A stretch of DNA of 64,000 nt from Candidatus Aldehydirespirator sp. Lineage in GTDB: Bacteria > Actinomycetota > Acidimicrobiia > Acidimicrobiales > Aldehydirespiratoraceae. Position 1 is the stretch's first letter, and the number at the start of each line of letters is the position of its first letter. Both the position numbers and the translations under genes were made by a program. Below the pieces are notes generated by a model that saw nothing but the letters and a program-made list of their open reading frames with translations, searched no databases and had not been told where the DNA came from. Where the stretch lies: positions 4,050,925 through 4,114,924 of the forward strand of contig OZ252146.1 of NCBI GenBank assembly GCA_965248735.1, read 5' to 3'. Positions 1 through 64,000 of this stretch are shown here, piece after piece.

Positions 1-15
1 CTAGCCTCCGGTTGG

Positions 16-696
16 ATGGGACTTGCTGATCGCGGCCTCGGCGCCCTGGCGGGCGCAGCCGTCGGGGTTGCGCTGCTGGCGGCCTGCAGCGGCGGACCCA
101 CCAACGGCGAAGCAGAGCTGACCGACCCGGCCGCGGCAGTAGCCGCTTCCGACCCCACGGGCACAACCGACGTGGTGGCGGCGCTCTCGGCTGGAGGCGG
201 GTCCGAGGAGGATCCCGGCGACGGCGACGACCCCGACCGCGACGGCAGCGGCGAGGCTGGATCCGGCGAACTGGGACCGATAGATCCGCTGGACATCCCC
301 GGTGAGATCATCAGCGAGTACAGCCTCGTCGACGGCGATTGCTTCAACCGCCTGGAGGGGCTGCAGTCCGGTCGCCGGCTGGCGATCACGGCCCGAGTCG
401 GCTGCGACCAGAACCACTGGGCCGAGGTGTACCACACCTTCGAGCTGGACGCGCCGTACCCGGCGGTCTACCCGGGCGACGACGCCGTGCGCGGTTTCGC
501 ACTGCGAGTGTGCTACGAGCAGTTCGAGGCGTTCGTGGGGGAGGCCTACGAGTTGTCGGTGTATGAGATCGGGGTGTTCACGCCCAATCGCACCAACTTC
601 GAGCACGAGGTGGCCCGCTACCGAGGTGTCCATTGCTGGCTGTACCACACCGACGACCTGCCGCTGTCGGAAACGGCTCGGGACACGGCCCGATGA
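16..696 (+). CDS. Putative secreted lipoprotein with Cys-containing septum-formation-like C-terminal domain
   Basis: ATG ORF. The N-terminus MGLADRGLGALAGAAVGVALLAAC has a signal n/h-region and lipobox LLAAC, followed by an acidic Gly/Asp linker. The C-terminal conserved-Cys pattern (DCFN..GCDQNHWAEVY..RVCYEQF..HCW) resembles actinobacterial septum-formation domain proteins. The stop overlaps the next start (ATGA at 693-696). Confidence 0.6.
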   Translation: MGLADRGLGALAGAAVGVALLAACSGGPTNGEAELTDPAAAVAASDPTGTTDVVAALSAGGGSEEDPGDGDDPDRDGSGEAGSGELGPIDPLDIPGEIISEYSLVDGDCFNRLEGLQSGRRLAITARVGCDQNHWAEVYHTFELDAPYPAVYPGDDAVRGFALRVCYEQFEAFVGEAYELSVYEIGVFTPNRTNFEHEVARYRGVHCWLYHTDDLPLSETARDTAR

Positions 697-953
697 CGGA
701 TCCCACCGATCCGGTCCTGGCCCGGCGGCACCGCCTGGCCCGCTGGTCGTCAACGGGTCGGCGAGCGGGATACGGAATGTACGGCCTGTCGCTGGCCGCC
801 TTCGCGGTGGGCTTGGCGACCGGCTTCACCACTGCGCCAGCCACGATCGCGGTCGTCGCGCTGCTGGCCGGCTCGGTGCTCCTCTTGCCGTCGATCATTG
901 TCGGCTACGGAGTCAGGGCCGCCGACCGAGCCGACCGGGACGACGACTGGTAG
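693..953 (+). CDS. Small membrane protein (two predicted TM helices)
   Basis: An internal ATG at 693 is coupled to the upstream stop. Hydrophobic stretches: GMYGLSLAAFAVGLATGF and IAVVALLAGSVLLLPSIIVGY. No recognisable family. Confidence 0.45.
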   Translation: MTDPTDPVLARRHRLARWSSTGRRAGYGMYGLSLAAFAVGLATGFTTAPATIAVVALLAGSVLLLPSIIVGYGVRAADRADRDDDW

Positions 954-978
954 CGCCGTCGTGGCCGCTGCGGGGCCG

Positions 979-1479
979 TTAGGCGGGCGACAGGTCCGGC
1001 GAGATGTCTACGGGCGGGTCGGCCAGGTCACCGGCCACGAGTGCGGGGAGGAACTCCCGCAGCCGGGCGGGCACGGTGGGTTTGCTGTTGGCCAGCAGCT
1101 CGTCGAGAGCCCACCAGCGCGCGTCGATGAAGGCCGCCGCCTCGAGCGCCTCGAGGCCGCGGGGTCGGAACTCGCCGCCGTCGCACCAAGCCACATGGAT
1201 CCGCTCGTGCGACTCGAAGCGCATGCCCGAGAAGGTGTACTCCACGTACTGGGTCCATACACACGGCCCCATCTCGACATCGGTGATGCCGGTCTCCTCG
1301 CACAGCTCCCGCCGGCATGCTGTCGCGGAGTCCTCGCCGTAGCCGACGCCGCCGCCGGGAATCTCCAGCCACTCCGGCTTGTGCGGATCGATCGGATCCT
1401 CAGAGCGGATCAGGAACACCCGCCCGGCACCGTCGAGCAGCACGCAGCGGGCCGCCGGGCGCCGGATCACAAACGACAT
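979..1479 (-). CDS. NUDIX hydrolase
   Basis: Nudix box GGGVGYGEDSATACRRELCEETGI (GX5EX7REUXEEXGU). Start placed at the internal ATG (MSFVIRRPAAR..), because the upstream part of the ORF is encoded by the MITE-like repeat. Confidence 0.85.
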   Translation of the reverse strand: MSFVIRRPAARCVLLDGAGRVFLIRSEDPIDPHKPEWLEIPGGGVGYGEDSATACRRELCEETGITDVEMGPCVWTQYVEYTFSGMRFESHERIHVAWCDGGEFRPRGLEALEAAAFIDARWWALDELLANSKPTVPARLREFLPALVAGDLADPPVDISPDLSPA

Positions 1480-1483
1480 AGGC

Positions 1484-1630
1484 AGCCCCGCGGATAGGTG
1501 CCAGCGCCTCGCGGTGAAGCGTGTTGCCTCCCGCTCTTGTTCGCTGCGCTCACGGGCCGCTCGGGCCACGGCCTCGCTCGGCGCCTCTCGAATATTCTCA
1601 TGGGCTGCCGCCTATCCGCTCGGCCTCTAG
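1484..1630 (-). repeat. MITE-like ~145-nt element, copy A
   Basis: Contains the 48-nt core GAGGCCGTGGCCCGAGCGGCCCGTGAGCGCAGCGAACAAGAGCGGGA(A/G), read on the minus strand. Imperfect terminal inverted repeats AGAGGCCGAGCGGATAGG / CCTATCCGCGGGG. Nearly identical to 37124-37270. Confidence 0.8.
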
Positions 1631-1665
1631 GCAGCCGACGCTACCGGCGCCCCGACACTGAGGGC

Positions 1666-2001
1666 TCAGACCGGGGCGGGACGGTGCCTGACCGCGGAGA
1701 AGACCTCGATGGTGAGCGGCGTGTCACTGCGGGGCTCGCCGTCGACTGAGGCGACACCGTCGGCGATGAGACTGAACCCGTCGGCAGCAGGGGCCCACAG
1801 CACCACCACATCAGGCCGAGCGACGGCGTTGGCAGCCGCGCCGCGGCCCACTGCGGCTCGTATCACGCCCCGGTCGTCGATGTCCACCTTCACATGGATG
1901 ACCCGGGTTCGCCCGTCGTCCCCGACCGTCAGCACGAAGGCGGTCGGCCCGTGCTCAGCCGCAACCGAGGCCAGATCCTGAGGCTCGACCGTCATGCTCA
2001 T
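1666..2001 (-). CDS. Small pyridoxamine-5'-phosphate-oxidase-like (split-barrel) family protein, tentative
   Basis: 111-aa ORF from ATG 2001 (MSMTVEPQDLASVAAEHGPTAFVLTVGDDGRTRVIHV..NAVARPDVVVLW). The pattern resembles PPOX/F420-binding split-barrel proteins. The upstream part of the 230-aa track ORF is Arg/Pro-rich junk. Confidence 0.4.
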   Translation of the reverse strand: MSMTVEPQDLASVAAEHGPTAFVLTVGDDGRTRVIHVKVDIDDRGVIRAAVGRGAAANAVARPDVVVLWAPAADGFSLIADGVASVDGEPRSDTPLTIEVFSAVRHRPAPV

Positions 2002-2036
2002 CGCCCCGACGCTACCCGCCCCAGCAGCAGGCGGCC

Positions 2037-3242
2037 CTAGCCGGGGCGCAACGCGGCCATAAGGTCGCCCCGGGCGCCGTAGCGCACATCGGTGACACCG
2101 ACGAAGAGGGCTAGCTCGCAAAGATGCGGCCTGAGACGCTCCGCCACCGCGTCCCGGTCCACGCCGGGCTCGGCGAACGCGCCCAGCACTCTGAGCACGC
2201 CTGCGGCACGGTCGGTCTTGAGGTCCAGGCGACCCACGAGCCTCTCGCCCGACAGCACCGGCAGCACGTAGTAGCCGTACACGCGCTCGGAGGCGGGTAC
2301 GTAGATCTCGATCCGGTACTCGAAGTCCCACAGACGCGAGGCCCGGGCCCGGTTCCAAACGACGGGGTCGAAGGGCGACAGCGCCGTGGTCACGTCCACC
2401 GACCGGGGCAGGCGGACCTGCGGATGCACGTAGGCGGGCTCGCGCCAGCCATCCACCGTCACGGCCTCGATCGCGCCCGTCTCGACCACCTCACCCAGCC
2501 GGACCCGCCCCTCGCGAACCGGGAGGCGGTAGTAGTCGATGAGATCCCCCGCGGTGCCCACGCCCAGCGCCCGGGCCGATCGCACCAGCAGCGTCCGCTG
2601 TGCGTCCTCGACCGTCGGGGTGGGCCGGGCCAGCACCTCCGCCGGAACTATGCGCTCCAGCAGGTCGAACTCCTTGACGAAATTGCCTCGGCGCCGGATG
2701 CCCACCGCCCCGATGCGGAACAGCCAGTCCAGGGCGATCGACCCCAGCGACCTGCTGCCCCACCACTCACCGGATCGACGCCGGGGATCGGCCAGCTCGC
2801 CCGCGGCCAGGGGACGCTCGGCCACCTGGGCCAGCACGTCGGCCACATACGCCCGCTCCCGTCGGGCCAGCTCCACCAGTCCCCGCCAGGTGTGGCCCTG
2901 CTCGGCCCGCTGCTTCTGCCAGCGCAGCAGCGGCTCGTCGGTCACCGGCACCAGCGAGGCCTCGTGGGCCCATGCCTCAAACCACTCGTCGTCGGCGTAC
3001 GCGATCCGGTCCAGCAGCGCCCGGTCGTAGCGGCCCAGGCGGGAGAACGGCGGCAGGTACTGGGTGCGTACCACCACCGGCACCGAGTCGAGCTGCAGCA
3101 GCCTGAGCCGGCCCATCACTCGCCGCAGATGGCGGCGGTCCACCCGGCCCGCGGGCGAAGGATCAGCGAATCCCTGCGCTGCGAGCGCGATCCGACGGGC
3201 CTGCGCGATCGACAGCTCGCGCTCAGGCTGCGCGGGGCTCAC
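2037..3242 (-). CDS. Winged-helix DNA glycosylase, YcaQ/AlkZ family
   Basis: Family-typical segments: [80 protein letters not shown] start at 3242 overlaps the leuS stop (GTGA). Confidence 0.7.
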
Positions 3243-6127
3243 ACCACGAGGGTGACCATGCGGCCGGGCACGTAGAGCTTCTTGCGCAGCTGTTGGCCGC
3301 CCACGTGGGCAGCCACGTTCGGCTCGGCCAGCGCGGCGGCCACCGCGGTCTCCTCGTCGGCGTCCACCGCCAGCGTCACCCGGCCCCGCAGCTTGCCGTT
3401 CACCTGGACGGGCACCTCCACGGTATCGGACACCAGCAGTGCCGTATCGGCGGCGGGGAACTCGGTCTGCATCACCGAGCCGGCGTCGGCGCCGTGCACA
3501 CGCAGCCACATCTCCTCCGCGAAGTGCGGCACCAGCGGCGCCAGCATCCGCGCCAGCGTGTCGGCCACCTCCGAGGGCGCGCCCGTGCCCCGCCGGGTGA
3601 GCTCGTTGTTGAGCTCGGTCAGCTTGGCGATGGCGGTGTTGAACCGCAGACCCTCCATGTCGGAGCGCACCCCGTCGATGGTGCGGTGCAGCAACCGGCG
3701 CAGATCATCGTCAGCCGGTTCGTCGCTGATCCGCAGCTCGCCGGTCTCCTCGTCGACCACGTTGCGCCACACCCGCTGCAGCACCCGCTGCAAGCCCACC
3801 ACCGAGCGGGTCTCCCAAGGCCGTCCCTGGTCGATGGGACCCATGAACATCTCATAAAGCCGCAGGGTGTCGGCCCCGTAGGAGGCGTACATGTCGTCTG
3901 GGGTCACCGAGTTCTTGAGTGACTTGCCCATCTTCGCGAGTTCTCGGGTCACCGGCCGCCCCTGGTGGGTGAAACCCTCACGCAGCGAGCCCTCAACCTC
4001 ATCCGCGGGCACGTACACGCCTCTGGAGTCCTCGAAGGCGTAGGCCTGGATATAGCCCTGGTTGATGAGCCGCTTGAACGGCTCGGGCCCGCTCGCATGG
4101 CCGAGGTCGTAGAGCACCTTGTGCCAGAACCGGGCGTAGAGCAGGTGCAGCACGGCGTGCTCGACGCCGCCGACATACAGATCCACGCCGCCCACGCCGC
4201 CGGGGTCCGGATCGGCCATCCAGTACCGCTCGACGTCGGGGTCGACGAGAGCCTCGTCGTTGCGGGGATCGAGGTAGCGCAGGTAGTACCAGCACGAGCC
4301 GGCCCACTGGGGCATGGTGTTCAGCTCCCGGCGGTAGCGGCGCGGCCCGTCGCCGAGGTCGAGCTCGACGTTGACCCACTCCGATACCCGGCCCAAAGGC
4401 GGCTCCGGCTCGGAGTCCCGGGCCAGCGCCCTCGGCGCCCAGTCCGTCAGTTCGGGCAGTTCCAGGGGAAGGTGCTCTTCGGACAGCGCCACCGGGCCGA
4501 AGTCGTCGTGCACGATCGGGATCGGCTCGCCCCAATAGCGCTGGCGGCTGAACAGCCAGTCCCGCATCCTGTAGTTGACGGTGGGACGGCCGAGGCCCTC
4601 CTCCTGAAGGCGCTCAAGGATCAGTGCCTTCGATGCCTCCACGTCGAGGCCGTCGAGGAATTCGGAGTTGATCGACGGCCCGTCGCCCGTGTACGCCAGA
4701 TCAGCCGGGTGGTCCGCCGGGGGCTGCACCGTGCGGACTACGTCCAGCCCGAACGTCTCCGCGAACTCGCGGTCGCGCTGGTCCTCGCCGGGCACGCCCA
4801 TCACCGCGCCGGTGCCATAGCCCATGAGCACGTAGTCGGCGATGAACAGCGGCACCGGCTTCCACGTGAACGGCACGAGGGCGTGGGTGCCCAGGAACAC
4901 GCCGGTCTTCGAGTCGCCGCGGTCCGCGTCGCTCATCTCCGCGGACCGGGCCCGGTAGGCGGCCACCGCCTCCGCGGGTGTGGCCGCGCCCGAGGTCCAG
5001 CTCGCGGGAGTGCCGACGGGCCACTCCGGCGCGATCATCTCGTCCACGAGCGGATGCTCGGGGGCGAGCACCATGTAGGTGGTGCCGAACAGCGTGTCGG
5101 GCCGGGTGGTGAACACTTCGATGAGGAAGGTGAACCCGTCTCGGGCGAAGGGAAAGCAGACCCGGGCACCCTCGGAGCGGCCGATCCAGTTGCGCTGCAT
5201 GGTCTTGACCGACTCGGGCCAGTCCAAGCGGTCCAGGTCCTCCAGCAGGCGGTCGGCGTAGGCCGTGATGCGCATCATCCACTGCTTGAGCGGGCGCTTG
5301 AACACCTCGTGGTTGCCCCGCTCGGAGCGGCCCTGGGCGGTGACCTCCTCGTTGGCCAGCACCGTGCCCAGGGCCGGGCACCAGTTGACCGGGGCGTCGG
5401 CCACGTAGGCCAGGCGATGACCGTCGACCACGGCTCGCTGCTCGAACTCGCTCAGTTCGTCCCATGGCCGGCCGTCCGGGGACGGCCTTGCGCCGGACGA
5501 GAACTCGTCGATCAGCTCGGAGATGGGGCGGGCCCGTCCCGTCTCGGGATCGCACCAGGAGTTGAAGATCTGCAAGAAGATCCACTGGGTCCAGCGGTAG
5601 TAGTCGATGTCGGTGGTGGCGATGCTGCGCCGCTTGTCGTGGCCCAGCCCGAGCCGGTCGAGCTGGCGGCGCATGTTGGCGATGTTGGCCTCGGTGTTGA
5701 TGCGGGGGTGCTGGCCGGTCTGGCGGGCGTGCTCCTCGGCCGGCAGCCCGAAGGCGTCGAAGCCCATCGTGTACAGCACGTTGAAGCCGCACATCCGCTT
5801 GAAGCGGACGTACACGTCGGTGGCGATGTAGCCCAGCGGATGCCCCACGTGCAGCCCCGATCCCGACGGGTACGGGAACATGTCCATGATGAAGAGCTTG
5901 GGGCCGGCCGGGCCGCGGCCGGACGAGAGCCCCCCTGACGGGTTCGGCGTCTCGTAGATGCCGCTGTCGTCCCAGTGAGCCTGCCAGCGGGCCTCGATCT
6001 CAGCCGCGAGCGCCGCGTTGTAGCGGTGCGGGGGCGTGTCGGCCCCAGGGGCGGCGGGCATGACGCCCAAGGCTACGCGGCCCCCGGCCGGCCGCGTATC
6101 CGCTATCCGACGGCTCGTCAGAGCCAT
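3239..6127 (-). CDS. leuS: Leucine--tRNA ligase
   Basis: Class I aaRS HIGH region [16 protein letters not shown] and KMSKS region KMGKSLKN, with full-length LeuS-like architecture. Start ambiguous: ATG 6127 has GGAG 7 nt upstream; alternatives are 6145 and 6061. Confidence 0.95.
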
Positions 6128-6168
6128 GGCGATGCTCCAGCTCAACCACCGGGGGGTACCGTCTTGCG

Positions 6169-8076
6169 ATGACCGGCTTCGCTCTGACCTGCCTCTGGGC
6201 GTGTGCGGCCGGGGCGGTAGCGACGGCGGCCGGTGCGAGATCGCGGCGCTTCGCTCGGGCCGCTTCGGCGGTGATGGCCGCGGGTGCAGCCATCCCCACG
6301 GTCATACTGGCCAGAGCGCTTTGGTCCCTCGACTTGTCGCTCACATACGTGGCCGACCATGCCCGGGCCGGCACATCGGGGCTCTACCGGCTGTCGGGCC
6401 TCTGGGGCGGGGCCAGCGGATCCCTGTTGCTGTTCACGAGCATGGTCGCCGCGGCTGTGGCCGCTCTGGTCTGGACCCAGCCGCGCCCCGCGGCCCGGAG
6501 TGCCGGGCGGTGGGGATCCCTGAGCGTCGCGGTGCTGGCCGGCGCGGTTCTGGCCACAGCCAACCCGTTCCGCCATCTGGCCATCCCGGCGATCGAGGGC
6601 GCCGGGCTGCAGCCGATCCTCGAGCACCCGGCGATGCTGTACCACCCGCCCTTGCTGTATCTGGGCCAAGTGTCCACGATCGTGCCGTTCCTCGTGGCGG
6701 TGGCCTCCCCGCTCAACCCCGGGACACGGCGGGCGCTGCGCGGCTGGCTCGGCGTCAGCCTGGCCCTGTTGACGGTCGGGCTCGCGACCGGATCCAACTG
6801 GGCGTATGTCGAGCTGGGCTGGGGCGGGTTCTGGGGCTGGGATCCGGTCGAGAACGGGATCCTCGTCGCCTGGCTGCTGGTTCTGGCCGCGATGCACGCG
6901 GTCGGCCAACCCCGACACGGACGCACCGTTCGGATGCTGTGCACACTGCCGTGGGCGACAGTCCTGGTGGCTGCCGCGGTCACCCGCGGCGGTGTCGGCG
7001 GCTCAGTCCATGCCTTCGCGGACGACGCGCGGGTCTCGTGGATCCTGCTGGGCCTGATCGTGGCCACCGCGGTCGTGGCGGTGCTCGCCGCCGCAGGCTT
7101 CCGGCACCAGCGGCCTCGGCCGGCGCAAGCCCGAGTTGGCGAGGCAGGCCGGGGCGCTCTCTGGCGGCAGCCTCCGCTGGTGCTGGGGCGCATCGCGGCT
7201 GGCGTACTGGCCGCAGCTGCGGCCGTGCTCGTCCTGGCCGGAGTGCTCTATCCGATACCCGCACCGGGCGAGCCGCTCGTGACGGGCCCGTACTACGCCA
7301 CGCTTCTCGGCCCCCTGGCGATCGTGGCACTGGGCGCCGCGGCCACCGTCGTGGGCGGCCGGGCGACTGTCTGGTCGGCCGCGGGCGCGCTCGCCGGCGT
7401 GATCGCGGCTGCGGCCGCGGGGGCGCGGTCCCCCTTCGCCCTGTGCGTCGCAGCCGGTGTCGGCGCCATCGTCGTGAATCTCCTCGACGGACTGCGGTCG
7501 CGAACGCGCGGGCGCTGGCCGATGCGGGTGGGCCACCTCGGATTCGCGGTCCTGCTGATCGGCGTCGCGGGCTCAACCCAGGCAGACCGGGTGACGGTCG
7601 GACTGGACGTCGGCGAGGAGATCGAGGTTGGGGGACGGTCCTTCCGCCATGTCGGCGTTGAAGTAACCGGGGGACCGACCCCGGGATCGAACGCGGTGGT
7701 CGCCACGGTGGAGGTACGCGACGGTGACGACAGGGTGGCCACGCTCCACCCTTCGCTGGTGGCGTTCCCGGATCGCAGCGTGCTGCTCGCGGAGACCGCC
7801 CTGCACTCCCGTCCCGCCCGCGACATCCAGGTGGTGCTGCGGACGGCGGCCGACTCCGGGGCCGCGCTCTACCTCGTGTCGGTCGCTCCGCTCGTCATGT
7901 GGGTGTGGTGGGGGTCGGTGCTCCTGGCCGGCGCCGGGCTAATGGTCGCATTCCACGCCGCCATGAGCCGTGCGCGGCAGGCAGGCACGGCCTCCAGACC
8001 CCGGGATGTGGCCGCATACGGAGCGCTTGGCGACGCAGATGGAGGCGGGATCGACACCGCCGCTGAGCCCGATTGA
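6169..8076 (+). CDS. CcmF/NrfE-type cytochrome c heme lyase-like membrane protein
   Basis: Trp-rich heme-handling WWD motif [20 protein letters not shown] followed by LAAMH. Upstream periplasmic His motif YHPPLLYLG. Many TM segments; 635 aa. Confidence 0.75.
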
Positions 8077-8098
8077 CACGCTTCCCGCTCTTAGCGGG

Positions 8099-11000
8099 TC
8101 ACTCCTGGTCGCGCCTGCGCCTGTCTCGGGTCCGCTCCAGGAGGGCCGAGACCGTGCTGGATCGGGTCGACTCGGCGTCCTCGGCCAGCTCTTCGAGAAG
8201 CCGCGAGTCCTCTTCGGCCACCGAGTTCGTCCGGTCTGGAGCCTCCGCGTCGGCCGGGTCCGCGCCGGGCCGGTCCGGCCGCTGCACCCTGGATCGCCGC
8301 CGGCCTGGCACAGCCTCGCTTGAGGGCGCCAGAGTGAGGCGGCTGATGATGATCGCCACCACGAACAGCAGCGCGGCGGCCAGCACCAGCCAGTGGCCGA
8401 GTGCCACCCGGGAGCGGCCCGCCGGCAATCCGGCGGTCTCGAAGGCCATCGGGGGCTCGATGCCCGCTCGCCCCGAACCGGCTTCGGCCACTCGGGCCAG
8501 CAGAGACCCGTCGGGAGCACCGGGCTCGTATTCGCGCCCGTAGGACTGGCTGGCCAGCGCGGTGCCACCGGTGGTGGATCCATCGGCGGCAACCACCGTC
8601 GTCCCCACCACGTAGACCCCGGCCTCGTCCACGCCCAGCTCGCCCACGAAGGTGTCGGGACCGACCCGGCTCAGCGCGACCTCCCGGCTGGCCAGGGCGG
8701 GGTCGGTGATCCGTGCCGCCGCGGCCGCGTCGTCGCCGAAGCCGCCGTCGGTCTCCACTCGGATGCGCAGCACGCCGTCGTCAATGGCGGCTGTGGTGCC
8801 GTCGGAGAGCGACGGGAAGGTGTCGCGCACGACTCGGGACCAGAAGCCGACGTAGCCGTCCCAGTCCGTCCACAGCTGCGACCAGCGCTCCGACGCGTCG
8901 CTCGTCCACGATGTCGCCGTGCCCAGTCCCACCTGCCATCGGGCGAGCAGCGGATCCCCGTCAGGCCCGATCTCCAGCAGGGTGAGCGCACGCGGCCTCG
9001 CGGTCGTGGCCACATACCCCAGCAGCGGCGGGGATTCCACGAGGCCGGCGACCACCGGCCGCGATGACGTGATCGTGGGGAGGAACTCGCCTTCGTTGAC
9101 GAAGTCGCGGGAGGCCAAGACGGCCTCGTCCATGATTATCTCCGGGACCTGCTGGAGATCCCGGCCCGGGTAGAAGCGGCCCCGGCCGGCCTCGGCCACG
9201 GCTTCGAGACCCCCGGACGCGCCCTCGCCGGTGGCCACGACCGACACGGTGATACCCTCGGCGGCCAGCGCCGACGCGTCGTCGGCCAGGTCCGCCAGCA
9301 GCCCCGGAGAGGTGAACCCGTCGGTGAACAAGATGACGTGTTTGAGGGCGGCGTTGCTCTCGCGCAGCGCGCTGGCCGCAGCGTCCAGCGAGCCTGAGGG
9401 GTTCGTGCCGCCGTCCGGGCTGAGCGCGGCGAGGCCCTGGTTGACAACCTCCTGGGCGGGCAGCTTCTGAAGGTCGAGCACCCATCGCTCCTCGACGTCG
9501 AACGCGAGCACGCCGATTTCGTCGTTCTCGCCCAGCGCGGCGATGGTGCGGGCGGCCGCGGCCCGGGAGATGTCGGTCTTGTTCACGCCGCCGTCGAGCC
9601 GATTGCTGGCGAACTGCCCCTCCGAGCAGTGGCAGGCGCCCATCGATCCACTGGTGTCGATGGCCAGGACTTCGGCCACGGTCTGGCGCCGCTTGGGATC
9701 CAGGATCTCGCTGACAACGGGCAGCAGGCGCTCCAGCTCGCTCGTGTAGTAGCCGCCGAGTCCGTAGGCCCGGTTCCCGCCGATGGTCACCAGTCCCCGG
9801 CCGCCGTCGCGCACCGCGCCGCTCAAGGCTCCGACCTGGCGTGTTGACAACTGGCGCTCGCTCACGTCCACCAGCAGGACGGACGAGTAGGAGAGCAGCT
9901 CGTCCAATTCTGGGATCTCGACCACCGACACGGTGTCGACCTCCAAGCCGCCGGCCTCCAGAGCGGCGCCGAGCTCGGCTCCTTCTCCGGCCGCGCCCTC
10001 CACCATCAGCACCTGCGGATGCCCTCCGACGTCGACCGCGGCGAAGGCGGTGTTGTTCTGCGTGACGCCGTCGCGGCGGCTCTCGACGTCCACCTGGTAG
10101 CGACGCAGCCCGCTGCCGGCAGCGGGATCGGTGAATGTCACGCTCTGGGCACCGGCCACCACGTCCACGCGCTGAGCGGCCACGACCTCGCCATCTACGC
10201 GCAGTGTGACGACGGCCGGGCCGGCCAGAGTGGATTGGAGCTTCACGTCGATGGGGACCAGCTCGGTGGCCGACACCCGGCTCGGAGTGCGCACTGCGCC
10301 GATGGCGATGTCCGCGGCTCCGGGAGTGTCGACCAGCACCGTGTCCACCGCAATGCCTTCGTCCCTCAGCCGGGCCGCCTCCCGCACGGCGTCGCCGGCG
10401 GTGGCGCGGCCGTCGCTGACCAGCACCACGCGCCGCCGGGCGTCCGCAGGCAGGATGGCGCCGGCGAGCCGCAGCGCAGCCGCCAGGTCCGATCGCGAGG
10501 GATCGATCCTGACCGACGGCTGGGCCAGAGACGCCTGCTGCTGGAGCAGCAGCTCGATGCGGGCGTCACCGCCGAACATGACGACACCGGCCCGCGAGCC
10601 GCCGGGTTGGGCGGCCAGCGCGTCCCGCACGAACTCGATCGCCTCGCTGCGTCCCCGGGTGCCGAGCGAGTCCGATGCGTCCACGACGAAGACGGTGGCG
10701 ACGTCGCCCGCGTCACGGTCGAATCCGATGTCGAGGAGCGCTCCGAGCAGCGCGAGCACGACGAGGATCCGGACCACTGCGGCCAGCCTCCACTGGCGCG
10801 GGCCAACTCCGACCCGCCGGCGGGCGAGCAGGAACTCGGCCGCGACCGCCACGAGGGCCGCACCGAGCACCCACGGCCACAGCGAGGAGGTGCTGCTGGG
10901 TGGGGACTCGCCGGGTCGCAGGGGCCGGCGCTCGGTCGGGAGGCTCGGCACCGGCGTGAGGGTCGACTCCGCAGCCGCGGGGTTCACAGCCACGAACAGT

Positions 11001-12580
11001 TCGGGGCGGTCTGGAGCCGCGACGCTCCACACGCCGGGACGCTCGACTACGAGCTCGGGCGACCCCGGCGCAAGCTCGATCGCCGCGCCGGCCGGGTCGG
11101 TCACGATTGCGCCCGATTGCGGCGGCACGGCCAGCGCCTCGCCAACCTCGATCGAAGACGGGGGCAGCACCGCCCCCGTCAACTCGGCCAGCAGGCGGTC
11201 GCCGAGAAGGGGGAAGGCCAGCTGCAGCGGCAGGTTCGAGTCGCTCAGCTCGAACGTCAGGTAGGCGAACCGCACGCCGTCGGCTCGCCCCCGAAGCAGC
11301 AGGGGCGCGGACTCCGCACCGAGCAGGACTTCGGCTGTTTCGGAGCGGACCTGCTGGGCGGTGGCCACCGCGAGGCCCGACAGGTCGATTCCCTGCAGCA
11401 GCGGATCGTCGGAGCGCACCAGCGCCAGTGCCGGAGCCGCGGCCTCTCCGACGACCGACACGCCCGGAGCTCCGGAGGGCGGGCGGATGGCGAGGAAGGG
11501 CGTCGGGGGTGCAGCCGGCACCGCAGACCGGTTGTAGACCGTCAGGTCCGCCGGTTCGGGGTCCCCGTCGGAAACCAGCGCGAGCCCGTCGACGGCTGAG
11601 AGCAGGGCGCCGAGGAACGGGTCGGGCTGGCCCACGACCTGCACTCGGATCGATTGGCGCCGCCGGCTCACCGCAGTGCGGCGATTGTCGGCGGCCAGCA
11701 GGTCCTCGCCCTCGAGGAAGGCATCGACTCGGTCGCCGACGGTCAGATCGGTCTCGTGCACCAGTGTCTGGCCGGCCCCTAGCTCCAGCTCTACCCGCTC
11801 CCGGGTGCGCCCGTCGACGTCGAGTCGCAGCGTCTGGGTGGCCGCCGGGCCGCCCCGATTGGCGATGGTGACCCGAACGTGAAGTTCGGTGGGTCGGGCT
11901 TCGACGTCGAGGTCCACAACGGCTCGGTTGGTGGCGGCCGACCCGACCTGCTCATAGGTCGTGCCCGGCGGGAGCAGCCGCTGTTCCTCCTCGCTCAGAC
12001 CACCGTCGGAGAGCAGGACGAACCCGATGGCCGCGTCGGTCGTCTCGAGCCCTTCTGCGAGCGCGAACGCGGCCGCGAAGTCGGCACGGCCCGATGTGGC
12101 CCGGGTCGCCGCGACGGCCTCGTCGAAGGCATCGGCATCGGCGCTGGCCGACAGCAGCACTCGGGGCTGCGGGCCGACCTCGATGACGCTGGCGGTGCCT
12201 CCGCTGGGCAGTTCGCGGCGGACTTCGAGGGCCATGGCTCTGGCATCGGCGATGCGATTGGGCTCGCCGTCGAGCGCGAGCATCGATCCGGAGCCGTCGA
12301 TGAGGAACACGGTGTGCGGCGCAAGCCGCGTCTCTTCGACCTGCACGGGGTCGGCGATGGCGACGGCGAGCAGACCGACGCCGAGCAACTGGAGCAACAG
12401 CAGCCACGAGGGTCGGATCATTCGGAACGGCGAGGCCGAGGTAACGGGACGCTCGACGGCCCGCCACAGGAATATGGAGCTCACCACCTGGCGGGGTCGC
12501 CTCGGCTTGAGCACGTGCAGCAGCACGACCGGCACGGCCAGAAGCGCCCACCACAGCCCGACGGGGTTCGCGAACCTCAC
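8099..12580 (-). CDS. Giant BatA-like membrane protein with three VWA-type segments
   Basis: N-terminus MRFANPVGLWWALLAVPVVLLHVLKPRRPRQVVSSIFLW is a BatA/aerotolerance-type double-TM start. MIDAS-like DxSxS motifs VFLIDGSGSM, VFVVDASDSLG and LAIDTSGSMG. Internal and C-terminal TM segments. Last gene of the MoxR-DUF58 operon. Confidence 0.8.
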   Translation of the reverse strand: MRFANPVGLWWALLAVPVVLLHVLKPRRPRQVVSSIFLWRAVERPVTSASPFRMIRPSWLLLLQLLGVGLLAVAIADPVQVEETRLAPHTVFLIDGSGSMLALDGEPNRIADARAMALEVRRELPSGGTASVIEVGPQPRVLLSASADADAFDEAVAATRATSGRADFAAAFALAEGLETTDAAIGFVLLSDGGLSEEEQRLLPPGTTYEQVGSAATNRAVVDLDVEARPTELHVRVTIANRGGPAATQTLRLDVDGRTRERVELELGAGQTLVHETDLTVGDRVDAFLEGEDLLAADNRRTAVSRRRQSIRVQVVGQPDPFLGALLSAVDGLALVSDGDPEPADLTVYNRSAVPAAPPTPFLAIRPPSGAPGVSVVGEAAAPALALVRSDDPLLQGIDLSGLAVATAQQVRSETAEVLLGAESAPLLLRGRADGVRFAYLTFELSDSNLPLQLAFPLLGDRLLAELTGAVLPPSSIEVGEALAVPPQSGAIVTDPAGAAIELAPGSPELVVERPGVWSVAAPDRPELFVAVNPAAAESTLTPVPSLPTERRPLRPGESPPSSTSSLWPWVLGAALVAVAAEFLLARRRVGVGPRQWRLAAVVRILVVLALLGALLDIGFDRDAGDVATVFVVDASDSLGTRGRSEAIEFVRDALAAQPGGSRAGVVMFGGDARIELLLQQQASLAQPSVRIDPSRSDLAAALRLAGAILPADARRRVVLVSDGRATAGDAVREAARLRDEGIAVDTVLVDTPGAADIAIGAVRTPSRVSATELVPIDVKLQSTLAGPAVVTLRVDGEVVAAQRVDVVAGAQSVTFTDPAAGSGLRRYQVDVESRRDGVTQNNTAFAAVDVGGHPQVLMVEGAAGEGAELGAALEAGGLEVDTVSVVEIPELDELLSYSSVLLVDVSERQLSTRQVGALSGAVRDGGRGLVTIGGNRAYGLGGYYTSELERLLPVVSEILDPKRRQTVAEVLAIDTSGSMGACHCSEGQFASNRLDGGVNKTDISRAAAARTIAALGENDEIGVLAFDVEERWVLDLQKLPAQEVVNQGLAALSPDGGTNPSGSLDAAASALRESNAALKHVILFTDGFTSPGLLADLADDASALAAEGITVSVVATGEGASGGLEAVAEAGRGRFYPGRDLQQVPEIIMDEAVLASRDFVNEGEFLPTITSSRPVVAGLVESPPLLGYVATTARPRALTLLEIGPDGDPLLARWQVGLGTATSWTSDASERWSQLWTDWDGYVGFWSRVVRDTFPSLSDGTTAAIDDGVLRIRVETDGGFGDDAAAAARITDPALASREVALSRVGPDTFVGELGVDEAGVYVVGTTVVAADGSTTGGTALASQSYGREYEPGAPDGSLLARVAEAGSGRAGIEPPMAFETAGLPAGRSRVALGHWLVLAAALLFVVAIIISRLTLAPSSEAVPGRRRSRVQRPDRPGADPADAEAPDRTNSVAEEDSRLLEELAEDAESTRSSTVSALLERTRDRRRRDQE

Positions 12581-12650
12581 CGGAGCACGCCCTCCATGCG
12601 CAGCGCGAGAGGGCCGAGACGGAGGCGCTGCCCTGCGGTGTCGGCGTGAC

Positions 12651-13511
12651 TCACCGTAGGACGCCTTCCTTCCGCCAGCGGCTCAAGAGCAGGGGCTCGA
12701 GATCATCGCCGGCCAGGGTTCGGGTGTAGGCGGCGCCAATGTGACGGCAGCGGGCCGCCACCTCGTCGGCCCAGGCGATCGCGCCAGCGCGATAGTCGGC
12801 GAGGGTCTCGGGTGAGAGGCTCACCTGGAGCCGCTCTCGGGTCTCCCGGTCGACGATCTCGATGTCGCCATGGAGCTGCGGTTCGAGTTCGGCCCGCGAC
12901 AGCACGTGAACCACGACGAGGTCCCCGCCCCTTGCCGGGAGCCGGGAGATGCCGCGCTCCCAGTCCGGTGTGAGCAAGTCCGACACCAGCAGCGTCAGGC
13001 CGGGCCGGCCCGGTCGCGACAGGTGATGCAGCACAGCCTGCGCCACCGTGGTCGGACCGCTCGCGGCGAGCCCTTCGAGGTGGCGGAACAGGGGCGCGGC
13101 CGCCTGCCGGCCCGAGAAGCGCGGCGCCGGCCTGTCCTCGGGGAACGTGTGGACGCTGACGGTGTCGCGCCTCACCAGAGCAACGAACCCGACGGCTGCC
13201 GCCAGACGCTGCGCGTGCAGCAGCTTGCCGTCGGAGCCCATGGACGCCGACGTGTCGATCAGCAGCCGGACGTTCAGCTCATCGTCGGCCTCGAACAGCT
13301 TGATGAGCAGTACGTCGAGGCGGGCCATCAGGTGATAGTCGATGAGACGGAAGTCGTCGCCGGGGTGGTACTCGCGGTAGTCGGCGAAGTCCAGCGAGGA
13401 GCCGTGGCGGGGCGAGCGGTGCTCACCGGCCAGATGGCCGGCCAGCGGTCGCCGGGTTGCGAGCTGGAGCCGCTCGAGACGGCCCAGCAGCGCCGCCGGC
13501 AGCAGCGCCAC
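12651..13511 (-). CDS. DUF58 domain protein (VWA-like, MoxR partner)
   Basis: Characteristic SLDFADYREYHPGDDFRLIDYHLMAR and LLIDTSASMG; positioned directly after the MoxR ATPase gene. Confidence 0.85.
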   Translation of the reverse strand: MALLPAALLGRLERLQLATRRPLAGHLAGEHRSPRHGSSLDFADYREYHPGDDFRLIDYHLMARLDVLLIKLFEADDELNVRLLIDTSASMGSDGKLLHAQRLAAAVGFVALVRRDTVSVHTFPEDRPAPRFSGRQAAAPLFRHLEGLAASGPTTVAQAVLHHLSRPGRPGLTLLVSDLLTPDWERGISRLPARGGDLVVVHVLSRAELEPQLHGDIEIVDRETRERLQVSLSPETLADYRAGAIAWADEVAARCRHIGAAYTRTLAGDDLEPLLLSRWRKEGVLR

Positions 13512-13619
13512 TATCGCCGACTCCCGGCTCGTGGAGGCAGGCCCTCCCGACGCGGCACTATCGCGGCCCTCCGTCTCGTCCCAGCCGGACCACCCGCCGC
13601 GTCGCTGACAGCAGATCCA

Positions 13620-14624
13620 TCACGGCGCTCCCCGTATGCCGGAGCCGGGTTCTCCCACGGCGTCGAGGATGGCCTCGATGATCTGGTCGGCGCTGACGCC
13701 GTCGGCCGCGGCCTCGTACCCGAGCACCAGCCGATGGCGGAGGGCTCCGGGCGCGACAGCCCGGACGTCTTCGACCGACGACGACGGCCGGCCGGCCAGC
13801 AGAGCGGAGGCTTTGGACGCGAGCACGAGCGACTGCGCGCCGCGGGGCGAGGCACCGAAGCGGACATAGCGGCGCACCAACTCGGGGGCGGCCTCATGCT
13901 GCGGATGGCTGGCCACCACCAGATCGACGGCGTAGCGGGCGACGTGGCCCGCGATCGGCACCTCGCGGGTCAGCGCCACCATGGCGGAGATGTCGTCGCC
14001 GCTAGCGACGGGCTCGACTGTCGCCCCGTGCGTTCCGGTGGTCCGTTCCAGGATCGTCAGGAGTTCGTCGGCCGGCGGCATGGGAACGTGGATCTTGAGC
14101 AGGAACCGGTCGAGCTGGGCCTCCGGCAGCGGGTAGGTGCCCTCCATCTCCAGCGGATTCTGGGTGGCCATCACCAGGAACGGCCGGGGCAGCGGGCGGG
14201 TCGTCCCGCCTACGGTCACCGTCTGCTCCTGCATGGCCTCCAGCAGGGCCGACTGGGTCTTGGGGGTGGCCCGGTTGATCTCGTCGGCCAGTACGAGATT
14301 GGCGAAGACCGGGCCGGGCCGGAACCGGAAGTCGCGGCGGCTGCCGTCTCCGGACTCGAGCACCTGGGTGCCCACGATGTCGGCGGGCATGAGGTCGGGG
14401 GTGAACTGGACCCGCGCGAACTCCACGTCGACCGCGTCGGCCAGCGTGCGCAGCAGCATGGTCTTGCCGAGGCCGGGGACGCCCTCGAGGAGCGCGTGCC
14501 CCTCGCACAGCAGGCAGACGACCACTCCTCGGACGAGATCGACCTGGCCGACGATCACCTTGCCTATTTCGGCCTCGATGGCCGCGGCCACCGCGGCGTA
14601 GCGGTCCGGGTTCATGGCTGCCAT
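13620..14624 (-). CDS. MoxR-family AAA+ ATPase
   Basis: Walker A GVPGLGKT, Walker B LVLADEINRATPKTQSALLEAMQE, MoxR-typical length (334 aa) and operon context. Confidence 0.9.
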   Translation of the reverse strand: MAAMNPDRYAAVAAAIEAEIGKVIVGQVDLVRGVVVCLLCEGHALLEGVPGLGKTMLLRTLADAVDVEFARVQFTPDLMPADIVGTQVLESGDGSRRDFRFRPGPVFANLVLADEINRATPKTQSALLEAMQEQTVTVGGTTRPLPRPFLVMATQNPLEMEGTYPLPEAQLDRFLLKIHVPMPPADELLTILERTTGTHGATVEPVASGDDISAMVALTREVPIAGHVARYAVDLVVASHPQHEAAPELVRRYVRFGASPRGAQSLVLASKASALLAGRPSSSVEDVRAVAPGALRHRLVLGYEAAADGVSADQIIEAILDAVGEPGSGIRGAP

Positions 14625-14648
14625 TTGGTTGCCTGCCTTCCGTGGTGT

Positions 14649-16229
14649 TCAGAATCCGGCGATTGCGTCGAAGTATCGCTGCACGAGGGCACGCGCCGCG
14701 GGCGGAACCTGGCCCCGGTCCAGGCTCTTGACGGCCTCGTCGAGGTATGAGCCCAGCACCTCGCCGACCGGCACCCGCGCACCCGAGGTGCCGGTGATCC
14801 CCTGGCCCTGCCCGACGATCTCCGACTGGCCCGAGGTGGAGGCGCCTTCCACCCGCTGGATGTCGCTGGCACCGCCGGGAAGCCAGATGGTGGGGGCGCT
14901 GCGGTCGCCCGTCTCGGTGCTGTCGCCGCGGCCGCTCGCGGTGCCCTGGCCTCCCTGCCCCTGCCCGGTCCCGGAGCTCGCGCCTGTTACCGACCCCGAC
15001 GGCGACCCACTGCCCTGGCCCTGCCCTTGCCCCTGGCCCTGGCCCTGCCCTTGACCTTGACCCTGGCCCTGACCCTCTCCTTGGCCCTGACCCTGGCCCT
15101 GCCCTTGCCCCTGGCCCTGGCCGGGTTCCTGCGCCTGCTCGCCTGCGTCGCTCAGACGAGCCGCGGCGTCGCCCAGCAGGTCGACTGTGTTGGCCCTGGC
15201 CGTCTGGTCCAGCAGCGACGCCTCGCCGCTCCGCTGGGCCGATGCCGCCACGCCCAACGCCGCCGCAGCCCGGTCGAGGTCGCCCGATGCCAGCGCGGCG
15301 CCCGCGGATCCGAGTGCTCCGGCCGCGGCGGGGTTGCCTGCGGTCTGCGTGGCCGCTAGCGCCTCGAGGCGCCTGGCTATCGCAGCCCGATCCTGCTCCG
15401 ACAAGTCGCCGAGCGCCTCAGCGAGTGCCTCCAACTGGTTGGCCGCTCCGCCGAGACCCTCGGCGAGCGGCCGAGCTTCGAGGGACCTGTTCAACCCCTG
15501 CACGGCCGACTTCTCAGCCAGGAAATAGTCGGTGATGCCCGCTTCGAGCTCACTGCGAGCCTGTTCCAGCGCAGCCAGGCTCTCGTCCAGGGTGGCCTCC
15601 TCGAGCCGCTCCGCCAGACGTTCGAGCTGCTCGGCCAGCGCAGTCTGATCCGGTGACGCCAGCCCGTCGGCCGCAAGCGCCTCGGCCCGGGCCCGCAAGG
15701 CGTCGGCCGCCGCGGCCACCGCAGCCCGCTCCATGTCGGGGGCGCGGGCCGTCTCCGCGGCGGAGTCGGCGAGCAGCGCCAGGCCCAGCGCGGCCAGCGC
15801 CGCCGCGGCCGCAGCCCCCAGCGGGCGCCAGCCAACCCTCAGCGGAACGGCTCGGCGGACATCGCCGCGCCGGGCCGCGGCGTCGGCTCGGACCCGGATC
15901 TCGTCGCCGAACACGCCGACGAGGCCGGCGAACTGCAGCGATGTGGACAGCGCATCGTTGGTGTCCAACGAGCGGTCGGCCGAGCGGGCCGCCGCCTCGA
16001 TGCTCACCGGAAGGATGATGCTCCCCACGACCAACGCGATCAGAGCGCCCGCGCCGACGATCAAGGCCGCAGGTTCCAGCCATGCCCACGCGACGACTCG
16101 CGCCGACAGCACCAGCAGCAGTGCAATCCCGGCGGTGATCGGGGCCCAGCGCTCGAAGGCAGCCAGTGCCCACGCCGCTCTGATGCGTCGCCGCACCGCA
16201 ACGAGAAGGTCGGTCACCTGGTCCGACAC
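14649..16229 (-). CDS. Membrane protein with Ala-rich coiled-coil region and (GQ)n low-complexity tract
   Basis: GTG start. N-terminal TM helices (APITAGIALLLVLSARVV, ALIVGAGALIALVVGSIILPV), a long Ala/Leu/Glu-rich region, then about 19 GQ dipeptides. First gene of the MoxR operon. Confidence 0.6.
   Translation of the reverse strand: MSDQVTDLLVAVRRRIRAAWALAAFERWAPITAGIALLLVLSARVVAWAWLEPAALIVGAGALIALVVGSIILPVSIEAAARSADRSLDTNDALSTSLQFAGLVGVFGDEIRVRADAAARRGDVRRAVPLRVGWRPLGAAAAAALAALGLALLADSAAETARAPDMERAAVAAAADALRARAEALAADGLASPDQTALAEQLERLAERLEEATLDESLAALEQARSELEAGITDYFLAEKSAVQGLNRSLEARPLAEGLGGAANQLEALAEALGDLSEQDRAAIARRLEALAATQTAGNPAAAGALGSAGAALASGDLDRAAAALGVAASAQRSGEASLLDQTARANTVDLLGDAAARLSDAGEQAQEPGQGQGQGQGQGQGQGEGQGQGQGQGQGQGQGQGQGQGSGSPSGSVTGASSGTGQGQGGQGTASGRGDSTETGDRSAPTIWLPGGASDIQRVEGASTSGQSEIVGQGQGITGTSGARVPVGEVLGSYLDEAVKSLDRGQVPPAARALVQRYFDAIAGF
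15009..15123 (-). repeat. Hexanucleotide (CCCTGR/GGYCAG) tandem repeat encoding (GQ)n
   Basis: Direct reading: ~19 imperfect 6-nt units, in frame within the 14649-16229 CDS. Confidence 0.85.
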
Positions 16230-16246
16230 CGGTCAGCGCTCGGTCC

Positions 16247-16400
16247 GAGAGGCCGAGCGAACAGGCCACAGACTCTTCATGCTCGAACGGCTTGGATGGC
16301 GAGGCCGTGGCCCGAGCGGCCCGTGAGCGCAGCGAACAAGAGCGGGAAACACCCCGTTTCGACGCAAAGCGCTCTCACCCATCAGCGCTCGGTCTTGGCC
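16247..16400 (+). repeat. MITE-like element, copy D (diverged ends)
   Basis: Same 48-nt core, identical to copies A and C. It sits between two minus-strand genes, and its 3' end overlaps the last codons of the ABC-2 permease gene. Confidence 0.7.
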
Positions 16401-17422
16401 GGCGTCCGCAATCGCAGAGACGACATGATCGCCGAGAGCACGACCAGGGCGCCCATGATCAGCATGTGCTGCGCCCAGAAGGGCGGACCGCCCAGGCCGG
16501 GCGGCCCGCCGGCCTCTGCAGCAAGATTGGCGTTGGCGCTAGCGAACCCCGCGACCCCGGCCGGGCCGTCCACTTCGAAGAAGATGTCATTGACGACATG
16601 GTCACCGACGATGTCCGGTTCCAGCATCTCCCGGATCCCGCTGAGCGGACCGCTGATGTCCCGATAGAACGGATCGAGACCGAACTCCCCGCCGAAGTCC
16701 TCGGGCGTGTCGGTGGTGACGTCGGCCAGGGCCGCCACCGGGTTGGGGGCCAGGATCAGCCGGGGCGTGTCGTCCGTGTCGAAATTCTGGCGCCGGCCGA
16801 GTTCCTGGGCGACGCCGAACACCGCGAACGTGCCGACGCACAGCAGCAGGACCAGGCCGTAGGACAGCACGGTGGCGGTCTGGACACGCCTCATGAACGT
16901 CGAGCAGGCCACGGACAGGGCGGCCAGGCCCACCGCGGTGAACATCACCATGCCCAGGCCCTTCACGATCTGCGGGAACGTGACACCGCCGATCAGGTAG
17001 GCCACCGTCAGCAGGGGAAGCGTGGCCAGCACCAGCAGCAGGGTGAAAGCCACCGAGGCCCCGATCTTGCCCAAGACGATGCTCAGCGGACGCAGCAGGC
17101 TCACCTGCATCGGCATGAGGGTCTGCCGCTCGCGCTCGCCGGCCACGGATCCGGCTGTGAAGCCGGGCACGAGGAACAGGACCAGCAGCATCGTGAACAG
17201 CAGCATCCACTCGAAGATCGTCTCGCCGGCTGCAGCCAGCTCGCTCACCGGGGAGCCGTACCGGTTGTTGCCCAGGTCCGACTCGCTGCGGTAGACGACC
17301 ACGAGGACCAGGCCCAGCACGCCCAGGTAGGCCGACAGCATGACCATGGCCCGTGGGCCGCGCATGCGCTCGGTCAGCTCTCGGGAGAGGACCGGGTTGA
17401 TCCACGAGGCGGCCCGGCTCAT
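16382..17422 (-). CDS. ABC-2 type transporter permease
   Basis: Multi-TM protein of 346 aa. Its start overlaps the stop of the upstream ABC ATPase gene (17419-17422). N-terminal INPVLSRELTERMRG is typical of ABC-2/NosY-like permeases. Confidence 0.8.
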   Translation of the reverse strand: MSRAASWINPVLSRELTERMRGPRAMVMLSAYLGVLGLVLVVVYRSESDLGNNRYGSPVSELAAAGETIFEWMLLFTMLLVLFLVPGFTAGSVAGERERQTLMPMQVSLLRPLSIVLGKIGASVAFTLLLVLATLPLLTVAYLIGGVTFPQIVKGLGMVMFTAVGLAALSVACSTFMRRVQTATVLSYGLVLLLCVGTFAVFGVAQELGRRQNFDTDDTPRLILAPNPVAALADVTTDTPEDFGGEFGLDPFYRDISGPLSGIREMLEPDIVGDHVVNDIFFEVDGPAGVAGFASANANLAAEAGGPPGLGGPPFWAQHMLIMGALVVLSAIMSSLRLRTPAKTER

Positions 17423-18336
17423 TCCTCGCCCTCCCGGGTGAGGTTCAGGAAGATCTCTTCGAGGCCGCCGCCGACGCGGCTGAACTCCACCAGAGCCCGA
17501 GTGTCGTCGTCGGCCAGTGTTCGCAGCAGCACGGCCTGCTCATCGTCACTGTCAGCGGTGAGGTCCTCCACCGTGCCGTCGGCGAACTTGGCCCGGAGCC
17601 GACGGCCGCCGGTGAGCAGGCCGGAGACCTCCCCGGCCCGTCCCGATGCCAGGATCCGCCCGGACTGCATGATGGCGATGTGGCTGCACACGTCCTCGAT
17701 CTCGGAGAGGATGTGCGAGCTGACAATGATCGTCTTGCCCATCTCGGCGAGCTGCAGGAGCAGGGCCCGCAGTTCGGCCCTGGCCCTGGGATCTAGTCCG
17801 CTGGCGGGCTCGTCCAGTATCAGGACTTGAGGATCGTGGACTAGTGCTCTGGCCAGGCTCAGACGCTGCTTCATGCCGCGCGACAGGCTGTCCACCCGGG
17901 CGCTGCGCTTGCTTTCGAGGGCGACCAACTCCAGCAGCCCGTCGAGCAGGCCGGGCCGGGCCCGCACCGGGATCCTGTACGCCGCGGCGAAGAAGCGGAG
18001 GTACTCGTCCACGTCGAGGTCCGCGTACACGCCGAGCGAGTCGGGCATGTAGCCCAGCACCCTGCGGACCTCGCGGGGCGAGGCGACCGGGTCGTGGCCG
18101 AGAACCGACAGCGTGCCCGAGCTGGGCGTCAATATCGACGCGACTACCGAGAACGTGGTGGTCTTGCCCGCGCCGTTGGGACCGATCAGGCCATAGATGG
18201 CCCCGGTGGGGACTTCGAGGCTCAGGTCGTCCACGGCCACGAACTTGCCGAAGCGCTTGTGCAGGCCCCTGATGCTCACCGCAGTATCCGTGCGCGGACC
18301 GGCGGATTCGGGCTCGACTACGGCGGTCTGGCTCAT
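17419..18336 (-). CDS. ABC transporter ATP-binding protein
   Basis: Walker A GPNGAGKTT, signature LSRGMKQRLSLA, Walker B VLILDEPASGLD. Confidence 0.9.
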   Translation of the reverse strand: MSQTAVVEPESAGPRTDTAVSIRGLHKRFGKFVAVDDLSLEVPTGAIYGLIGPNGAGKTTTFSVVASILTPSSGTLSVLGHDPVASPREVRRVLGYMPDSLGVYADLDVDEYLRFFAAAYRIPVRARPGLLDGLLELVALESKRSARVDSLSRGMKQRLSLARALVHDPQVLILDEPASGLDPRARAELRALLLQLAEMGKTIIVSSHILSEIEDVCSHIAIMQSGRILASGRAGEVSGLLTGGRRLRAKFADGTVEDLTADSDDEQAVLLRTLADDDTRALVEFSRVGGGLEEIFLNLTREGEE

Positions 18337-20606
18337 CCGGCGACTCCAGCCTGAGCACCCACGCTCTGCTCCGATCCCGCAGAGTCGGATCGGGACGGGT
18401 CGCTGGAGGACTCGTCATCGGCCGCGTAGGACAGCGTCAGCGGCTCGTCGTCGCTGCGGCGGCTGCGCACGGCCAGCTCTTGAAGCGAGGGGAACCCTCG
18501 TTCGAAATCGAACAGCACCTTCGCGTACACGCGGCCGCGATCGGTGCTCCCGGCCGGCAGCTCGAGCACGGCCCTCGTGTTCTGCTCCAGATCGACCTGG
18601 CGCCACTGGGTCCCGGTCCAGAGCTCGAGTCGGTCCTGGCTCCGAGGAACGGCGAGCACAAGATCGTCCGTGCTTGCACCCTCCGGCAGCACGAAGCGGA
18701 ACATGGCACCGCCTCCCCAGCCGTCGATCCGGAAATCCGAACCGAGGTCTTGGAGGCCGCGCACGCTCTCTCGCGTCACGGCCGCCCCGGCGAGAGAGTC
18801 GCCGCGGGACTCGATCGCTCCCCGGGCCACGAACAGCGTCCGACCGGCCACGACCTCGGCATCGAGCGGGGACGCGAGCTCATCGGACCATGCCGCCACC
18901 ACGACCTGGCCCGGCTTGCGTGCATTCAGCGACCAGCGCGCGCTCAGCTCGTTCCACAGTCCCAGATTCACCGGCCCAGGGTCGTGGTCCCGGCCGGAGT
19001 CGCCGAAGAACTCCGGTCCCAGTGCGTCGCGCCAGACCCGGAACTCCGCCGGCTCTTCGTCGAATGGGTTGATCGCCTCACCGACGTCATCGAACTCGAC
19101 GGTCGCGCCGGCGGGCACGGTCCCGATGTTCACGCCGGCCTGATCGGCAAAAACGACAACCTCGTGCAGATCCACACCCAGGTTGTTCACCACCGCGCCC
19201 TCGACCCGGCCGTCACCCGCCGACCAAGCCGTCACTTCCAACGCGTCGTCGAAAGCCGCGTGGGCGCCGCTGCCGCCGAGCACGGTGAACGCACCGGCGT
19301 CAAGCTTGATCGAGGCGGTGGACCCTGCGGCGTGGTCGACGATGTCGACCACGCTGGGCCGACCCTCGGTCACCACGGGGATGGTCGACCACCCCGGCAA
19401 CAGCGAGACCGAGTCGCGGCCGCCGCCCCCCGAGTGCAGCAAGGAGTACGTGGTGGCCACCGTCCCGCGCGGCGCCACCTCGACGATGGTGCCGTGGGCC
19501 GTCTTGGCGCTGTTCCGCAGGCTCGACGCGAGCACCCAGATGCCGACCGCGAACGCCACAGCAGTAGCAGGCACCAGGATCCAGGTGAGCCCGGGACGGC
19601 GCAGCGTCTTCGACGCCAGCCACACGCCTATGCCGGCGACCGCGACGTAGGCGCCGATGATGGCGGCCAGCCAGCGGGCACCGGGGAGGCTGAGGCCGGC
19701 GTCGCGCCCGAGCGACCAGCTCACGGGCTCGCCGCCCCAGAACGGATGAAGCTCGGCCAAGGCCTCGTCCTCTTGGCGTGATCTGGTGGGCGCCGGTTCG
19801 AACACCGCATCCCAGTGACCGGATGCCGCCGCGCCGTCCGTCACCATGATCTCGCCCTGGCCGGCCAGGCGGGGCTGGGCGCCGTCCGGCTGCCATGCCG
19901 CCGGAACGCCCGGCATCTCCGCACCGACGGGCTCATCGACAAGCAGGCGGCCGCCCCGGTTCACCCAGCCCAGGAGGGCATCCAAGCCCGCAGTGTCGAG
20001 ACCGCGAAGGTCGGCCGCCGTCACTACGACCATGTCGAGGGGCTCCAATGCGGCCCAACCCGCGGCCAGGATCGCGGGATCGACCGGGAAGAGCCTCGCT
20101 TCACCGGCATCGAACAGCAGCGGCGCCCTCTCGGGGATGCCACGATCGGCGAGGGCCGGAAAGACGCCTACGAGGTCGGCGTTGCGCTGCACGACCGGTT
20201 GCACCGTCGCCGAGGCGACGATCTCGCCGTCGGCCACCAACTGGACAGTGGTGGTCCCGACACGCCATGGGTTCCACGCCCAGACAACCGTGAACTCGCG
20301 GGTGGTGCCGCCTGGAATCTCGACCTGTCTGGCGATCGCGAGACCCGAGCCTCGGCTGCTGATACGCAACTCGCCGACGAACAAGACGTCGGTGGTGACC
20401 TCGATGTGCAGCGGGAAGGGCCTGCCGACATGGCCGAGTCCGCCGTAGCCGGCGTCCACCGCCACCTCGGTCTCGGCTGCTGCGATGCCGGGCAACCCCC
20501 CGACTGCGGCCACCACCAGCGAACAGAACACCGCGAGCCGGAGGCTCAACCGCCGAAATGGCACCACCGTCACGCTAGCTCTGGATTCGTCCCCCAATTG
20601 ACGCAA
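18333..20606 (-). CDS. Large exported/membrane-anchored protein of unknown function (first gene of the ABC-2 operon)
   Basis: Signal-like RLSLRLAVFCSLVVAAVGGLPGIAAAE and central TM pair (WLAAIIGAYVAVAGIGVWL, ILVPATAVAFAVGIWVLA). 4-nt overlap with the ATPase gene. The true start is probably one of the GTGs near 20570 rather than the TTG at 20606. Confidence 0.55.
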   Translation of the reverse strand: MRQLGDESRASVTVVPFRRLSLRLAVFCSLVVAAVGGLPGIAAAETEVAVDAGYGGLGHVGRPFPLHIEVTTDVLFVGELRISSRGSGLAIARQVEIPGGTTREFTVVWAWNPWRVGTTTVQLVADGEIVASATVQPVVQRNADLVGVFPALADRGIPERAPLLFDAGEARLFPVDPAILAAGWAALEPLDMVVVTAADLRGLDTAGLDALLGWVNRGGRLLVDEPVGAEMPGVPAAWQPDGAQPRLAGQGEIMVTDGAAASGHWDAVFEPAPTRSRQEDEALAELHPFWGGEPVSWSLGRDAGLSLPGARWLAAIIGAYVAVAGIGVWLASKTLRRPGLTWILVPATAVAFAVGIWVLASSLRNSAKTAHGTIVEVAPRGTVATTYSLLHSGGGGRDSVSLLPGWSTIPVVTEGRPSVVDIVDHAAGSTASIKLDAGAFTVLGGSGAHAAFDDALEVTAWSAGDGRVEGAVVNNLGVDLHEVVVFADQAGVNIGTVPAGATVEFDDVGEAINPFDEEPAEFRVWRDALGPEFFGDSGRDHDPGPVNLGLWNELSARWSLNARKPGQVVVAAWSDELASPLDAEVVAGRTLFVARGAIESRGDSLAGAAVTRESVRGLQDLGSDFRIDGWGGGAMFRFVLPEGASTDDLVLAVPRSQDRLELWTGTQWRQVDLEQNTRAVLELPAGSTDRGRVYAKVLFDFERGFPSLQELAVRSRRSDDEPLTLSYAADDESSSDPSRSDSAGSEQSVGAQAGVAG

Positions 20607-20750
20607 TTAGCAATGAATGTGATTGTGTCAGAGCGCGAGACCGTGCTACAGTCCGTTCCGTATCGTGGGACTGGTCCACAGTGCGGAACCGGCGTGTGGC
20701 TGACTTCCGTGGCACGGACCCCCGACCGCACAGAGGGAGGGCTGCGCCGG

Positions 20751-21503
20751 ATGACTGACATCCCTGCTGCCGGACCGGACACCGCCGACGACGACATTGG
20801 CCTGTCAGACCAAGCGGCCGATGACGACATCGACCTGTCGAGTTTGGACGATGACGAACTCACCGCGCAGATGCACGACGACCTCTACGACGGGCTGGCC
20901 GACGAGATCCACGAGGGCACCAACATCCTCCTGGCGCGGGGCTGGTCGCCCGACAAGGTGCTCAACGGCGCCCTCGTGGAAGGGATGCGCATCGTGGGCA
21001 TCGACTTCCGCGACGGCATCCTCTTCGTGCCCGAGGTCCTGCTGGCTGCCAACGCCATGAAGGCGGGCATGGCCATACTGCGGCCCCTGCTAGCCGAGAC
21101 GGGCGTCGAGCCCATCGGCAGCGTGGTGATCGGAACGGTCAAGGGCGACATCCACGACATCGGCAAGAACCTGGTGGCCATGATGCTCGAAGGAGCCGGC
21201 TTCGAGGTGTTCGACCTCGGCATCAACACCAACGCCGAGGAGTTCCTGGCCGCCCTCGACGAGCACAAGCCGGACATCCTGGGCATGTCGGCCCTGCTCA
21301 CCACCACAATGCCCTACATGAAGGTGGTGATCGACACCCTGATCGAGAAGGGCATACGGGACAACTTCATCATCCTTGTCGGCGGTGCGCCCCTCAACGA
21401 GGAATTCGGCGCGGCCGTCGGCGCCGACGCCTACTGCCGCGATGCCGCCATCGCCTCCGAGACGGCCAAGACCCTCGTCACGGCCCGTCGCGCCGCTAGG
21501 TGA
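20751..21503 (+). CDS. Methyltransferase cognate corrinoid (B12-binding) protein
   Basis: B12-binding DxHxxG motif GDIHDIGKN, then ILGMSALLTTT and ILVGGAP. N-terminal helical cap domain. GAGGGAGG Shine-Dalgarno 11 nt upstream of the ATG. Confidence 0.9.
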   Translation: MTDIPAAGPDTADDDIGLSDQAADDDIDLSSLDDDELTAQMHDDLYDGLADEIHEGTNILLARGWSPDKVLNGALVEGMRIVGIDFRDGILFVPEVLLAANAMKAGMAILRPLLAETGVEPIGSVVIGTVKGDIHDIGKNLVAMMLEGAGFEVFDLGINTNAEEFLAALDEHKPDILGMSALLTTTMPYMKVVIDTLIEKGIRDNFIILVGGAPLNEEFGAAVGADAYCRDAAIASETAKTLVTARRAAR

Positions 21504-21640
21504 GGACCCGACGCAGCCTCCACCGACGCTAATCGGATGAACCCGACGCCACCGCCCCCACCGACGCTAATCGGATGAACCCGACGCCACCGCCCCCACC
21601 GACGCTAATCGGATGAACCCGACGCCACCGCCTCCACGGG
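21503..21640 (+). repeat. 38-nt tandem repeat (about 3.5 copies) spanning the start of the DUF1638 gene
   Basis: GGATGA recurs at 21535, 21573 and 21611 (period 38). The unit is CCGACGCTAATCGGATGAACCCGACGCCACCGCCCCCA. Each unit carries an ATG. Confidence 0.9.
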
Positions 21641-22245
21641 TGCTGATAGTCGGCTGCGGCGCGCTGGTACGCGAGCTGCAAGAGGTGGCGGCCCGCAACG
21701 GCAGCGGGCTTCTTGAGGTGGAGTGCCTGCCCGCCATCATGCACAACCGACCCGAGAAGATCCCCGACGCGGTACGCCGGAGGGTGCAGACGGCCAAGGC
21801 CAGCGGCGCCTTCCGCACGATCCTCGTGGGCTACATGGACTGCGGCACCGGCGGCCTCCTCGACCGGGTGTGCTCCGAAGAAGGCGTCGCGCGGCTTCCC
21901 GGCGCCCACTGCTACGAGCTCTACGCCGGCGCGGACGCCTTCGCGGGACTGCAGGAGGCCGAACCGGGCACCTTCTACCTCACCGACTATCTGGTGCGGC
22001 ACTTTGACCGCCTAATCATGAAGGGCCTGGGCATCTCAGAGCACCCGGAGCTGCTCGAGGTCTACTTCGGCAACTACACCCGGGTTGTCCACCTGGCCCA
22101 GACCGACGACGATCGTCTGGCCCGCTCCGCCGAGCAGGCCGCCGCCCGCCTGGGCCTCCGATGCGAGCGGATTCTCGTCGGCATCACCGGACTCGAGCGC
22201 CGGATCGTGGAGTTGGCCGGCGCCGCCGGTGCTGAACCGGCATGA
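21613..22245 (+). CDS. DUF1638 domain protein
   Basis: RVLIVGCGALVRELQEV, YMDCGTGGLLDRVC, PGAHCYELYAG and FYLTDYLVRHFDRL are typical of DUF1638, a family that accompanies corrinoid methyltransferase genes. An alternative GTG start lies at 21640. Confidence 0.75.
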   Translation: MNPTPPPPRVLIVGCGALVRELQEVAARNGSGLLEVECLPAIMHNRPEKIPDAVRRRVQTAKASGAFRTILVGYMDCGTGGLLDRVCSEEGVARLPGAHCYELYAGADAFAGLQEAEPGTFYLTDYLVRHFDRLIMKGLGISEHPELLEVYFGNYTRVVHLAQTDDDRLARSAEQAAARLGLRCERILVGITGLERRIVELAGAAGAEPA

Positions 22246-22649
22246 GCGCCTCAACAGGGCGCAGCGGGCCTAGGCGCCGCCGCGACGACGGGAGCCTCGT
22301 GCTGATCAGCTGGCGCGACATCCCCGCCCAGGTCAACGGCGGTTCACGCACCGAGCGGGTGCAGCGCATCCTCCCCCGCCGCTTCCAGAGGGCCATCGAC
22401 CGGGCCGCCATGGTGGCCGGCAAAACCCAGGCCTCGCAGTACGTGGGCGAGTGGCGCCGGACCTTGATCCCCGGAGACGCCGACGATCCCGAGAGCGCGG
22501 CCATCGCGGCCGCGGCCGAGCTGGAGGAGGCCTTCCCCCGGGAGCGCCTCGACGAGTTCGTCAAGACGGGCGGGTGGGATCCCGAGCGCAACAGCCAGGG
22601 CCAGCCGGCGCCCGAGAATCGCAGCCAGTTCGGAGGAGACCCCCAGTGA
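22242..22649 (+). CDS. Small basic protein (family often annotated 'virulence factor' in corrinoid methyltransferase clusters), tentative
   Basis: ATGA overlap with the DUF1638 stop and GTGA overlap with the next gene. LISWRDIPAQVNG..RFQRAIDRAAM. The family assignment is from memory only. Confidence 0.5.
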   Translation: MSASTGRSGPRRRRDDGSLVLISWRDIPAQVNGGSRTERVQRILPRRFQRAIDRAAMVAGKTQASQYVGEWRRTLIPGDADDPESAAIAAAAELEEAFPRERLDEFVKTGGWDPERNSQGQPAPENRSQFGGDPQ

Positions 22650-23536
22650 CCGACACAGTCCTCAGCTCGGCCACCAAGGAGGTGGTCATCGGCTTCGGCC
22701 GCCCGTTCGTGATGATCGGCGAGCGCATAAACCCGACGGGCCGGCGGCTGCTGGCCGAGGAGATGCGCAACGGCGACTTCGGCCGGGTCGAGGCCGACGC
22801 TCTCGCCCAGACCGCGGCCGGAGCTCACATGCTCGACGTCAACGCAGGGATCCCCCTCGCCGACGAGCCGGCCCTGCTGGCCCACGCCATCAAGCTGGTG
22901 CAGAGAGTGACCGACGTGCCCCTGTCCATCGACTCCTCCATCGTCGAGGCCATCGAGGCCGGCATCGCGGCGTACGAGGGCAAGCCCCTCATCAACTCCG
23001 TAACCGGGGAGGAGGAGGTGCTCGAGCGGGTGCTGCCCCTGGTGGCCCGGCACGGCGCCGCCGTCGTCGCGATCTCCAACGACGAGACCGGCATTAGCGA
23101 GGACCCCGACGTGCGCTTCGAGGTGGCCCGCAAGATCGTGAACCGGGCCAGCGATTACGGCATCGCCCCGGCCGACGTGGTGGTGGACCCGCTGGTGATG
23201 CCGATCGGGGCCATGGGCACAGCCGGACGCCAGGTGTTCCAGCTGGTGCGGCGCCTGCGCGACGAGTTGGGGGTCAACACCACCTGCGGCGCCAGCAACG
23301 TGAGCTTCGGCCTGCCGGCGCGCCACATGATCACTGGGACCTTCCTGTCGATGGCCATCGGCGCCGGCTTGACGTCGGCGATCATGAATCCCATGCACCC
23401 GGAAGTCAAGAACGCCGTGCTGGCCGCGGATGTGCTGGCCGGGCACGATCGGGACTGTGCCGCATGGATCAAGGAACACCGGGATCCCGACACGGTCGGC
23501 TTGAGACGACGGGGCGGGCGTCGCCGCGGCGTCTGA
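22646..23536 (+). CDS. Methyltetrahydrofolate:corrinoid methyltransferase (pterin-binding domain, MtgA/AcsE/MetH-like)
   Basis: GTG start with GGAGGAG Shine-Dalgarno. IGERINPTGRRLLAEEM, MLDVNAG, LSIDSS, LINSVTGEE and CGASNVSFGLP are hallmark pterin-binding barrel motifs. Confidence 0.85.
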   Translation: MTDTVLSSATKEVVIGFGRPFVMIGERINPTGRRLLAEEMRNGDFGRVEADALAQTAAGAHMLDVNAGIPLADEPALLAHAIKLVQRVTDVPLSIDSSIVEAIEAGIAAYEGKPLINSVTGEEEVLERVLPLVARHGAAVVAISNDETGISEDPDVRFEVARKIVNRASDYGIAPADVVVDPLVMPIGAMGTAGRQVFQLVRRLRDELGVNTTCGASNVSFGLPARHMITGTFLSMAIGAGLTSAIMNPMHPEVKNAVLAADVLAGHDRDCAAWIKEHRDPDTVGLRRRGGRRRGV

Positions 23537-23540
23537 GCGC

Positions 23541-25517
23541 ATGCACGAAATGCACAGCGTGGTGTTCAACCCCTCGGGGATACGCGCCTCGGTGGCTGCC
23601 GGAGCCACCGTGCTGGACGCGGCCCGAGCCGGCGGGGTGGATCTCGACTCGGTTTGCGGCGGCCGCGGCCTGTGCGGGCGCTGCCAGGTGTCCCCCACCG
23701 CGGCCGACGTCCTGTCTGAGCCCGGCCCCACCGAGTTGCGCTACCGGGGCCGGCGCCCCCTGTCCGAGGAATGCCGCCTCGGCTGCCAGGCGGTGGTACT
23801 CGGCAATGCCGTCATCGACGTGCCCGCCGCCAGCCAGGTCCATCGGCCCGTGGTCCGCAAGTCGATCGACCTCGCAGAGGTGGTCATCGACCCGGTGGTC
23901 ACGCTGCACTATGTGGAGGTGCCCAAGATTGTGCTCGGATTCGAGGCAGCCGAGGTGGACCTGGTGGCCGAGGCCCTGTCCAACGATTGGGGCCTGGCCG
24001 ATGTCGACTTCGGTGTGCCGGTGCTGGCTCGCCTGCATTCGGCCATTGCCGCCGGGGAGGGGTCGGTCACGGTGGTTGTTCACGGTGGCCGCACCGTGCT
24101 CGACGTGCGGCCCGGATACTCCGACGGAGCCTGGGGGGTGGCCGTGGATGTGGGCTCCACCACCATCGCCGGCTATCTGCTCGAGCTCTCGTCGGGTGAG
24201 GTTGCCGCGGCCTCCGGTCGCATGAACCCGCAGATCCGCTTCGGCGAGGATCTCATGAGCCGGGTGTCGTATGTGATGATGAATCCCGGCGGCGAGGCGG
24301 AGCTCACCGCGGCTGTGCGCGGCGCTATCGACGAGTTGGTGGGCGAGCTGTGCGAGCACGCCGGAGTGGACCGCGGCCAGGTGCATGACCTGGTCGTGGT
24401 GGGCAATCCGATCATGCACCATCTTGTGCTGGGCTTGGATCCCACCCCGCTGGGGGCGGCGCCGTTCACGCTCGCCACGGCCACCGCGGTGCGGGGCGTC
24501 GCCGCTGAGATCGGGATCGGGCTGCCTTTTGCGGCCTTGTACGTCGGTCCCTGCATCGCCGGGCATGTCGGTGCGGACGCGGCCGCGGCCACTCTGGCCG
24601 AGGGCCCTCACCGGGTTGCCACCCCGATGCTGGTGGTCGACGTAGGCACCAACGCCGAGATCGTGCTGGGCGACGGGCATCGGGTGTTCGCCGCTTCAAG
24701 CCCGACCGGTCCAGCCTTCGAGGGCGCCCAGATCAGCTGCGGCCAGCGGGCGACCGCGGGCGCGGTGGAGCGGGTCCGGATCGACCGGGACACCTGGGAG
24801 CCCCGGTTCAAGGTCATCGGCTGCGACATGTGGTCCGATGAGCCGGGATTCTCCGAGGAGCTGGACCGGGCGGGGCTGGAGGTGTCGGGCCTGTGCGGCT
24901 CGGGCATCATCGACGTGATCGCCGAGATGTTCCTGGCCGGCGTCATGGATCGCCATGGCGTGGTCACGTCAGAGACCAGCCGGTCGCCGCGCATCGTGGC
25001 CGACGAGCGCACGTTCAGCTACGTGATTCAGTGGGAGCCGATCCGGCTGTCGATCACCCAGAACGACGTGCGGGCCGTCCAGCTGGCCAAGGCGGCGCTG
25101 CGGGCCGGAATCGATCTGCTTCGCGAGCATGGCGGTGTCGACGAGGTGCCCGACATCCGTCTGGCTGGAGCGTTCGGGGCCCACATCGACCCGGTGCGGG
25201 CCATGGTGCTCGGCCTGGTCCCCGACACGCCTACCGGCGGAGTGCGGGCCGCCGGGAACGCATCGGGCGTGGGAGCGGTGCGGATGCTGCTGTCGGGCGA
25301 GCAGCGCCTCGAGATCGAATGGCTGGTGCGGTCGGTCGTCAAAATCGAGACGGCCACGGAGCCCCGCTTCCAAGAGCTGTTCGTGGCCGCCATGGCGCTC
25401 CCCCACGACACCGACCCCACCCCGCATCTGGCCTCGATGGTCGACCTGCCCCAGGCTCCCGCGGCGAACCACGACCAAGGCAGGCGCCGGCACCGCCGAC
25501 CCCGTCCCGCCGCGTGA
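23541..25517 (+). CDS. Reductive activase of corrinoid enzymes (2Fe-2S ferredoxin domain + ASKHA ATPase domain, RamA/RACE-like)
   Basis: N-terminal plant-type ferredoxin motif CGGRGLCGRCQV. The large C-terminal region carries VDVGSTTIAGYL and VVDVGTNAEIVLG, which are ASKHA phosphate motifs. Confidence 0.85.
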   Translation: MHEMHSVVFNPSGIRASVAAGATVLDAARAGGVDLDSVCGGRGLCGRCQVSPTAADVLSEPGPTELRYRGRRPLSEECRLGCQAVVLGNAVIDVPAASQVHRPVVRKSIDLAEVVIDPVVTLHYVEVPKIVLGFEAAEVDLVAEALSNDWGLADVDFGVPVLARLHSAIAAGEGSVTVVVHGGRTVLDVRPGYSDGAWGVAVDVGSTTIAGYLLELSSGEVAAASGRMNPQIRFGEDLMSRVSYVMMNPGGEAELTAAVRGAIDELVGELCEHAGVDRGQVHDLVVVGNPIMHHLVLGLDPTPLGAAPFTLATATAVRGVAAEIGIGLPFAALYVGPCIAGHVGADAAAATLAEGPHRVATPMLVVDVGTNAEIVLGDGHRVFAASSPTGPAFEGAQISCGQRATAGAVERVRIDRDTWEPRFKVIGCDMWSDEPGFSEELDRAGLEVSGLCGSGIIDVIAEMFLAGVMDRHGVVTSETSRSPRIVADERTFSYVIQWEPIRLSITQNDVRAVQLAKAALRAGIDLLREHGGVDEVPDIRLAGAFGAHIDPVRAMVLGLVPDTPTGGVRAAGNASGVGAVRMLLSGEQRLEIEWLVRSVVKIETATEPRFQELFVAAMALPHDTDPTPHLASMVDLPQAPAANHDQGRRRHRRPRPAA

Positions 25518-25567
25518 ATGTTAGTAGAAACCTGGGATAATCCTAGAAAAGTGCTATCAAATCCGGA

Positions 25568-25625
25568 ATGATGAACGAGGAAGCATGAACGAGGAACCAT
25601 GAACGAGGAACCATGAGCGAGGCAC
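25568..25625 (+). repeat. 14-nt tandem repeat (CATGAACGAGGAAC, 4 units) running into the MttB-family start codon
   Basis: ATGs at 25571, 25585, 25599 and 25613 (period 14). Each unit contains GAGGAA plus ATG. Confidence 0.9.
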
Positions 25626-27145
25626 GAGGGCGCAGAGGCGGAGGACGAGCGGGTCGGCGGGCCGCGAGGGCCGCATCAGTGGAGACGGCGCCGTACCTGG
25701 TCCGCCGGCAGCCGCCGGTGGACATACTCGACGTCGAGGGCTTGGAGCAGATCGAGCGCAACGCCGAGACAATCCTGTCGGAGGTCGGCATCGCCTTCCA
25801 GGACTTCCCCGAAGCCTTGGAGCTCTGGCGCGCCGCGGGCGCGGACATTGACGGGGAGCTGGTGCGGTTCCCGCCCGGCCTGTGCCGCCAGATCGTGCAG
25901 GACGACGCCCCCGCCGTCTACACCCAGCACGCCCGCAACCCGGCCCGCAGCGTCCAGGTGGGCGGCGACGCCACCGTGTTCGCCCCCAACTACGGCTCGC
26001 CGTTCGTCATGGACCTGGACCGGGGCCGCCGCTACGCCACGCTGGAGGACTTCTGCAACGTGGTGAAGCTCGCCTACGTGCTGCCGCAGCTGCACCACAG
26101 CGGGGGCACGGTGTGCGAGCCGGTGGATGTGCCGGTGAACAAGCGCCACCTCGACATGGTGTACACCCACCTGCGCTACAGCGACAAGCCGTTCATGGGC
26201 TCGGTGACCGCCGCCGAGCGGGCCGCCGACTCCGTCGAGATGGCCCGCATCGGCTTCGGCGGCGACCTGGCCGACCGCACCGTGATGACGTCGCTGATCA
26301 ACGCATCCTCCCCGATGCGCTGGGACGCCACCATGCTGGGCGCAGCCACCACATACGCCCGGGCCAACCAGGCCTGCATCATCAGCCCGTTCATCCTGGC
26401 CGGGGCGATGTCGCCGGTGACGGTGGCCGGACTGGCCGCGCAGGCCCTGGCCGAGGCGCTGTCGGGCATGGCCTACCTGCAGCTGGTCCGCCCCGGGGCC
26501 CCAGTTGTGTTCGGCACGTTCGCCTCGTCGATGTCCATGGCCACCGGGGCACCAACCTTCGGCACGCCCGAAGCCGGCCAGGCCATCTACGTGATGGCGT
26601 CGCTGGCCCGCCGGGTGGGGGTGCCATTCCGATCCGGCGGGCAGTTCACGTCCTCGAAGCTGCCCGACGCGCAGGCTGCCTACGAGTCGGCCCACACCCT
26701 GCTGCCCACCATGCAGGCGGGGGTGAACTTCGTGCTGCACGCCGCGGGCTGGCAGGAGGGCGGCCTGGCCCTGGGCTACGAGAAGCTGATCCTGGACGCC
26801 GACCAACTCGGCGCCATGGAGGTCTGGGCCCGGGGGGTGGACACCAGCGACAACGGCCAGGCCATGGAGGCGTTCCGCACCAACGCCCACGGCGACCATT
26901 TTCTGGGCAACCCCCACACGCTGGCCAATTTCGAGAGCGCCTTCTGGCGGTCAGAAATCTCCGACGCGGCCAGTTACGAGCAGTGGACCGAGGAGGGCTC
27001 GCTGTCGGCGGCCCAGCGGGCCAACGCCCGCTGGAAGCAGTTGTTGGCCGACTACGAGCCGCCCCCCGTCGACGACGCGGTGGATGCCGAGCTGCTCGAC
27101 TACATGGCTCGACGCAAGGCCGAGATGCCCGACGAGATCGGCTGA
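25613..27145 (+). CDS. MttB-superfamily methyltransferase (non-pyrrolysine; quaternary amine/betaine-type substrate likely)
   Basis: 510 aa with no in-frame TAG. The N-terminal region DILDVEGLEQIERNAETILSEVGIAFQDFPEALELWRAAGADI is typical of the trimethylamine methyltransferase family. Clustered with the corrinoid protein, pterin methyltransferase and activase. Confidence 0.9.
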   Translation: MSEARGRRGGGRAGRRAARAASVETAPYLVRRQPPVDILDVEGLEQIERNAETILSEVGIAFQDFPEALELWRAAGADIDGELVRFPPGLCRQIVQDDAPAVYTQHARNPARSVQVGGDATVFAPNYGSPFVMDLDRGRRYATLEDFCNVVKLAYVLPQLHHSGGTVCEPVDVPVNKRHLDMVYTHLRYSDKPFMGSVTAAERAADSVEMARIGFGGDLADRTVMTSLINASSPMRWDATMLGAATTYARANQACIISPFILAGAMSPVTVAGLAAQALAEALSGMAYLQLVRPGAPVVFGTFASSMSMATGAPTFGTPEAGQAIYVMASLARRVGVPFRSGGQFTSSKLPDAQAAYESAHTLLPTMQAGVNFVLHAAGWQEGGLALGYEKLILDADQLGAMEVWARGVDTSDNGQAMEAFRTNAHGDHFLGNPHTLANFESAFWRSEISDAASYEQWTEEGSLSAAQRANARWKQLLADYEPPPVDDAVDAELLDYMARRKAEMPDEIG

Positions 27146-27196
27146 CCGGAAGGGCCGGTCACCCGGTTACGGGCCAACCAGCAAGCTACGCGCCGG

Positions 27197-27562
27197 TCAG
27201 CTGGCTGCAGGCAAGTCGGCCAGATGGGGCCGGTCGGGAAGGCGAAGGCCTATGAGCTTGCCGGCCGCGTGCAGTTCGAAATGCCACACGTCGACGTCGT
27301 CGGGACTGGTCTCGCGCAGCGATGTCACCGCGTGCCAGATGGCCAGGCGGGCCGCATGCGCGGTCGCCTCCGGGGACTCGGCCGCACGCGACACCGCGGC
27401 GTACCCGGCGGAGATTCCTGCATAGACGTCAGCGTGGACCGACACAGACACAGCCGCCCACTCCGCCAAGGCTCTGAGCGCGCGTGGCCTTGACCGGTTG
27501 ATCGGATCCTCGAACACCGCCTCGACCCAAGCGTGCCAAGCTGTCGAACCTCTACCCGCCAT
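27197..27562 (-). CDS. Hypothetical protein
   Basis: 121-aa ORF with genome-typical codon bias; no recognisable motif. Confidence 0.3.
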   Translation of the reverse strand: MAGRGSTAWHAWVEAVFEDPINRSRPRALRALAEWAAVSVSVHADVYAGISAGYAAVSRAAESPEATAHAARLAIWHAVTSLRETSPDDVDVWHFELHAAGKLIGLRLPDRPHLADLPAAS

Positions 27563-27610
27563 GCTTGCGCTCCCTTCAAATGCAACCCGGCGCGACCTGC
27601 GGCAGCAATG

Positions 27611-28689
27611 CTAGTGGCAACTCCCTGAGCTACGACCGTCGACGGCGGAGTGGTGGCAGGCCACGGCCGCCTCCATCGACGCCGCTACCGCCGGCTGGCC
27701 CTGCGGGCCTCGCAGATCAGGTTCCTGTTGGCTGCAGATCTCCGTAGCCATCGGACAACGGGGCGCGAAACTGCATCCCGGCGCGGCACCGACCGGCACG
27801 GGTGGCGAGCCGGCAATGGGCGTGAGCCTGGTGGCAGCCCTGTCCAGCCGGGGCACGGCGGCGAGCAGACCGGCCGTGTAGGGGTGACTGGCCCGGTGGT
27901 ACACGTCATGCACGTCGCCCCGCTCCACGCAGTGCCCGGCGTACATCACTATGACCCGGTCGGCCGCGCCTGCGACCACGCCGAGATCATGGCTGATGAT
28001 CATCATGGCTCCGGACATCCGCTGCCTCACTTCCGACAGGACCTCCAGCACCTGGGCCTGCACGGTCGCGTCCAGAGCGGTGGTCGGCTCGTCTGCGATG
28101 AGCACAACCGGGTCCAGCGCTACGCCCATGGCGATCATGACTCGCTGGCGCATCCCGCCCGACAGCTCGTGGGGATAGCAGCGGGCCCGCCGGCATCGGG
28201 GATGCCGACGCGCTCGAGCAGATCCGCGGCCCGAAGCCTGGCCTCTGTCTTGCGCAGCGGCCGATGGGCCCTGATCATCTCGGCGATCTGGTCCCCCACC
28301 CGCTGCACCGGGTTCAGAGCGGTGAGTGGGTCCTGGAAGATCATCGCGATCTCTGCGCCCCGCGCCCGGCGTCGGCGCAGCGGAGAGGCCGCCAGGAGGT
28401 CCTCGCCCGCCAGCCGCACCTCCCCGCCCGCGATCCGAGCCCGGCCCGGCAGCAGGCCGAGGATCGACAGGGCCAGCATCGTCTTGCCGCACCCGGACTC
28501 GCCGACAACGGCCAGCACCTCGCCGCCTAACAGGTCGAGGCTGATGTCGTTGACCGCGACGATGGTGCCTTCGTCGGTGTCGATCTCGGTGCGAAGGTTC
28601 CGGACCTGTAACAGCGGCTCACGACCAGCCGCGGCCGCCGCGTCGCCTCCGGTCGGCGGGGTGGGGGGTCCGAGCGCGCCGTCAGTCAT
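27611..28689 (-). pseudogene. Oligopeptide/dipeptide ABC transporter ATPase (DppD/OppD-like), frameshifted
   Basis: The N-terminal half is in one frame (Walker A GESGCGKT ... [10 protein letters not shown]). The C-terminal half is in another ([32 protein letters not shown]). The frames switch at about 28186-28195, consistent with a 1-nt indel. Confidence 0.75.
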
Positions 28690-29758
28690 CGGTGGTCCTG
28701 GGTCGGATCGAGAGAGTCGCGCAGGCCATCGCCGATGAAGTTCACGCACAGCACGGTGACGACGATGGCCAGCCCCGGAGCCCATACCAGCCACGGCGCA
28801 GTACTGACGAACCCCTCATTGCCGCCCAGCATGTTGCCCCACGTCGCCGTGCGGGTGGCGCTGACGCCGAGGCCTAGGAAGCTGAGGGGCGACTCGGCCA
28901 GGATGGCGGCTGCCACGCTGAGCGACACCGCCACCATGATCTCGCCAGCCAGGTTCGGCAGCAGATGGCGGACGATGATCCTGCGATTGGGAACCCCCAG
29001 CGCCCTAGCCGCCTCCACGAACTCGCGCTCCTTCAGGGCCAGCACCTTGCCCCGCACGATCCGTGCCGGGACCATCCATGTGATGCCAGCCAGAACCACC
29101 ACGACCTCCCAGACCCCGTCGCCGAGAATCCGCGCCGCGATGACCACCACCATCAGCCCGGGAAGCGCCAGCATGGTGTCAGCAAAGCGCATCAGCGCCG
29201 ACTCGACCCATCGCCCGTAGTAGCCGGACACGAGTCCGACGAAGGTCCCCACCACTCCGCTGATCAACGCCACCGCCCCACCGACCAGCAGCGAGACCCG
29301 GCCTCCGTAGAGGACCCGGCGGTGGCCCCGTGATCGATCAGCGAGCCGCGGCGGACCGCCGACAGCGTGCCGATGGTGAGACCCGCACCCAGCGACAGCA
29401 CCACCGCCGCAGACACCAGCAGCGCCGCAGACACCAGCAGCGCCGCAGACACCAGCAGCAACGTGTTGGCCATGGCCCTCTCCACGAAGGGCCACACGTC
29501 CTGGCCGTTGCGGACCAGCGACGTGCCGAAGTCACCCGTCGCGAGGTTGCCCAGCCACCTCAGGTAGCGCACACCGAAGGAGTCGTTGAGGCCCAGGGAC
29601 TCGGTGTAGGCCCGCCGGGCCTCCGCGCTGATGCGAGGGTTGACCGCAATCTGGGCTGCGGGACTGGAGATCTTGCCCGCGGCCCAGAAGGTGGCCAGCG
29701 AGATGAGCAGCAGAATCGGCGCCATGACGGCCAGACGCCGGACCGCGTAGCGGATCAT
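28686..29758 (-). pseudogene. Remnant of DppB-type and DppC-type permease genes, separated by a deletion and/or frameshift
   Basis: ORF 29264-29758 starts like DppB (MIRYAVRRLAVMAPILLLISLATF ... GDFGTSL) and then degenerates. ORF 28686-29495 is only the C-terminal ~200 aa of a DppC-like permease (ALPGLMVVV, FVEAARALG, SFLGLG). The missing parts imply loss of several hundred bp. Confidence 0.65.
29405..29458 (-). repeat. 18-nt tandem triplication (GCCGCAGACACCAGCAGC x3)
   Basis: Direct reading. Encodes LLVSAA x3 inside the DppB-like fragment. Confidence 0.9.
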
Positions 29759-29826
29759 GACTGCCGGTTCTTAAGGGCCGGTCTGTCCCGGCCCAGCACG
29801 TTCTCTCGGCCGGTCGGGCAGTCGGC

Positions 29827-30465
29827 TCACCGAATGACGGTCCAGTCGTACATGTCGTAGAAGCCGCCGTAGACGCTGGACACCCATTCGCCCGGTCCGT
29901 CCAAGACCTCCGGGTTCCAGGCCAGCAGGTTGGGCAACACGTACAGCGGGACCCATGGGACGTCTTCAGCCAGCAGAACCCCGAGCTCGCGCACGAGCTC
30001 GAGGCGGGCGGCCTCGTCGATCTCGGCGTCTATTGCGAAGGCCAGGTCGCTGGCCCGCTGGCTGGCGTAGGCCATGAAGTTCTGGCCGCCGAACCCGCGG
30101 GCTCCCAGTAGTTCTCGTTGGGGACCAGGATGTGTTGTTCCTGGCTCCAGGACTCCTGGCGCCAGGGTCCGCCCGAGATCGGGATCGAATCGTTCCAGTA
30201 GCCGGATATGTCGGTCTGGCCCTCGAATGCGTGGGCGGGCAGGATCCCGCCGAACAGCGTGCGCCAGGGCGCTTAGGGCTCGGAGAACGTGACGATTGCG
30301 GTCTGGGGATCGTCGTGGTTCACGTCGGTGATCAGGTCGTAGCCGATGGTGAGGAGCGAGCCCTCGGTGTCGAGCGCCGCCCGCCACGTGAACCACACGT
30401 CGGTGCTGGTGATCGGCGTCCCGTCGCTCCAGCGGGCCTCACCGTTGAGTCCCGGCGACACATCG
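29827..30465 (-). pseudogene. Family-5 solute-binding protein remnant (in-frame stop, internal deletion, N-terminus missing)
   Basis: SBP_bac_5-like pieces: WSDGTPITSTDVWFTW..TFSEP, then TAA (30273-30275) in frame, then APWRTLFGGILPAHAFEG..NENYWEP. A jump follows to the C-terminal piece NFMAYASQRASDLAF..PWVPLYV. The signal peptide and the first ~100 aa are absent. Confidence 0.65.
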
Positions 30466-31767
30466 CTAGCCGCGGCGGGGGCGACGGAGCAGGTATGCGG
30501 CCACTGCAGAGGCCCGAACCGGCCAGGGATCGAACGGACCCTGCTCCTCCACCGGTAGGGCTGGTTGCACGAACATGCGGTAGACGACATACAGCGCTAT
30601 CACGGCGTGGGCTGCGACCAGGATCGCGAAGAAGGCGCTGGGAGCGGTCAGAGACATGATCACTCCGCCCAGAGTCGGGCCGATCACCGCGCCGGCCCCG
30701 CTGACTCGCACCAGCGAGGCACTAGCTCCGGTCAACTGCGCGGGCGAGACGCTGTCGGCTGTGGTGGCCACCGCCAGCGAATACAGCGGGAACGTGCACC
30801 CGCCGTGGGCCAGCATCAGCAGCAGCGACAGAGCCGATCCCGGTGCCACGAGCAGGTGCAGTCCTGCGAACCCTGCCGCGGCGACGGCCACGACCAGGAT
30901 CACATAACGGCGCGGCACCCGGTCCGACGCCGCGCCTATCAGCCACTGGGTGGCCAAGGAACCCACTACGGGAGCGGCCACGAACAACGATATTCGGGAG
31001 GTGGGCAGTCCCTCAGTGGCCGCGTACACCGCCCCGAGGCCCATGAGGCTGCCCTGCCCGACCCCGACCCAGAACGCGGTCAGCATTCCCAGGGGCACGA
31101 TCTTGACCAGCTTGCGCAACGAGATCGGCTCGGGCACGGCCAGCGGCGGGGCGGTGGACGCCGACAGCGACACCGGCACCAGCGCCAGCGAGATCAGCGC
31201 GGACGACACCACGAACAGCTTGAAGCCCGCGGGGTTGGCGCTGTTGAGCATGAGCTGGCCGGCGCCCATAGCCCCCATCGTCACGATCATGTAGCGCGAC
31301 AGCATCCGGCCTCTGGTGGCGTTGGTGGCCATGTCGTTGAGCCACGACTCGACGGTCACGAGGATTCCGGCCAGGCACAGGCCGAAGATGAACCTCAGCA
31401 GGCCCCACGACAGCGGATGGATCCAGATGACGTGCAGGACAGAGGCGGCCGAGGCCACCGAGGCCAGGGCGGAGAACACCCTTATGTGGCCGACGGTGGC
31501 TATGAAGTGCTCGGCCGCCTTGGTGCCGAACAGGAAGCCCAGGAAGTAGCCGGCCATCACGACGCCGGTCACAGCCAGTCCGAAGTCCTCCAACTCGGCC
31601 CGCACTCCCAACGTAGCCCGCAGCAGCCCGTTGCAGGACATGACCAGGGCCACGCCGACCAGCAGCGACCTGACCGCTCCGAGGCCGTCGCCGCGGGGCT
31701 CTATCCACGGTCCACCCGACAGCCCGTCGTCGGCAGATTCGGGCCGCACAACGGCACCGGACGCCAC
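30466..31767 (-). CDS. MFS transporter
   Basis: 433 aa with ~12 hydrophobic segments and typical MFS loop motifs. Confidence 0.8.
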   Translation of the reverse strand: MASGAVVRPESADDGLSGGPWIEPRGDGLGAVRSLLVGVALVMSCNGLLRATLGVRAELEDFGLAVTGVVMAGYFLGFLFGTKAAEHFIATVGHIRVFSALASVASAASVLHVIWIHPLSWGLLRFIFGLCLAGILVTVESWLNDMATNATRGRMLSRYMIVTMGAMGAGQLMLNSANPAGFKLFVVSSALISLALVPVSLSASTAPPLAVPEPISLRKLVKIVPLGMLTAFWVGVGQGSLMGLGAVYAATEGLPTSRISLFVAAPVVGSLATQWLIGAASDRVPRRYVILVVAVAAAGFAGLHLLVAPGSALSLLLMLAHGGCTFPLYSLAVATTADSVSPAQLTGASASLVRVSGAGAVIGPTLGGVIMSLTAPSAFFAILVAAHAVIALYVVYRMFVQPALPVEEQGPFDPWPVRASAVAAYLLRRPRRG

Positions 31768-31924
31768 GGCGGGATCGTAACGACGCGACGGGATGACGGG
31801 GCGTCATTCGCGCGTGACACTTGTCGCAGAGCGACCGGCCCGGACCGTCCGGCCCCGCTGGATTCTCGACCGGATTGAATCAGCCGCGGGGCTGGTCCCG
31901 GTCCAACAATGGCTTGCGCCGGAA

Positions 31925-32722
31925 TCAGGCTCCGGCCAGGGCCTCCGCTATGGCCCGGCGGACCGGAATCGGGCTCTCGATCTGCAGGAAGTGGCCAACC
32001 CGGTCGAGGTAGACGGTTCGAACATCGCCGAATGCCTCGATCATGCCGGCGGCCCGCTTGTTCGGGGTCATCTTGTCCTCGCGGCCCAGCACCAGCGTCA
32101 CCGGGCACTGCACCCGGGCCGCCGCGGTCTCGGCGCCGTCGTAGGCGTTGCAGGCGGCCAGGTCGTTGGCCAGCACTCCCGGAGGTGCGCGGTCCAGTAG
32201 CGAGGTGTTGCCCCCGATGAGCCACATTCCCGGCGAGGCGTGTCCCCCGGTGTGGGCCCGGCTGCCGATGCCCCAGGAGGTGATGAGACGCCCGGCCACG
32301 GGATCGTCGGCGTCGGCCGCGGCCTGCAGCGCCGGATGAACGGGCATCGCCCCCGCCGTGCCCAGCAGCACCAGCGAGCGCACTGACTCAGGCGCCTGGG
32401 CGGCCGCCTCCAGCACCACGAAGGTGCCCATCGAGTGGCCGACCAGATGGGCCGGCGCCAGGCCCAGAGCCTCGACGGTGCCGGCCAGCCACACTCCCAT
32501 CTCGGCGATGGTGGCCCGCACCGGTCCGTCGCTGCCGCCGTGGCCGGGCAGGTCCACGGCAGCAGCCCGGTAGCCGTGATGTGCGATCCAGCGGGTCTGG
32601 AGCTGCCACACGGTGCGGTCGCCGCCCGCGCCGTGCACCAGCACCACCGCGGGCTGGTCGCCGTCGAGGCCGCGCCCCCCGGTGGCGCACCGCACGATCT
32701 GGCCGTCGATTGCCTGCTCCAC
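31925..32722 (-). CDS. Alpha/beta-fold hydrolase
   Basis: VVLVHGAGGDRTVW oxyanion region, nucleophile elbow GHSMG, and a C-terminal His region (VGHFLQIE). Confidence 0.8.
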   Translation of the reverse strand: MEQAIDGQIVRCATGGRGLDGDQPAVVLVHGAGGDRTVWQLQTRWIAHHGYRAAAVDLPGHGGSDGPVRATIAEMGVWLAGTVEALGLAPAHLVGHSMGTFVVLEAAAQAPESVRSLVLLGTAGAMPVHPALQAAADADDPVAGRLITSWGIGSRAHTGGHASPGMWLIGGNTSLLDRAPPGVLANDLAACNAYDGAETAAARVQCPVTLVLGREDKMTPNKRAAGMIEAFGDVRTVYLDRVGHFLQIESPIPVRRAIAEALAGA

Positions 32723-32765
32723 CGCGATCGGACCCTTCCGGTGGGCTCGCTAGCCCTTTGATCCC

Positions 32766-32813
32766 GAATTGGCAGCGGTGGCGGCCCAAAGAGGCATCAT
32801 CTGCTGCCAATTC
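32766..32813. repeat. Perfect 11-bp inverted repeat GAATTGGCAGC / GCTGCCAATTC (26-nt loop); REP-like hairpin downstream of metY
   Basis: Direct reading. The same GAATTGGCAGCG motif recurs (reverse complement) at 62346-62455. There is no U-tract, so it is not a canonical intrinsic terminator. Confidence 0.7.
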
Positions 32814-32835
32814 CTGTTGAAAACACCTCGCAGCT

Positions 32836-34137
32836 CTAGCGCTGGGAGGCCTTGAGGGCCCGCTCCAGGTCGTCGATGATGTCTCTGGGGTCCTCCAGTC
32901 CGACCGAGATCCTCACCAGGTCCTCCCCCACCCCGGCCGCGGCCAGGTCCTCGGCTGACATCTGCTGGTGGGTGGTGCTGGCCGGGTGGATGACCAGCGT
33001 CTTGGCGTCGCCCACGTTGGCCAGATGCGAGGCCAGCCGGACCGCAGAGATGAACTTGGCTCCGGCGTTGCGGCCGCCCGCTATGCCGAAGCTCAAGATG
33101 GCCCCGGTGCCCCGCGGGTAGAGACGGCGGGCCAGTTCGTGGTCGGGATGGTCCGGCATGGACGGGTACTTCACCCAGCTCACCGCGTCGTTGGCGGCCA
33201 GCGCGTCGACCACCGAGGTGGTGTTGGCCACGTGGCGCTGCATCCGCAGCGGCAGCGTCTCCACTCCCTGAAGGATCTGGAAGGCGTTGGCCGGGCTCAT
33301 GCAGGCCCCGAAGTCGCGCAGGCCCTCGGTTCGGGCCCTGCTGACGAAGGCGCTCGGGCCGAACTCGTCGCTGAAGCTGATGCCGTGGTAGCCGGCGTAG
33401 GGCTCGGTGAGGGTGCCGAACAAGCCCGAGGCGTCCCAGTCGAAGTGGCCGCCGTCGACGAGCACTCCGCCGAGGGCCACGCCGTGGCCGCCGAGGAACT
33501 TGGTGGCCGAGTGCATGACGATGTCGGCGCCGTGCTCGAACGCCCGGATCAGGTAGGGCGTCGAGAAGGTGGCGTCCACCATCAGCGGCAGGCGGTGGTC
33601 GTGGGCGACGTCGGCCACCGCAGCAATGTCGAGCACCTCGATGCCAGGGTTGCCGAGCGTCTCGGCGAACACGAGACGGGTGTCCGCGGTGATGGCCGCC
33701 GCGAACTCGTCGGGGCGGCGGGGGTCCACGAACGTGGTGGAGATGCCGAAGCGCCTCAGTGTGAGGTTGAGCATGTTGTGGGTGCCGCCGTAGATGTTGC
33801 GGCTGGCCACGATGTGGGCGCCCGAGCCCATGAGAGTGGCCACGGCCAGGAAGAACGCAGCCTGGCCGCTGGCGGTGGCCACCGCCCCCACTCCCCCCTC
33901 GAGGGCAGCGACCCGCTCCTCGAGCACGGCCACGGTGGGGTTGGAGATCCGCGAGTAGATGTGGCCCGGTATCTCAAGGTTGAACAGCCCGGCGGCGTGG
34001 TCGGTGTCCTCGAAGGAGTACGACGTGGTGAAATAGATGGGAACGGCCCGGGCCCCGGTGGCAGGATCGCTGTGCTGGCCGGCGTGCAGGCTCAGGGTGT
34101 CGAAGCGCAGGAAGTCAGGCTCAACCACGGGCAACAT
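32836..34137 (-). CDS. metY: O-acetylhomoserine aminocarboxypropyltransferase/sulfhydrylase
   Basis: Cys/Met-metabolism PLP enzyme with PLP-lysine region [11 protein letters not shown]. The N-terminus [10 protein letters not shown] and the length (433 aa) are typical of MetY. Confidence 0.9.
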
Positions 34138-34277
34138 CCTACGGTAGCCCGGTGACGCGTCGAGGCCCTGACCGTATCGGCTGGGGGTGACCGATCTTGG
34201 CAGGGCCTCGAGTTCTCGGGGGTCTCAGCCCCCTATGGGTGATCGTTGTGCCGGCCCGATGGAGGCCGGCAGGCTCG

Positions 34278-34427
34278 TCAGCGGTGAGCCCTGTAGGGTC
34301 GAGCGGCCGCTGAACCGGCGACCCTGAGCAGACCCTCGGCCACGCCTACGGCATAGCCCGGGCCCAGCGCGTCTCGCCACACCGTCGAGGGGTTGGTCTT
34401 GGTTTCGTAGCGGGGAATTGGTCTCAT
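34278..34427 (-). CDS. Candidate small ORF (49 aa), below the ORF-track cutoff
   Basis: ATG preceded by GAGGAGGAGCAAG (strong Shine-Dalgarno, 5-6 nt spacing). GC3 about 75 %, like real genes. Sequence: MRPIPRYETKTNPSTVWRDALGPGYAVGVAEGLLRVAGSAAARPYRAHR. No family recognised. Confidence 0.3.
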   Translation of the reverse strand: MRPIPRYETKTNPSTVWRDALGPGYAVGVAEGLLRVAGSAAARPYRAHR

Positions 34428-34531
34428 CTTGCTCCTCCTCTGCCTCTATAGCGCCTCTTCGTCGGCGTTGGATTCATTCTTTCAGCAGACGTCTCGAATT
34501 GCAATGAATTGGAGGTCAAAAGGGGTGTGAT

Positions 34532-36229
34532 TTACGTCACATCGACCGAGTCGCCAGCCTTGTAGAAGTCCACCGGCTCGGGGGGCAGGGGGGTGTTGCC
34601 GCAGATCAGGTCGGCGGCCTTCTCTGCCAGCATCATCACCGGCGCGTAGATGTTTCCGTTGGTGACGTACGGCATCGACGAGGCGTCCACCACCCGCAGC
34701 CCATTTGTGCCGTGGACTTCCAGGGTGTCGGGGTGCAGCGCGGCGTCGTCGCCCAGGCCCATGCGGGCGGTGCAGGAGGGGTGAAGGGCGGTCTCGGCGT
34801 CTCGGCGGACCCAGTCGAGGATCTCATTGTCGGTGCTCACCTCGGGGCCGGGCGACACCTCCCCGCCGTTGAAGGGTTCCATGGCCGGCTGGCTGAGGAT
34901 GTGGCGGGCGTGGCGCACCGCCTCCACCCATTCGCGGCGGTCCTCGTCGGTGGACAGGTAGTTGAAGCGCAGCGCGGGCTTGGTGCGGGGGTCGGCCGAG
35001 ACGATGGCCACAGTCCCCCGCGAGTTGCTGTACATCGGCCCGACGTGGACCTGGTAGCCGTGGCCGCCCTCGGGCACCGAGCCGTCGTAGCGGATGGCGA
35101 TGGGAAGGAAGTGGAACATCAGGTTGGGGTAGGGCACGTCGTCGTTGCTGCGGATGAAGCCGCCGGCCTCGAAGTGGTTGGTCGCGGCCGGCCCGCGGCG
35201 GGCCAGCCACTGCAGCCCGATCAAGGGCCGGCGCCACTTGGCCAGGTGCGGCTGCATCGACACCGGCTGCTTGCAGGCGTACTGGACGTACACCTCGAGG
35301 TGGTCCTGCATGTTGGCCCCCACCGCGGGCACGTCGGCCACGACATCGATGCCGTGGCGGCACAGCAGGCCAGCCGGCCCCACGCCGGAGAGCTGAAGCA
35401 GCTGGGGCGAGTTGATGGCGCCTCCGCAGCAGATCACCTCGCCGGCGCCCACGGTTCGGGTGCGGCCGCCCTTGACGTATTCCACGCCCGTGGCCCGGGT
35501 GCCATCGAAAAGGATCCTCGTGGTGAAGGCGCGGGTGGCGAGGTGCAGGTTGCGCCGGCCCAGCACCGGATGCAGGTAGGCCCGGGCCGCGCTGAGGCGG
35601 CGGCCCCGGTGAACGTTGCGGTCGAAGGCAGCGAAGCCCTCCTGGCGGTAGCCGTTGACATCTGTTGTGCGAGGGTGGCCCGCCTGCCCGGCGGCCTCCA
35701 GGAAGGCCTTGAAGAGAGGGTTGGCGGCCGGTCCGCGTTCCAGCACCAGCGGCCCGTCGCCGCCGCGGTAATTGCCGTTGCCGCGGGTGCCGTCGGGGCC
35801 GCTGTGGTCGTCGCCGGCCAGGCAGTTCTCCATGCGCTTGAAGTACGGCAGGCAGTGGGCGTAGTCCCAGTGCGCCATGCCCGGATCTGCGGCCCAGCGC
35901 TCGTAGTCGAGGGGGTTGCCCCGCTGGAAGATCATGCCGTTGATGCTGGAGGACCCGCCCAGCACCTTGCCCCGGGCGTGGTAGATGCGGCGACCCCCCA
36001 TGTGGGGCTCCGGTTCGGAGGTGTACTGCCAGTCGTAGAAGCGGCTGCCGATGGGGAACGACAGGGCCGCCGGCATATGGATGAACACGTCGAAGCGCCA
36101 GTCCCGCCGGCCCGCCTCCAGCACGAGGACCGATGTGCCGGGGTCGGCGCTGAGCCGGTTGGCGAGGGCGCATCCGGCCGAGCCTCCGCCCACGATCACG
36201 TAGTCGTAGCGGCCCTGGTTGTCTGCCAT
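34532..36229 (-). CDS. betA: GMC-family FAD oxidoreductase, choline dehydrogenase-like
   Basis: ATG 36229 with GAGGTGA Shine-Dalgarno. FAD fingerprint [23 protein letters not shown] signatures [13 protein letters not shown] and a C-terminal HPSCTARMG-type active-site His region. Confidence 0.85.
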
Positions 36230-36325
36230 GGTCACCTCGCGAGCTCGCACCGGGACGCCTGCTGCCCCGTGCCATGCAACAATCGCGACCCTACCGCCGC
36301 CGCCCCGAAACCACGGAGGAACCCC

Positions 36326-36763
36326 GTGAGCGAGCCCACCCAGACCGCACCCAAGTCGCCGCCCTCGGGCCACTGCCTGTGCGGCGGCGTTAGCTACGAG
36401 GTGCACGGCCCGATCCGCCAGGTGTGGAACTGCCACTGCTGGCGCTGCCGCCGCTGGACGGGCCATCACATGGCGGGGACGGGGTGCGCGCGCTCTGACC
36501 TCCGACTGGTGTCGGACGCCACCCTGGCCTGGCACCACCCTGCCGACGATCCCAACGTGGCCTACGGCTTCTGCCGGGAGTGCGGCGGATCAGTGTTCTG
36601 GAAGGTGATTGAGGGCCCGCCGGACCAGACCGACCACATCGCCATCTGCGCCGGCACCCTGGACCTGCCCACGGGCCTGCACACCGAGCGGGCCCTGTTC
36701 GTTGACGACGCCGCCGACTACCACACCCTCGACCCGGCGGTTGCCGCCTGGAGCCGCGAGTAA
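36326..36763 (+). CDS. GFA (glutathione-dependent formaldehyde-activating / CENP-V-like) family protein
   Basis: GTG with GGAGGA Shine-Dalgarno. Zinc-binding Cys pattern [12 protein letters not shown] ... [11 protein letters not shown] ... [11 protein letters not shown]. Confidence 0.75.
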
Positions 36764-36793
36764 TCCCCTCACCTCGATCCCAATCTCGAGGCC

Positions 36794-37048
36794 CTAGAGG
36801 CCGAGCGGATCGGCCGCGAATCGTAGTCGCAAGACGACGTTCCCAGCGAGGCCGTGGCCCGAGCGGCCCGTGAGTAGCCCTATGTCAAGCTCGCCTCAAA
36901 TCTGCACGGGTATTGCTCATATGTGACGGGTTTCTCTACTGATTTCGGTCGAGTGGGCCCGAGCGGCCCGTGAGCGCAGCGAACAGGAGCGGGAAACACA
37001 ACGCCTCACAGCGAGGCGTTCACTGCCTATCCGCGCACGTTCTAGGCC
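36794..37048 (+). repeat. MITE-like element, copy B (with internal ~75-nt insertion and partial core duplication)
   Basis: The 5' half is CTAGAGGCCGAGCGGATCGG...GAGGCCGTGGCCCGAGCGGCCCGTGAG. A unique AT-richer stretch follows. The 3' half is GGCCCGAGCGGCCCGTGAGCGCAGCGAACAGGAGCGGGAAACA...CTATCCGCG. Confidence 0.65.
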
Positions 37049-37123
37049 ACGAGTAGCGTCTGCAGATCAATCTGCGGTCGGCATGTGAGCGGGATCTGGT
37101 CCAGGCCCTGGCGAGAGCGCGTA

Positions 37124-37270
37124 AGAGGCCGAGCGGATAGACAGCAGTTCATGAGGATCTTCGCAAGGCGCCGAGCGAGGCCGTGGCCCGAGCGGCCCGT
37201 GAGCGCAGCGAACAAGAGCGGGAACGACATGCTTCAGTGCGAGGCCTCGTCACCTATCCGCGGGGCCTCT
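37124..37270 (+). repeat. MITE-like element, copy C
   Basis: AGAGGCCGAGCGGATAG ... core ... CTATCCGCGGGGCCTCT (15/17 terminal inverted repeat). Its 3' part contains the ATG and the first 14 codons of the downstream lipoprotein gene. Confidence 0.8.
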
Positions 37271-39301
37271 AAGGCGCGGCGTGTAGTCGTGGTCGCAGCC
37301 GCTTCGGTGGCGGTGGTGATTGGGGGCGTGGTCGGCTGCAGCGCGGAGGACGGCGACCCTGCACGCACCAGCGCCACCGGCGACGAACCCGCAGTACCCG
37401 ATACGCCAACGGCGGCAGCCACGAAGGAACCCGGTTCGGGATCATCTGACGAGGTGCCCAGAAGCGAGCCCGAGCCTGCGGATGCCAGCGCCCCCGACCA
37501 GCCCGCCCGCGACGGTGCCTCTGAGGGAGCCGAGGCTCAGGCGCCTGAGACCGACGGGTCCGAAGATGAGGTTGCGACATCGGCGACGACTGCGCCCGAG
37601 CAGCTCTCGACCGGCCCCGTGCTGCAGTGGACCGAGATCGACCCGGGCTTCGACGACCTGTTCATGCTCGAGTCCGCGGGCGACGGTCGGGTGACCGCTC
37701 GGGCCTGGGCGGACGGCGACGGACAGGGACTCTTCGGCGAACGGGTCGTCGTCTCGGCCAACGGCACCGACTGGACCGAGGTCCCCCTGCCCGAGGGTCT
37801 GTTCCCCGATCAGGTCAACCTCTCGTCGGGTCGCTGGGTCGTCACCGGCCGATACCCCGATGTCGACCCGCACGACATCGGGCTTGATCGAGTGTTCTTC
37901 TCCGACGATCAGGGAGCCACCTGGACCGAGACGGTCATCGAGTTCCCGTCGGACTCTGCGTCTCCGTACGCGGCTGAACTCTGGCGGGCGTCGCCGGTGC
38001 TGGTGGCGGGCAAGCGCATGGTGCTGGTGCTCTCGGGCTACAGCACCATCAACGGCCAAGCGCTGCTCGAAGACCTCGGCCATCTTCCCGACGGCAAGAG
38101 GGTCGTCTTCACCCTGCCCACGCCCGACGGGGTGGAGTTCACGCTGGTCGATGCCGATGCCCCGAACGACCTTTCCTCCCTTGCGTTCTCACCCACGTTC
38201 ACCGCCTCCGCTCTGGCTTCGATGCACGGCTACTTCGACGAGGTGGAGGAGCCCGAGCTGACCTTCGACGAACTGGAGCTGAGCTACGACGAAGTCGGCT
38301 TCACCGAGGACGAGATGTTCGACTTGTTCGCCCCCCGTGACGGCCCGCTGAACCACGCCTTCAGCAGTGACGGCCCCATCGCGGAGTTGGTCACCAGCTT
38401 CGACGGCCTGAGCGTGTCGGGAGCGGTCATCGATGAGGGCTTCGTCTTGACAGTCATCACCGGAACGACCGGAATGGAGGAAACGGTCCTCACTTCTTCC
38501 GACGGACTCGCATGGAGCGAGGCCCCGTCGTTCGGACCGGGATACTTCGGTGGAACAGTCTCGAACGACGGCACGATCTGGTGGGTCGTGTTCCAGAGCG
38601 AAGGGTCGTTCGAAGTCCGGCAGGCCCGCCTGGGCGAGAGGCCCGAGACGGTGGCGACATTCCGAGGCCTTCAGTACCCCAGAGTCCCGCTCCTGGGCCC
38701 GGCCGGCCTCGTGATCATCGCAACCGCATCTCCAGGCGGCTCGCCTCGAATCGACGACGGGCTGCCTGAAGGCCGGGTCGCCAGGGCCGGCTACGAGCTG
38801 CGCTACGAAGCCGACGGCGGTCTCACCCTATGGGATCTGAATGAAGACACCGCGGTCTACGTGTTCGGCCCCGAGGACATGCGGAGCTCCACACCGCCCG
38901 ATGGCGTCCGGTTGATCGACGAAGGCCAGTCGTCGGCGATCGTCTTCGAAGATCCCGAGACCGGCGCGGACCTCGTTACGTTCACCACGGAGGATTTGGC
39001 CTCCCTCGTTGGGATGACGGCCGCAGAGTTGGAGGCCGCCTCGAGTGGTGATCCAGAGTTGCCGGAACAGTGGGTGGGCTGGTCGGCCGACGGCACCGCC
39101 TGGGGATGGGCGAGCTTGGCCGACGCCTTCGGTATCGACCATGGCGGCATCTGGGCCGAGTTCGCGGTGGGCCGCGACTTCGTGATCGCTCGCGTCGCCA
39201 CGTTCCAGCCCCTCGATCCCGCCGACAGCACCGGCGAGACGTCAGTGTCCCAAGACGGTCAAGACCTGCCAACCCGCTGGTTCATAGCCAAAGTCCCCTA
39301 G
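37229..39301 (+). CDS. Lipoprotein with BNR/Asp-box repeats (beta-propeller-like)
   Basis: Signal and lipobox KARRVVVVAAASVAVVIGGVVGC. Asp-box-like SxDxGxTW motifs: SANGTDWTE, SDDQGATWTE, SSDGLAWSE, SADGTAWGW. An acidic low-complexity linker follows the lipobox. Confidence 0.65.
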   Translation: MLQCEASSPIRGASKARRVVVVAAASVAVVIGGVVGCSAEDGDPARTSATGDEPAVPDTPTAAATKEPGSGSSDEVPRSEPEPADASAPDQPARDGASEGAEAQAPETDGSEDEVATSATTAPEQLSTGPVLQWTEIDPGFDDLFMLESAGDGRVTARAWADGDGQGLFGERVVVSANGTDWTEVPLPEGLFPDQVNLSSGRWVVTGRYPDVDPHDIGLDRVFFSDDQGATWTETVIEFPSDSASPYAAELWRASPVLVAGKRMVLVLSGYSTINGQALLEDLGHLPDGKRVVFTLPTPDGVEFTLVDADAPNDLSSLAFSPTFTASALASMHGYFDEVEEPELTFDELELSYDEVGFTEDEMFDLFAPRDGPLNHAFSSDGPIAELVTSFDGLSVSGAVIDEGFVLTVITGTTGMEETVLTSSDGLAWSEAPSFGPGYFGGTVSNDGTIWWVVFQSEGSFEVRQARLGERPETVATFRGLQYPRVPLLGPAGLVIIATASPGGSPRIDDGLPEGRVARAGYELRYEADGGLTLWDLNEDTAVYVFGPEDMRSSTPPDGVRLIDEGQSSAIVFEDPETGADLVTFTTEDLASLVGMTAAELEAASSGDPELPEQWVGWSADGTAWGWASLADAFGIDHGGIWAEFAVGRDFVIARVATFQPLDPADSTGETSVSQDGQDLPTRWFIAKVP

Positions 39302-39493
39302 CGCTCAACACCGACATCCGCCGCCACCGGCCTGCGCAAGTTCACGACGCTCTCGACGAGCCGATAGCCCCGGCGCCTCGCCCATGGCCCCGCGGGCTGA
39401 GGCTGAGCGTTCCGTATCCGTGCGTCGACGCGGGGCCGTGACGGCCGAGGGCAGGGGCACAGGAAGCGTTGTGGCTGTGCGGCCGCGTTGTGA

Positions 39494-40630
39494 CTATGCC
39501 AGTTGGGTCGCGGTGAACAGGGACTGTTGTTCGGGGGAGGTTGCCGGTGCCCGGGGCGGCTCGGGCTCCGGGGGGTGTGCCCGGTCGAGGAGCGACTCGA
39601 TGTCGTCGAGGCTGGACACCGGGGTTGCGCCGCGCTGCTGGAGGGGCTGGTTGCCGGGGCCTTCGCCGTCGCCTCGCCACACGGCGACCGGCCCGTAGCC
39701 GTGCTTGAGCGCTTCGGTGGCGCCGGACCACGTACCACCCCGGTCAGCGTCGCTGGCTACCACCACCGTCAATGCGGCCTGCGCGTAGATGAGCTTGTTG
39801 CGCCCCATGGCGTTGCCAGCGCTGAACCGGGCGTCGGGGCTGTACGGGGTGCACATGACAGTGCTGCCGTCGTACACGGCCCGGCGCACGTCGGGGCGCT
39901 TTAGCTTGCGCAACAGCGACTCAGCCAAGATCCCCACCACCGCCCCGCCTGCTTCAAAGGCCGCGTCCATGGCGAGCTGGTCTACGCCGCGGGCGCCTCC
40001 CGACACCAGCGGCAGGCCCCGCCGGGCCGCAAGCCCGGCGACTTCTTGGGCCACCTCGCCACCGGCTTCGGACACGTCTCGGCTGCCGACCACTCCCAGT
40101 CCGGGGGTGTCAAGCAGTTCGAGGGCGCCAGCCCCGTGCACCAGCGGGGGCGCCTTGGCTCCGAGCCGGGCTAGCCACTGCTGCGGGTAGTGCTCGTCGA
40201 AGATGGTGAAGGTCTTGATGCCGGACTGGTCGAGCCGGTCGAGCTCGAAGGCCACCGCCGTGGCCCGGTCCATGAGCCCAGCGACGCGGGCCGCGAGATC
40301 CTCAGCCAAGCCGTGGCCGCTCACAAGCTGCTCTTCGCTCTGGCCAAGAAGAATGCCCGGCCCTGCACCAGAATTCGCCGACTCGCCGCCCGAGGCGCCG
40401 GCACCCTCCGACCGCGCGTGTCCCGACGGCGGCCGGATGTCGAGGCGCTCCAGCAGGCGCCAGAACTCAGACGCCTTGAGCGGTCGTACGCCCAGCCCGG
40501 GCAGGCGGCTGACCAGCAGGACCGTAGCCAGCGAGTCCTCGTTGGCGATGCGCCGAGTGGGCACCACCTCGGTGAATTCGACGACCAGGTCATCAATGTC
40601 AACGGTGGTCCGGAACTTCTCGTTCGTCAT
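39494..40630 (-). CDS. DprA/Smf (SLOG-fold) domain protein, PsyrA/RqlI-like
   Basis: DprA Rossmann-like core GVVGSRDVSEAGGEVAQEVA..LVSGGARGVDQLAMDAAFEAGG.VVGILAESL..GRNKLIYA. ATGA overlap with the RecQ-like gene stop (40627-40630). Confidence 0.8.
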   Translation of the reverse strand: MTNEKFRTTVDIDDLVVEFTEVVPTRRIANEDSLATVLLVSRLPGLGVRPLKASEFWRLLERLDIRPPSGHARSEGAGASGGESANSGAGPGILLGQSEEQLVSGHGLAEDLAARVAGLMDRATAVAFELDRLDQSGIKTFTIFDEHYPQQWLARLGAKAPPLVHGAGALELLDTPGLGVVGSRDVSEAGGEVAQEVAGLAARRGLPLVSGGARGVDQLAMDAAFEAGGAVVGILAESLLRKLKRPDVRRAVYDGSTVMCTPYSPDARFSAGNAMGRNKLIYAQAALTVVVASDADRGGTWSGATEALKHGYGPVAVWRGDGEGPGNQPLQQRGATPVSSLDDIESLLDRAHPPEPEPPRAPATSPEQQSLFTATQLA

Positions 40631-42699
40631 GGGACTGACCTCCCGGCCGTATCCGCCAGTGCGAACGGGAGCACCGGCCCAGCACCCGCTTCGAGCAGCA
40701 GCAAGCCGACGACCGTCAGGGTCCAGCGTGAGTCCACCATGTCGTCCACCAGCAGCACTGGACCGGACGGTACTTCGCCCGTGATCTCGAATGCGTCCCG
40801 CACGTTGCGGTACTGCTGCTGGCTGTTCTGCATCGTCTTCTGGGGCTCGGTGTCGCGGGCCCTGACGACAACATCCTTGCAGGCCAGCCCGAGCGACCGC
40901 GCCAGCCGCGCCGCGAAGTCCGGGACCAGCTCGGGACGGCGCAGCGCGGGCACGCATGTCACCCACTCGGGCCCAGGGTCCGGCTGCCAGCGGTCGCGGA
41001 TCAGGTCCCGCGCCGCGGCGACGAGCCGGTCATCGAACCTGGCGTCCGGCTCCTTGCCGGAGCGCACGAGCCTGCCCCAGCCGCCGTCGCCCCACCGGGT
41101 GAGCGCACGCCCGTCCTCAAGCCGGTGTTCGACTGCGATCCGTTTGCCGTCCGGGAACTGCTTGCGAGGTTCGATGCGACGCTCGGATTTGCGGAGGAAG
41201 TCGATGGCCTGTTGCACGGTGCCCGGGTCGAAGCTCCGGTCCAGGCTGACCCCGGTGCAGTTGTCGCAGATGCCGCACGGCTCGGGGTCGTGGTCGTCGA
41301 GGTAGCCGCGCAGCAGCCGCATCCGGCACTGGTCGGTGCTGATGAAGTCGAGCATCTGCTGCTGCTCGGTCCTGCGCAGAGCCGTGACCGAGCTGACCCG
41401 TTCATGATCGAACGTCCAGGGTGCCAGCGTCCGCAGCCACCGGCCACGGTCACGCTCCACCGCGCCCTCCACTTCAAGGACCTTCAGGAGGGCTTGCAGC
41501 GCCTTGTTCGGAATGTTCACGTCTGCGAGCAGTTCTCGCTCGGACATGGGCACAGCCCGGTGCTCCAGCATGCTCACGACCCGCTCGGCTCGATCGGCTG
41601 GAGGGAAGGCCGAACCGATGAAATAGTCCTGGATGTCGGCGTCCTCCGTGCCCCGCAGCAGGACTCCCAATGATTCCCTCAGGGCGCGCCCGGCCCGCCC
41701 GACCTGCTGGTAGTAGGCCACCGGCGAGCCCGGAGACTGGTAGTGGATCACAAAGGCGAGATCAGGCTTGTCGAATCCCATGCCCAGCGCCGACGTGGCC
41801 ACCACGACCTTCACCTCGTTGGACAGCAGCTGCTGTTCGACGGCCCGCCTGTGCTCGTTGTCGCTCTCGCCGCTGTAGGCCACCGCCGTTATGCCCCTCG
41901 AGCGGAGCCAGCCTGCGACCCGCTCGGTGTCGGCCACGGTCAGGCAGTAGACGATGCCGGTGCCGGGCAGCTCTGCGATCACGTCGGCGAGCCATACAAG
42001 CCGCTCCGCCTGCGACGGCTTGTCCAACGCGTGGAGCCGAAGGCCGCTGCGAGCAAGCGGCCCCCTCACGGGCGCGAAGTCCGCTCCGAGCTGGGAGGTC
42101 ACGTCGGCCACCACCCGGTCGTTGGCAGTGGCCGTGCAGCACAGCACCGGCACCCCGGGTGGGAGCAGGTCCAGCACCCGCACCAGGCGCCGGTAGTCGG
42201 GACGGAAGTCGTGGCCCCAGTCGGAGATGCAGTGGGCCTCGTCGATCACCAGCAGGCCGCTTCGCCGACTGATCACCGGCAGAACTTCGTCGCGGAACTG
42301 CTGGTTCGCCAGCCGCTCCGGCGAGATCAGCAGCACGTCAACTTCGTCAGCTTCGATCAGATCGTCAACCTCGCCCCACTCCTCACGGTTAGAGCTGTTG
42401 ATGGTGACGGCGCGCACTCCCAGCCGCTCGGCAGCCTCGATCTGGTTGCGCATGAGTGCGAGCAATGGCGACACCAGCAGCGTGGGGCCAAGCCCACCGT
42501 CTCGAAGCAGCCGGGTGGCGATGAAGTACACAGCGCTCTTGCCCCAGCCCGTCCGCTGCACCAGCAGAACCCGGCCGCGCTCGCCCGCCAACGCCAGGAT
42601 CGCCTCAAGCTGATCAGCCCGGAACGCGCTCGCCGGATCGCCGGTCAGCCGCCGCAGCAGCCCCAGCGCCGCCTCCGCGAGATCGCTTGGGTTTCTCAT
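40627..42699 (-). CDS. RecQ-family helicase fused to a C-terminal phosphoribosyltransferase (ComF-like) domain, PsyrT/RqlH-like
   Basis: RecQ motifs TGWGKSAVYF and DEAHCISDWGHDFRPDY; helicase C VATSALGMGFDKPD and YYQQVGRAGR. Cys cluster CRMRLL..CGICDNC. C-terminal PRTase signature VLLVDDMVDSRWTL. Start set at internal ATG 42699, because the longer ORF would run into the higA gene. Confidence 0.85.
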   Translation of the reverse strand: MRNPSDLAEAALGLLRRLTGDPASAFRADQLEAILALAGERGRVLLVQRTGWGKSAVYFIATRLLRDGGLGPTLLVSPLLALMRNQIEAAERLGVRAVTINSSNREEWGEVDDLIEADEVDVLLISPERLANQQFRDEVLPVISRRSGLLVIDEAHCISDWGHDFRPDYRRLVRVLDLLPPGVPVLCCTATANDRVVADVTSQLGADFAPVRGPLARSGLRLHALDKPSQAERLVWLADVIAELPGTGIVYCLTVADTERVAGWLRSRGITAVAYSGESDNEHRRAVEQQLLSNEVKVVVATSALGMGFDKPDLAFVIHYQSPGSPVAYYQQVGRAGRALRESLGVLLRGTEDADIQDYFIGSAFPPADRAERVVSMLEHRAVPMSERELLADVNIPNKALQALLKVLEVEGAVERDRGRWLRTLAPWTFDHERVSSVTALRRTEQQQMLDFISTDQCRMRLLRGYLDDHDPEPCGICDNCTGVSLDRSFDPGTVQQAIDFLRKSERRIEPRKQFPDGKRIAVEHRLEDGRALTRWGDGGWGRLVRSGKEPDARFDDRLVAAARDLIRDRWQPDPGPEWVTCVPALRRPELVPDFAARLARSLGLACKDVVVRARDTEPQKTMQNSQQQYRNVRDAFEITGEVPSGPVLLVDDMVDSRWTLTVVGLLLLEAGAGPVLPFALADTAGRSVP

Positions 42700-42842
42700 G
42701 TCGCCCGGACTGTAGGCACCTCCTGTGACAACGCCAGAGCGCAGGGCCCGACAGTCAACCACCGACCGACCCTCATCGCGCCGCGGCGCACCGCCCCTCG
42801 GCGATCCACACTCCGCGAAGCGAGTACGGCTTGCGAACCCAC

Positions 42843-43106
42843 TCAGTCGCCCTGAGTCGCGCGCTTCTGATGGAGGCGATAGGCGGCCTGGAGGTTCAGC
42901 CACACCTCGGGCGTGGTACCGAGCGCCTCGGACAGCGCCCGGGCCGTCTCGGCGGTTATGTCCCCTTGCCCGACGACCATCTCCGCCACGGTGTGCACAG
43001 GCTGGCCCATGGCTTCGGCCAAGTCGGCCACGGTCCAGCCGCGCTCCTCCAGTTCGTCACGCAGGTATTCGCTCGGTGGGAAGGCCTCGGCCGGGGTGCC
43101 GGTCAT
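42843..43106 (-). CDS. HigA-family antitoxin / XRE helix-turn-helix protein
   Basis: PPSEYLRDELEERGWTVADLAEAMGQPVHTVAEMVVGQGDITAETARALSEALGTTPEVWLNLQ is the classic HigA HTH layout. ATGA overlap with the upstream toxin gene. Confidence 0.8.
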   Translation of the reverse strand: MTGTPAEAFPPSEYLRDELEERGWTVADLAEAMGQPVHTVAEMVVGQGDITAETARALSEALGTTPEVWLNLQAAYRLHQKRATQGD

Positions 43107-43348
43107 GGTCGGTAGGCTTCCCCGCGCGGCGCCACTCGCAGCACCACGACGACACCGTCCACCGTCTGTCTGTGGATGATGCGGAACTGGCCGAAACGCA
43201 CAGAGCGGCTGCCGCTCCACCTGCCTTGGAGTCGCTTTCCGAGGGTTGGATTGCCGTCGAGCGACCCGATGATTTGCAACGCCCTTGAGCGATCAGCGGC
43301 GGAGAGTCGATCCAGCCCCCGTTGCGCGGGTCTAGCGAGGAGGGGCAT
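43103..43348 (-). CDS. RelE/ParE-superfamily toxin
   Basis: 81 aa. L..L....R.......L..NP..GK.L.G......VRFGQFRIIH....DGVVVVLRVAPRGEAY matches the RelE/ParE pattern. Confidence 0.7.
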   Translation of the reverse strand: MPLLARPAQRGLDRLSAADRSRALQIIGSLDGNPTLGKRLQGRWSGSRSVRFGQFRIIHRQTVDGVVVVLRVAPRGEAYRP

Positions 43349-43670
43349 AGCGATCCAAGGGGAGCAAGTCGCCCGTCGCTATGTCGTGTTCTGCTTCTTC
43401 CAGGTCGGCCATCGCCTCTGGGTCATCCAGGATGGCGAGCGTCTCGAGGGCGCCCTCGAGGTCGCTCCAGTCCAGCTCCGGATGCTGTTGGGCCAGAAGG
43501 AGGACGCTGTCGACGGTAGAGCCCTCCGACGACGCCGCGCCTTCCCGGGCGGCTTTGCTAGCCACGGGCTCGGTGAGGCTGACAGGTCCGGACTCTTCGG
43601 GATCAGACACAGACCGAGCGTACCGCCAGCCCGAGCCGCCGTCGCTGTAGGTGTAGAGGCTCATCGCCAC
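43332..43670 (-). CDS. Phd/YefM/RelB-type antitoxin-like protein
   Basis: The C-terminal TLAILDDPEAMADLEEAEHDIATGDL matches the conserved tail of actinobacterial YefM/RelB-type antitoxins. 17-nt overlap with the toxin start. The N-terminal half is unusual (Ser/Gly/acidic). Confidence 0.5.
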   Translation of the reverse strand: MAMSLYTYSDGGSGWRYARSVSDPEESGPVSLTEPVASKAAREGAASSEGSTVDSVLLLAQQHPELDWSDLEGALETLAILDDPEAMADLEEAEHDIATGDLLPLDRYAPPR

Positions 43671-43735
43671 CCCCGTATTGCTACTCCATTGGACGAGCCC
43701 TCACCGGAGCTGGCTCGACGATGCAGGCCATACTA

Positions 43736-43760
43736 CATGAGCAATGCATGAATACTCATG
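43736..43760. promoter_or_regulatory. Palindromic operator candidate CATGAGCAATGCATGAATACTCATG
   Basis: 6-bp perfect arms (CATGAG/CTCATG) around an ATGCAT-centred spacer, in an AT-rich stretch 66-90 nt upstream of the antitoxin-toxin operon start. Confidence 0.45.
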
Positions 43761-43784
43761 ATATCGCTGACTGACTACCGGCAG

Positions 43785-43895
43785 GCCGACTGCCATGTTG
43801 TCGGTGAGCCCCCTATCGCGATCCGGCGGTCCGGGCCGAGCAGCCCAGAGTGGCGAGCCCGACTGCCATCTTGTCGGTGAGCCCGCTATCGCGAT
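43785..43895 (+). repeat. Two ~38-nt direct repeats (GCCGACTGCCATSTTGTCGGTGAGCCCSCTATCGCGAT), 72-nt period
   Basis: Direct reading: copies at 43785-43822 and 43857-43895. Each contains the small hairpin CCGAC-N9-GTCGG. Confidence 0.8.
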
Positions 43896-44015
43896 GGAAG
43901 ACGCCAGGGCTGTCGCACTCAGCGGCGGGCTCCCCGAAAGGGTGCCCCGCCGGGTCGTTCCCAACCTGTGCCGCCAGGCCATCGAGGCGGCTTGTCTGGA
44001 CTCGGACCGCGGGTG

Positions 44016-45899
44016 CTACCAGCCTTGGGCGTCGAGGAGGGCTTTCAGTTTGCGTTTGGCCCTGTGCTCGGTGCGCACCCGCCCCAGCAGCGACTCGAAG
44101 CGGTCCGGCTCGCCCGCGGCACCGGCCAGGCGGCGGATGCGCCCCATCAGGTCGACCGCGGACTGGTACTGCTTGGCCTGCTTGCGGTCGATGATCGCCA
44201 GGGCCGCGCACTCATACACGGCGATCGCCTCCAGCGGGCAGGGCTTCTCCCGCGCCCGGGCGAGGGTCATCCAGACCTGCGCTCGGCAGCCGTAGTCGTG
44301 GGCCGCGTCCCAGGCGGCGTCGACTATGCCCTCGAACAGCAGGATGTCCACCAGCGCCGCCGCGGCCTGCGGCACCGGCGGCGGCAGCGGCCCGAACGCG
44401 GCCCCGAGCGCCTCCGGGGCGGTCTCGGCGCGAGCCGCGGCCGCCACCGCGGCCACATCGTTGCCGTCCACGGCCCCGAGCGCCTCCGGACCAGCTTCGG
44501 CGCGAGGAGCGCCGGCCAGCGCGCCGACGAGCGCCTCCCGGCAGCGCCGTAACCAGTCCTGTGCGCCGTCCTCGTCGTGCAGGCGACGGTACGCGGTCAG
44601 CGACGGCTCCGACACGAACGCCCGCCAGTAGAGCTCCACCGCGGCCTTCTCCTCGCCGCGGCCGCGCAGCTTGGCGGCCAGGAACTCGCGAAGGTCCCCC
44701 ACCTGCCACGGACGATCGTCCCACTTGTTGAGCCCGCGCCGGGCCCAGGCGATCGCCTCGTCGCCGCGGCCGGCGCGGTCAAGAGCCCACACGATCTCCA
44801 GGACGCTGTCGGGGCGCACCCCGCGGCGGCCCTGCACCTCGATGAGCGTGTCAGGGTCGCCGGTCCCGAGCGCCCATCCCACCATCGCCTGCCGCGCCGC
44901 AAACGTGCGGCCCGACCATGCGCCGGTCTCGTGACCGGTCCGCTTCCCGTGCGGCTCGAGACCCGCCCTGAACGCAGCCAGGCCCTCCTCTCCGAGAACA
45001 TCGGCGTAGGCGGCGGCGCAGCGGTGGAAGCCGTCCAGTTCCGAGGTCAACTCCAGTTCCACAAGGCGGGCCGCAAGCTCCACCGGGTCGGGCGAGCCCG
45101 CCTCGCAGGCCCGAAGGTGCAGCTCCGACAGCCGCCCGGAGAAGCCGCTCAGCCAGCCGTCGGAGTCGTCGACGTACTCCATGGACTTCTCGGCGCGGCG
45201 GTGGGCGTGCTCGGCCAGCCGCGCCGCGGCGTCGTGATGGCCGGCGTCGCAGAGATCGTCGAGGGCGTCGATCACATCGTCGATCCCCGCGGCCCAGCCG
45301 GGCGCCTCCCCATAGGTCACGAAGCCGTGGGCCACGTGGCCCTCGGCTGCGAAGGCCCGGTCGATGCGACGGCGCCACCTTGCAAGGTCGGGGTCGGCGC
45401 CGCTGGCGGCCCGGGCCTCGGCCACAAGCCGCTCACGCAGCCGCCAGTCCGACGCGGCCCTCTCCAGCACGATCTCAACCAGCCGCTCCGGCGCGAGGCC
45501 GGCGACGAAGTCGGCCAGCTCGTCGCCAGCCGCGGGCCCGGCGCCCGGACCCCCGGCCACCCCATCCGCCGACCGACCGGACCCGGCGAACGGAACCAAC
45601 ATCGAAGGGTCGTCGTCCGGGCCCAGCGACAAGGCCGCCGCGACGCAGTGCTTGCAGAACGAGCCGTCCTCAGCCGCCGGGCACGTGCAGGACCATCGCG
45701 GCCTGTCCCGGTCGGCCCACAGCTCCACGAAGTAAGGCATCGTGCCCCGCACCGTCGCCTCCAGCCGCCCGTCCCCGACGTCGCCCGACTCCAGCCGCCC
45801 GTCTCGAAGATAGGCGGCCCCGCGCGAGTACGCCGCCGGACCGGCAAGCCGCCCCACCGTCGCCGCGTCGAACACCTCAGCCAACGATTTCACAGCCAC
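44016..45899 (-). CDS. SWIM zinc-finger protein with long helical-repeat C-terminal region
   Basis: SWIM signature RWSCTCPAAEDGSFCKHCVAAAL (CxC..CxH). The start is uncertain: GTG 45899/45893 are preferred over ATG 46019, which lies only 8 nt from the divergent XRE gene start. Confidence 0.7.
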   Translation of the reverse strand: MAVKSLAEVFDAATVGRLAGPAAYSRGAAYLRDGRLESGDVGDGRLEATVRGTMPYFVELWADRDRPRWSCTCPAAEDGSFCKHCVAAALSLGPDDDPSMLVPFAGSGRSADGVAGGPGAGPAAGDELADFVAGLAPERLVEIVLERAASDWRLRERLVAEARAASGADPDLARWRRRIDRAFAAEGHVAHGFVTYGEAPGWAAGIDDVIDALDDLCDAGHHDAAARLAEHAHRRAEKSMEYVDDSDGWLSGFSGRLSELHLRACEAGSPDPVELAARLVELELTSELDGFHRCAAAYADVLGEEGLAAFRAGLEPHGKRTGHETGAWSGRTFAARQAMVGWALGTGDPDTLIEVQGRRGVRPDSVLEIVWALDRAGRGDEAIAWARRGLNKWDDRPWQVGDLREFLAAKLRGRGEEKAAVELYWRAFVSEPSLTAYRRLHDEDGAQDWLRRCREALVGALAGAPRAEAGPEALGAVDGNDVAAVAAAARAETAPEALGAAFGPLPPPVPQAAAALVDILLFEGIVDAAWDAAHDYGCRAQVWMTLARAREKPCPLEAIAVYECAALAIIDRKQAKQYQSAVDLMGRIRRLAGAAGEPDRFESLLGRVRTEHRAKRKLKALLDAQGW

Positions 45900-46012
45900 A
45901 TTCCTACCGGCGGACCAAGCCAGCACCGCACAGCCCTCATCGACAGAACCTCCAGCCGACTGCGGGACGCTGCGGCGACAAGACTTGCGATTTCCACAAG
46001 TTTCGGGAATGC

Positions 46013-46034
46013 TGTCCATCTGTGGACATGTCCA
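46013..46034. promoter_or_regulatory. Overlapping palindromes TGTCCA-TCTG-TGGACA and TGGACATGTCCA (operator candidate)
   Basis: Direct reading. The perfect 12-nt palindrome contains the ATG of the XRE-ImmA gene. A TTGCGA-17 nt-AATGCT promoter-like pair lies just upstream. Confidence 0.45.
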
Positions 46035-47221
46035 TCGGTCGCCAGATCCGGCGACTGCGAGAGGCCGCGGGACTCAAGGCCGCGGACCTCGCAGACGCGC
46101 TGGGGCTGGATGCCAGCGCTGTTTCGAATCTCGAACACGACCGGCGGAACGTCAAGGCCGAGGAGTTGGGGGCAATAGCTGAGTTCTTGGGCGTGTCGCA
46201 GTTGGCGATCCTTGAGCCGGACTCGCTGCTCGGTCGGCTCCCAGTGGCCCACCGCACGAACGGCGACGAGAGCGCTAGCAGGGACTCGCGCCTGCGGCTC
46301 ACAGCCATGGCGGAGTTGCACCAGGTACTCACTGACGGCGGTCATCCCGCTGCTGTCCGTGTCGGTGAACCTCCACGGCCAAATTCGACGTGGCTGCAAC
46401 ACTCGACCGCGCTAGCTGACTGGGCGCTGGAGCGTCTCACCCCAGCCGCTGAGGGGGAGGACCGCCTTGCAACCCTGGCCACGGCGATCGAGGACAGACT
46501 GGGTGTGGATGTCATGGTCGAAAGCCTGGACAGCGTCGCGCCGTTGGGCCTCTCGATCACCGACGCCGAGTTCTCGTTCATCCTGGTGAACGCTGAGCAG
46601 CTGAGATCACGCGCTCTGTTCACCCTGGCCCACGAGCTGGGGCATGTCTTGAACAGCGACGGGGCCACGATCAACATCGACCGGGATCTGCGGGCTCGCA
46701 CCGATGAGGAGCGGCTGGCCAACGCGTTCGCGGCCGCGTTCCTGATGCCCGAGCCGCAGGTCAGAGCAGCCATCGACCGCTATGGCCGCGGAGCGGACTG
46801 CCTGGCGCGCATGCTTCTCCGCTTCGGTGTCAGTCATGAAACTCTCGTCTATCGTCTCCACAACCTGCGAATCATCAACGCCCAGGGGCGGGATCGTCTG
46901 CGGAGGATCAGTTGGGCCAGCCTGATCGAGCACGTCTCTGACGATGAGATCGCTCGAAGCCTGCTCGCTGCGAGAGGGGCTCGGCCAGAGAGACGGCCGC
47001 CCGCGCTGCTGGCGACACGGTGCCTCCACGGTGCCCTGGACGGAACGGTCGGGGCGGGGCCGCTTGCGAGGCTGCTTGACGTGGACGTCGATGACATGAT
47101 CGAGGCGATCAACTCGATCGGGCCGGAAGCGGCAGACGCCATCGACGCCGACTATTCGACCCCCGAGGATCCTCCCGACATAGCGATCCTGAGCTTCGAC
47201 GAGGATCCCGTAGCCGCCTGA
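46028..47221 (+). CDS. XRE-family HTH fused to ImmA/IrrE-type zinc metallopeptidase domain
   Basis: N-terminal HTH IGRQIRRLREAAGLKAADLADALGLDASAVSNLEHDRR. HEXXH motif LAHELGHVL within a COG2856-like region. Confidence 0.8.
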   Translation: MSIGRQIRRLREAAGLKAADLADALGLDASAVSNLEHDRRNVKAEELGAIAEFLGVSQLAILEPDSLLGRLPVAHRTNGDESASRDSRLRLTAMAELHQVLTDGGHPAAVRVGEPPRPNSTWLQHSTALADWALERLTPAAEGEDRLATLATAIEDRLGVDVMVESLDSVAPLGLSITDAEFSFILVNAEQLRSRALFTLAHELGHVLNSDGATINIDRDLRARTDEERLANAFAAAFLMPEPQVRAAIDRYGRGADCLARMLLRFGVSHETLVYRLHNLRIINAQGRDRLRRISWASLIEHVSDDEIARSLLAARGARPERRPPALLATRCLHGALDGTVGAGPLARLLDVDVDDMIEAINSIGPEAADAIDADYSTPEDPPDIAILSFDEDPVAA

Positions 47222-47513
47222 AGTCGACTCCTAGCATCGGCGGATGGGCCCCAAGCGGCCCGCCGCTGTCGTCCGGCTGCATCCACAGCACGACTCGAAC
47301 CTCGCCAGAGCCGCTCACGCGCGTGCGCCAGACAGTGTGGCCACGGATGGGAAGACGCAACTGGCCTGAGCGTCCTTTGGCGCTTCCAGGATCGGAGGCG
47401 ATGGCCTGCAATTCGGTCTCTACCCGCTCCGCCAGCGTGGCGAAGCGCGGGTTCGTGAGCAGCCGGTGCAGCGCCTCCTCGGCATCAGGCTCGTAGCGCA
47501 GTAGGTGCAGCAC
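47109..47513 (-). CDS. RelE/ParE-like toxin candidate with aberrant Arg-rich C-terminal extension
   Basis: GTG 47513 with GAGGAG 7 nt upstream. The first ~90 aa (LRYEPDAEEALHRLL..DPGSAKG..GHTVWRTRVSGSGEVRVVLW) resemble the RelE/ParE fold pattern. The last ~45 codons overlap the 3' end of the convergent ImmA gene by 113 nt. Confidence 0.3.
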   Translation of the reverse strand: MLHLLRYEPDAEEALHRLLTNPRFATLAERVETELQAIASDPGSAKGRSGQLRLPIRGHTVWRTRVSGSGEVRVVLWMQPDDSGGPLGAHPPMLGVDFRRLRDPRRSSGSLCREDPRGSNSRRRWRLPLPARSS

Positions 47514-47618
47514 CGTCCTGCTCCTCAGTCTCCCAGATCTGCTACCACCATGGGTTGTGGTATAGTGAAGTTGAACGATACTCAACCCAACAGCCGGCCG
47601 TGCCCGCGCGCCAAGGGA

Positions 47619-47879
47619 ATGCCGCATATGCCTCACCTTCTGCGACCCTCCGACGCATCCGAGACAGTTCCCCAAGCCGTCAGCGATTCGGAGCACCCCG
47701 CACGCACTGCCGCGCCCGATGCCGACGGAGCAGTCGGGCCGGTCCCTGCTGAGGAACTCGACCCCTTCGAGAAGGCGCTGAGGGGCCGCCCCGAGATCAT
47801 GAAGCGAATGGAGGCAGTCGTCGCCGACCCCTCCAAGGCCGTGCCCTCGCGCCACCATCCTCCGCCGGCGAGCCAATAG
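47619..47879 (+). CDS. Hypothetical small protein (86 aa)
   Basis: ATG preceded by AAGGGA. Divergent from the toxin-like gene, with a TACCAC-N8-GTGGTA inverted repeat and a TATAGT box between them. No family recognised. Confidence 0.25.
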   Translation: MPHMPHLLRPSDASETVPQAVSDSEHPARTAAPDADGAVGPVPAEELDPFEKALRGRPEIMKRMEAVVADPSKAVPSRHHPPPASQ

Positions 47880-47972
47880 CCCCGACCCCCACAAGACACT
47901 CCGTTACAAGGTTCGGCCACGCTGGAGGGTCTTGGTGCCTGCTCGTTTGGCCACGGAGAAGGCTTGACCCGA

Positions 47973-48683
47973 TCAACCAGCGGCAACTGCAACGACAGGG
48001 TCATCGATCGTTGACCGATCCACATAGGTCACGAGAATCTGGCGGATTTCGCGTGCTGAGAGGATTGCCTGAGCACCAGGGGAGCCCTCGATGGGCTCGC
48101 CATCGGGCCCAAGAAGTGTTAGAGGCTGGCCGATGACCAGATCGCGGTCTGAGGAGTCTTCAAGATCTGTGTTGTACCAGACGAGCGGTCCTGCCACGTA
48201 GCTTCCGTCGTTCAGGTGACATTCGAGATATACGTAGCTGTCTTTCGGGGCGCCGATGAAGAAGTAGCGGTGCCATACGGACTCGTCGGACAGCGCTGGA
48301 GCGAACCGCTTCAAGAAAGGCTCTATCGGCCAGAGGCGATAGGCGAACGCCACCGCGAGGGCCGACGCTCCAGCGAGGAGCGCGACCGACCATCCTCCGA
48401 CCCATGCGAGCCTGGCGTTGCTTTGGAGCAGATATCCCTCCGCATCGCGCAGGAGATGAACGATGCTCGGAGAGTGGCCGCGTATCCACGGCACCCCCTG
48501 AAGGGCGCCATAGAGGGCCAACATCGAGGTATTGGTGACCATCGCTACGACGAGCAGGTTGGCTCCCTCGATCACCGTGGACACCGGGCGCGTGGGGACC
48601 GTTCGTCGGCGTACCGCGTAGTAGCAGTAGCCGGGGATCAGCACATAGACGGCAACCAGCAGCCCTACCAGCGTGCTAGGCAT
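47973..48683 (-). CDS. Membrane protein of unknown function (N-terminal TM region + soluble C-terminal domain)
   Basis: 236 aa with 3-4 TM helices (LVGLLVAVYVLIPGYCYY, LLVVAMVTNTSMLALYG, WSVALLAGASALAVAFAY). GC is lower than the genome background. Confidence 0.6.
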   Translation of the reverse strand: MPSTLVGLLVAVYVLIPGYCYYAVRRRTVPTRPVSTVIEGANLLVVAMVTNTSMLALYGALQGVPWIRGHSPSIVHLLRDAEGYLLQSNARLAWVGGWSVALLAGASALAVAFAYRLWPIEPFLKRFAPALSDESVWHRYFFIGAPKDSYVYLECHLNDGSYVAGPLVWYNTDLEDSSDRDLVIGQPLTLLGPDGEPIEGSPGAQAILSAREIRQILVTYVDRSTIDDPVVAVAAG

Positions 48684-49495
48684 CGGCTAAGAGCTACCGC
48701 TTGGGCGACTGATCTCCGCCTCTGCTCGGCGGCTGCGGCAGAGTGTCCACGGGAGGCGGCGCCGGGGGAGCGTTCCGGGGCGCCCTCCCGCGCTTCGAGA
48801 GGTTCGGCTCGGCACTGGGGCGAGTCTGCTTCTCGGCCATGCAATAGAACCTACATGATGATGCGCTGAAGAGCAGTGGGACTGCGGCGACCGAAGCCCT
48901 GCGAGACGACGGCATCTGAGGCTTCCGGCCTTGGCTAGCGCTTCCTTCGAGGCTTCGGCAACCTGTTGACCACACGCGGTGGTGGAGGCGGATTCTTCGG
49001 AGCCCTTCCATCCCTTACATGGATATTCCGAGACCTGTTGCCCGTCTGCTCGTCTCCCACACGGGAAGCGTACCGCAGACACGCCGTGGCGCGGTCCACC
49101 GGAGCGCCACTCGATCAGATCCTCGGCGGCGCGCTGGAACCCGGCGTTGTCGCCCCGCTGATGGCTGCGAAGCAGCGCCTTCACCAGACCACTGCGCGCC
49201 ACGCCACGAACCTGCTCGGCAGCAGCGACACCGGGCGACGACCCGTCACAGCGATGCCGTCGGCGGTTCGGTTCTTCGCTGACACCCGAGCAACCGCAGA
49301 GAATCCTGGGCAAGGCACATCTTCCGAGGGTCCTGCCCGGCCCGGAGGGCCATGTCATATGGAGGCGGCAAGCTGCACTACCCTGGCTATGCATCCTCAT
49401 GCGGCCCCGACCCACGCAGGAGACGTGCCCCTAAGGTAACCTTGGCCCATAATGCGATATTTAGTGTCGTTCGCGAGACGAGAAAGGACGATGCG

Positions 49496-50833
49496 GTGGC
49501 CAATCTGGAATCGGTGAGCCTCTTCTCCAACTGTGGGGCGGGCGATGTCGGCTTCGCGCTGGCAGGGTTCCGGTTCAGGGTTCTGGCCGAGATCGATGAG
49601 CGCCGCCTTGATGTAGCGCTTCGCAACCACAGTGACGCCTCCGGCATCGTGGGAGATCTCAGGAAGACTTGGCCCGATGTTGTCGAGTCCTACCGGGAAC
49701 GCTGTGGCTCAACACAACCAGCCCTGGTGTCGGCGTGCCCCCCATGCCAGGGGATGAGTTCGGCGCGGGGCAGCCGAGGCCACGAAAGCGACGCCGACGC
49801 CGGGAGCCGTGACGCTCGGAATCTCCTTGTAGAGGTGATCGCCGATGTCGCCAAGAAGGTAGAGCCACGGATCGTGGTGGTTGAGAACGTGCCTGCGTTC
49901 CTGTCTCGCCTCGTCATCGACCCGGACACACGCGAGCCGATCTCGGCAGCGGCGCTCCTGATTCGTTTGCTCGGAGAGCGCTATCGCGCGTTTCCGTTCC
50001 TGGCAGACCTGGCCGACTACGGGGTCCCCCAGCGCCGGGTCCGCGCCTTCCTCACGTTCATCAAGCGCGACGAGCCCGCGCTCGAACTCTTGGAACGAGC
50101 AGCCTTGGTCCCCTTCCCATGTGCTCCGATCCTCCGATCCTCCGAACCGACGACGCTCCGCGAGGCCCTCGCGGAATTGGGCGCCAAGCCGCTCGACGCG
50201 AAGTCCCCCACGGCCGCGCGGGACGACTCCAACCCCATGCATGCCGTGCCTGTCTGGGGCGACAATCGCCAGTATCGGATGGTTGCGGCGATTCCTCCGG
50301 GTTCCGGTGGCCGGGCATGGCAGAACTCGCAGTGCGAGCGATGCGGGGAGGTCGACGTCGGCTCCGAGGACGCTGTATGCCCCGTCTGTGCGGCACCACT
50401 GTTGCGCCCGGTCGTGCAGGAGGAGGACGGGTCATACAGGCTCGTGAAGGGCTTTAGGAATTCGAGTTACTCGCGCATGTCGCCTGACGCTCCGGCAGCC
50501 ACGATCACCACCGCGAGCGGTCACGTCGGCTCTGACCTGACCATCCACCCCTTCGAGAACCGGCTCTTGAGCCCGTTGGAGTGTGCATACCTCCAGACAT
50601 TCCCAGCGGATTTCGACTGGGGCACAGCGCTCAAGCGCTGGGGTCCCACCTTTGTACGCACGATCATCGGAGAGGCAGTTCCGCCGAGGTTCACGGAACT
50701 CCATGGAAGGGCCTTGAGGCGCCTGCTGGATGGCCAGACTGAGGGACTTGCTCAACAGAACGACAAAGGTGTGTTGAAGGCCGATCGGCGGCTTAGCCGC
50801 CTGCGGAGCAAGCCACTGGAGCTAACCGCGTGA
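49496..50833 (+). CDS. DNA (cytosine-5)-methyltransferase with zinc-ribbon insert
   Basis: Motif I FSNCGAGDVG, IV PPCQGMS, VI VVVENV, VIII QRRVRAF, X GEAVPP. An insert carries CERCGEVDVGSEDAVCPVCAAP. GTG start with GAAAGGA Shine-Dalgarno after an AT-rich promoter-like stretch. Confidence 0.9.
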   Translation: MANLESVSLFSNCGAGDVGFALAGFRFRVLAEIDERRLDVALRNHSDASGIVGDLRKTWPDVVESYRERCGSTQPALVSACPPCQGMSSARGSRGHESDADAGSRDARNLLVEVIADVAKKVEPRIVVVENVPAFLSRLVIDPDTREPISAAALLIRLLGERYRAFPFLADLADYGVPQRRVRAFLTFIKRDEPALELLERAALVPFPCAPILRSSEPTTLREALAELGAKPLDAKSPTAARDDSNPMHAVPVWGDNRQYRMVAAIPPGSGGRAWQNSQCERCGEVDVGSEDAVCPVCAAPLLRPVVQEEDGSYRLVKGFRNSSYSRMSPDAPAATITTASGHVGSDLTIHPFENRLLSPLECAYLQTFPADFDWGTALKRWGPTFVRTIIGEAVPPRFTELHGRALRRLLDGQTEGLAQQNDKGVLKADRRLSRLRSKPLELTA

Positions 50834-52851
50834 CGGATACCGTCCAAGACGACGATCTATACCTACGATTCCTTGGGTCGCTCATCGAAGAGCTAGGGGC
50901 AAAAATGTACCCTAGCGTGACTGCCTCTGTGGCGGAGTTGATTTCTAATGCATGGGATGCGGACGCCAAGAATGTATGGATTACCATGCCTCTCGGCAGA
51001 CGTGTGGAGAGCGACACCGACGAAATCGATGTTCTCGACGACGGCATCGGAATGTCACGGAGCGAAGCTAGAACGAAGTATCTTGTCGTTGGACGCAAGC
51101 GGCGAATCGAAGAGGACGGTTGGAAGTCTCCTGCCGGACGTTCTTTACACGGACGCAAAGGCATAGGAAAACTAGCTGCCTTCGGAACAGCTAAGAATCT
51201 ACAGTGCATAACGTTGAAACAAGGCGGAACACACACAGCGTTCGAGCTAGACTATGACAAGATCCGACGGCTCAAGGGTGGCGAGGATTACAAGGTGCCA
51301 GAACTCGTTGAGTATGCGGTCCCAGTCCGAGCTGATACTGGTCAGCCACTTGCGAACGGGACTCAAGTTCGCCTCTCCAATCTATTAGGCAAGATGATTC
51401 CAAATGAAGATCGGTTCCGCGCTTCTCTAGCCCGTCGGTTTGGTGTCCTTAGTCCTGAGATGAATATATTCCTAAACGGCAGGAATGTAGAACGGTTCGA
51501 TATCCCACTTGACATCAGGTTTCCTCGTGACGGTGTACCGGAGCCTGGAAAGGGCCTACCACCGAGAGACCCCGCGACTGGAGAGCGTACCCCACCCTTG
51601 GTCGTCGATGACGGCTGGACTATCGAGACCCTGCCTGAGGGTGAGGTCCGGTGGTGGATTGGATTCACGGCAACACCAATCGATGTTGCAGAGTTGAGAG
51701 GCATCGCAGTCCTCTCACACCGCAAGATGGTCCAGAGACCCTTCATGTTCGGTAGATCACTGGGAACCTCGGGTCAACTCGGTCAGGAGTATCTCGTCGG
51801 CGAGGTCATAGCGGACTGGATCGACAATAATATTCAGCCCGAAGAGGATCTCGTCGAGACGAACCGCAGCCAACTCCAACTGGAAGATGAACGACTCCAG
51901 GAGTTTCTTCAGTGGGGAAGACGTCGTCTAAGGTGGGCACTTGCATTGCGTTCAGAGCTCAGGAAAGACAGGGTAATCGAGACTGTCCTGCTTGATCCAG
52001 CTGTTGAGAACCGACTTGGGCAGTTTACTTCTCGAGAGCAGACAGCATTCAAGACCATCGGCAAACATCTCGCGAAGATGCCAGAAGCGGACTCGGACGA
52101 TGTAACCGATCTGATGTTGCAAATCATGGACTCCTATGATGACAAGTCCGTTAGGGAGATGATTGAAAGGATCGGTGAAACGGATGAGACAACCCAAGAG
52201 CGCATGTGGGGACTGATCGCAGAGTTCGGTCTGATTGATGCTAGGCGAACAGCTACGAGAGTGCGGGCACGAATGCAGGTCATTGAGAAGCTTGAGGACC
52301 TTGTTGCGAGCGGAGCCCTCGAAGTTCCCGAGATCCACAACCATATCCGAGACAACTTCTGGCTACTCGATCCGCGCTGGGATCTCTATGGTGATGAGGT
52401 CGATTTGACACGGATGCTTCAAGACAAGTATGGATACTCGACTAAAGAACCGGGAAGACAAGTCGATTACCTATTCTCCGTAGCGCCAACAACCCTCACT
52501 TCTGCCGATGAAGTAATAGTGGTAGAAATCAAGCGTGCGCGCAAGGCAGACGGCTCCAAGCACCGGGCCAATTCGAGCGAAGTGATCAAGTTTGCAGGAT
52601 ATGTAGAGGATGCTCTCGCTTACTACTCTCAGTCTAACAGTCCCGCTGATGTTCCATCAGTGAGAGGATTGATGATTGCCACTGGATATACTAACTCAGC
52701 GCAGATGCAGAGACGTGCACTTGAGAATGTTCCTGGTGCCAAGTATCAATTCAAGTCATGGGAGTCCGTGCTCAAGGACACCAAGCGACTGCATCAAGGA
52801 TGGCTTGAGCTATCATCCCGTCGTGGGCAGATGGCTGAGGTAGACACCTAG
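50830..52851 (+). CDS. GHKL (HATPase_c/MORC-like) ATPase fused to a C-terminal PD-(D/E)xK nuclease-like domain
   Basis: Bergerat-fold N box ELISNAWDADA, G1 DDGIGM, G2 GRKGIGKLAAFG. The C-terminus has WLLDPRWDLYG..VDYLFS..VIVVEIKRARK (D...ExK). GTGA overlap with the methyltransferase stop. About 50 % GC. Confidence 0.85.
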   Translation: MTDTVQDDDLYLRFLGSLIEELGAKMYPSVTASVAELISNAWDADAKNVWITMPLGRRVESDTDEIDVLDDGIGMSRSEARTKYLVVGRKRRIEEDGWKSPAGRSLHGRKGIGKLAAFGTAKNLQCITLKQGGTHTAFELDYDKIRRLKGGEDYKVPELVEYAVPVRADTGQPLANGTQVRLSNLLGKMIPNEDRFRASLARRFGVLSPEMNIFLNGRNVERFDIPLDIRFPRDGVPEPGKGLPPRDPATGERTPPLVVDDGWTIETLPEGEVRWWIGFTATPIDVAELRGIAVLSHRKMVQRPFMFGRSLGTSGQLGQEYLVGEVIADWIDNNIQPEEDLVETNRSQLQLEDERLQEFLQWGRRRLRWALALRSELRKDRVIETVLLDPAVENRLGQFTSREQTAFKTIGKHLAKMPEADSDDVTDLMLQIMDSYDDKSVREMIERIGETDETTQERMWGLIAEFGLIDARRTATRVRARMQVIEKLEDLVASGALEVPEIHNHIRDNFWLLDPRWDLYGDEVDLTRMLQDKYGYSTKEPGRQVDYLFSVAPTTLTSADEVIVVEIKRARKADGSKHRANSSEVIKFAGYVEDALAYYSQSNSPADVPSVRGLMIATGYTNSAQMQRRALENVPGAKYQFKSWESVLKDTKRLHQGWLELSSRRGQMAEVDT

Positions 52852-52869
52852 ATCGTCGTGTCACCACGA

Positions 52870-53574
52870 TCATAGTGCTACGAGGCGTACGTCAGCGTGC
52901 AAGTAGTCGCTGAAGATCATGCGCACACGATCACCACCAGAGTCTACCGAGCACGAGAATCTTCCTACCTGTACATCTTCCCATCCCGGTCCATAACTGG
53001 ACTCTTCACCGCCACACACGGAGCGAATGAAGCCGCGGCTCCCGATTTCACCCCAGGCCGATAGACCCGGACGTGAGGATGAAAAGAACACGTCTCTAAT
53101 CTCTGCTGATAGCGGCGCAACATCGCAGTGCACCGTCGCCTCTAGGTCAGCGGTATCCTGTGCAGTATCGAAACGCCACAAACCGCGAGCGATCTTCTCC
53201 AGAACTAGATTCACTCGCTCTAACTCAGGACGTACAGTATATGCGCTGTTATCGACTGTGGCCGCGCGAGCTAATTTCTCCCGGAGTAGAGGCCTATGTT
53301 CCAGCGTCTTGGAGATCTTATGACGCTCCAGTGCCCGTGGATCTGTTGTTCCACAAACCACCACCTCGATGAGGCTCGCTACATATTGCTCGTCGTCCGA
53401 CGAATCCGAATTGCAACCGCGGCAGCTTGGCACAGTGATTAGATCGTCGGGATATGGCTTGTCCAGAAATATCTTGGGCGGTACGTGATCAACAGTGTCG
53501 GGGAATGCACTGCCGCAATGGAAGCATGCGCCGCCGAGACGTGCGTCATGATCCGGGCGATATCGCTTCACCAT
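52870..53574 (-). CDS. HNH-type endonuclease-like protein
   Basis: CFHCGSAFPDTVDHVPPK...VPSCRGCNS gives the Cys/His arrangement of an HNH/zinc-finger nuclease. About 52 % GC, like the neighbouring GHKL gene. Confidence 0.6.
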   Translation of the reverse strand: MVKRYRPDHDARLGGACFHCGSAFPDTVDHVPPKIFLDKPYPDDLITVPSCRGCNSDSSDDEQYVASLIEVVVCGTTDPRALERHKISKTLEHRPLLREKLARAATVDNSAYTVRPELERVNLVLEKIARGLWRFDTAQDTADLEATVHCDVAPLSAEIRDVFFSSSRPGLSAWGEIGSRGFIRSVCGGEESSYGPGWEDVQVGRFSCSVDSGGDRVRMIFSDYLHADVRLVAL

Positions 53575-53665
53575 GTGGTTTCTCGGTTCGGGCTCGACGA
53601 GATGCTGACACCTCGAAGTGAGTCACATCGTGCAACGTGCATCGTGTGGGGGTTTCCTCTCGTGA

Positions 53666-56600
53666 TCACTGCTTGGGGGGTTTGCGGTTGGCGGGGGTGG
53701 GGGTTGGTAGGTCTTTGGCTGGGATCAACGGGCCGTTGACTATCTGGGCTAGGAGGGCGGCGGCTTTGGGGGTGACCTCGACGGTGTGCTCGATGATGGA
53801 CAGGAGGAGCAAGAGTTCGTTGGTCTGGTTCCAGCGGATGGGGCGGATGTCGTCCAGAGGGCTGGACTTCCTGCCCTTTCGTGTCTTCATTCGATAGCCG
53901 AGCCAGGAGCGCACGACTCTGAGGCCGGAGACCTCGAAGTTCCACGCGTCCTCGCTTACAGGGGCGAGGGCACCGGTGCCGACGGTGAGGGTCTCGGACT
54001 CGGAGTTGTAGTCGTAGTCGTTGGGCATGCCTTCTACTGGTCGGACCTCCTTGGCTCTTCCAGCGGGAAGGTGGGACGGGCCCTTGGGGGAGAAGCGCTC
54101 TCCCCAGGTGTGCCACCACAGGAGGTCGCGACCCAGCTCTACCGCCTGCTGGAACAGGTCGGGGTCGGCGGTGATCGGAATGTGGATCGGGCCTGCGGCT
54201 TCGGCCAGTGCTTCGTTGAAGCGGCTGTGGAAGGCGCTCGTCCCGCCCAGGGCGTACGCGTAGGCCAAGAGGTCCTCAGCAGCGGCCTCGATACCGAGCC
54301 CGTCGCTGAGAGCGACCAGCAGGCCGTCTGGGACGTTGGACTCCCCTCCCTTCTGGTCTCGGTAGAGCGGCATGACGTTCTTGGCGCCGAAGGACCCCCG
54401 GAAGTGGTCGAGATCGGGTACGTAGGGCGTCGCAGTGAGCGCTGGCCCTTGCCCGAGCTTGGTGGATGTCAGCGAGGTGAGAAACACCTGGTGAAGGCCG
54501 CGTGCGCCCCAGAGCTCCGGCCTAGGCCGGTCGGCCAAGCGGTTGTCGGCAACCATCCATTGCCGGTCGAAACTCCGGTAGCCGTAACGCTCGAAACCCT
54601 CTGGCTGATCGTCCTGATCAAGCTCCCGAAGCGTCCTCAGTCGAGGACCGGCTCCCAGCAAGCGGCCGGGGGTGCTTGTCGTAGTTCGAAAGCCGGTCTC
54701 CCTGAGCAGCGGTCCTCGGTGGCGAGACACCTCATGCACGAGCGTCCGCCATCGGCGTTCGAGCAAGCCCCTACTCTCGCCGATGGGCCATGTCCGCTTG
54801 AGCTGGCATCCGGAATGAACCCAAGGGAACAGCTCCGTGATCTCGGGCCAGTTGTTGTACTCATTCTCGCTGCGGGGCGTCATGCGATCGAGGCGCTTGC
54901 CGGGCACCTGCTTGGACACTTCGGCGAGGGTGGCCTTTTGCAAGCCGGCCAGCTTCTCCAACCGAGTGCCGGCGATCCTCAGGTAGCGAACCTCGCACTT
55001 CTCCGTGCGTTCTGATCCGGTGCGCACTCCCACTGCTATAGCAACGGGGGTCTGGATGTCGAAGATGTTCTCCTCCTTTAGGGCGCCACGGCCCTCACCT
55101 CCAAGGTCCACGATCCACAGCTCGTCGAAAGCACCCCGCAATAGGTGGCGCACTCCGCCCATGGAAACGCCGTCTAGGTACGAAGAGGCAGTGATGAAGG
55201 CCACGACTCCCGGGCCTTGCGGTAACTCGGTGGCCTGCCAAATGGCCCAGCGCCAGAAGTAGACGTAGTCGTTGTAGACGTTCTTGAGGTGGCCGCCGAG
55301 GCCCGCCTCCTTCATCGGCTTGGTCACCGCGTTGAGCAGTGGGGCCAGGCTCTCGGCTCCGTAGCGGACCACGCCGCCCTTTCGTCTGCCAGCAGTCCCG
55401 GCGGCGCGCTGTTCTCTGTCGTAGGGCGGGTTGCCGATCACTACCGTGAACCGCTCGGACTCCTTCAGCTTGGCCGCCCTTTCGCCCTCATCCGCGACGG
55501 GGTCGCTGATGGTGGCGAACTGGCCTTGGCGGGCCGCGTGCTCCAGCGTGTCGGTGAGGAGGATCTGCATGGCTCCGTCGCCCGCCCCGACATGGTGCAG
55601 TTCTAGGGCGACCTTGAGGTGGGCGATGGCGTAGGGGGCGAGCATCAGCTCGAAGGCGTGCATGGATGGCAGCAGGCGGTCTTGCAAGTGCTCGGGCCAT
55701 TCGCCGGGAGCGCCGGAGACCAGGAACGACTTGCGGGCCCGGCGCAGCCACTCCACCAGGAACGTTCCGGTGCCGGTAGCCGGGTCGACCATCGACACGA
55801 ACGGCTGGTCGGGATCGACGCCCTCGGGCACCTCGAAGCCTTGGCGCTCGGCAACCTCCTGCCAAGGCGCGGCGTCGGCTATGCCCATCGGTAGACCGAA
55901 TCGGGTCCGCAGCACCTCGTCGACGGCGCGCACGATGAACTCGACGGCGGGTTGTGGCGTGTAGAACGCGCCGGCGTCGGCACGCATCTTGCGGTCGTAC
56001 TGCTTGAGGAACTCCTCGTAGAAGTGGATGACGGGGTCGCCACCCTTGATGGTGGAGTCGATCTGGTCGAGGATGGCCTCGACATTGGTCTCGCGCAGGT
56101 CGGCGACGAGCTGGGGCAGGTCGCTGCCGGGCAGATCAAGCGACACAGCCTCGTCGTGGACCTGCTCGAACAGCGCCTCCAGGAACGGGTTGGCCACCGG
56201 CACCGTCGAGAAGATCGGCGACGACCCGAAGTCCTTCGGGTTGGTCACCCGGCTGCTGAGCATCCCGTACACCAGCGTCTGGGCGCACATATCGGCGAAG
56301 CTGTCGGCGTTGACATCGCTCACCAACTGGGTACGGATCTGCTCCATGAGCGCCGAGAACGGTCCCGAGCCGTTCTCAGCCCCCAGCGCCTCGCGTATCT
56401 GGGTGCGCAGGTCGCGGGCGGTTCTGGCCATGCGGTCGGCCAGGCGGGTCGAGTCCCTGATCGTCTGGCCGACCGGCAGCTTGAACGCCTCCCACCAGGC
56501 CTTGCGCCACGACTCGATGTCGCTGTCGTCGGTCGGCCAGGCCAGGCACGGCAGCAGCTCCTCGTTTAGGCGCTGGAGATGGCGCGGCGGAGCATGCGCC

Positions 56601-57082
56601 GGCCGCCACGCCAGCGACCGGAACTCCGCCGTCTGCGGATCGCTGCCCTGGAAGGCCAACAGGTGTATCTCTACGTCGTCACCAGTTCCGGTGATCACCA
56701 CGAACAGCAGGTCTGCGAGTGCCCAGGTCGGCCTGCTCGCCGCGCCGGCGGCGCGCTTCTTGGTTACCAGCCCTCGAAGCAGGCGACGGATCGGCGTGTA
56801 CCGCAGCCTCGGCCCGCTGAATTCCAGAAAGAACACGCCCCAGGGCTGGTTCACGGTCAACGGCCGCATCTGCTGCAGCCGCTTGAAGTCATTGAGCCGA
56901 TCCGCGGGTATGCCCAACTCGGCAGGATCCCAGTCGTAGGTGACGGCAGTGAGATCGTCGTCTTCCAGGTCGGGCAGTTCCAGGGGCCAACCCTGGTCGT
57001 CCACCAGGTACCGGAAGACCTGCGCGAAGGTGCGGATGCCGCGCATCGTCTCGGCGTAGTCCGCGGGGACGCTGGAGGCCAT
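53666..57082 (-). CDS. N6-adenine DNA methyltransferase with type-ISP-like C-terminal target-recognition/coupler domain
   Basis: Motif I VDPATGTGTFLVE, FYTP (motif X-like), motif IV IGNPPYDRE. The long C-terminal region (FDRQWMVADNRL..., NFEVSGLRVVRSWLGYRMK) resembles proteins annotated as type ISP restriction/modification enzymes. ATGA overlap with the helicase gene. Confidence 0.85.
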   Translation of the reverse strand: MASSVPADYAETMRGIRTFAQVFRYLVDDQGWPLELPDLEDDDLTAVTYDWDPAELGIPADRLNDFKRLQQMRPLTVNQPWGVFFLEFSGPRLRYTPIRRLLRGLVTKKRAAGAASRPTWALADLLFVVITGTGDDVEIHLLAFQGSDPQTAEFRSLAWRPAHAPPRHLQRLNEELLPCLAWPTDDSDIESWRKAWWEAFKLPVGQTIRDSTRLADRMARTARDLRTQIREALGAENGSGPFSALMEQIRTQLVSDVNADSFADMCAQTLVYGMLSSRVTNPKDFGSSPIFSTVPVANPFLEALFEQVHDEAVSLDLPGSDLPQLVADLRETNVEAILDQIDSTIKGGDPVIHFYEEFLKQYDRKMRADAGAFYTPQPAVEFIVRAVDEVLRTRFGLPMGIADAAPWQEVAERQGFEVPEGVDPDQPFVSMVDPATGTGTFLVEWLRRARKSFLVSGAPGEWPEHLQDRLLPSMHAFELMLAPYAIAHLKVALELHHVGAGDGAMQILLTDTLEHAARQGQFATISDPVADEGERAAKLKESERFTVVIGNPPYDREQRAAGTAGRRKGGVVRYGAESLAPLLNAVTKPMKEAGLGGHLKNVYNDYVYFWRWAIWQATELPQGPGVVAFITASSYLDGVSMGGVRHLLRGAFDELWIVDLGGEGRGALKEENIFDIQTPVAIAVGVRTGSERTEKCEVRYLRIAGTRLEKLAGLQKATLAEVSKQVPGKRLDRMTPRSENEYNNWPEITELFPWVHSGCQLKRTWPIGESRGLLERRWRTLVHEVSRHRGPLLRETGFRTTTSTPGRLLGAGPRLRTLRELDQDDQPEGFERYGYRSFDRQWMVADNRLADRPRPELWGARGLHQVFLTSLTSTKLGQGPALTATPYVPDLDHFRGSFGAKNVMPLYRDQKGGESNVPDGLLVALSDGLGIEAAAEDLLAYAYALGGTSAFHSRFNEALAEAAGPIHIPITADPDLFQQAVELGRDLLWWHTWGERFSPKGPSHLPAGRAKEVRPVEGMPNDYDYNSESETLTVGTGALAPVSEDAWNFEVSGLRVVRSWLGYRMKTRKGRKSSPLDDIRPIRWNQTNELLLLLSIIEHTVEVTPKAAALLAQIVNGPLIPAKDLPTPTPANRKPPKQ

Positions 57083-60000
57083 CAGTTCAGCTCCATCCAG
57101 CAGCGCAACTGAGGATCCGGCGCGTCCATGGGGGCGTTGACCCGCTTGAGGTACGTGTCGCGCACAAGGCGCAGAACCTTGTCGCGCACCTGCTTGAGGG
57201 TGGCGCGCTCAGTGGTGCAGCGCCGGGGGGTGTTGGGCTTCGAGCGGATGCTCTCGATGATGTCACCGGGCGACTCAACGATTGAGTCCTCGCCCATGTC
57301 GTAGAGGTACCAGCGGGTGGGGCCGGCCTCCAGCGTGAACGCGCCGCTCTGCGCGTCCAATGCGGGAAGCGAGTAGCAGAAGAACACGCCGCGGGCACCC
57401 TTGGCGAGTTTGCGGCGGCCCGAGAACACCGAGCCGGGCAAGGCGTCCAAGCGCTCGGCCAGGTCGGGGTGGCGCTTGAGCAGGGCCTGATACTCCAAGT
57501 GCATCTCCTCGGCGGCGGTCCTGGTCCCCTCGTAGCTGGCGTTGAACTCGCGCAGCGGGTCGTAGGCGTCGTCGGGGCGCAGCAGCTTGCGGCCCTCGAT
57601 GCCGAGAGTATGGGAGATCAGCAGCGTCTTGCCCGCGACCTTTTCATACAGCTCAAGGATCCTCTCGAGCTCGTCGGGAGGCAGGAAGTTCCAGAACCGC
57701 ACAGTGCCGCGCTCTGCCGCCTTCTCGGGGTGGTCGACGGCCAGGCGCTGCTCCACGTCGGGGCTCATGCGACGGTCCACACGACCGATGCGCTGCATGA
57801 GCCGCACCGGGTTCCAGTGAAGGTCGTAGTTGACGAGCCTGGTGGCGTCTTGGAGGTTGAGCCCCTCCGACAGCACGTCGGTGGAGACCAGCACCCGGAT
57901 CTCGTGGAGGCCGTCGGCGGCGAGCTCCGCTGTGCTGCTGGCGTTGTAGTAGGGCGAGAACCGGCGGATCACCTCGGCACGGTCCACCTTGGAGCCGCTA
58001 TCTATGCGGACGAGGCCGTCGACGCCTGCGGCGCGCAGGTGGGACTCCACGTAGCGGGCGGTGTCGGCGAATTCGGTGAACACCAGCACCTTGCGACCAG
58101 CCAGGTCCTTCGTGCGCAGCAGCCGGACCAGCTTGCGCACCTTGTCGTCCTGCTCCGGCGTCAGCCGACTGGCGGCGTCGAGGAAGCGGGCGATCTCGTC
58201 GAGGTCCTCGAACGTCTTGTCGAGTATGGCCGCCACGTCGTAGTCGCTGCGGGACAGCTCGGTCACCGCTTCCAGCAGCTCGGGCGGGATCACGTCCTCG
58301 TCTGCGTCGTCCTCGTCCGCTTCGCCGGTGCCGTCGAGATCGAGGCCGAGCTGGACCTCGGGCCGGAAACCGAGCACGGCCGCGTGTCGACGCGTCCAGG
58401 CGTCGAAACGGTCGCGCTCAGCGCCCGGCTCGCTGTGGACCTCCACGAAGGCCAGCAGCTTGCGCATCAGCCGGTCCAGCGACTTCTCGAAGGCGTACAC
58501 CGAGCTCTCGAAACGCTTGAGGAACATCGTGCGGATCAGGCCCACCACCTGGCGCTGGCGGTTCTCCTCCACGGGATTGATGTCGTCGGGGCCGACGTAG
58601 TAGGCCAGCGGGTAGTAGATCGAGAGCGAGAACAGAGGCTGCTGGCGCCGGAAGGCCTTGTCGAACATGTCGAGCACTTCCCGATACGACGAGCGGATCG
58701 AGTACTCGGCCACCTGTGGCGGCTTGCGCTCGGGGAACGCGGTCGACTCGCCGCGTTGCTGGATCTGGCTGGCCTTCGCATAGGACCGGCTGCGCTGCAC
58801 GACCAGCGCCTTGAACACCTCGTCCGCGGCGAGCGCCTCTTGGGCTTCGGGGGTCATCCCCTCCGCGAAGGCTGAGCCGACGGCGTCGGTTGTCACCCCG
58901 CCGCCACGGGCAAGAGCGCTCTGAAGGACTCGCTCCATCACGTTGAAATGGCCCGAGAGGTTGTTCACGCCGAGGCTGCGGGCGAAGAAGGCCTCGTCGC
59001 CTCGGGTGAACAGCTCGGCCATGTGCCGGAAGTCGGCCAGACGGTTGTTGACCGGGGTGGCGGTGAGCAGGAACATCAGCTTGGGCCGGACCGAGCCGTC
59101 CAGCATGTCGAACAGGCGCCAGTAGCGCGAGCGGCGGTCCTGCCCGTCGTCGCCGGGGCCGGTCCTGCCGCCGAGGCCGCGTCCCCCGTCGGCGGTGTCG
59201 TCGCCTCGGCTGCCGCGGTTGCGGAAATGGTGGGCCTCATCGACGATCACCGCGTCGGCCAGGTCGGTGATGCGCCGGAACCGCTCCGGGAAGTCGTTGC
59301 CTCGCCCGAGGTCGGTGTGGCTGAACACGCTGAGGCTGGAGAAGTCCGCACCCCCACCGACGCCGCCGATGTGGGGCAGCCACCGGCGCAGATGCGGCTC
59401 CCAAACGCCCTCGCGGGCCGCCTTGGGAGCGAACAGCACCACCCGCTTGTTCTCGTGCAGCACGAGCCGCTCGATCAACATAAGCCCCACGAACGTCTTG
59501 CCCAAGCCCACCCCGTCGCACAGGAAGGCCCCGCCGTGCTGGCGGCAGATCTTCATCAGCGACCAGTACGCCTCCTGCTGGTAGCGATCGAGTTGGCCGA
59601 ACATGCGCGACTGCGACTCGTCCCACTCCCCCGCAGTGAGTTCACGGCCCCGGAAGAACTCGTGAAGCGCTCGGGTGTACACGTCGAACGGTGTGAACTC
59701 GGCGGTGTGGCGGGTGATGGCCCGCAGCACATCGGTGGTGACGTCCTCCGCCGCGGCCCAGTGCGTCTCGAACCAGTCCTGGAGTTGGGCGACCTCGCGG
59801 CCGCTCTGCACCTGGATGTTCAACTCGACGTTGCGGGTCAGCCCCGGCTTGGTGAAGTTGCTCGATCCCACCAGCGCCTGCGCTCCCACTACATCGAACT
59901 TGGCGTGGGTGATGTATGCCTTGGCGTGGAACTTGTTCCGCCGGTAAACCCGACACTCGATCCGGCCCTCAGCGATGGCCTCCACCACGGCCTCTACACC

Positions 60001-60306
60001 CTCCAGGAACGGGTTCGGGCCCTTCTCGTGCTCCAGACTGTCATCGAGTCGGCCAACTCGTTGGCGCAGCGCCTCCTTGAAGACCTTGTGTGTTTGCAGC
60101 GACACCTCGTCGCCCATCAACAGGCGGATCTTCTCAAGCTGCTGCCACTTGCCGTCAAGAGCCAGCAGCGCCCCGATCTCGAAGAACCCGGTGGCGATGT
60201 CGAATGATCGGGCCAGGTCGCTCCACTGGCGCAGGTACTCGAGACCCGTCCAGCCCGACACGCTGTTGTCGACGATGAACAGGTCTCCGCCGCCCGCTTC
60301 GCTCAC
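57082..60306 (-). CDS. PLD-family nuclease domain fused to SNF2-family helicase
   Basis: HKD motif FHAKAYITHAKFD..GSSNFT. SNF2 motif I LCDGVGLGKTF and motif II VIVDEAHHFRN. Helicase C LVSTDVLSEGLNLQD and WNPVRLMQRIGRVDR. Confidence 0.9.
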   Translation of the reverse strand: MSEAGGGDLFIVDNSVSGWTGLEYLRQWSDLARSFDIATGFFEIGALLALDGKWQQLEKIRLLMGDEVSLQTHKVFKEALRQRVGRLDDSLEHEKGPNPFLEGVEAVVEAIAEGRIECRVYRRNKFHAKAYITHAKFDVVGAQALVGSSNFTKPGLTRNVELNIQVQSGREVAQLQDWFETHWAAAEDVTTDVLRAITRHTAEFTPFDVYTRALHEFFRGRELTAGEWDESQSRMFGQLDRYQQEAYWSLMKICRQHGGAFLCDGVGLGKTFVGLMLIERLVLHENKRVVLFAPKAAREGVWEPHLRRWLPHIGGVGGGADFSSLSVFSHTDLGRGNDFPERFRRITDLADAVIVDEAHHFRNRGSRGDDTADGGRGLGGRTGPGDDGQDRRSRYWRLFDMLDGSVRPKLMFLLTATPVNNRLADFRHMAELFTRGDEAFFARSLGVNNLSGHFNVMERVLQSALARGGGVTTDAVGSAFAEGMTPEAQEALAADEVFKALVVQRSRSYAKASQIQQRGESTAFPERKPPQVAEYSIRSSYREVLDMFDKAFRRQQPLFSLSIYYPLAYYVGPDDINPVEENRQRQVVGLIRTMFLKRFESSVYAFEKSLDRLMRKLLAFVEVHSEPGAERDRFDAWTRRHAAVLGFRPEVQLGLDLDGTGEADEDDADEDVIPPELLEAVTELSRSDYDVAAILDKTFEDLDEIARFLDAASRLTPEQDDKVRKLVRLLRTKDLAGRKVLVFTEFADTARYVESHLRAAGVDGLVRIDSGSKVDRAEVIRRFSPYYNASSTAELAADGLHEIRVLVSTDVLSEGLNLQDATRLVNYDLHWNPVRLMQRIGRVDRRMSPDVEQRLAVDHPEKAAERGTVRFWNFLPPDELERILELYEKVAGKTLLISHTLGIEGRKLLRPDDAYDPLREFNASYEGTRTAAEEMHLEYQALLKRHPDLAERLDALPGSVFSGRRKLAKGARGVFFCYSLPALDAQSGAFTLEAGPTRWYLYDMGEDSIVESPGDIIESIRSKPNTPRRCTTERATLKQVRDKVLRLVRDTYLKRVNAPMDAPDPQLRCWMELN

Positions 60307-60373
60307 ATGACAGACCGTACCCCGCAGCTACGAGACACCCGCGGGAATCGTGGCAGTTGGGATCGCTGGCGGG

Positions 60374-60646
60374 TTAGTCGGTCGTGGCGGGCTTCGTACT
60401 CTGTTCGCCAAGTGCCTTGGAATGGTCCTGCGCGTCGGCATGGTTCCCAGCCAAGGCCGCGCCGGGTGCCTCTGAGGCAGCGGCCGCGGGCATGCCGACG
60501 TCCAGGAACCCCTCAATCCGGGCCAGCCGCTGCTCCACGCTGTCCAGGCGGTCGCGTAGCTTGTCGGTAATTCGCTGCTGGTGCCAGATAATGGCCAGCA
60601 CAGCCAGCGCCACCGTCACTATCTGCGTGACCGCGTTGAGATCCAC
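60374..60646 (-). CDS. Small single-TM protein, paralog 2 (WHQQR...RIEGFL motif)
   Basis: 90 aa: N-terminal TM IVTVALAVLAIIW, then HQQR...RLARIEGFLDVGMP, then a disordered tail. 68 nt upstream of the helicase gene. Confidence 0.5.
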   Translation of the reverse strand: MDLNAVTQIVTVALAVLAIIWHQQRITDKLRDRLDSVEQRLARIEGFLDVGMPAAAASEAPGAALAGNHADAQDHSKALGEQSTKPATTD

Positions 60647-60654
60647 GACTACGT

Positions 60655-60903
60655 CTAGTCCTGCTCGTCGGGCCTGCTGGGCCGGCTTGTCGTGCTTGCA
60701 GGGTCTGCCACCAGAAACGCTCCGGCCGTTCCCGTCGAGGAGGCCAGCGGCATCCCTATGCCCAGGTAGCCCTCGATTCGGACCAAACGCTCACCGTTCT
60801 CACCAAGCCGCTTCAGAATTGCACGCTGCTGGTGCCAGAGCATGGCCAGCATCGCCATGAACGGCATCGCGAAGGCTGTGAGCACGGCGGCATCTGCATC
60901 CAC
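60655..60903 (-). CDS. Small single-TM protein, paralog 1 (WHQQR...RIEGYL motif)
   Basis: 82 aa, GTG start: TM FAMPFMAMLAMLW, then HQQR...RLVRIEGYLGIGMP, then a disordered tail. 8-nt gap to paralog 2. An AT-rich promoter-like region lies upstream (60904-60975). Confidence 0.5.
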   Translation of the reverse strand: MDADAAVLTAFAMPFMAMLAMLWHQQRAILKRLGENGERLVRIEGYLGIGMPLASSTGTAGAFLVADPASTTSRPSRPDEQD

Positions 60904-60975
60904 AACTCAAATCTAGCGAGATTCGAGCTGTCTTGCAATTCAACAACATGAAACTTATTGATCTGTTGTCTCGAT

Positions 60976-62433
60976 TCAGGCTCGCATGCGGTCGCCGTCG
61001 GGGTCCCATAGGCAGCCCGACACCAGCGTCGCTCTCCGGCGGGTGCCGACTAGCTCTATCTCGAAGCGGCCCGTCGACTCGGCCAACTCCGCGGGGACGT
61101 AGCCCATGGCTACCGACGCGTCGCTGTGGTGGGCGTAGCCGCCTGACGTGACCCAGCCCACGACCTCGCCATCGTGCCACACCGGCTCGTCGCCGATGAC
61201 GTCGACCGCCTCGTCGCCCTCGCCGGTCTCGACGGTCCAGGTGCAGAGCCGCAGGCCGGTCGCCGCTACCCCGCCATCGGGGCCGGTCTCGCCGTGCTTG
61301 GCCAGCGCGTCGCGGCCCACGAAGTCCTTCTCCATGCGCACGAAGCGGCCCAGGCCGGCCTCGAACGGGTCGTAGTCGGGCCGGTACTCCCGGGCCCAGG
61401 ACCCGAACCCCTTCTCCAGGCGTAGCGAGTTCAGCGCGTGCAGCCCGAACAGCTCCAGCCCGTGCGCGGCCCCCGCGGACCGCAGGAGGTCGAACACGTA
61501 GCGCTGGTAGCGAGCCAGCATCCACAGCTCGTAGCCCAGGTCTCCGGTGAAGCTGATGCGCCCGCACCACACCGGGGCCAGGCCCACATCCATCTCACCG
61601 AACGCCATAAACCTCATGCCGTGCGCCGACACATCAGCGTCGGTGACGTCGGCCAGCAGTGCCCTCGACGCAGGCCCGGCGATGGCCAGACCGCACATCT
61701 CCGCCCCCAGCGTCCGGTAGCTCACCGATCCGTCCTCGGGCAGGTGGGCGTCGAACCAGCGCTCGTAGTAGCGCTCGGCGACACCGGAGCCGAACAGCAC
61801 GAACCGCTCGCCGTCGCGCACGTTGGCCGTGACCCCACCGACCACGGTGCCCGCGGGCCCCTCGGCCCGCCCCGGCGCGGCCAGCAGGCAGGCCACGGTC
61901 AGGTCGCCGATGAGGTTGCCCGCCGGATTGGTCATCGGCGTGAGCGCCATGCGGCCCGGCATCGGGATCCGCCCCGCCAGCAGCCGGTCGAGCCATGCCC
62001 TGGTCCCCGGTCCCTCCACCAGGAACTTGGCGAAACCGGTGGTCTCGATCAGGCAGACGCCGGCCCGCACTGCCAGCGTCTCGGCCCGCACCCGGCTCCA
62101 AGCGTTGGAGCGCCCGAAGGTGACCTCCTCGATCGGCTCAAGGCCCGGAGCCTGGAACCACAGCGCCGACTCCAGGCCGAAGGCGTCACCGAACACGGCA
62201 TTGGCCTCCACCAGCCGGTCATAGATCGGCGACGTCTGCACGCCGCGCCCCGCGGGCAGGAACTCGTTGGGGAACGTGATCCGAAACCGGCGCGAGTAGT
62301 TCTCCCGCACCTTGGTGTTGGTGTAGGTGAGCGTGGCGTGGTCGGGCCAGAACGCTGCCAATTCGCCCCCAGCGAACGCCTCCCCACCGAACTGGCAGCA
62401 AGACACCACCCATAGGGGCCAGAACGCTGCCAA
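60976..62433 (-). CDS. GcvT-type aminomethyltransferase (folate-binding) protein; looks like the C-terminal two-thirds of a dimethylglycine/sarcosine-dehydrogenase-type gene
   Basis: The central-domain-like YSRRFRITFPNEFLPAGRGVQTSPIYDRLVEANAVFG is followed by GCV_T motifs (FAKFLVEGPG, GDLGYELW, LRLEKGF) and a C-terminal barrel. No FAD/DAO domain. The first ~30 codons are encoded by REP-like repeats, so the true start is probably downstream of 62345. Confidence 0.7.
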   Translation of the reverse strand: MAAFWPLWVVSCCQFGGEAFAGGELAAFWPDHATLTYTNTKVRENYSRRFRITFPNEFLPAGRGVQTSPIYDRLVEANAVFGDAFGLESALWFQAPGLEPIEEVTFGRSNAWSRVRAETLAVRAGVCLIETTGFAKFLVEGPGTRAWLDRLLAGRIPMPGRMALTPMTNPAGNLIGDLTVACLLAAPGRAEGPAGTVVGGVTANVRDGERFVLFGSGVAERYYERWFDAHLPEDGSVSYRTLGAEMCGLAIAGPASRALLADVTDADVSAHGMRFMAFGEMDVGLAPVWCGRISFTGDLGYELWMLARYQRYVFDLLRSAGAAHGLELFGLHALNSLRLEKGFGSWAREYRPDYDPFEAGLGRFVRMEKDFVGRDALAKHGETGPDGGVAATGLRLCTWTVETGEGDEAVDVIGDEPVWHDGEVVGWVTSGGYAHHSDASVAMGYVPAELAESTGRFEIELVGTRRRATLVSGCLWDPDGDRMRA

Positions 62434-62455
62434 TTCGCCTCCAGCGAACGCCTCC
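62346..62455 (+). repeat. Two 38-nt direct repeats GGCCAGAACGCTGCCAATTCGCCYCCAGCGAACGCCTCC (71-nt period)
   Basis: Direct reading: copies at 62346-62383 and 62417-62455. Both contain the reverse complement of the GAATTGGCAGCG motif seen at 32766-32813. Confidence 0.85.
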
Positions 62456-62490
62456 GCTGGGACACGGTGGAACTCACGGCGGCGTGAGGT

Positions 62491-63765
62491 CTAGCGTGCC
62501 CAAGTTCCGGACGACTCGATGGCCGGCGGGGCGGGATTGGGCCCGCAGCCGTAGCGCTCACCGTCGCCGGGGCCGTCGCCAGACGGCACGGTCAGCCCGG
62601 TGGCGAGCGAGTCGGCGGTAAGGCAGTCGGCCACAATGTTGTGGAAGCGGTGCAGCGGCTCCTCGAAGCGCGGCGACAGCGGCCCGGGCGGTGCGCCGCC
62701 GAGGGCCAGCCCCCGCTGGCCCCGCTCGCAGATGTCGATGTCCTCGCTGTTGATCTCGATCCAGAACTTGAGGGTCTCGGCCGCGGCGTCGCCGAAGGAC
62801 TCCGCCGGCGTGGACCCCGGCAGCAGCAGAGTGCAGTGCTCTCGAGTCGAACCCGATGACAGGGGCTCGAGCCGGGTCACGAAGGCGTGGCCGGGCAGCA
62901 CGGCCAGCAGCAGGTTGGGGAACACGGCCACGAACCGGCCGCTCACAGAGTCGGAGCTGTCGAGCCCCGCCGCGGGCGGCAGCACTAGCCAGTCGTCGCG
63001 CTCGTCGCTCGACACCGGCGTGGTGGTCTGGCCGCAGTACAGGCCCGGCCCCTGGTAGCGGTAGTGGTCGCGCACCCGCGACACCCGAGACAGCTCAGGA
63101 TGCACCCAGGCCAGGTGGTAGTACTCCTGGAAGTTCTCGGTGATCAGCTTCCAGTTGGCGGCCACGTCGAAGCTGCATCGCTCGTGGACGTACCAGCGGT
63201 CGAACCCGTAGCCGGCCATCCGCTCGGGCAGGTCGCCGAGCCATTCGGCCAGCGGCGGCGTGTGCTCGTCCAGGCACACGAACACGTCCATTCCCCACGA
63301 CTCCGCCCGCACCGGCAGCAGGGAGAACTCCCCCGCGTCGAAGTCGGGCCGGGGCACCTCGTCGAATAGCGGGGTGGCCACCAGGGAGCCGTCCAAGGCG
63401 TATCCCCAGCGGTGGTAGGGACAGCGGATCATCCGCGACACGGCGCAATCCTCGGAGGCCAACTCCGTGCCCCGGTGACGGCACGAGTTGACGAAGCCCC
63501 GCAGCACGCCGTCCCGGTCGCGGGTGATCAGCACCGACGTGCCGCCCACGGTGCGCACCAGCAGGCGGCCCGGCTCGGCCACGTCGGCCGCGGAGCCCAC
63601 CGCTACCCAGGCCCGGCCGAACAGACGATCCTGCTCCACCTCGAAGAAGCCATCGTCGGTGTAGGCGACGGGCTGGAGCCCAGTCGCCTGCTCCAGCGGC
63701 CGGTGGGTGCCCCACCAGAAGTCGTCCGATGTGAAGTCTCCGTCAAGGGCGGATGCCTGTCCCAT
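62491..63765 (-). CDS. Rieske [2Fe-2S] non-heme-iron oxygenase alpha subunit (GbcA/Stc2/CntA-like class)
   Basis: Rieske motif CRHRGTELA...CPYHRWGY. Catalytic-domain His pair region EYYHLAWVHPEL. Start set at internal ATG 63765. Confidence 0.85.
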   Translation of the reverse strand: MGQASALDGDFTSDDFWWGTHRPLEQATGLQPVAYTDDGFFEVEQDRLFGRAWVAVGSAADVAEPGRLLVRTVGGTSVLITRDRDGVLRGFVNSCRHRGTELASEDCAVSRMIRCPYHRWGYALDGSLVATPLFDEVPRPDFDAGEFSLLPVRAESWGMDVFVCLDEHTPPLAEWLGDLPERMAGYGFDRWYVHERCSFDVAANWKLITENFQEYYHLAWVHPELSRVSRVRDHYRYQGPGLYCGQTTTPVSSDERDDWLVLPPAAGLDSSDSVSGRFVAVFPNLLLAVLPGHAFVTRLEPLSSGSTREHCTLLLPGSTPAESFGDAAAETLKFWIEINSEDIDICERGQRGLALGGAPPGPLSPRFEEPLHRFHNIVADCLTADSLATGLTVPSGDGPGDGERYGCGPNPAPPAIESSGTWAR

Positions 63766-63829
63766 GGCGCGAAGTACACCACGGCCGCCCATGTGCCTGC
63801 AACGCTCCAGCCAAGACTGCCTCGCCCGT

Positions 63830-64000
63830 CTCCAGCGTTGTGGTTGCAAGAACCGGTCACGATGGCCAAAAAGCGCACACAGAATGGGCGGCAGCCAGGC
63901 CGCAGCCGCCCTCCAGCGTTCTGATTGCAGGAACCGGTCACTATTGCCAAGAAGCGCACACAGAATGGGCCGACGGTTGGGCGGCCGGCGGCCAGGCCGC
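63830..64000 (+). repeat. ~81-nt tandem repeat, at least 2 copies, truncated by the window end
   Basis: CTCCAGCGTTSTGRTTGCARGAACCGGTCACKATKGCCAARAAGCGCACACAGAATGGGC... occurs at 63830-63910 and again from 63911, upstream of the Rieske gene. Confidence 0.8.

Follow-up and report, generated by a model that had tools for sequence, protein, structure and literature searches.

A strain-variable minisatellite of stop/start-chained mini-ORFs, derived from its own gene-start junction, in a corrinoid operon of 'Candidatus Aldehydirespirator'

Mycobacterial MIRU-VNTRs are the closest analogue of the repeat array described here. In the account of them given in PMC12548453, which goes back to Supply et al. 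(1997), MIRU ORFs are coupled at -4 nt (NTGA) and their insertion has little effect on expression. As far as that account goes, both repeats are tandem and lie between genes of an operon in a high-GC actinobacterium (MIRU units measure ~40-100 bp), both vary in copy number between strains, and in both the unit ORF overlaps the flanking start and stop at -4 in the same orientation. MIRUs are portrayed there as dispersed and apparently mobile, whereas the present 38-nt repeat occupies one locus in 64 kb and forms no dispersed family there; its unit is a self-copy of the gene's own junction, and the likeness rests on layout. Termination-reinitiation coupling at NTGA junctions was described by Huber et al. 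(2019 and 2023), going by the review of their work in the same article. The present locus resembles it in that the ancestral junction and all unit junctions are ATGA or GTGA and no Shine-Dalgarno (SD) sequence precedes the downstream starts, and differs in that coupling would have to pass along a serial chain of three to four very short relay ORFs versus one junction. Runs of prolines cause ribosome stalling and require EF-P; among known regulators are proline-rich leader ORFs such as mgtP of the Salmonella mgtCBRU operon, likewise a short ORF with consecutive Pro codons upstream of an operon gene. Unlike mgtP-type leaders, the 38-nt array has no conserved peptide, attenuator or RBS-sequestering structure, is intergenic instead of lying in a 5' leader, and is absent from most relatives. 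Engineered bicistronic designs and natural uORFs (compare PMC13255528) use a non-functional 'delivery' short ORF that ends on the target start and delivers ribosomes to it, which the present units resemble; those designs contain an internal strong SD, whereas the 38-nt units have none. A literature search for self-duplicated start junctions forming coupled mini-ORF arrays found no description, which is not proof of absence.

The window, meaning the whole stretch of 64,000 nt that was analysed, has a G+C content of 68% and comes from a sponge-associated member of the Acidimicrobiia, 'Candidatus Aldehydirespirator'. The operon concerned lies on the forward strand and is an MtgBCD-type cobalamin-dependent quaternary-amine demethylation module with two B12-reactivation proteins. 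The upstream partner of the coupled junction is the gene for an MtgC-like corrinoid (B12-binding) protein of 250 aa (20751-21503; Pfam B12-binding and B12-binding_2), which has a strong SD (GGGAGGG, -12.8 kcal/mol with the anti-SD) and is called at the same 250 aa on identical contigs. Downstream are the DUF1638 gene (21613-22245, 210 aa, PF07796), whose start has no SD (-1.1 kcal/mol), a Virulence_fact gene (22242-22649, PF13769) that is ATGA-coupled to the DUF1638 stop, an MtgA/D-like pterin-binding methyltransferase gene (22646-23536, 296 aa) that is GTGA-coupled to the Virulence_fact gene, a gene for a RACo/RamA-like corrinoid reductive activase (23541-25517) that starts 4 nt past the methyltransferase stop, and a gene for an MTTB-family (non-pyrrolysine) methyltransferase (25613-27145; PF06253, E = 8.6e-218, profile from residue 8). 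The junction spacings of the block are -4, -4, -4 and +4 nt. DUF1638 co-occurs and shares a fitness phenotype with a RamA-like protein, a link to B12 reductive reactivation (PMC5764234; PMC12478193), and the corrinoid protein and DUF1638, as a B12-reactivation factor, plausibly form a functional partnership. A minus-strand ORF at 21529-22002 was treated as a high-GC artefact. A sub-threshold Rfam match to PYLIS_3 lies inside the MTTB gene.

The corrinoid gene ends with TGA at 21501-21503, and the original prediction placed about 3.5 tandem 38-nt units immediately past this stop. TRF reported there a period-38 array (21516-21637, 3.2 copies, 97% matches, score 230). Read in a 38-nt register, the copies start at 21502, 21540, 21578 and 21616: those at 21540-21577 and 21578-21615 are adjacent and identical to each other, the one at 21502 is diverged with a 3-nt offset within its 5' half, and the one at 21616 forms the DUF1638 gene's 5' end, departing from the unit after CCTCCAC. 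The true start of the array is 21500, with the degenerate copy spanning 21500-21536, and the whole 37/38-nt minisatellite, as delimited by TRF and the strain alleles, consists of a relic, two perfect units and the gene's 5' copy (21500-21653, forward strand). Its units, of at least 10 nt, are arranged head to tail, as in a minisatellite. The 38-mer was found at two sites in the 64-kb window, also when up to 3 mismatches were allowed, and its expectation from 100 dinucleotide-preserving shuffles is none.

A chain of forward-strand reading frames runs through the array. GTG 21500 overlaps the corrinoid stop (GTGA, -4) and opens a 10-codon ORF (VRTRRSLHRR, 21500-21532), whose TAA stop at 21530-21532 sits 4 nt upstream of ATG 21537 (+4). 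ATG 21537 and ATG 21575 (-4) open two relay mini-ORFs (21537-21578 and 21575-21616; each ATG, 12 codons and TGA) that both translate to MNPTPPPPPTLIG, and their stops at 21576-21578 and 21614-21616 each overlap the next ATG as ATGA. The last of these, ATG 21613 (-4), opens the 210-aa DUF1638 protein with the N-terminus MNPTPPPPRVLIVGCG. The identical 13-codon ORFs, their chaining into DUF1638 and the third ATG as the gene start had all been proposed in the original prediction and were borne out on translation, as was its point that, 38 not being a multiple of 3, the chaining works through the stop/start overlap. The chaining depends on that ATGA overlap together with a period of 2 mod 3: a unit that begins with ATGA and has this period makes a 13-codon ORF that closes on the next start, and every step is a same-strand stop/start overlap or a spacing of a few nt, as in coupled gene pairs. 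The possibility that the gene really starts at GTG 21640, leaving the repeat wholly non-coding, was rejected: most relatives have GTC or GTT at that codon, and they conserve the ATGA start and an 8-residue tail.

About 65 related loci from sponge-associated Acidimicrobiia ('Ca. Aldehydirespirator') were compared. About 25 MAGs (80-88% protein identity) have no spacer, their corrinoid stop sharing a direct ATGA overlap (...GGATGAC...) with the start of DUF1638, and the diverged copy of the window, from the GTGA at 21500, aligns colinearly with this single-copy ancestral junction (alignment A1). The locus L066 keeps an intact old duplication, consisting of GTGA, a 13-codon ORF (VTDPQEPGLVLIG) and ATGA, and L005, L054, L065 and L062 carry the same duplication minus 1 nt. 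Given the colinear relic and the intact duplication in L066, the unit duplicates the NTGA junction along with the first ~12 DUF1638 codons, and 21500-21532 is a relic of the original DUF1638 start junction. The unit forming mini-ORF 1 is a hybrid, with a gene-like 5' half and a 3' half like the relic. By this comparison, the ancestor had a corrinoid stop overlapping the DUF1638 start (...GG-ATGA-...), in which an old duplication of ~38-41 nt made a second ATGA; the upstream copy then decayed (ATG to GTG, 1 nt lost), and within the window's species hybrid units of 38 nt (once 35 nt) arose repeatedly by unequal exchange or slippage of the decayed copy with the gene copy.

The copy number of the unit differs between close relatives. 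Across seven alleles from genomes that are 96-99.9% identical, the extra units number 0, 2, 2, 2, 2, 3 and 3. Four assemblies, including the window, share 98.9-99.9% DNA identity over 12.6 kb and 100% identical DUF1638. There are 2 full units in the window and in L003 and 3 in L001, whose extra one reads CCT versus CCC in the window units, and L002 also has 3, the third being a different hybrid (...CCTCCACGGGTGCTAATCGGATG) with the peptide MNPTPPPPRVLIG before its stop. Nearly all indels among these assemblies fall in two repeat arrays, the second being a VNTR with the 14-nt unit ATGAACGAGGAA(G/C)C (TRF, 25571-25622, forward strand) that precedes the MTTB gene, and the four near-identical genomes have four distinct allele combinations at the two VNTRs. 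L062 (97.8% DNA identity) carries just the diverged copy and the gene, with no unit added. In the two loci at 96%, the units are one of 35 nt and one of 38 nt (L063) and two of 38 nt (L064), with unit peptides MNPTQPPLALIG and MNPTPPPPLALIG before the stop. The 3' halves of the units in these two loci agree with the diverged copy of their own locus (ctggcg) instead of that of the window (ccgacg), so their expansion was either independent or homogenised by concerted evolution. Hybrid breakpoints fall at three places, within CC[T/C]CCAC, at the joint of GGGTGCT and AATCGG, and at the joint of ACCCGACGC and AGCC, which shows that the diverged copy and the gene copy have recurrently undergone unequal exchange or slippage. 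JGI metagenome contigs, scanned for the exact pattern of the unit junction, gave 0 matches and no further alleles, and exact look-ups of the corrinoid and Virulence_fact proteins returned no contigs beyond those compared. The alleles and the relatives' junctions together show the array to be a strain-variable minisatellite (VNTR), generated locally from the coupled junction, and it is classified as a VNTR with translationally coupled unit ORFs.

The relay into DUF1638 was followed in all loci by taking the nearest start codons from the corrinoid stop onwards. It is unbroken (spacings -4 to +9) in all Acidimicrobiia loci except L038, L043 and L048, and the chaining described in the original prediction is supported to this extent: an unbroken relay into DUF1638 is the conserved feature of the junction. 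At least seven independent multi-step architectures produce it, comprising 5-codon ORFs in L020/L022 and separately in L042/L044/L045/L047, a 3-codon ORF in L060, ORFs of 10 and 25 codons in L024, one of 10 codons in L035, a series of four short ORFs in L040, and the 38-nt repeat family of the window. The triplet 4 nt upstream of the first ATG differs between lineages but is always a stop: the window clade has TAA, L005/L054 have TAG and L065 has TGA. In the alphaproteobacterial loci L056, L057 and L059 the two genes are set apart by ordinary spacers of >120 nt, and the relay is absent. A full relay arises in only 0.7-26% of spacer shuffles per locus, with the NTGA at the corrinoid stop kept and the related loci being only roughly independent. 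These observations are a weak but consistent sign of selection on the corrinoid-DUF1638 relay; the relay inside the array is kept by construction, the units being copies, and the array is thus not independent evidence of selection. A different dispersed element of ~92 nt occupies the same junction in three MAGs (L006, L024 and L035).

The ATGs at 21537, 21575 and 21613 all lack an SD (-1.1 kcal/mol, where random 20-mers average -4.0), so coupling is the plausible route to them. Ribosomes finishing the corrinoid protein would pass along the relay to DUF1638 by termination-reinitiation and continue into the ATGA- and GTGA-coupled genes downstream; as far as geometry goes, this would take them through four successive junctions. 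With the coupling kept, an array would be tolerated, and only arrays of the 2 mod 3 frame class would survive. The array is thus a locally born VNTR that is probably tolerated since termination-reinitiation coupling survives at a period of 2 mod 3. Reinitiation in series would hardly reach 100% efficiency, so DUF1638 output is likely to fall to some extent when units are added, and the most probable consequence would be that translation of DUF1638 is modestly attenuated against that of the corrinoid protein, to a degree set by copy number. A dedicated sensor is unlikely.

The compared genomes commonly carry tandem duplications, both at gene starts and within coding regions. The 14-nt VNTR upstream of MTTB (25571-25616 up to the start overlap) likewise forms mini-ORFs (MNEEA, MNEEP and MNEEP, each followed by a stop) that are ATGA-chained into the MTTB start; strains have 3 or 4 of its units, which carry GAGGA 4-5 nt before the next ATG, whereas the 38-nt units have no SD. 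RACo starts in relatives bear arrays too, a relay array of 35 nt in L023 and an in-frame one of 36 nt in L035, and the DUF1638 homologue P0015 has an in-frame 27-nt duplication of its tail region (MTPAPQRRE followed by MTPAPQRRR). Duplications of 0 mod 3 appear to persist as in-frame extensions, as in P0015 and at the L035 RACo start, and no start-spanning duplication with a period of 1 mod 3 was seen in this small sample. Independent expansions at the same corrinoid/DUF1638 junction occur in L040, L045 and P0015.

These expansions, and the four allele combinations among four near-identical genomes, are also what would be expected if copy number were selected, as an adaptive translational rheostat or contingency locus tuning, for different hosts or conditions, how much corrinoid protein there is relative to its reactivation partner and to the coupled downstream genes. 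Since the whole block is coupled at the spacings given above, a change in copy number would propagate downstream. Against this, such widespread tandem duplication fits a mutational tendency combined with a purifying filter equally well, and copy number has no on/off effect on the gene frame: every allele keeps the DUF1638 ATG and frame intact, so that no allele behaves as the off state of a phase-variable switch. As a phase-variable contingency locus of the simple-sequence-repeat kind, the array could conceivably have only a quantitative effect. With seven alleles, neutral copy-number drift and selection cannot be separated, and we consider an adaptive rheostat unlikely. A more elaborate form, which we also regard as rather unlikely, would treat self-copied NTGA junctions as evolvable 'relay-ORF' arrays in which the number of polyproline and MNEEP units sets the stoichiometry of corrinoid, reactivation and methyltransferase proteins in an EF-P- or proline-sensitive way. 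If that were true, the recurrent births of arrays at the same junctions would represent adaptation and not mutational noise, and if copy number tunes expression, it would offer a simple, heritable and reversible adjustment of subunit ratios in an operon.

The original prediction read the array as what looks like a duplicated stalling leader, whose PPPPP stalls could gate translation of the downstream methyltransferase genes. In the fuller form weighed here the leader would be an evolved one, the stalls would gate DUF1638 as well, and duplication would strengthen the gate. The stall motif is present, each mini-ORF having five consecutive Pro codons (PPPPP at codons 5-9), such stalling depends on EF-P and mgtP-type proline-rich leader ORFs do regulate, and a ribosome stalled at codons 6-9 would be within about 15 nt of the next ATG. 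Ribosome stalling on PPPPP is chemically plausible as a prediction. The comparison of orthologous regions, which the original prediction had itself named as a test, goes against a gate: the repeat is missing from most relatives, about 25 of which have the direct ATGA only, the 97.8% DNA-identical relative has 0 units, and near-identical strains have 2 or 3. The expectation that the PPPPP run is preserved also failed, as both the peptide and the length of the proline run vary by lineage (PPPPPTLIG, PPPPLALIG, QPPLALIG and PPPPRVLIG). The tail ahead of the conserved RVLVIGCG keeps its length of 8 residues among 120 homologues but is hypervariable in sequence and generally Pro-rich, with MTAPPHPS as the commonest form; the tails usually begin with MT because ATGA fixes A at the start of codon 2. 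PPPP occurs among these homologues only in the window's immediate clade, and the fifth Pro of the mini-ORFs originates at the hybrid joint. Judged from these alignments, the polyproline run is a passenger from an unconstrained Pro-rich N-terminal tail and not a conserved motif. DUF1638 of the relative with 0 units has PPPP at its own codons 5-8, so the units bring no new kind of EF-P dependence.

Folding of 21480-21670 showed no excess stability over shuffles (MFE z = 0.06), and riboswitch, attenuator and RBS-sequestering ideas were dropped accordingly; an Rfam search in E-value mode of 19500-27500 gave no match at the repeat. With neither an RNA structure nor an Rfam family, nothing is visible that would turn a stall into a regulatory output. 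Since the leader ORF and its stall motif are not conserved among relatives, and no RNA structure or device that would change downstream expression was found, the array falls outside the class of regulatory leader peptides. A stalling leader that senses EF-P or proline is accordingly very improbable, and stalling is left only as a possible side effect. Of the original reading, the stop/start chaining, conserved across relatives, stands, and the proline-stalling switch finds no support in the comparison.

It is similarly improbable that the array is a neutral, inert spacer in which the mini-ORFs are untranslated and DUF1638 initiates by itself. Initiation at starts that lack an SD is common in Actinobacteria, and on this C-rich, unstructured RNA SD-independent initiation could bypass the relay. 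The relay is nevertheless kept unbroken through many independent insertions, the stop before the first ATG is kept whether it is TAA, TAG or TGA, and with three identical ATGs that all lack an SD there is nothing to favour the third. An assembly artefact, or a dispersed mobile repeat (MIRU- or MITE-like) inserted at this place, has next to no credibility, even though tandem repeats are prone to mis-assembly and the ~92-nt element does occupy this junction in three MAGs, since independent assemblies from several samples give distinct and internally consistent alleles with diagnostic substitutions and breakpoints, and a mobile origin of the 38-mer was rejected on its single locus in the window and its demonstrable derivation from the local junction.

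The locally born VNTR provides a clean natural example of a tightly coupled (ATGA) junction absorbing insertions, and the two VNTRs are usable strain markers for an uncultured sponge symbiont. For annotators it carries the caution that polyproline 'leader peptides' can arise as by-products of duplication. The value of the case lies less in polyproline gating than in the comparative support that it lends to a selected coupling of the corrinoid protein and DUF1638, and in the recurrent, frame-filtered duplications that this coupling appears to have accommodated.

The start of the MTTB gene is immediately preceded by a 14-nt tandem repeat (unit ATGAACGAGGAA(G/C)C, window 25571-25622), whose units encode the mini-ORFs MNEEA, MNEEP and MNEEP, each ending in a stop codon, in an ATGA chain that runs into the MTTB ATG at 25613. 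GAGGA lies 4-5 nt 5' of the following ATG in every unit, and the period is 2 mod 3, as is that of the 38-nt unit at the corrinoid-DUF1638 junction. Three copies are present in the window and L001 vs four in L002 and L003, L001-L003 being near-identical strains. A two-copy form (ATGAACGAGGCACC followed by ATGAGCGAGGCACG, with the mini-ORF MNEAP and its stop) is found in most relatives (range L004-L033), and the small ORF upstream of MTTB is thus old and conserved.

The RACo-MTTB spacer (window 25518-25570) is AT-rich beyond what is usual for the genome (…ATGTTAGTAGAAACCTGGGATAATCCTAGAAAAGTGCTATCAAATCCGGAATG…), is kept in the related loci L004, L005, L028 and L054, and may serve MTTB as an internal promoter or an operator. 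Within MTTB, window 26645-26744 matches the Rfam model of the mttB pyrrolysine insertion element (PYLIS_3) at 30.4 bits, below the gathering score of 38, in an ORF without an in-frame TAG; the match probably stems from homology of the coding sequence, the gene being an MttB-family member of the non-pyrrolysine type.

The complement of each 38-nt unit (21540-21615, minus strand) includes GGTGGGGGCGGTGG, with five GG runs separated by single-base spacers. Judged by its sequence, this template-strand motif is a possible two-tetrad G-quadruplex, which might promote replication slippage. An element of ~92 nt (…GAGGCCGAGCGG…GAGGCCGTGGCCCGAGCGGCCCGTGAGCGCAGCGAACAAGAGCGGGA…) is inserted as a single copy precisely at the corrinoid-DUF1638 junction in L006, L024 and L035, and forms 3-copy tandem arrays 5' of the corrinoid gene in L006 (3695-3986) and L030 (3840-4122); what seems to be a reverse-complement copy lies before MTTB in L020. 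The element appears to belong to the dispersed repeats of these genomes, akin to a MIRU or MITE.

Two in-frame tandem repeats also lie within coding sequence of the window, at 15012-15122 and 29394-29459. In the first, a (GCCCTG)n array encodes a long GQ-repeat within a protein of 526 aa; in the second, an 18-nt array of 3.7 copies encodes LLVSAA repeats within an ABC permease-like ORF. Both reading frames are on the minus strand. On the L003 contig the gene call for the GQ-repeat protein is 534 aa long, vs 526 aa for L001 and L002, suggesting another length polymorphism.

In many related MAGs, tandem repeats (periods of 18-90 nt) are found repeatedly at other gene boundaries of the methyltransferase operon, including L018 (5597-5711), L031 (5602-5670), L040 (4639-4996 and 5606-5887), L045 (3758-3972) and L047, L051, L052 and L053 (~6980-7080). 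The RACo start of L023 is duplicated by a 35-nt unit (6898-7007), giving short ORFs that stop 1 nt short of the next ATG, and the RACo N-terminus of L035 carries an in-frame MHDMHGTHGRP repeat from a 36-nt unit (6898-7021). These genomes seem generally prone to duplicating start regions.

Follow-up and report, generated by a model that had tools for sequence, protein, structure and literature searches.

When a bacterial gene is preceded by several copies of its own start, the arrangement could be a device that feeds ribosomes into the gene or a duplication that the gene simply survives. This question arises at the mttB start of Candidatus Aldehydirespirator sp., where a 14-nt tandem repeat builds three very short open reading frames (ORFs) that overlap one another and then the gene. 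The locus was analysed within a 64,000-nt stretch of assembly GCA_965248735.1 (OZ252146.1, positions 4,050,925-4,114,924 of the forward strand), which we call the window and whose numbering is used throughout. An earlier description made from the letters alone, here the sequence-only reading, had taken the array to be functional, as a translational re-initiation ladder, in ribosome loading or in regulation.

Operon context of mttB

The mttB gene (25613-27145, forward strand) is intact and encodes a 510-aa protein of the MttB family (trimethylamine methyltransferase family) that matches PF06253 (MTTB) with E = 8.6e-218, model positions 1-500 aligning with residues 8-506. Read from ATG 25613, the product begins MSEARGRRGGG, and this ATG is the sole in-frame start 3' of an in-frame stop at 25586-25588. 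The gene belongs to a corrinoid methyltransferase operon with genes for a B12-binding protein, a DUF1638 protein (21613-22245, forward strand), a PF13769 protein, a pterin-binding methyltransferase and, 5' of mttB, a RACo-type corrinoid reductive activase (23541-25517, forward strand; identified by its Pfam RACo domains). Four-base stop/start overlaps occur elsewhere in the operon, as ATGA between the DUF1638 and PF13769 genes and as GTGA between the PF13769 and pterin methyltransferase genes. The 14-nt array sits between two co-directional genes, RACo (stop at 25517) and mttB (start at 25613).

Two other features of the neighbourhood deserve mention. At the operon head, 5' of the gene for the B12-binding protein, lies a near-invariant 35-nt inverted repeat or hairpin (GTTCCGTATCGTGGGACTGGTCCACAGTGCGGAAC, 20655-20689) that is present in one copy in each of 33 related loci; its fold has z = -3.6 against shuffles but shows no covariation and no Rfam match, and it could be an operator or an RNA element. 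On the minus strand at 27611-29758, genes of an oligopeptide-type ABC transporter that are intact beside mttB in L153-L157 (L numbers denote the related loci introduced below) are fragmented in the window. The ATPase is broken into two overlapping ORFs, and the permease is cut down to its N-terminal domain and contains an 18-nt repeat of 3.7 copies at 29394-29459; these genes are likely pseudogenes.

Anatomy of the 14-nt array

The array was delineated on the forward strand at 25571-25622 by TRF (period 14, 3.7 copies, 94% matches, score 90), by a pattern search and by sequence alignment (A1); with its flanks, the stretch 25560-25630 reads ggaATGATGAACGAGGAAGCATGAACGAGGAACCATGAACGAGGAACCATGAGCGAGGCACGAGG. 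Upstream unit 1 (ATGAACGAGGAAGC, 25571-25584) is one base off units 2 and 3 (25585-25598 and 25599-25612), which are both ATGAACGAGGAACC and thus identical to each other. The sequence-only reading had counted four repeats; three upstream units are present, but the fourth is the gene's own start (ATGAGCGAGGCACG, 25613-25626), which matches them at 11 of 14 positions. When up to two mismatches were allowed, ATGAACGAGGAACC had three matches in the 64-kb window, all of them inside the array, against a mean of 0.3 in shuffled sequence.

TRF and the translations bore out the sequence and mini-ORF architecture that had been described. On the forward strand, mini-ORF 1 (MMNEEA, 25568-25588), mini-ORF 2 (MNEEP, 25585-25602) and mini-ORF 3 (MNEEP, 25599-25616) end in TGA codons that overlap the ATGs at 25585, 25599 and 25613, respectively; the stop/start overlap is ATGA at every junction, and the last ATGA opens mttB. 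Because the unit includes ATGA, leaves a remainder of 2 when its length is divided by 3 and is free of in-frame stops, the chain forms automatically, and the chaining is an inevitable outcome of the unit rather than a separate coincidence. The sequence-only reading also gave each unit a Shine-Dalgarno-like GAGGAA and an ATG. Duplexes with the 3' end of 16S rRNA have an equal calculated energy of -5.9 kcal/mol for the ATGs at 25585 (mini-ORF 2, with GAGG 4 nt 5' of the ATG), 25599 and 25613, because GAGG sits within the unit in the window's lineage. The match is weak only for the first ATG pair, 25568 and 25571, of mini-ORF 1 (-1.6 and -2.6 kcal/mol).

An AT-rich stretch had been noted before the array, and indeed the GC fraction is 0.40-0.47 across 25520-25609 as against about 0.70 in the flanks. 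The leader is also purine-rich, in a genome of 70% GC, and is less structured than its shuffles (z = +1.3). Within the AT-rich stretch, an imperfect palindrome (CTGGGATAATCCTAG, 25532-25546, no strand assigned) contains an extended -10-like TGgGATAAT and is conserved amid diverging flanks; it is kept in about ten relatives (L001-L003, L157, L158, L012, L017 and L019 among them) and is perfect, as CTGGGATAATCCCAG, in L001 and L002. A consensus scan for promoters and terminators gave no match at the mttB spacer, this palindrome included; the promoter call is drawn from the conserved TGgGATAAT palindrome only, which is probably a promoter and/or operator of mttB.

The position of the repeats directly 3' of this promoter- or operator-like palindrome raises the prospect that they act as DNA, the direct repeats being binding sites for a transcription factor or another DNA-binding protein. 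We find this highly improbable, as the unit copies the gene's own first 14 nt, its multiplicity is not conserved, a spacing of 14 bp is out of step with the helical repeat, and the conserved candidate operator is the palindrome at 25532-25546 rather than the repeats.

The ladder is private to one genome

The mttB start was compared across 159 syntenic loci, gathered by scans of genome and metagenome collections and by exact-protein look-ups. These loci belong to sponge-associated Acidimicrobiia, namely Candidatus Aldehydirespirator, Poriferisocius and relatives, and most of them encode an MttB with 57-97% identity to that of the window. An exact-protein look-up for the window's MttB returned no match, no relative exceeded 94% identity in the metagenome scan, and the best in a large protein search reached 97%. 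Among the 159 loci, the three-ORF ladder is private to the window's genome.

In the closest group (92-97% MttB identity) most genomes carry one upstream unit, in which a 5-codon ORF begins at -14 and its TGA overlaps the mttB start; mini-ORF 3 is the ortholog of this single upstream ORF. The codon at -14 is ATG in most of these genomes and GTG in L012, L016, L020, L044 and L159, while L001 has ACG at -14 yet retains an in-frame ATG at -17. L001-L003 and L157, whose proteins are 95-96% identical to the window's, have a single upstream unit, and alignment A1 of the window with these four loci shows a clean 28-nt insertion equal to two units. One extra unit is found in L158, which with the gene start counted has about three units, compared with four in the window and two in most relatives. 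Mis-assembly can affect tandem repeats, and an assembly or sequencing artefact is a further account of the array; however, at 56 nt it is far shorter than the reads, its units are not all identical, and homologous arrays of two and three units occur in independent assemblies, which leaves an artefact with scarcely any probability.

L153-L156, with MttB 96-97% identical to the window's, carry a 15-nt version of the repeat (ATGAGCGAGGAAACC followed directly by ATGAGCGAG) and no upstream ORF. Here the upstream copy is in frame, the protein reads MSEETMSET from its first residue, and gene callers use the upstream start, which speaks for the upstream copy being able to serve as a start; in L154 and L155 the downstream start has changed to GTG. 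The 14-nt and 15-nt versions differ by one A in an A-run. Together with the 2, about 3 and 4 units among species-level relatives, this single-base difference is what might be expected of a contingency (phase-variable) locus, in which gain or loss of units, or a 1-nt slip in GGAA(A)CC, would switch MttB expression or its N-terminus. Such a locus is nevertheless very unlikely, for whole-unit changes preserve the chain by construction and hence provide no on/off frame switch, the unit is longer than classical simple-sequence contingency repeats, and the comparison is limited to relatives of at most 97% identity, that is, to differences between species.

Elsewhere among the relatives, the junction differs in other ways. 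The -14 start codon has been lost in L043, which relies on a canonical AGGAG and lacks any upstream ORF with ATGA coupling, and in L083, where only a longer, 18-codon ATGA-coupled upstream ORF is left. The 82-84% group has AGGAG and no upstream ORF, and the RACo stop overlaps the mttB ATG directly (cagcgATGA). In L025, L036 and L039 the RACo stop overlaps a GTG start of mttB (caGTGA), and repeats that stay in frame extend the MttB N-terminus (units of 30 nt x 7.2 with 100% identity, of 15 nt x 6 and of 18 nt x 2); in L025 and L036 every N-terminal repeat unit includes NTGAGCGAACC. A 3-codon stretch, GTGAACCGATGA, in the 86-88% group resembles an upstream ORF but is more simply an AGGTGA ribosome-binding motif, and we did not count it as evidence.

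From these sequences we conclude that ATGA coupling is the ancestral arrangement at the mttB start and that the ladder is young and lineage-private. The sequence-only reading had proposed to compare the unit number and the ATGA overlaps in relatives, and had named absence of the array from close relatives with an intact MttB homolog as a finding against it. As to the overlap, the junction is old and widely kept, whether as a 5-codon upstream ORF or as an overlap with the RACo stop, apart from the loss of the -14 start in L043 and L083. Conservation of the ladder itself is contradicted: close relatives lack the multi-unit ladder, having either one upstream unit (L001-L003 and L157) or the in-frame version (L153-L156).

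The in-frame repeats that lengthen N-termini are perfect or nearly so and are found in different species. In MttB (L025 5734-5949 and L036 about 5806-5965) they are 30 nt x 7.2, which encodes SENLSEPKTQ seven times, and 15 nt x 6, and in DUF1638 (L032 923-1036 and L153 978-1031) they are 36 nt x 3.2 and 27 nt x 2; gene callers are inconsistent about the starts of both sets of repeat-extended N-termini.

Is the single upstream ORF under selection?

If the ladder is young, the older single ORF might still be maintained for a reason. Major-allele frequencies are 0.54-0.96 at positions -14 to -1 as against 0.3-0.5 for most of -40 to -15, and the -14 start with its NTGA junction persists beside two unrelated types of intergenic sequence. 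As a neutral benchmark, four-fold sites of mttB are 0.64-0.89 identical among sub-groups, from which a rough star-tree estimate predicts that about 8 of 12 sub-group representatives would keep the -14 start; 10 of the 12 do. By this measure retention of the -14 start does not clearly exceed the neutral expectation, and the case for purifying selection on the single upstream ORF is suggestive, not decisive.

The calculated Shine-Dalgarno energies point in a similar direction in some relatives. The main AUG is a poor match (-2.2 to -3.0 kcal/mol) in the L004 group and in most of the L012 group, where the upstream AUG is a better one, mostly -4.6 to -6.6 kcal/mol with L017 and L019 as exceptions; these values would fit ribosome entry at the upstream ORF followed by hand-over to mttB. 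The window's main AUG has its own GAGG (-5.9 kcal/mol), and therefore coupling is not needed there.

The peptides encoded by the upstream ORF vary among relatives (MNEAP, MNEPA, MSEHR, VRVAS, VDEAQ, MSEAL, VNKEP and others). This bears on a different role for the ORF, namely that of a regulatory leader peptide on which a stalled ribosome would control mttB by attenuation or by unmasking the start site. Several versions of the mini-ORF end in Pro-UGA, a slow termination context in E. coli, as such a role might require. However, besides the variable peptides, the consensus scan found no terminator-like site, the leader has no stable structure (the fold z of +1.3 given above), and Rfam at gathering thresholds gave no match anywhere in the window, so neither a leader-peptide attenuator nor a known RNA family is recognizable. 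Non-conservation of peptide and structure already largely refutes the leader-peptide reading, to which we assign almost no weight.

Start-codon duplications follow a period rule

The 14-nt array is one of two in the operon. A 38-nt tandem array (21516-21637, forward strand; TRF 3.2 copies, 97% match) lies between the corrinoid-protein (B12-binding) gene and DUF1638, and its translations contain two 13-aa mini-ORFs, both MNPTPPPPPTLIG (21537-21578 and 21575-21616, forward strand), that are ATGA-chained into the DUF1638 gene at 21613. The 38-nt unit is single-copy in L001 and L003, a CCTCCAC microhomology flanks the array, and in most relatives the stop of the corrinoid-protein gene overlaps the DUF1638 ATG directly. 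At the RACo start, a 9-nt in-frame duplication (ATGCACGAA followed by ATGCAC, 23541-23555, forward strand) was read from the sequence, and the RACo product has 658 aa in the window and in L159 versus 655 aa in L153, L154, L157 and L158. The same start is GACATGCAC in three copies in L008 and L009. An array of 35 nt x 3.2 is also seen at the RACo start of L005.

These cases belong to a wider pattern. Tandem repeats are frequent at the gene junctions of these genomes, where TRF at a score of at least 60 reported 110 in 1.49 Mb. Duplications that take in a start codon recur at mttB, DUF1638, RACo and the pterin methyltransferase gene, and we count about 16 independent events of this kind. (Genes in the window were called by GC3, a crude procedure that leaves gaps and served only to place the repeats.) Periods of 0 mod 3 (15, 30, 18, 21, 27, 36, 69, 9, 54, 57 and 45) and of 2 mod 3 (14, 38, 35, 47 and 167) both occur among the start-codon duplications. 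No period of 1 mod 3 was found in these approximately 16 events, for which equal thirds would give a probability of (2/3)^16, or about 0.0015; the repeats in the 3' spacer after mttB include all three period classes. Chains coupled through NTGA arose independently in L072 (167 nt, at RACo) and in L022 (47 nt, at the pterin methyltransferase gene).

Such a pattern would be expected if harmful duplications are filtered out, and not if ladders are selected. On the simplest reading, duplications by slippage are frequent, and at a gene start they persist only when the added start is in frame or opens a reading frame that ends no later than the real start; with a period of 1 mod 3, ribosomes would be pushed through the true start out of frame. 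The sequence-only reading had correctly seen that the same architecture occurs twice in the operon, built from unrelated repeats of 14 and 38 nt, and had taken this recurrence as an argument for function. That argument does not carry, since chaining is automatic whenever a duplication of 2 mod 3 spans an ATGA start.

Other repeats in these sequences appear to be of different kinds. An element of about 45 nt, GGCCGTGGCCCGAGCGGCCCGTGAGCGCAGCGAACAAGAGCGGGAA, occurs in either orientation in several spacers, often within larger tandem repeats with units of 44-92 nt (L004 about 1810-1960, L007 7959-8166, L014 7502-7631, L020 791-1073 and L044 687-978), and may be a dispersed REP- or MITE-like element. 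In the window, the hexamer GCCCTG is repeated 18.5 times (79% match) at 15012-15122 inside a long minus-strand ORF (about 14649-16229), with a second, degenerate repeat at 15776-15833.

A model for the origin of the array

The clean 28-nt insertion, the identity of units 2 and 3 and the absence of the 14-mer elsewhere in the window establish a recent, local origin of the additional units. We think it probable that the array grew recently, by slippage, from an older single copy and that the ladder has been tolerated since ribosomes still reach the real start. The older copy would itself be a 14-nt duplication of the mttB translation-initiation region, made up of a GAGG motif for ribosome binding, the ATG and the first three codons, and slipped-strand expansion would have multiplied it. 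As the 14-nt unit (2 mod 3) includes ATGA, each copy is a complete small cistron, with a GAGG and a start codon of its own, four or five sense codons and a closing TGA that overlaps the ATG of the following copy or gene. A ribosome that initiates on any unit would read five codons and stop on the following AUG, from which it would re-initiate, and this hand-down would end at the true mttB AUG with no out-of-frame run into the gene. It is presumably because ribosomes are passed down in this way that the expansion was tolerated.

Published work is in keeping with this route. In E. coli termination-reinitiation takes no more of an upstream gene than its last 15 nt (PMC10666635), although it requires overlaps or very short gaps (PMC10666635, PMC6728339), and in M. 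tuberculosis expression of PPE2 requires an AUGA-coupled upstream ORF (PMC11260477). The expansion may mildly change mttB output: three modules may raise it through greater capture of ribosomes, or may lower it through competition and imperfect re-initiation. Very short ORFs, as the lambda bar minigenes illustrate, favour drop-off of peptidyl-tRNA.

The main competitor of a tolerated expansion is a ladder made by selection, a re-initiation or ribosome-loading pad in which three GAGG-AUG modules would widen ribosome capture and funnel ribosomes to mttB, the copy number being tuned by selection. The equal Shine-Dalgarno strength of the ATGs at 25585, 25599 and 25613, a purine-rich leader less structured than its shuffles, two arrays of the same logic within one operon and the independent expansion in L158 can all be cited in its favour. 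Yet the copy number is not conserved, the nearest relatives having one upstream unit, the 15-nt in-frame version or none, and the chain follows automatically from a period of 2 mod 3. Moreover, the size of the ribosome footprint limits the 42-nt array to about one initiating ribosome at a time, and therefore the upstream starts take ribosomes from the true start as much as they supply it. The fragmented ABC transporter genes nearby, in turn, fit a genome that is accumulating unselected changes. On balance a selected ladder is unlikely, and we judge the array more likely to be a survivable by-product than a selected device.

Relation to known systems

The closest analogue that we can name is the mycobacterial MIRU-VNTR, for example that of the senX3-regX3 spacer, a likeness of arrangement. 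The ORF within a MIRU repeat is coupled to the gene that follows at -4 nt (PMC12548453), and strains differ in carrying three 77-bp units or two 77-bp units and one of 53 bp (PMC4213456). As in MIRUs, both the 14-nt and the 38-nt arrays consist of tandem units at a junction of co-directional actinobacterial operon genes, the stop of every unit's ORF overlaps the next start (-4 nt), and copy number varies, here between species and in MIRUs between strains; by our own arithmetic, 77 and 53 are both 2 mod 3, as are 14 and 38. In contrast to MIRUs, which are dispersed, related elements of 40-100 bp at many loci and are thought to be mobile, the window's 14-nt and 38-nt units are unrelated to each other, and each is copied from the start of its own gene at its own locus only. 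Indeed, a search of the 64 kb and the syntenic loci found the 14-mer only in the array, which is therefore not a member of a dispersed family. Our literature search on start-codon tandem duplications in bacteria found nothing relevant beyond MIRUs.

A second likeness is to uPPE2-PPE2 and other overlapping pairs, in which a short, out-of-frame upstream ORF ends in a UGA that overlaps the main AUG, the NUGA configuration also seen here. The window differs from such pairs in that its upstream ORF has only 5 codons and is iterated three times, and in that the main AUG has its own GAGG (-5.9 kcal/mol); in the L004 and L012 groups, by contrast, the main AUG has a weak motif of -2.2 to -3.0 kcal/mol. 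Upstream ORF remnants as short as 15 nt are enough for re-initiation in E. coli (PMC11260477, PMC10666635, PMC6728339).

The array also invites comparison with engineered constructs in which a short leader ORF ends in a stop/start overlap and includes the motif at which ribosomes bind for the next ORF. Leader cistrons of this design are known as 'bicistronic design'. They are used to 'deliver' ribosomes to a gene of interest (PMC12548453). The window's array differs in being natural, repeated and born of duplication, and an insulating role is not implied.

Implications

We conclude that the array is a tandem repeat of a translation start, generated locally, in which coupling is preserved. The architecture that had been described stands, and its reading as a functional ladder is supported only in part. 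The array is of interest chiefly for the recurrent pattern and the period rule, and less for itself. A gene start within a translationally coupled operon can be duplicated harmlessly, the survivors being duplications whose upstream start is in frame or whose upstream ORF stops on the true start, and this gives a simple rule for start-spanning repeats: a period of 0 or 2 mod 3, never 1. The findings further suggest that coupled arrays like those of MIRUs can form in place, with no mobile element involved. They also call for caution in annotation, as gene callers choose different repeat copies in different genomes and report products of 510 or 515 aa and longer.

A bolder proposal is that duplication of start regions is a systematic and selectable means of tuning genes in the coupled operons of sponge-associated Acidimicrobiia, a non-mobile counterpart of MIRUs in which periods of 2 mod 3 would yield re-initiation ladders, periods of 0 mod 3 would yield N-terminal repeat tails, and each cistron would have its output set by the copy number. 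We offer this as a speculation that is unlikely to be correct. Should copy number prove to alter MttB output, however, the array would be a compact natural model for re-initiation over 5-codon ORFs.

Follow-up and report, generated by a model that had tools for sequence, protein, structure and literature searches.

An adjoining C5 methyltransferase and GHKL ATPase-nuclease as a probable Type II-like restriction-modification pair related to HgiDII and BbrUII

The 64,000-nt stretch of DNA analysed here (the window) encodes a C5 cytosine methyltransferase (C5-MTase) followed by a 673-aa protein that joins a GHKL ATPase to a nuclease domain, and the two are best explained, with good probability, as a Type II-like m5C restriction-modification pair of the HgiDII/BbrUII superfamily. 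A 234-aa HNH-like protein is encoded convergently beside them; its gene is a dispensable, separate and widely scattered module and no fixed third component. The features are collected in Table 1. The three genes and the GTGA overlap reported by the first-pass annotation are all found in the sequence, and every motif string that it quoted is present in the translations; the spacer between the convergent stops is 18 nt, not the 19 nt given there.

Table 1. Features of the locus, with base composition of the genes
Feature	Position (nt)	Strand	Basis	GC (%)	GC3
C5-MTase	49496..50833 (alternative upstream ATG at 49352)	+	ORF call	64.6	0.76
GTGA overlap, methylase stop and nuclease GTG start	50830..50833	+	sequence		
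GHKL nuclease, 673 aa	50830..52851	+	ORF call	52.6	0.54
Nuclease residues 1-185, GHKL (Bergerat-fold) ATPase	50830..51384	+	PF13589, invariant motifs, Foldseek		
Nuclease residues ~186-350, middle (transducer, S5-like) domain	51385..51879	+	Foldseek, invariant residues		
Nuclease residues ~351-494, long helical linker	51880..52311	+	AlphaFold2 model		
Nuclease residues 495-673, PD-(D/E)xK domain, NucS/Shedu-like type	52312..52851	+	invariance, model topology, profile matches		
Spacer, 18 nt, between convergent nuclease and HNH-like stops	52852..52869		sequence		
HNH-like protein, 234 aa	52870..53574	-	ORF call	55.0	0.54
HNH-like residues 14-60, zinc-finger beta-beta-alpha-Me core	53395-53535	-	invariant residues, AlphaFold2 model		
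Two-gene Type ISP-like system, separate from the cassette	53666..60306	-	Pfam, PADLOC, GC3		
N6-MTase with Type_ISP_C domain	53666-57082	-	Pfam Type_ISP_C, E 2.5e-64		0.84
PLD-SNF2 helicase	57082-60306	-	Pfam PLDc_2, SNF2, Helicase_C		0.90
Whole window, 64,000 nt				68.4	

The methylase and the nuclease

The C5-MTase had been described as a complete Dcm-type enzyme, and this holds: residues 54-449 match positions 3-316 of the 324 in the PF00145 profile (100.5 bits, cut-off 22), the PADLOC MTase_II model matches it with E 5.8e-44, and motifs FxGxG, PCQ, ENV, QxRxR and GxAVP are all visible. Its GTG start at 49496 is consistent with the gene calls of its homologues (444-446 aa). The CxxC...CxxC zinc ribbon noted earlier is indeed an insert in the variable region, shared by no relatives but the closest four. 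The GTGA overlap, with a GGAG 8 nt upstream of the nuclease GTG, implies from the sequence that the methylase and nuclease are probably translationally coupled.

The 673-aa protein is intact and, as first proposed, fuses a GHKL ATPase to a PD-(D/E)xK nuclease, with an Hsp90/MORC-like middle domain and a helical linker between them. PF13589 (HATPase_c_3) scores 69.7 bits, and the N-terminal and middle domains together match Hsp90, TRAP1 and MORC2 by Foldseek (E 1e-12 to 1e-14 over 380-480 columns). A 74-sequence alignment shows E36, N40, D70, G72, G74 and G108-G119 to be invariant in the ATPase half, K299, Q302 and R303 in the middle domain, and D514, R516, E523, D546, E566 and K568 in the C-terminal domain. 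In the AlphaFold2 model the linker consists of helices 354-387, 401-415, 422-434, 439-449 and 453-493, and the C-terminal domain has the topology alpha-beta-beta-beta-alpha-beta; its key residues, E498, D546 (nt 52465-52467) and E566-x-K568 (nt 52525-52533), are invariant. Alone, this domain matches the BbrUII/HgiDII model (E 2e-8), and it matches NucS in 12 of 19 members (best E 1.3e-4).

To which known enzymes is this protein related? Residues 19-664 align with positions 10-647 of 659 of NCBIfam NF050001, the "BbrUII/HgiDII family restriction enzyme" profile (E 4.2e-75), and two PADLOC REase_II models, which are REBASE-derived, match with E 1e-29 and 2.8e-25. Since its NF050001 score (253.6 bits) falls below the equivalog cut-off of 550, the nuclease is placed by sequence comparison in a sister clade outside the characterised HgiDII/BbrUII family; all 74 clade members match the profile and none reaches the cut-off. 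Like the window protein, to which they are homologous from end to end including the C-terminal domain, R.HgiDII and R.BbrUII carry an N-terminal GHKL domain (PMC2441816), and they too adjoin a C5 methylase, often with Vsr. The window system differs from theirs in that its methylase is of another lineage, with the zinc-ribbon insert, and in the HNH-like gene alongside. M.HgiDII and M.BbrUII have been characterised as m5C methylases, the site of M.HgiDII being GTCGAC (PMC5867850). In the literature we found no experimental test of any enzyme from the window nuclease's own clade. Nor did we find information on an ATP requirement of HgiDII-type enzymes, so the classical Type II label may be imprecise.

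The locus had at first been taken for an uncharacterised system. That does not stand: along its whole length the nuclease is homologous to the HgiDII/BbrUII restriction enzymes, a catalogue of REases with GHKL domains dates from 2008 (PMC2441816), and paraMORC3 proteins (GHKL plus RE-fold) with Dcm, Vsr or HNH neighbours were described in the same year (PMC2292703). An experimental test of a GHKL-Shedu protein, VcSduA, followed in 2025 (PMC12137116). The window pair is probably a Type II-like m5C restriction-modification system of an already known kind.

Gene neighbourhoods bear this out. Among 29 related nuclease loci whose flanks both extend for 1.5 kb or more, every one has a C5 methylase beside the nuclease, no more than 400 nt away in 25, and in 15 of these 25 the two ORFs overlap; the pairing, which is also found on plasmids, is thus essentially universal across the nuclease family. 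Vsr, which repairs 5mC deamination damage, is present in 20 of the 29. The nuclease gene is broken in three close relatives (by one IS insertion, by frameshifts and by one internal deletion), and the methylase is intact in both of those in which it is visible, a pattern typical of a toxic nuclease restrained by its methylase. The earlier suggestion that the methylase protects self DNA from the nuclease is supported. Against a matched pair, the window methylase is only 26-28% identical to the methylases that partner nucleases 60-68% identical to the window nuclease, and the two genes differ in GC3 (0.76 and 0.54). Re-assortment of the two thus seems to have taken place, and this is unusual for a matched restriction-modification pair.

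The HNH-like gene and its two neighbours

In the HNH-like family C20, H30, C51, C54 and N55 do not vary and C17 hardly does, and the AlphaFold2 model (pLDDT 86) has a beta-beta-alpha core. Pfam HNH_5 is sub-threshold on the window protein (15.8 bits vs 27.5) and matches 14 of 41 family members, there is a weak match to the HNH of PDB 4h9d, and a Foldseek search with the model gave no match in PDB or BFVD. The C-terminal two thirds are without a recognisable fold. The family, which is without a Pfam model, is large, with 553 clusters at E <= 1e-30.

Does this gene belong to the operon with which it is co-oriented? That operon resembles the Type ISP enzymes LlaGI and LlaBIII in having an N6 methylase with a Type_ISP_C specificity domain and an SF2 helicase carrying a nuclease domain, and differs from them in being split into two proteins with a PLD nuclease on the SNF2 helicase (PADLOC REase_MTase_IIG, E 5e-222; HKD+Snf2, E 5.5e-53). 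The HNH-like gene follows the ISP-like methylase on its strand after 91 nt, no terminator-like site is called between them, and the order is kept in L002, L007, L009 and L011. That it is a functional part of this operon is nonetheless unlikely: its GC3 is 0.54 against 0.84-0.90 for the operon, a 49%-identical HNH-like gene accompanies a GHKL nuclease and C5 methylase where there is no ISP operon, such genes turn up repeatedly next to GHKL nucleases in distant lineages without that operon, and neither N6_Mtase nor Type_ISP_C is among the families found most often around 78 other HNH-like genes. By the per-gene values in Table 1 the low-GC block reported earlier is present and consists of the nuclease and HNH-like genes with the methylase outside it, and the assignment of the HNH-like gene to the nuclease's side stands.

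Whether all three genes form one obligate system, with the HNH-like protein as a required second nuclease (for example, for the second strand) beside the GHKL nuclease and a single methylase protecting, is a separate matter. The nuclease and HNH-like genes share a GC3 unlike that of all their neighbours and adjoin in every close relative; GHKL nucleases of distant lineages, true BbrUII/HgiDII equivalogs (737 and 768 bits) among them, also have HNH-like genes next to them, directly so in L012, L033 (2 nt), L043 (32 nt), L053 and L076, and HNH genes were noted in paraMORC1 operons (Iyer et al. 2008, PMC2292703). Against this, the HNH-like gene occurs in 0/29 well-flanked nuclease loci and 0/80 metagenome nuclease loci overall, and it is intact where the nuclease gene has been destroyed. 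Of 80 HNH-like loci, 32 have a C5 methylase nearby, 23 have Vsr and only 9 have a GHKL gene no more than 6 kb away; 43 lack methylase, Vsr and GHKL genes alike over that distance. In the window the two genes are convergent and so are not one operon; the 18-nt spacer holds a short inverted repeat (TCGTG...CACGA), and a consensus scan called no terminator in it. The three-gene set first proposed is therefore not a fixed one, and an obligate system of all three is quite improbable, but because of the recurrence in distant lineages the two proteins may be functional partners in some systems.

Shedu and MORC relatives, and a possible mechanism

A Shedu-like C-terminal core had also been proposed. 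The window nuclease itself gives no match to PF14082 or PADLOC SduA, even at E up to 10, and the kinship holds only indirectly, by way of a plasmid GHKL protein that exceeds the Pfam SduA_C threshold at its C-terminus: residues 8-629 of the window nuclease align with this protein at 26% identity (E 9e-36), and the C-terminal domain alone does so by hhalign (84%, E 7.7e-6). The spacing E-48-D-20-ExK resembles E204-D249-E264xK266 of B. cereus Shedu (PMC10441436). GHKL-Shedu proteins (VcSduA of Vibrio cholerae; Shedu type 1D; paraMORC3) have the same architecture, a GHKL ATPase, an Hsp90/MORC-like middle domain and an EndoMS/NucS-like PD-(D/E)xK domain, and defence by VcSduA is abolished by ATPase mutant E27A and likewise by nuclease mutant K557A (PMC12137116). 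It is very unlikely that the window nuclease is such an infection-sensing immune nuclease, blind to methylation and with the methylase an independent neighbour, even though restriction-modification loci often house Shedu genes (PMC10441436): GHKL-Shedu are stand-alone single-gene systems (PMC12137116) and the SduA_C-bearing plasmid protein has no adjoining methylase, whereas the window nuclease family is tied to a methylase that usually adjoins or overlaps it, commonly has Vsr alongside, decays while the methylase persists, and has restriction enzymes as its closest named family.

The MORC/paraMORC operons described by Iyer, Abhiman and Aravind in 2008, a computational description only, combine GHKL ATPases with Dcm-type methylases, Vsr, HNH nucleases and SNF2 helicases, and these partners all occur around the window nuclease family or the HNH-like family.

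We envisage that the restriction-modification pair would work as follows: the methylase would mark a specific cytosine-containing site on host DNA, and the nuclease would form a clamp by dimerising at its ATP-binding domains and, itself gated by ATP binding or hydrolysis, would cut DNA lacking the mark. The HNH-like gene would be a portable module that came in along with the nuclease gene; its family tends to lie in the vicinity of C5 methylases and Vsr, and the protein, which the pair would not need, may be a second methylation-gated nuclease.

Gene arrangement and base composition

The cassette is made up of a C5 cytosine methyltransferase gene, a gene for a 673-aa GHKL ATPase-nuclease (here called the nuclease) and a convergent gene for a 234-aa HNH-like protein; these genes and their neighbours are listed in the table below. 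The GTGA overlap between the methylase stop and the nuclease GTG start that was described in the first-pass annotation is present in the sequence, and all of the motifs quoted there are found in the translations. The spacer between the two convergent genes is also present, but it is 18 nt long and not 19 nt as had been stated. The low-GC block is likewise real, but it is confined to the nuclease and 234-aa genes, and the methylase lies outside of it.

Features of the cassette and its neighbourhood (window positions), with base composition
Feature	Position	Strand	GC (%)	GC3	Remark
SWIM/DUF6880 protein	44016-46019	-			PADLOC candidate PDC-S62, E 4e-26
HTH + Peptidase_M78 protein	46028-47221	+			divergent from SWIM/DUF6880 gene
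DUF6338 protein	47973-48683	-			PF19865, E 2.7e-27; just upstream of cassette
C5 cytosine methyltransferase	49496..50833	+	64.6	0.76	alternative upstream ATG at 49352
673-aa nuclease	50830..52851	+	52.6	0.54	GTG start
234-aa HNH-like gene	52870..53574	-	55.0	0.54	convergent with nuclease
N6 methylase with Type_ISP_C + PLD-SNF2 helicase	53666-60306	-		0.84 and 0.90	split two-gene Type ISP-like restriction-modification system, downstream; GC3 of methylase and helicase
Whole window			68.4		

The surroundings of the cassette look like a defence island that includes the SWIM/DUF6880, HTH-Peptidase_M78 and DUF6338 genes and the split Type ISP-like system, and the first two of these may be a further defence or regulatory pair. 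The ~800 nt between the DUF6338 gene and the methylase start are apparently non-coding. The ISP-like methylase matches PADLOC REase_MTase_IIG (E 5e-222) and the helicase matches HKD+Snf2 (E 5.5e-53), and the two genes overlap at 57082 by their start and stop codons. This system travels with the C5 methylase block in two of the fetched loci that encode relatives of the cassette proteins (L007 and L011), and its methylase gene is also found in L002 and in L009, where the helicase is shorter. A Vsr gene was sought in the window and none was found. The closest relatives are in Acidimicrobiia metagenome-assembled genomes (Candidatus Aldehydirespirator and Candidatus Poriferisodalis). The metagenome contig L001, whose 673-aa protein is identical, loses collinearity with the window on the upstream side of the cassette: from the SWIM gene to the methylase the offset in coordinates changes by ~300 nt, a sign of indels between assemblies that are nearly identical.

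Domains and relatives of the nuclease

Membership in the GHKL group was judged by the presence of motifs I-IV (ExxxN, DxGxG, GxxGxG and GT) and a HATPase_c_3 match above threshold, and the nuclease has both: HATPase_c_3 is its only Pfam match (69.7 bits, cut-off 25), and in a 74-sequence alignment E36, N40, D70, G72, G74, G108-G119 and G177 do not vary and T178 hardly does. A Foldseek search with the full-length AlphaFold2 model (pLDDT 83) returned Hsp90, TRAP1 and MORC2 over 380-480 columns; this search is dominated by the GHKL and middle domains and is uninformative on the C-terminus. A sequence search of the PDB with the whole protein gave no match.

The nearest described family is that of NF050001, the NCBIfam equivalog model "BbrUII/HgiDII family restriction enzyme", with which nuclease residues 19-664 align over profile positions 10-647 of 659 (E 4.2e-75), and PADLOC gives two further matches, to Type II REase models derived from REBASE (E 1e-29 and 2.8e-25). 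The homology to BbrUII/HgiDII is end to end and includes the C-terminal domain (the last 188 aa by themselves align with positions 471-647, E 2e-8), but the score of 253.6 bits is short of the 550-bit family cut-off, which none of 74 clade relatives reaches either (best E 2e-79). True members exist elsewhere, for example at loci L012 (768 bits) and L043 (737 bits). Because the nuclease scores below the equivalog cut-off and none of these 74 relatives passes it, its clade is a sister to the characterised BbrUII/HgiDII enzymes that lies outside their family. The clade is large, with >1,400 matches among 8,000 candidates scored, and its members are named in their sources, where a name is given, "hypothetical protein" or "ATP-binding protein".

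A long helical linker precedes the C-terminal domain (residues 495-673), in which E498, D514, R516, E523, D546, E566 and K568 are invariant (74-sequence alignment). In the model D546 stands just before strand 547-553 and E566 is in strand 561-567, after which come a helix and then a fourth strand. The predicted arrangement is thus the usual PD-(D/E)xK one, with a conserved E...D...ExK on an alpha-beta-beta-beta-alpha-beta core. For 12 of the 19 members scanned this domain matches NucS weakly (best E 1.3e-4), and NucS_C was the single Pfam match when the 19 domains were scanned with E allowed up to 10. Neither PF14082 nor PADLOC SduA was matched directly by the whole protein or by any of these 19 domains (E up to 10), and a PDB search with the C-terminal profile found nothing.

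The first-pass annotation had guessed that this domain is Shedu-like, and although there is no direct SduA match the guess is a reasonable one when an intermediate is used. This intermediate, L091, is an "ATP-binding protein" encoded on Agrobacterium pusense plasmid pAt1 (349541-351301) with an adjoining DEAD/DEAH helicase gene and no adjoining methylase. It has a HATPase_c_3 domain and a Pfam SduA_C domain barely over threshold (28.2 bits, cut-off 27) and it scores 168 bits against NF050001, so it bridges the restriction-enzyme and Shedu annotations. Nuclease residues 8-629 align with it in full-length BLASTP (26% identity, E 9e-36), and hhalign matches the C-terminal profile to its C-terminus (84%, E 7.7e-6) in an alignment that pairs the D and the ExK positions. 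The connection of the nuclease to Shedu is therefore transitive, through L091. The Shedu nuclease is itself reported to be structurally closest to EndoMS/NucS (PMC10441436).

Pairing of the nuclease with a C5 methylase

The methylase matches nearly the full PF00145 profile (100.5 bits, cut-off 22), its PCQ, ENV and QxRxR catalytic motif residues are invariant in the alignment, and its variable region contains a CxxC...CxxC insert that is common only to its four closest relatives. DISARM and Druantia were raised by matches of the methylase to PADLOC DrmMII and DruM, but their core genes, DrmA, DrmB/DUF1998 and DrmC or else DruA-E, are absent (no DUF1998 or DrmA-like gene is among the called genes of the locus), and these matches reflect generic C5 methylase similarity.

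Is a methylase regularly found next to the nuclease gene? As the first-pass annotation had expected, the two are syntenic in other genomes. In six homologue loci (47-82% identity) a C5 methylase is beside the nuclease in all six, in varied orientation and with Vsr in two, and two plasmid homologues have the same pairing. We also scored 80 metagenome loci encoding relatives with profiles built here, and 29 of these have at least 1.5 kb on both sides. A C5 methylase is present at 29/29 of the well-flanked loci, within 400 nt of the nuclease at 25 and with overlapping ORFs at 15, and Vsr is present at 20. The nuclease adjoins its cognate methylase and the pairing is kept across relatives, which is the Type II arrangement. 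The HNH-like gene is at 0/29 of these loci; the fixed three-gene set proposed in the first-pass annotation is not supported, and a system that requires all three genes is very unlikely.

The partners themselves vary. Nucleases 60-68% identical to that of the window (L003, L004 and L010) have partner methylases that are only 26-28% identical to the window methylase. These partner identities and the GC3 gap suggest that the methylase has a history separate from that of the nuclease (with the HNH-like gene), and the pattern looks like a non-orthologous methylase replacement.

In three close relatives the nuclease gene is broken, each time independently, by an IS insertion (L008), two frameshifts (L009) or an internal deletion of residues 104-585 (L011). 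The C5 methylase is intact in L009 and L011, the two damaged loci where it is visible; the HNH-like gene is intact in all three, and the ISP-like methylase is intact where the contig covers it. This decay pattern is what would be expected of a toxic restriction gene that is restrained by a methylase.

Systems of this kind are already known. Orlowski and Bujnicki (2008) recognised R.HgiDII as a GHKL-containing Type II enzyme with an unassigned C-terminal domain (PMC2441816); M.HgiDII (site GTCGAC) and M.BbrUII are m5C methylases (PMC5867850); Iyer et al. (2008) described paraMORC3, which combines GHKL and S5 with an E-D-ExK-bearing RE-fold domain, and MORC/paraMORC operons in which cytosine methylases, Vsr, HNH nucleases and SNF2 helicases occur (PMC2292703); Gu et al. 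reported Shedu proteins with GHKL N-terminal domains (PMC10441436); and Adams et al. (2025) found that VcSduA, a GHKL-Shedu protein, is anti-phage and needs both E27 (ATPase) and K557 (nuclease) (PMC12137116). The restriction-modification interpretation of the methylase and nuclease that was made in the first-pass annotation is supported, but its view that the system is of an uncharacterised kind is not.

We consider it likely that the methylase and nuclease are a restriction-modification pair, and we read the cassette as an ordinary restriction-modification system. A Shedu-like nuclease that is blind to methylation would fit the L091 alignments, and seems to us improbable: Shedu is a stand-alone single gene, whereas the nuclease is methylase-linked at every well-flanked locus. 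Taking the restriction-modification reading, and with gene structure, domain make-up, catalytic-residue conservation, near-universal methylase linkage and decay pattern as direct observations, the methylase would mark a specific cytosine-containing site. The nuclease would dimerise through its ATP-binding domains, the middle domain and helical linker would clamp the DNA, and unmarked sites would be cut; ATP would gate the cutting, as VcSduA and other GHKL proteins suggest by analogy. The HNH-like protein would be an independent nuclease, probably restrained by cytosine methylation as well. A palindrome scan of the 64-kb window found only generic CTAG and CGCG depletion and indicated no recognition site; GTCGAC is not depleted in the window (44 observed, 54 expected).

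The HNH-like family and its contexts

The 234-aa protein is very probably an HNH-type nuclease, because of four lines of evidence: no variation is seen in the family alignment at C20, H30, C51, C54 and N55, and hardly any at C17; the model has strands 27-30 and 47-50 and then helix 52-57, a beta-beta-alpha core; Pfam HNH_5 gives sub-threshold matches in 14 of 41 family members (best E 6e-4; the window protein scores 15.8 bits, under the 27.5 cut-off); and the HNH structure PDB 4h9d aligns weakly over the same core residues. When PDB and BFVD were searched by Foldseek with the model, nothing significant was found, and the remaining two thirds of the protein is unmatched. The family has no Pfam model. 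It counts 553 representative clusters when the limit is E <= 1e-30 and 5,221 when it is E <= 0.001, and almost all are stand-alone proteins of ~230 aa. The one long homologue (P0286, 796 aa) was considered as an informative fusion, but its sequence appeared to be a gene-call read-through into histidyl-tRNA synthetase-like sequence.

We surveyed a 6 kb radius around the HNH-like gene at 80 loci from species-representative genomes. A C5 methylase lies within this distance at 32 loci, Vsr at 23 and a GHKL nuclease at nine, and 43 have none of the three; the proportion expected by chance to have a methylase within 6 kb is well under 1% by a rough estimate that assumes about one C5 methylase per genome. 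Immediate neighbours are varied and Vsr is the commonest, often within ~50 nt (L024, L071, L078, L082, L045, L070 and others). At some loci, such as L024, Vsr, the HNH-like gene and a C5 methylase follow in direct succession with nothing else, and a recurrent block consists of a C5 methylase, an unknown 420-500 aa protein, an SNF2 helicase and Vsr. Other loci look DISARM-like (as judged from reading neighbour sequences and one SNF2 Pfam match, not a systematic domain scan), and HNH-like genes are also found on mobile elements, in the company of ArdC, relaxase or integrase genes.

In the window the HNH-like gene is co-oriented with the ISP-like operon, and membership in that operon can be given little credence: the tie is confined to the close clade of the window, and an HNH-like gene at 49% identity has as neighbours a BbrUII/HgiDII enzyme that is a true family member (768 bits) and a C5 methylase, in a locus where the ISP operon is absent. 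These two facts and the shared GC3 bear out the earlier argument that the HNH-like gene goes with the nuclease.

The large nuclease clade, whose members now go under the names "ATP-binding protein" and "hypothetical protein", can be annotated as restriction subunits of m5C restriction-modification systems. Two points seem worth following up, the HgiDII-Shedu core link and the HNH-like family. The C-terminal domain left unassigned in HgiDII in 2008 (PMC2441816) has in this clade an invariant PD-(D/E)xK motif and connects to the Shedu/NucS core; one machine would then have been put to two uses, in GHKL nucleases coupled to a methylase and in those that stand alone. The HNH-like family, which is common and strongly enriched near C5 methylases and Vsr, would be a reasonable target for defence-gene screens. 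A more speculative proposal, which we hold only tentatively and think rather unlikely, is that the HNH-like proteins are an unrecognised portable family of m5C-gated nucleases and the HgiDII-type enzymes methylase-tethered members of the Shedu lineage. The HNH-like proteins would then act either with just a C5 methylase and Vsr or beside ATP-driven partners, SNF2 helicases or GHKL nucleases. If this were true, a single cassette methylase would license two unrelated nucleases, and a textbook restriction-modification family would be tied to a recently described immune nuclease (Shedu).

What the first reader, a model, noticed from the sequence alone, without database searches (positions are those of the whole stretch)
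53666..60903. Operon of two mini membrane proteins + PLD-SNF2 helicase + split type-ISP-like N6-methyltransferase: a non-canonical ATP-dependent restriction/defence system
**Gene order on the minus strand.**
- two paralogous small TM proteins
- a 1074-aa protein with an N-terminal PLD/HKD nuclease domain (FHAKAYI..GSSNFT) fused to a complete SNF2 motor
- a 1138-aa N6-adenine methyltransferase (DPATGTGTF, NPPY), ATGA-coupled to the helicase gene at 57081-57084, whose C-terminal third resembles the target-recognition/coupler domain of type ISP enzymes

**How it differs from known systems.**
- Characterised type ISP enzymes (LlaGI/LlaBIII) are single polypeptides with an Mrr-type nuclease and an SF2 motor. 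Here the nuclease is PLD-type, the motor is SNF2 and the enzyme is split in two.
- Class 1 DISARM also combines an SNF2 helicase, an N6-methyltransferase and a PLD protein, but requires DrmA and DrmB (DUF1998), which are absent.
- BREX markers (PglZ, BrxC, BrxL) are absent too.

The methyltransferase also has a ~300-aa N-terminal region of unknown function (..NQPWGVFFLEFSG..).
Basis: partly seen in the sequence, partly recalled or inferred. Interest (0 to 1): 0.75.

Follow-up and report, generated by a model that had tools for sequence, protein, structure and literature searches.

The report
Two-gene helicase-nuclease plus methyltransferase restriction module
Two translationally coupled genes, one for a motor-nuclease and one for a DNA methyltransferase that reads the target sequence, form a widespread, so far unnamed variant of ATP-dependent restriction-modification; the two small membrane-protein genes beside them are only neighbours.

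Summary
The genes are real and intact. HEL (57082-60306, minus strand, 1074 aa) is a PLD nuclease fused to an SNF2 motor. MT (53666-57082, minus strand, 1138 aa) is an N6-adenine methyltransferase with a Type_ISP_C target-recognition domain.

They are a fixed pair. In 111 of 111 related loci with enough upstream sequence, HEL lies directly upstream of MT. No third gene is conserved.

MT residues 209-1136 are about 40% identical to the characterised Thermus enzymes TaqII and TaqIII. Their PD-ExK nuclease domain is replaced here by a roughly 208-aa domain of unassigned fold. That domain occurs only at the N-terminus of such methyltransferases, and in every testable locus HEL lies beside it.

Among near relatives HEL is 95-97% identical, while MT differs mainly in its recognition domain (40-70%). 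This is the pattern expected of restriction specificity switching.

The two small proteins are not part of the module. They occur without HEL-MT and mark a variable island next to a GcvT-like gene.

No curated model or paper I found names this pair. It fails the membership tests for Type ISP, DISARM, MANTIS, ARMADA and BREX.

Verdict: a new variant of a known kind, probably a two-subunit ATP-dependent restriction-modification system. Function is inferred, not shown.

The parts
57082..60306 (-). HEL: a 1074-aa PLD nuclease fused to an SNF2 motor. This is the 'Res-like' subunit. GTG start at 60306; TGA stop at 57084-57082.
   Evidence: ORF and translation. Pfam PLDc_2, RE_NgoFVII, SNF2-rel_dom, ResIII and Helicase_C. 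PADLOC best match is 'C3a139 HKD+Snf2' at 178 bits. DrmD scores 130.6 bits against an NCBIfam cut-off of 610. Found directly upstream of MT in 111 of 111 testable loci.
59707..60306 (-). HEL aa 1-200: a PLD/HKD-type nuclease domain with a single HxK motif (H127, K129; GSSN at 147-150). Having one motif per chain implies that two chains are needed to form an active site.
   Evidence: Pfam PLDc_2 aa 107-183 and RE_NgoFVII aa 114-181. FHAK.YITH and GSSNFT are conserved in 51 sequences. Weak profile match to BfiI, PDB 2c1l. The dimer requirement is inferred from BfiI, SauUSI and MtsD as described in bioRxiv 10.64898/2026.09.23.753747.
57697..59595 (-). HEL aa 238-870: SNF2/RapA-like SF2 ATPase motor (GLGK270T, D356EAH, TATP, QRIGRVDR). 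A low-complexity insert follows motif II.
   Evidence: Pfam. The best solved relatives are RapA and SNF2 remodellers. Motif conservation.
57085..57696 (-). HEL aa 871-1074: conserved C-terminal region with no family assignment. It is a candidate contact surface for MT.
   Evidence: No Pfam hit. Conserved in alignment A2. The AlphaFold model was too poor to interpret. The contact role is inference only.
53666..57082 (-). MT: a 1138-aa N6-adenine methyltransferase with target-recognition domain. This is the 'Mod-like' subunit. Its ATG start at 57082 overlaps the HEL stop by 1 nt.
   Evidence: Pfam Type_ISP_C, N6_Mtase and Eco57I. PADLOC REase_MTase_IIG PDLC03631 at 738 bits over aa 209-1136. Matches LlaBIII and LlaGI in the PDB. 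39.9% identical to TaqIII and 39.5% to TaqII.
56459..57082 (-). MT aa 1-208: a family-specific N-terminal domain of unassigned alpha/beta fold. It sits where Type IIG relatives carry their PD-ExK nuclease. It is the proposed docking or coupling domain for HEL.
   Evidence: No Pfam hit. hhalign against the Type IIG N-terminal domain gives probability 0.2%. AlphaFold pLDDT 79, pTM 0.77. Foldseek finds nothing below E 0.006 in the PDB or BFVD. The profile finds 743 representative proteins; in the best 150 listed the domain is always N-terminal, and the longer ones are about 1.1 kaa. 7 of 7 sampled carry N6_Mtase plus Type_ISP_C. Its presence coincides with a HEL neighbour in 111 of 111 loci, against 1 of 16 for relatives that lack it.
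56033..56458 (-). MT aa 209-350: helical linker domain shared with Type IIG/IIL enzymes.
   Evidence: The PADLOC Type IIG profile and the TaqII/TaqIII tblastn alignments begin at aa 209. TaqII domain map: REase, helical, MTase, TRD (PMC5587805).
54848..56032 (-). MT aa 351-745: gamma-class N6-adenine methyltransferase catalytic domain (motif I DPATGTGTF aa 433-441; motif IV NPPY aa 551-554 at nt 55421-55432).
   Evidence: Pfam N6_Mtase and Eco57I. Alignment to LlaBIII residues 844-1175. Motifs conserved in 126 sequences.
53798..54847 (-). MT aa 746-1095: target-recognition domain (Type_ISP_C). It is the hypervariable part of the system.
   Evidence: Pfam E 2.5e-64. Identity to the nearest relatives falls to 40-70% in aa 681-960 and 1001-1040, against 90-100% elsewhere, while HEL stays at 95-97%. 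Highest column entropy.
60374..60903 (-). Two paralogous small genes: sA at 60655-60903 (82 aa) and sB at 60374-60646 (90 aa). They are adjacent and on the same strand but are NOT part of the module. They are lineage-specific genes at the edge of a variable island next to the GcvT-like gene (60976-62433).
   Evidence: Variable copy number and position. Present without HEL-MT in L079-L085.

Best explanation
HEL and MT together form a self-contained, two-subunit, ATP-dependent restriction-modification system.

**MT, the 'Mod-like' subunit.** It recognises a short asymmetric DNA sequence through its Type_ISP_C recognition domain. It methylates an adenine there to mark host DNA.

**HEL, the 'Res-like' subunit.** It cannot find targets alone. 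It is recruited or licensed by MT, most likely through MT's N-terminal domain, when MT sits on an unmethylated site. Its SNF2 motor then hydrolyses ATP to move along double-stranded DNA. Cleavage happens when two single-HKD PLD domains come together to form one active site, either in a HEL dimer or when two complexes converge.

**Evolution.** The module looks like a TaqII-type single-chain Type IIL enzyme. It lost its PD-ExK nuclease domain, gained an adaptor domain and outsourced cutting to a motor-nuclease.

**Shown here.**
- The domain content and intact catalytic motifs.
- The obligate pairing and gene overlap.
- The exchange of the N-terminal domain.
- The mosaic variation of the recognition domain.

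**Inferred.** Methylation-based self-marking, the HEL-MT contact through the N-terminal domain, translocation, and the mode of cleavage.
For: 1. **Domains and motifs.** All catalytic motifs are intact and conserved.
2. **Pairing.** HEL lies directly upstream of MT on the same strand in 53/53 genome loci, 56/56 metagenome loci and 2/2 viral contigs. This holds down to about 30% MT identity. In the genome loci the genes mostly overlap by 1 or 4 nt. Nothing else is conserved in the flanks: the commonest flanking family is in 7 of 53 loci.
3. **Homology of MT.** MT aa 209-1136 is homologous to biochemically characterised enzymes that cleave and methylate at asymmetric 6-bp sites. These are TaqIII at 39.9% and TaqII at 39.5% identity (PMC5587805). 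It is also related to the Type ISP enzymes LlaBIII and LlaGI.
4. **Domain exchange.** Stand-alone relatives of about 1100 aa keep an intact GRPD...(V/I)ELK nuclease motif and have no helicase neighbour. MT has a different N-terminal domain. That domain is only ever found on such methyltransferases.
5. **Specificity variation.** Recognition-domain mosaicism with a near-invariant HEL matches specificity switching in restriction systems. In distant loci HEL is at a median of 54.5% identity and MT at 35%.
6. **Tolerance of MT loss.** In relatives MT is often broken while HEL stays intact. This is tolerable only if HEL needs MT to find targets, as in Type I, III and ISP systems.
7. **Island context.** In the window the pair sits in a defence island with PsyrTA and a Dcm plus GHKL 'REase_II' pair.
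8. **Precedent.** A PLD plus SF2 dimer effector acts downstream of a hemimethylating methyltransferase in MANTIS.
Against: - There is no experimental or methylome evidence for any member found.
- The HEL-MT contact is unproven. The N-terminal domain has no recognisable fold, and the HEL model was unusable.
- The PLD motif is a variant, HxK(x)4H instead of HxK(x)4D, so nuclease activity is assumed rather than shown.
- SNF2 motors also serve non-restriction roles, as in RapA.
- In many genomes the flanks are housekeeping genes rather than defence genes.
- Other PLD-SNF2 'helicase-related proteins' at about 27% identity sit in 4-5-gene clusters with other methyltransferases. Extra host factors therefore cannot be excluded.
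Confidence: 0.68

Rival explanations
1. The pair is only the conserved core of a larger methylation-based exclusion system of the DISARM, BREX, ARMADA or MANTIS kind. Such a system would need further proteins encoded elsewhere, or the adjacent GHKL ATPase, Dcm and HNH-like genes. It might block phage without simple cleavage.
For: - An SNF2-type helicase followed by an N6-methyltransferase, in this order, is the shared pair of ARMADA and class 1 DISARM (PMC12458937).
- A GHKL plus Dcm pair lies beside HEL-MT in the window and in L028, L038 and L057, with a truncated remnant in L001.
- MORC-like GHKL ATPases are known to associate with SNF2 helicases, HNH nucleases and methylases (PMC2292703).
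- Distant HEL relatives sit in 4-5-gene clusters.
Against: - No flanking family is present in more than 7 of 53 loci.
- No YprA/DUF1998, DUF499, PglZ or BrxC gene appeared among the window ORFs scanned.
- MT did not match PglX, BrxX or DrmMI models at E 0.01 or better.
- HEL carries its own nuclease domain.
Confidence: 0.12
2. The pair has a non-defence role. MT would be an epigenetic regulator, possibly phase-variable, and HEL a RapA-like remodeller or repair factor acting at methylated or unmethylated sites.
For: - The best solved relatives of HEL are RapA and chromatin remodellers.
- Simple-sequence tracts lie inside MT genes in sponge-symbiont relatives.
- Many loci have housekeeping flanks.
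Against: - The PLD nuclease motif is strictly conserved.
- The recognition domain shows mosaic variation typical of restriction specificity.
- Distribution is patchy and island-like, across at least six insertion contexts and two viral contigs.
- The nearest characterised homologues of MT are restriction enzymes.
Confidence: 0.1
3. The two small membrane proteins would be functional components, such as sensors or effectors, of the HEL-MT system.
For: They are on the same strand, with gaps of 8 and 67 nt, and lie upstream of HEL in the window and in seven close relatives.
Against: - They are undetected in 44 of the 53 testable genome loci.
- Copy number is 0 to 2. They lie downstream of MT in L006 and on both sides of the pair in L029.
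- The same GcvT locus carries four tandem copies with no HEL-MT (L079, L080).
- A single copy sits beside unrelated cargo in L081, or in a metabolic context in L082-L085.
Confidence: 0.03
4. HEL is an autonomous, SauUSI-like, modification-dependent (Type IV) ATP-dependent nuclease. MT would be an unrelated neighbouring methyltransferase.
For: The architecture, an N-terminal PLD followed by an SF2 motor, is the same as in SauUSI and MtsD.
Against: - Adjacency is 111 of 111, the genes overlap, and an MT-specific N-terminal domain co-occurs with HEL.
- HEL has no recognisable DNA-recognition domain.
- SauUSI is not detected by sequence even with a profile.
Confidence: 0.05

Closest known systems
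Thermus-family Type IIC/IIG/IIL enzymes (TaqII, TaqIII, TspGWI)
   Same: These are the closest characterised sequence relatives of MT: 39.5-39.9% identity over aa 209-1136. The order of helical, gamma-class N6-adenine MTase and recognition domains is the same. They recognise asymmetric 6-bp sites, and specificity changes by recognition-domain differences (PMC5587805).
   Different: Those enzymes are autonomous single chains with an N-terminal PD-(D/E)xK nuclease that cut 11/9 nt from the site without ATP. MT lacks that domain, carries an unrelated domain of about 208 aa instead, and always has a PLD-SNF2 partner.
Type ISP restriction-modification enzymes (LlaGI, LlaBIII)
   Same: They have a Type_ISP_C recognition domain and a gamma-class MTase. 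They combine a nuclease, an ATP-driven SF2 motor, an MTase and a recognition domain in one functional unit. Their translocation-collision model is the best mechanistic analogy.
   Different: They are single polypeptides with an Mrr-type nuclease. Their motor was not detected as homologous to HEL: 4xqk and 5ffj do not appear among HEL matches. Here there are two genes, a PLD nuclease and an SNF2 motor.
Type III restriction-modification (Mod + Res)
   Same: Two subunits: a methyltransferase that also carries target recognition, plus a helicase-nuclease that depends on it. In both, losing Mod is tolerated because Res cannot find targets without it.
   Different: Res is an SF2 helicase with a PD-ExK nuclease, and Mod is a beta-class MTase. 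The gene order is mod then res. No sequence match to Type III models was seen among the listed hits.
MANTIS (Gao_RL, BREX-related type 2): MtsC methyltransferase plus MtsD PLD-helicase
   Same: A PLD plus SF2 ATPase effector that forms one PLD active site per dimer. It acts downstream of a hemimethylating N6-adenine MTase that supplies sequence recognition (bioRxiv 10.64898/2026.09.23.753747).
   Different: MANTIS needs MtsA (a DUF499 AAA+ ATPase) and MtsB, and neither was found here. MtsC is a different MTase family. An NCBIfam model for a PLD-containing anti-phage protein scores 133 bits against a cut-off of 1100.
Class 1 DISARM (DrmA, DrmB, DrmC, DrmD, DrmMI)
   Same: It combines an SNF2 helicase, a PLD nuclease and an N6-adenine MTase.
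   Different: DrmA and DrmB (DUF1998) were not found. HEL scores 130.6 bits against the DrmD cut-off of 610. MT does not match DrmMI. The PLD is fused to the helicase.
ARMADA (BrxHII/RapA-like helicase + PglX-like methyltransferase + YprA-like helicase)
   Same: An SNF2-type helicase gene followed by a large N6-MTase gene. It is common in Actinomycetota (PMC12458937).
   Different: ARMADA requires a YprA-family helicase-nuclease, which was not found here. Its helicase has no PLD domain and its MTase is PglX/YeeA-like. MT is TaqII-like and matches no PglX model.

Membership tests
Type ISP R-M | Nuclease, helicase, MTase and recognition domain in one polypeptide | tested here: not met
   There are two ORFs with a 1-nt overlap. 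They are two genes in all 111 related loci.
Type ISP R-M | Mrr-family PD-(D/E)xK nuclease domain | tested here: not met
   The nuclease domain is PLD/HKD (Pfam PLDc_2 and RE_NgoFVII).
Type ISP R-M | Gamma-class N6-adenine MTase followed by a Type_ISP_C recognition domain | tested here: met
   Pfam PF18135 E 2.5e-64. phmmer to LlaBIII (4xqk) 6.3e-25 and LlaGI (5ffj) 2.2e-19.
Type ISP R-M | Unidirectional ATP-driven translocation, with cleavage on collision of two enzymes at head-to-head sites | not testable with these tools
   Needs biochemistry.
Thermus-family Type IIC/IIG/IIL (TaqII-like) | N-terminal PD-(D/E)xK endonuclease domain in the same chain | tested here: not met
   Stand-alone relatives carry GRPD...(V/I)ELK. 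MT aa 1-208 has no such motif. hhalign probability is 0.2%. Foldseek finds no nuclease match.
Thermus-family Type IIC/IIG/IIL (TaqII-like) | Homologous helical, MTase and recognition-domain body | tested here: met
   39.9% identity to TaqIII and 39.5% to TaqII over aa 209-1136. PADLOC PDLC03631 at 738 bits.
Class 1 DISARM | DrmA helicase and DrmB (DUF1998) present | tested here: not met
   Not found among the window ORFs scanned. No conserved third gene in the flanks of 53 loci.
Class 1 DISARM | DrmD-type SNF2 helicase and DrmMI methyltransferase by curated models | tested here: not met
   NCBIfam DrmD scores 130.6 bits against a cut-off of 610. No DrmMI model is among the MT hits.
MANTIS / Gao_RL (BREX-related type 2) | MtsA (DUF499 AAA+ ATPase) and the small co-regulator MtsB | tested here: not met
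   Neither was found among the window ORFs scanned or as a conserved flanking family.
MANTIS / Gao_RL (BREX-related type 2) | PLD plus SF2 ATPase effector (MtsD) | tested here: inconclusive
   The architecture is the same. No MtsD sequence was available for comparison. The NCBIfam model 'phospholipD_antiphage' scores 133 bits against a cut-off of 1100, and I could not confirm that it represents MtsD.
BREX | PglZ, BrxC and a PglX-type methyltransferase | tested here: not met
   None was found among the window ORFs scanned. MT does not hit PglX or BrxX models.
ARMADA | YprA-family (DUF1998-type) helicase-nuclease beside the helicase-methylase pair | tested here: not met
   No conserved third gene. 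None was found among the window ORFs scanned.
Type III R-M | Mod carrying recognition plus a Res helicase-nuclease that depends on it (functional architecture) | tested here: inconclusive
   The architecture is analogous, and MT-broken but HEL-intact loci fit that dependence. No homology to Type III models was seen. The dependence itself is untested.

The most novel reading that the evidence does not exclude
HEL-MT represents a widespread, unnamed class of ATP-dependent restriction-modification system.

- In it, a Type IIL (TaqII-like) enzyme has swapped its built-in PD-ExK nuclease for a dedicated adaptor domain.
- That adaptor recruits a PLD-SNF2 motor-nuclease.
- This would be an evolutionary bridge between single-chain Type IIL/ISP enzymes and multi-subunit Type I/III, DISARM and MANTIS systems.
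- In sponge-symbiont lineages the methyltransferase may also be switched on and off by simple-sequence repeats.
Probability: 0.5. Interest if true: 0.65.

Novelty: new variant of a known kind. Interest (0 to 1): 0.55.

Why it matters
**Scale and annotation.**
- The N-terminal domain that marks this family matches 743 protein representatives at 50% clustering, 525 of them at E 1e-10 or better.
- In the plasmid records I inspected, RefSeq labels MT's stand-alone relatives 'type ISP restriction/modification enzyme' and HEL's distant relatives 'helicase-related protein'.
- PADLOC's REBASE-derived models score MT as a Type IIG nuclease-methyltransferase fusion, although it has no nuclease domain. 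I expect that a tool using such models would miscall it or miss it; I did not run one.

**If it is confirmed as a two-gene system:**
- It adds a compact ATP-dependent restriction type with a swappable recognition domain.
- It gives a clean case of a restriction enzyme outsourcing its nuclease to a motor protein.
- It offers a simpler model than MANTIS or DISARM for how a methyltransferase licenses a PLD-helicase effector.

Tried and rejected
- **AlphaFold model of HEL.** A 27-sequence alignment gave pLDDT 49.7 and pTM 0.38. This was too poor, so I ran no fold search on it.
- **Fold of the MT N-terminal domain.** The model was decent (pLDDT 79). Foldseek found nothing significant in the PDB or BFVD. 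Weak hits to nuclease-like proteins such as CidB and tRNA-splicing endonuclease had probabilities of 0.2 or less and were not used.
- **Degenerate PD-ExK idea.** I tested whether the N-terminal domain is a decayed Type IIG nuclease domain. hhalign gave probability 0.2%, so this cannot be claimed.
- **Simple-sequence-repeat enrichment in MT genes.** It was significant in the genome set (P = 0.0013). It did not replicate in 80 metagenome loci. I therefore treat it as lineage-restricted and tentative.
- **Promoter and terminator scan of 53.3-61.1 kb.** It was no better than shuffled sequence.
- **tRNA and direct-repeat scans for island borders.** They found nothing useful.
- **Phage database.** No relevant hit.
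- **Literature.** Searches for PF18135/Type_ISP_C returned no papers. Other searches found MANTIS, ARMADA, Hma and BREX-related systems but none with this gene pair.
- **PADLOC 'C3a139 HKD+Snf2'.** A sibling model, C3a193, is described as 'poss. alt. Cas3'. I therefore take the C3a names to be a set of candidate helicase-nucleases, not a defined defence system.

Full report
**1. What is in the sequence**

The window is about 70% G+C. Its closest relatives are sponge-associated Acidimicrobiia genomes assembled from metagenomes. On the minus strand lie four ORFs:
- sA, 60655-60903, 82 aa;
- sB, 60374-60646, 90 aa;
- HEL, 57082-60306, 1074 aa;
- MT, 53666-57082, 1138 aa.

HEL carries a PLD/HKD domain (Pfam PLDc_2 and RE_NgoFVII) followed by a complete SNF2-type motor (SNF2-rel_dom, ResIII, Helicase_C). 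MT carries N6_Mtase and Eco57I signatures and a full Type_ISP_C domain (E 2.5e-64).

The catalytic motifs are present and conserved:
- In HEL: FH127AK129, GSSN150, GLGK270T, D356EAH and QRIGRVDR, conserved in 51 homologues.
- In MT: DPATGTGTF and N551PPY, conserved in 126 homologues.

**2. HEL and MT are a fixed pair, and nothing else is**

I collected relatives of MT from three sources:
- 185,579 species-representative genomes;
- JGI metagenomes, searched with a profile of the MT N-terminal domain;
- IMG/VR viral contigs.

Wherever the contig left at least 3.3 kb upstream, a HEL homologue lay directly upstream on the same strand. The counts are 53/53 genome loci, 56/56 metagenome loci and 2/2 viral contigs. 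This holds down to about 30% MT identity.

In the genome loci the two genes mostly overlap by 1 or 4 nt. I clustered all flanking ORFs of the genome loci. No family appears in more than 7 of 53 loci, and those reflect shared insertion sites. The module is therefore two genes.

**3. The small proteins are neighbours**

sA and sB are paralogues, each with a hydrophobic N-terminus. They accompany HEL-MT only in one clade, where the island sits 3' of Rieske and GcvT-like genes.
- There they occur in 0, 1 or 2 copies upstream of HEL.
- In L029 they flank the pair on both sides. In L006 they lie far downstream.

A protein search found 328 family members. Their contexts are telling:
- The same GcvT locus carries four tandem copies followed by other defence genes, with no HEL-MT (L079, L080).
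- One copy sits next to a transposase and a PLD-methyltransferase fusion (L081).
- One copy sits in a purely metabolic context (L082-L085).

They mark the edge of a variable island. They are not components of the system.

**4. What MT is related to**

- PADLOC's REBASE-derived Type IIG model PDLC03631 matches aa 209-1136 at 738 bits.
- In the plasmid collection the best hits are the Thermus aquaticus plasmids CP020571 and CP020572 (39.9% and 39.5% identity over aa 209-1136).
- Skowron et al. (PMC5587805) show that these plasmids encode TaqIII and TaqII. Both are characterised Type IIC/IIL enzymes with the domain order REase, helical, MTase, recognition domain. They recognise CACCCA and GACCGA respectively.
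- Stand-alone relatives of about 1100 aa in Chloroflexota and other phyla keep an intact GRPD...(V/I)ELK nuclease motif and have no helicase neighbour.

MT has a different N-terminal domain of about 208 aa:
- It has no detectable sequence relation to the Type IIG nuclease domain (hhalign probability 0.2%).
- It has no Pfam hit.
- Its AlphaFold model is fairly confident (pLDDT 79, pTM 0.77), but that alpha/beta fold matches nothing in the PDB or BFVD.

A profile of this domain finds 743 representatives among 1.84 billion clustered proteins. In the best 150 listed, the domain is always at the N-terminus. The longer ones are about 1.1 kaa and the shorter ones look like fragments. All seven distant members I sampled carry N6_Mtase plus Type_ISP_C, some with an extra SLFN_AlbA_2 or GmrSD_N domain.

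The domain's presence tracks the HEL neighbour closely: 111/111 loci, against 1/16 for relatives that lack it (the exception is a degraded copy). This makes it the prime candidate for the HEL-coupling surface. That role is an inference.

**5. Signs of restriction-type selection**

- Twenty-five HEL clusters are 95-97% identical to the window protein. The MT proteins on the same contigs are only 83-88% identical.
- The differences are concentrated in aa 681-960 and 1001-1040, which are 40-70% identical. The rest is 90-100% identical. This is recognition-domain replacement, as between TaqII and TaqIII.
- In distant loci HEL is at a median of 54.5% identity and MT at 35%.
- In about eight relatives MT is broken while HEL is intact. 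This is tolerable only if HEL depends on MT for targeting, as in Type I, III and ISP systems.

**6. Mechanism proposed**

MT recognises an asymmetric site and methylates one adenine. On an unmodified site it licenses HEL through its N-terminal domain. The SNF2 motor then translocates on duplex DNA.

Each HEL chain has a single HxK motif, so two PLD domains must pair to cut. This is the case in BfiI, SauUSI and the MANTIS effector MtsD, as described in bioRxiv 10.64898/2026.09.23.753747.

Only the parts list, the pairing and the variation pattern are shown here. The steps themselves are inferred.

**7. Comparison with known systems**

| System | Why the pair is not a member |
|---|---|
| Type ISP | Two genes, a PLD rather than Mrr nuclease, and a motor not detectably related |
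| Class 1 DISARM | No DrmA or DrmB found; DrmD scores 130.6 bits against a cut-off of 610 |
| MANTIS | No DUF499 ATPase or MtsB found |
| ARMADA | No YprA-type helicase found; MT is not PglX-like |
| BREX | No PglZ or BrxC found |

In architecture it is nearest to Type III (Mod plus Res) and in lineage to TaqII-like Type IIL enzymes.

RefSeq labels MT's stand-alone plasmid relatives 'type ISP restriction/modification enzyme' and HEL's distant relatives 'helicase-related protein'. Five literature searches found no description of this pair. I could not query REBASE or run DefenseFinder or PADLOC system calling.

**8. Context**

The pair sits in a defence island of about 21 kb (39.5-60.9 kb). The island also holds:
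- PsyrT/PsyrA (893 and 268 bits);
- a protein with a SWIM zinc finger that matches PADLOC PDC-S62;
- an XRE-M78 regulator;
- a DUF6338 protein;
- a Dcm gene plus a GHKL-ATPase 'REase_II' gene;
- a low-GC, HNH-like ORF.

The ten large ORFs I scanned between 3 and 37 kb are housekeeping genes.

**9. Verdict**

This is a real, intact and widespread two-gene module. It is most likely a two-subunit ATP-dependent restriction-modification system, and so a new variant of a known kind. The 'operon with two membrane proteins' reading is not supported. Function remains untested.

Noticed in passing
Relatives L006, L014, L029, L046, L048, L049, L052, L055, L056 (inside the MT gene, about aa 416-995); not in the window MT: Long simple-sequence tracts (G10-G15, C9-C16, (AG)17) lie at different codons of MT genes in sponge-symbiont Acidimicrobiia. 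In six loci the reading frame breaks exactly at the tract. There are 9 tracts in 198 kb of MT, against 1 in 174 kb of HEL and 9 in 869 kb of flanks (P = 0.0013). This suggests phase-variable switching of MT. The enrichment did not replicate in 80 metagenome loci. Many of these assemblies appear to be long-read, so homopolymer length errors could also explain the broken frames.
   Followed up: partly
L001 9308-9984, L004 9147-9911, L038 9160-9836, L057 9279-9970: A Phd-like antitoxin (93-98 aa) and a PIN/VapC-like toxin (about 132-144 aa) are inserted between HEL and MT in four relatives. This breaks the usual gene overlap but leaves MT intact in all four and HEL intact in two (L001, L004).
   Followed up: partly
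window 49352-52851 (+) and 52870-53574 (-): A C5-cytosine methyltransferase (493 aa) overlaps a 673-aa GHKL (HATPase_c_3) protein that matches REBASE-derived 'REase_II' models. The region is low in G+C (0.53-0.58, against about 0.70). It also holds a 234-aa Cys-rich, HNH-like ORF with no family hit. This is a second, MORC-like restriction-modification module. Similar Dcm plus GHKL pairs lie beside HEL-MT in L028, L038 and L057, with a truncated remnant in L001.
   Followed up: partly
window 39494-42903 (-): A RecQ-like helicase fused to a phosphoribosyltransferase (758 aa; PADLOC PsyrT, 893 bits) sits with a DprA/SLOG-like protein (PsyrA, 268 bits). This looks like a PsyrTA toxin-antitoxin or defence pair. 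The same pair recurs at the far side of the island in L003, L079 and L080.
   Followed up: partly
window 43000-48700: Further island cargo: a 667-aa protein with a SWIM zinc finger and DUF6880 that matches PADLOC PDC-S62, an XRE-HTH plus M78 peptidase regulator resembling RmrA and CapP, and a DUF6338 membrane protein.
   Followed up: no
L079/L080 8744-9973; window 60374-60903: The small-protein family (hydrophobic N-terminus, WHQQR, RIEGxLGxGMP; 328 members of 58-108 aa among those listed) forms tandem arrays of up to four copies 3' of the DAO/GcvT gene. That position is the edge of a variable defence island. Its function is unknown.
   Followed up: partly
L086 (Deinococcus radiophilus pRadio5), L087 (Euzebya pacifica plasmid), L088 (Nostoc plasmid): PLD-SNF2 'helicase-related proteins' only about 27% identical to HEL sit in 4-5-gene clusters. 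The clusters contain other large N6-methyltransferases (in L086 and L088), DUF262 proteins (in L086 and L087) or a phosphorothioate-DNA-binding endonuclease (in L087). This points to a broader theme of PLD-SNF2 effectors partnered with varied modification modules.
   Followed up: no
P0405, P0492, P0465 (distant MT-family members): Some family members carry extra C-terminal domains: SLFN_AlbA_2 or GmrSD_N (DUF262).
   Followed up: no
L090, L091 (IMG/VR contigs): The HEL-MT pair occurs on two predicted viral contigs, with HEL 50-61% and MT 30-32% identical to the window proteins. I did not check whether these are true phages or prophage-adjacent islands.
   Followed up: no
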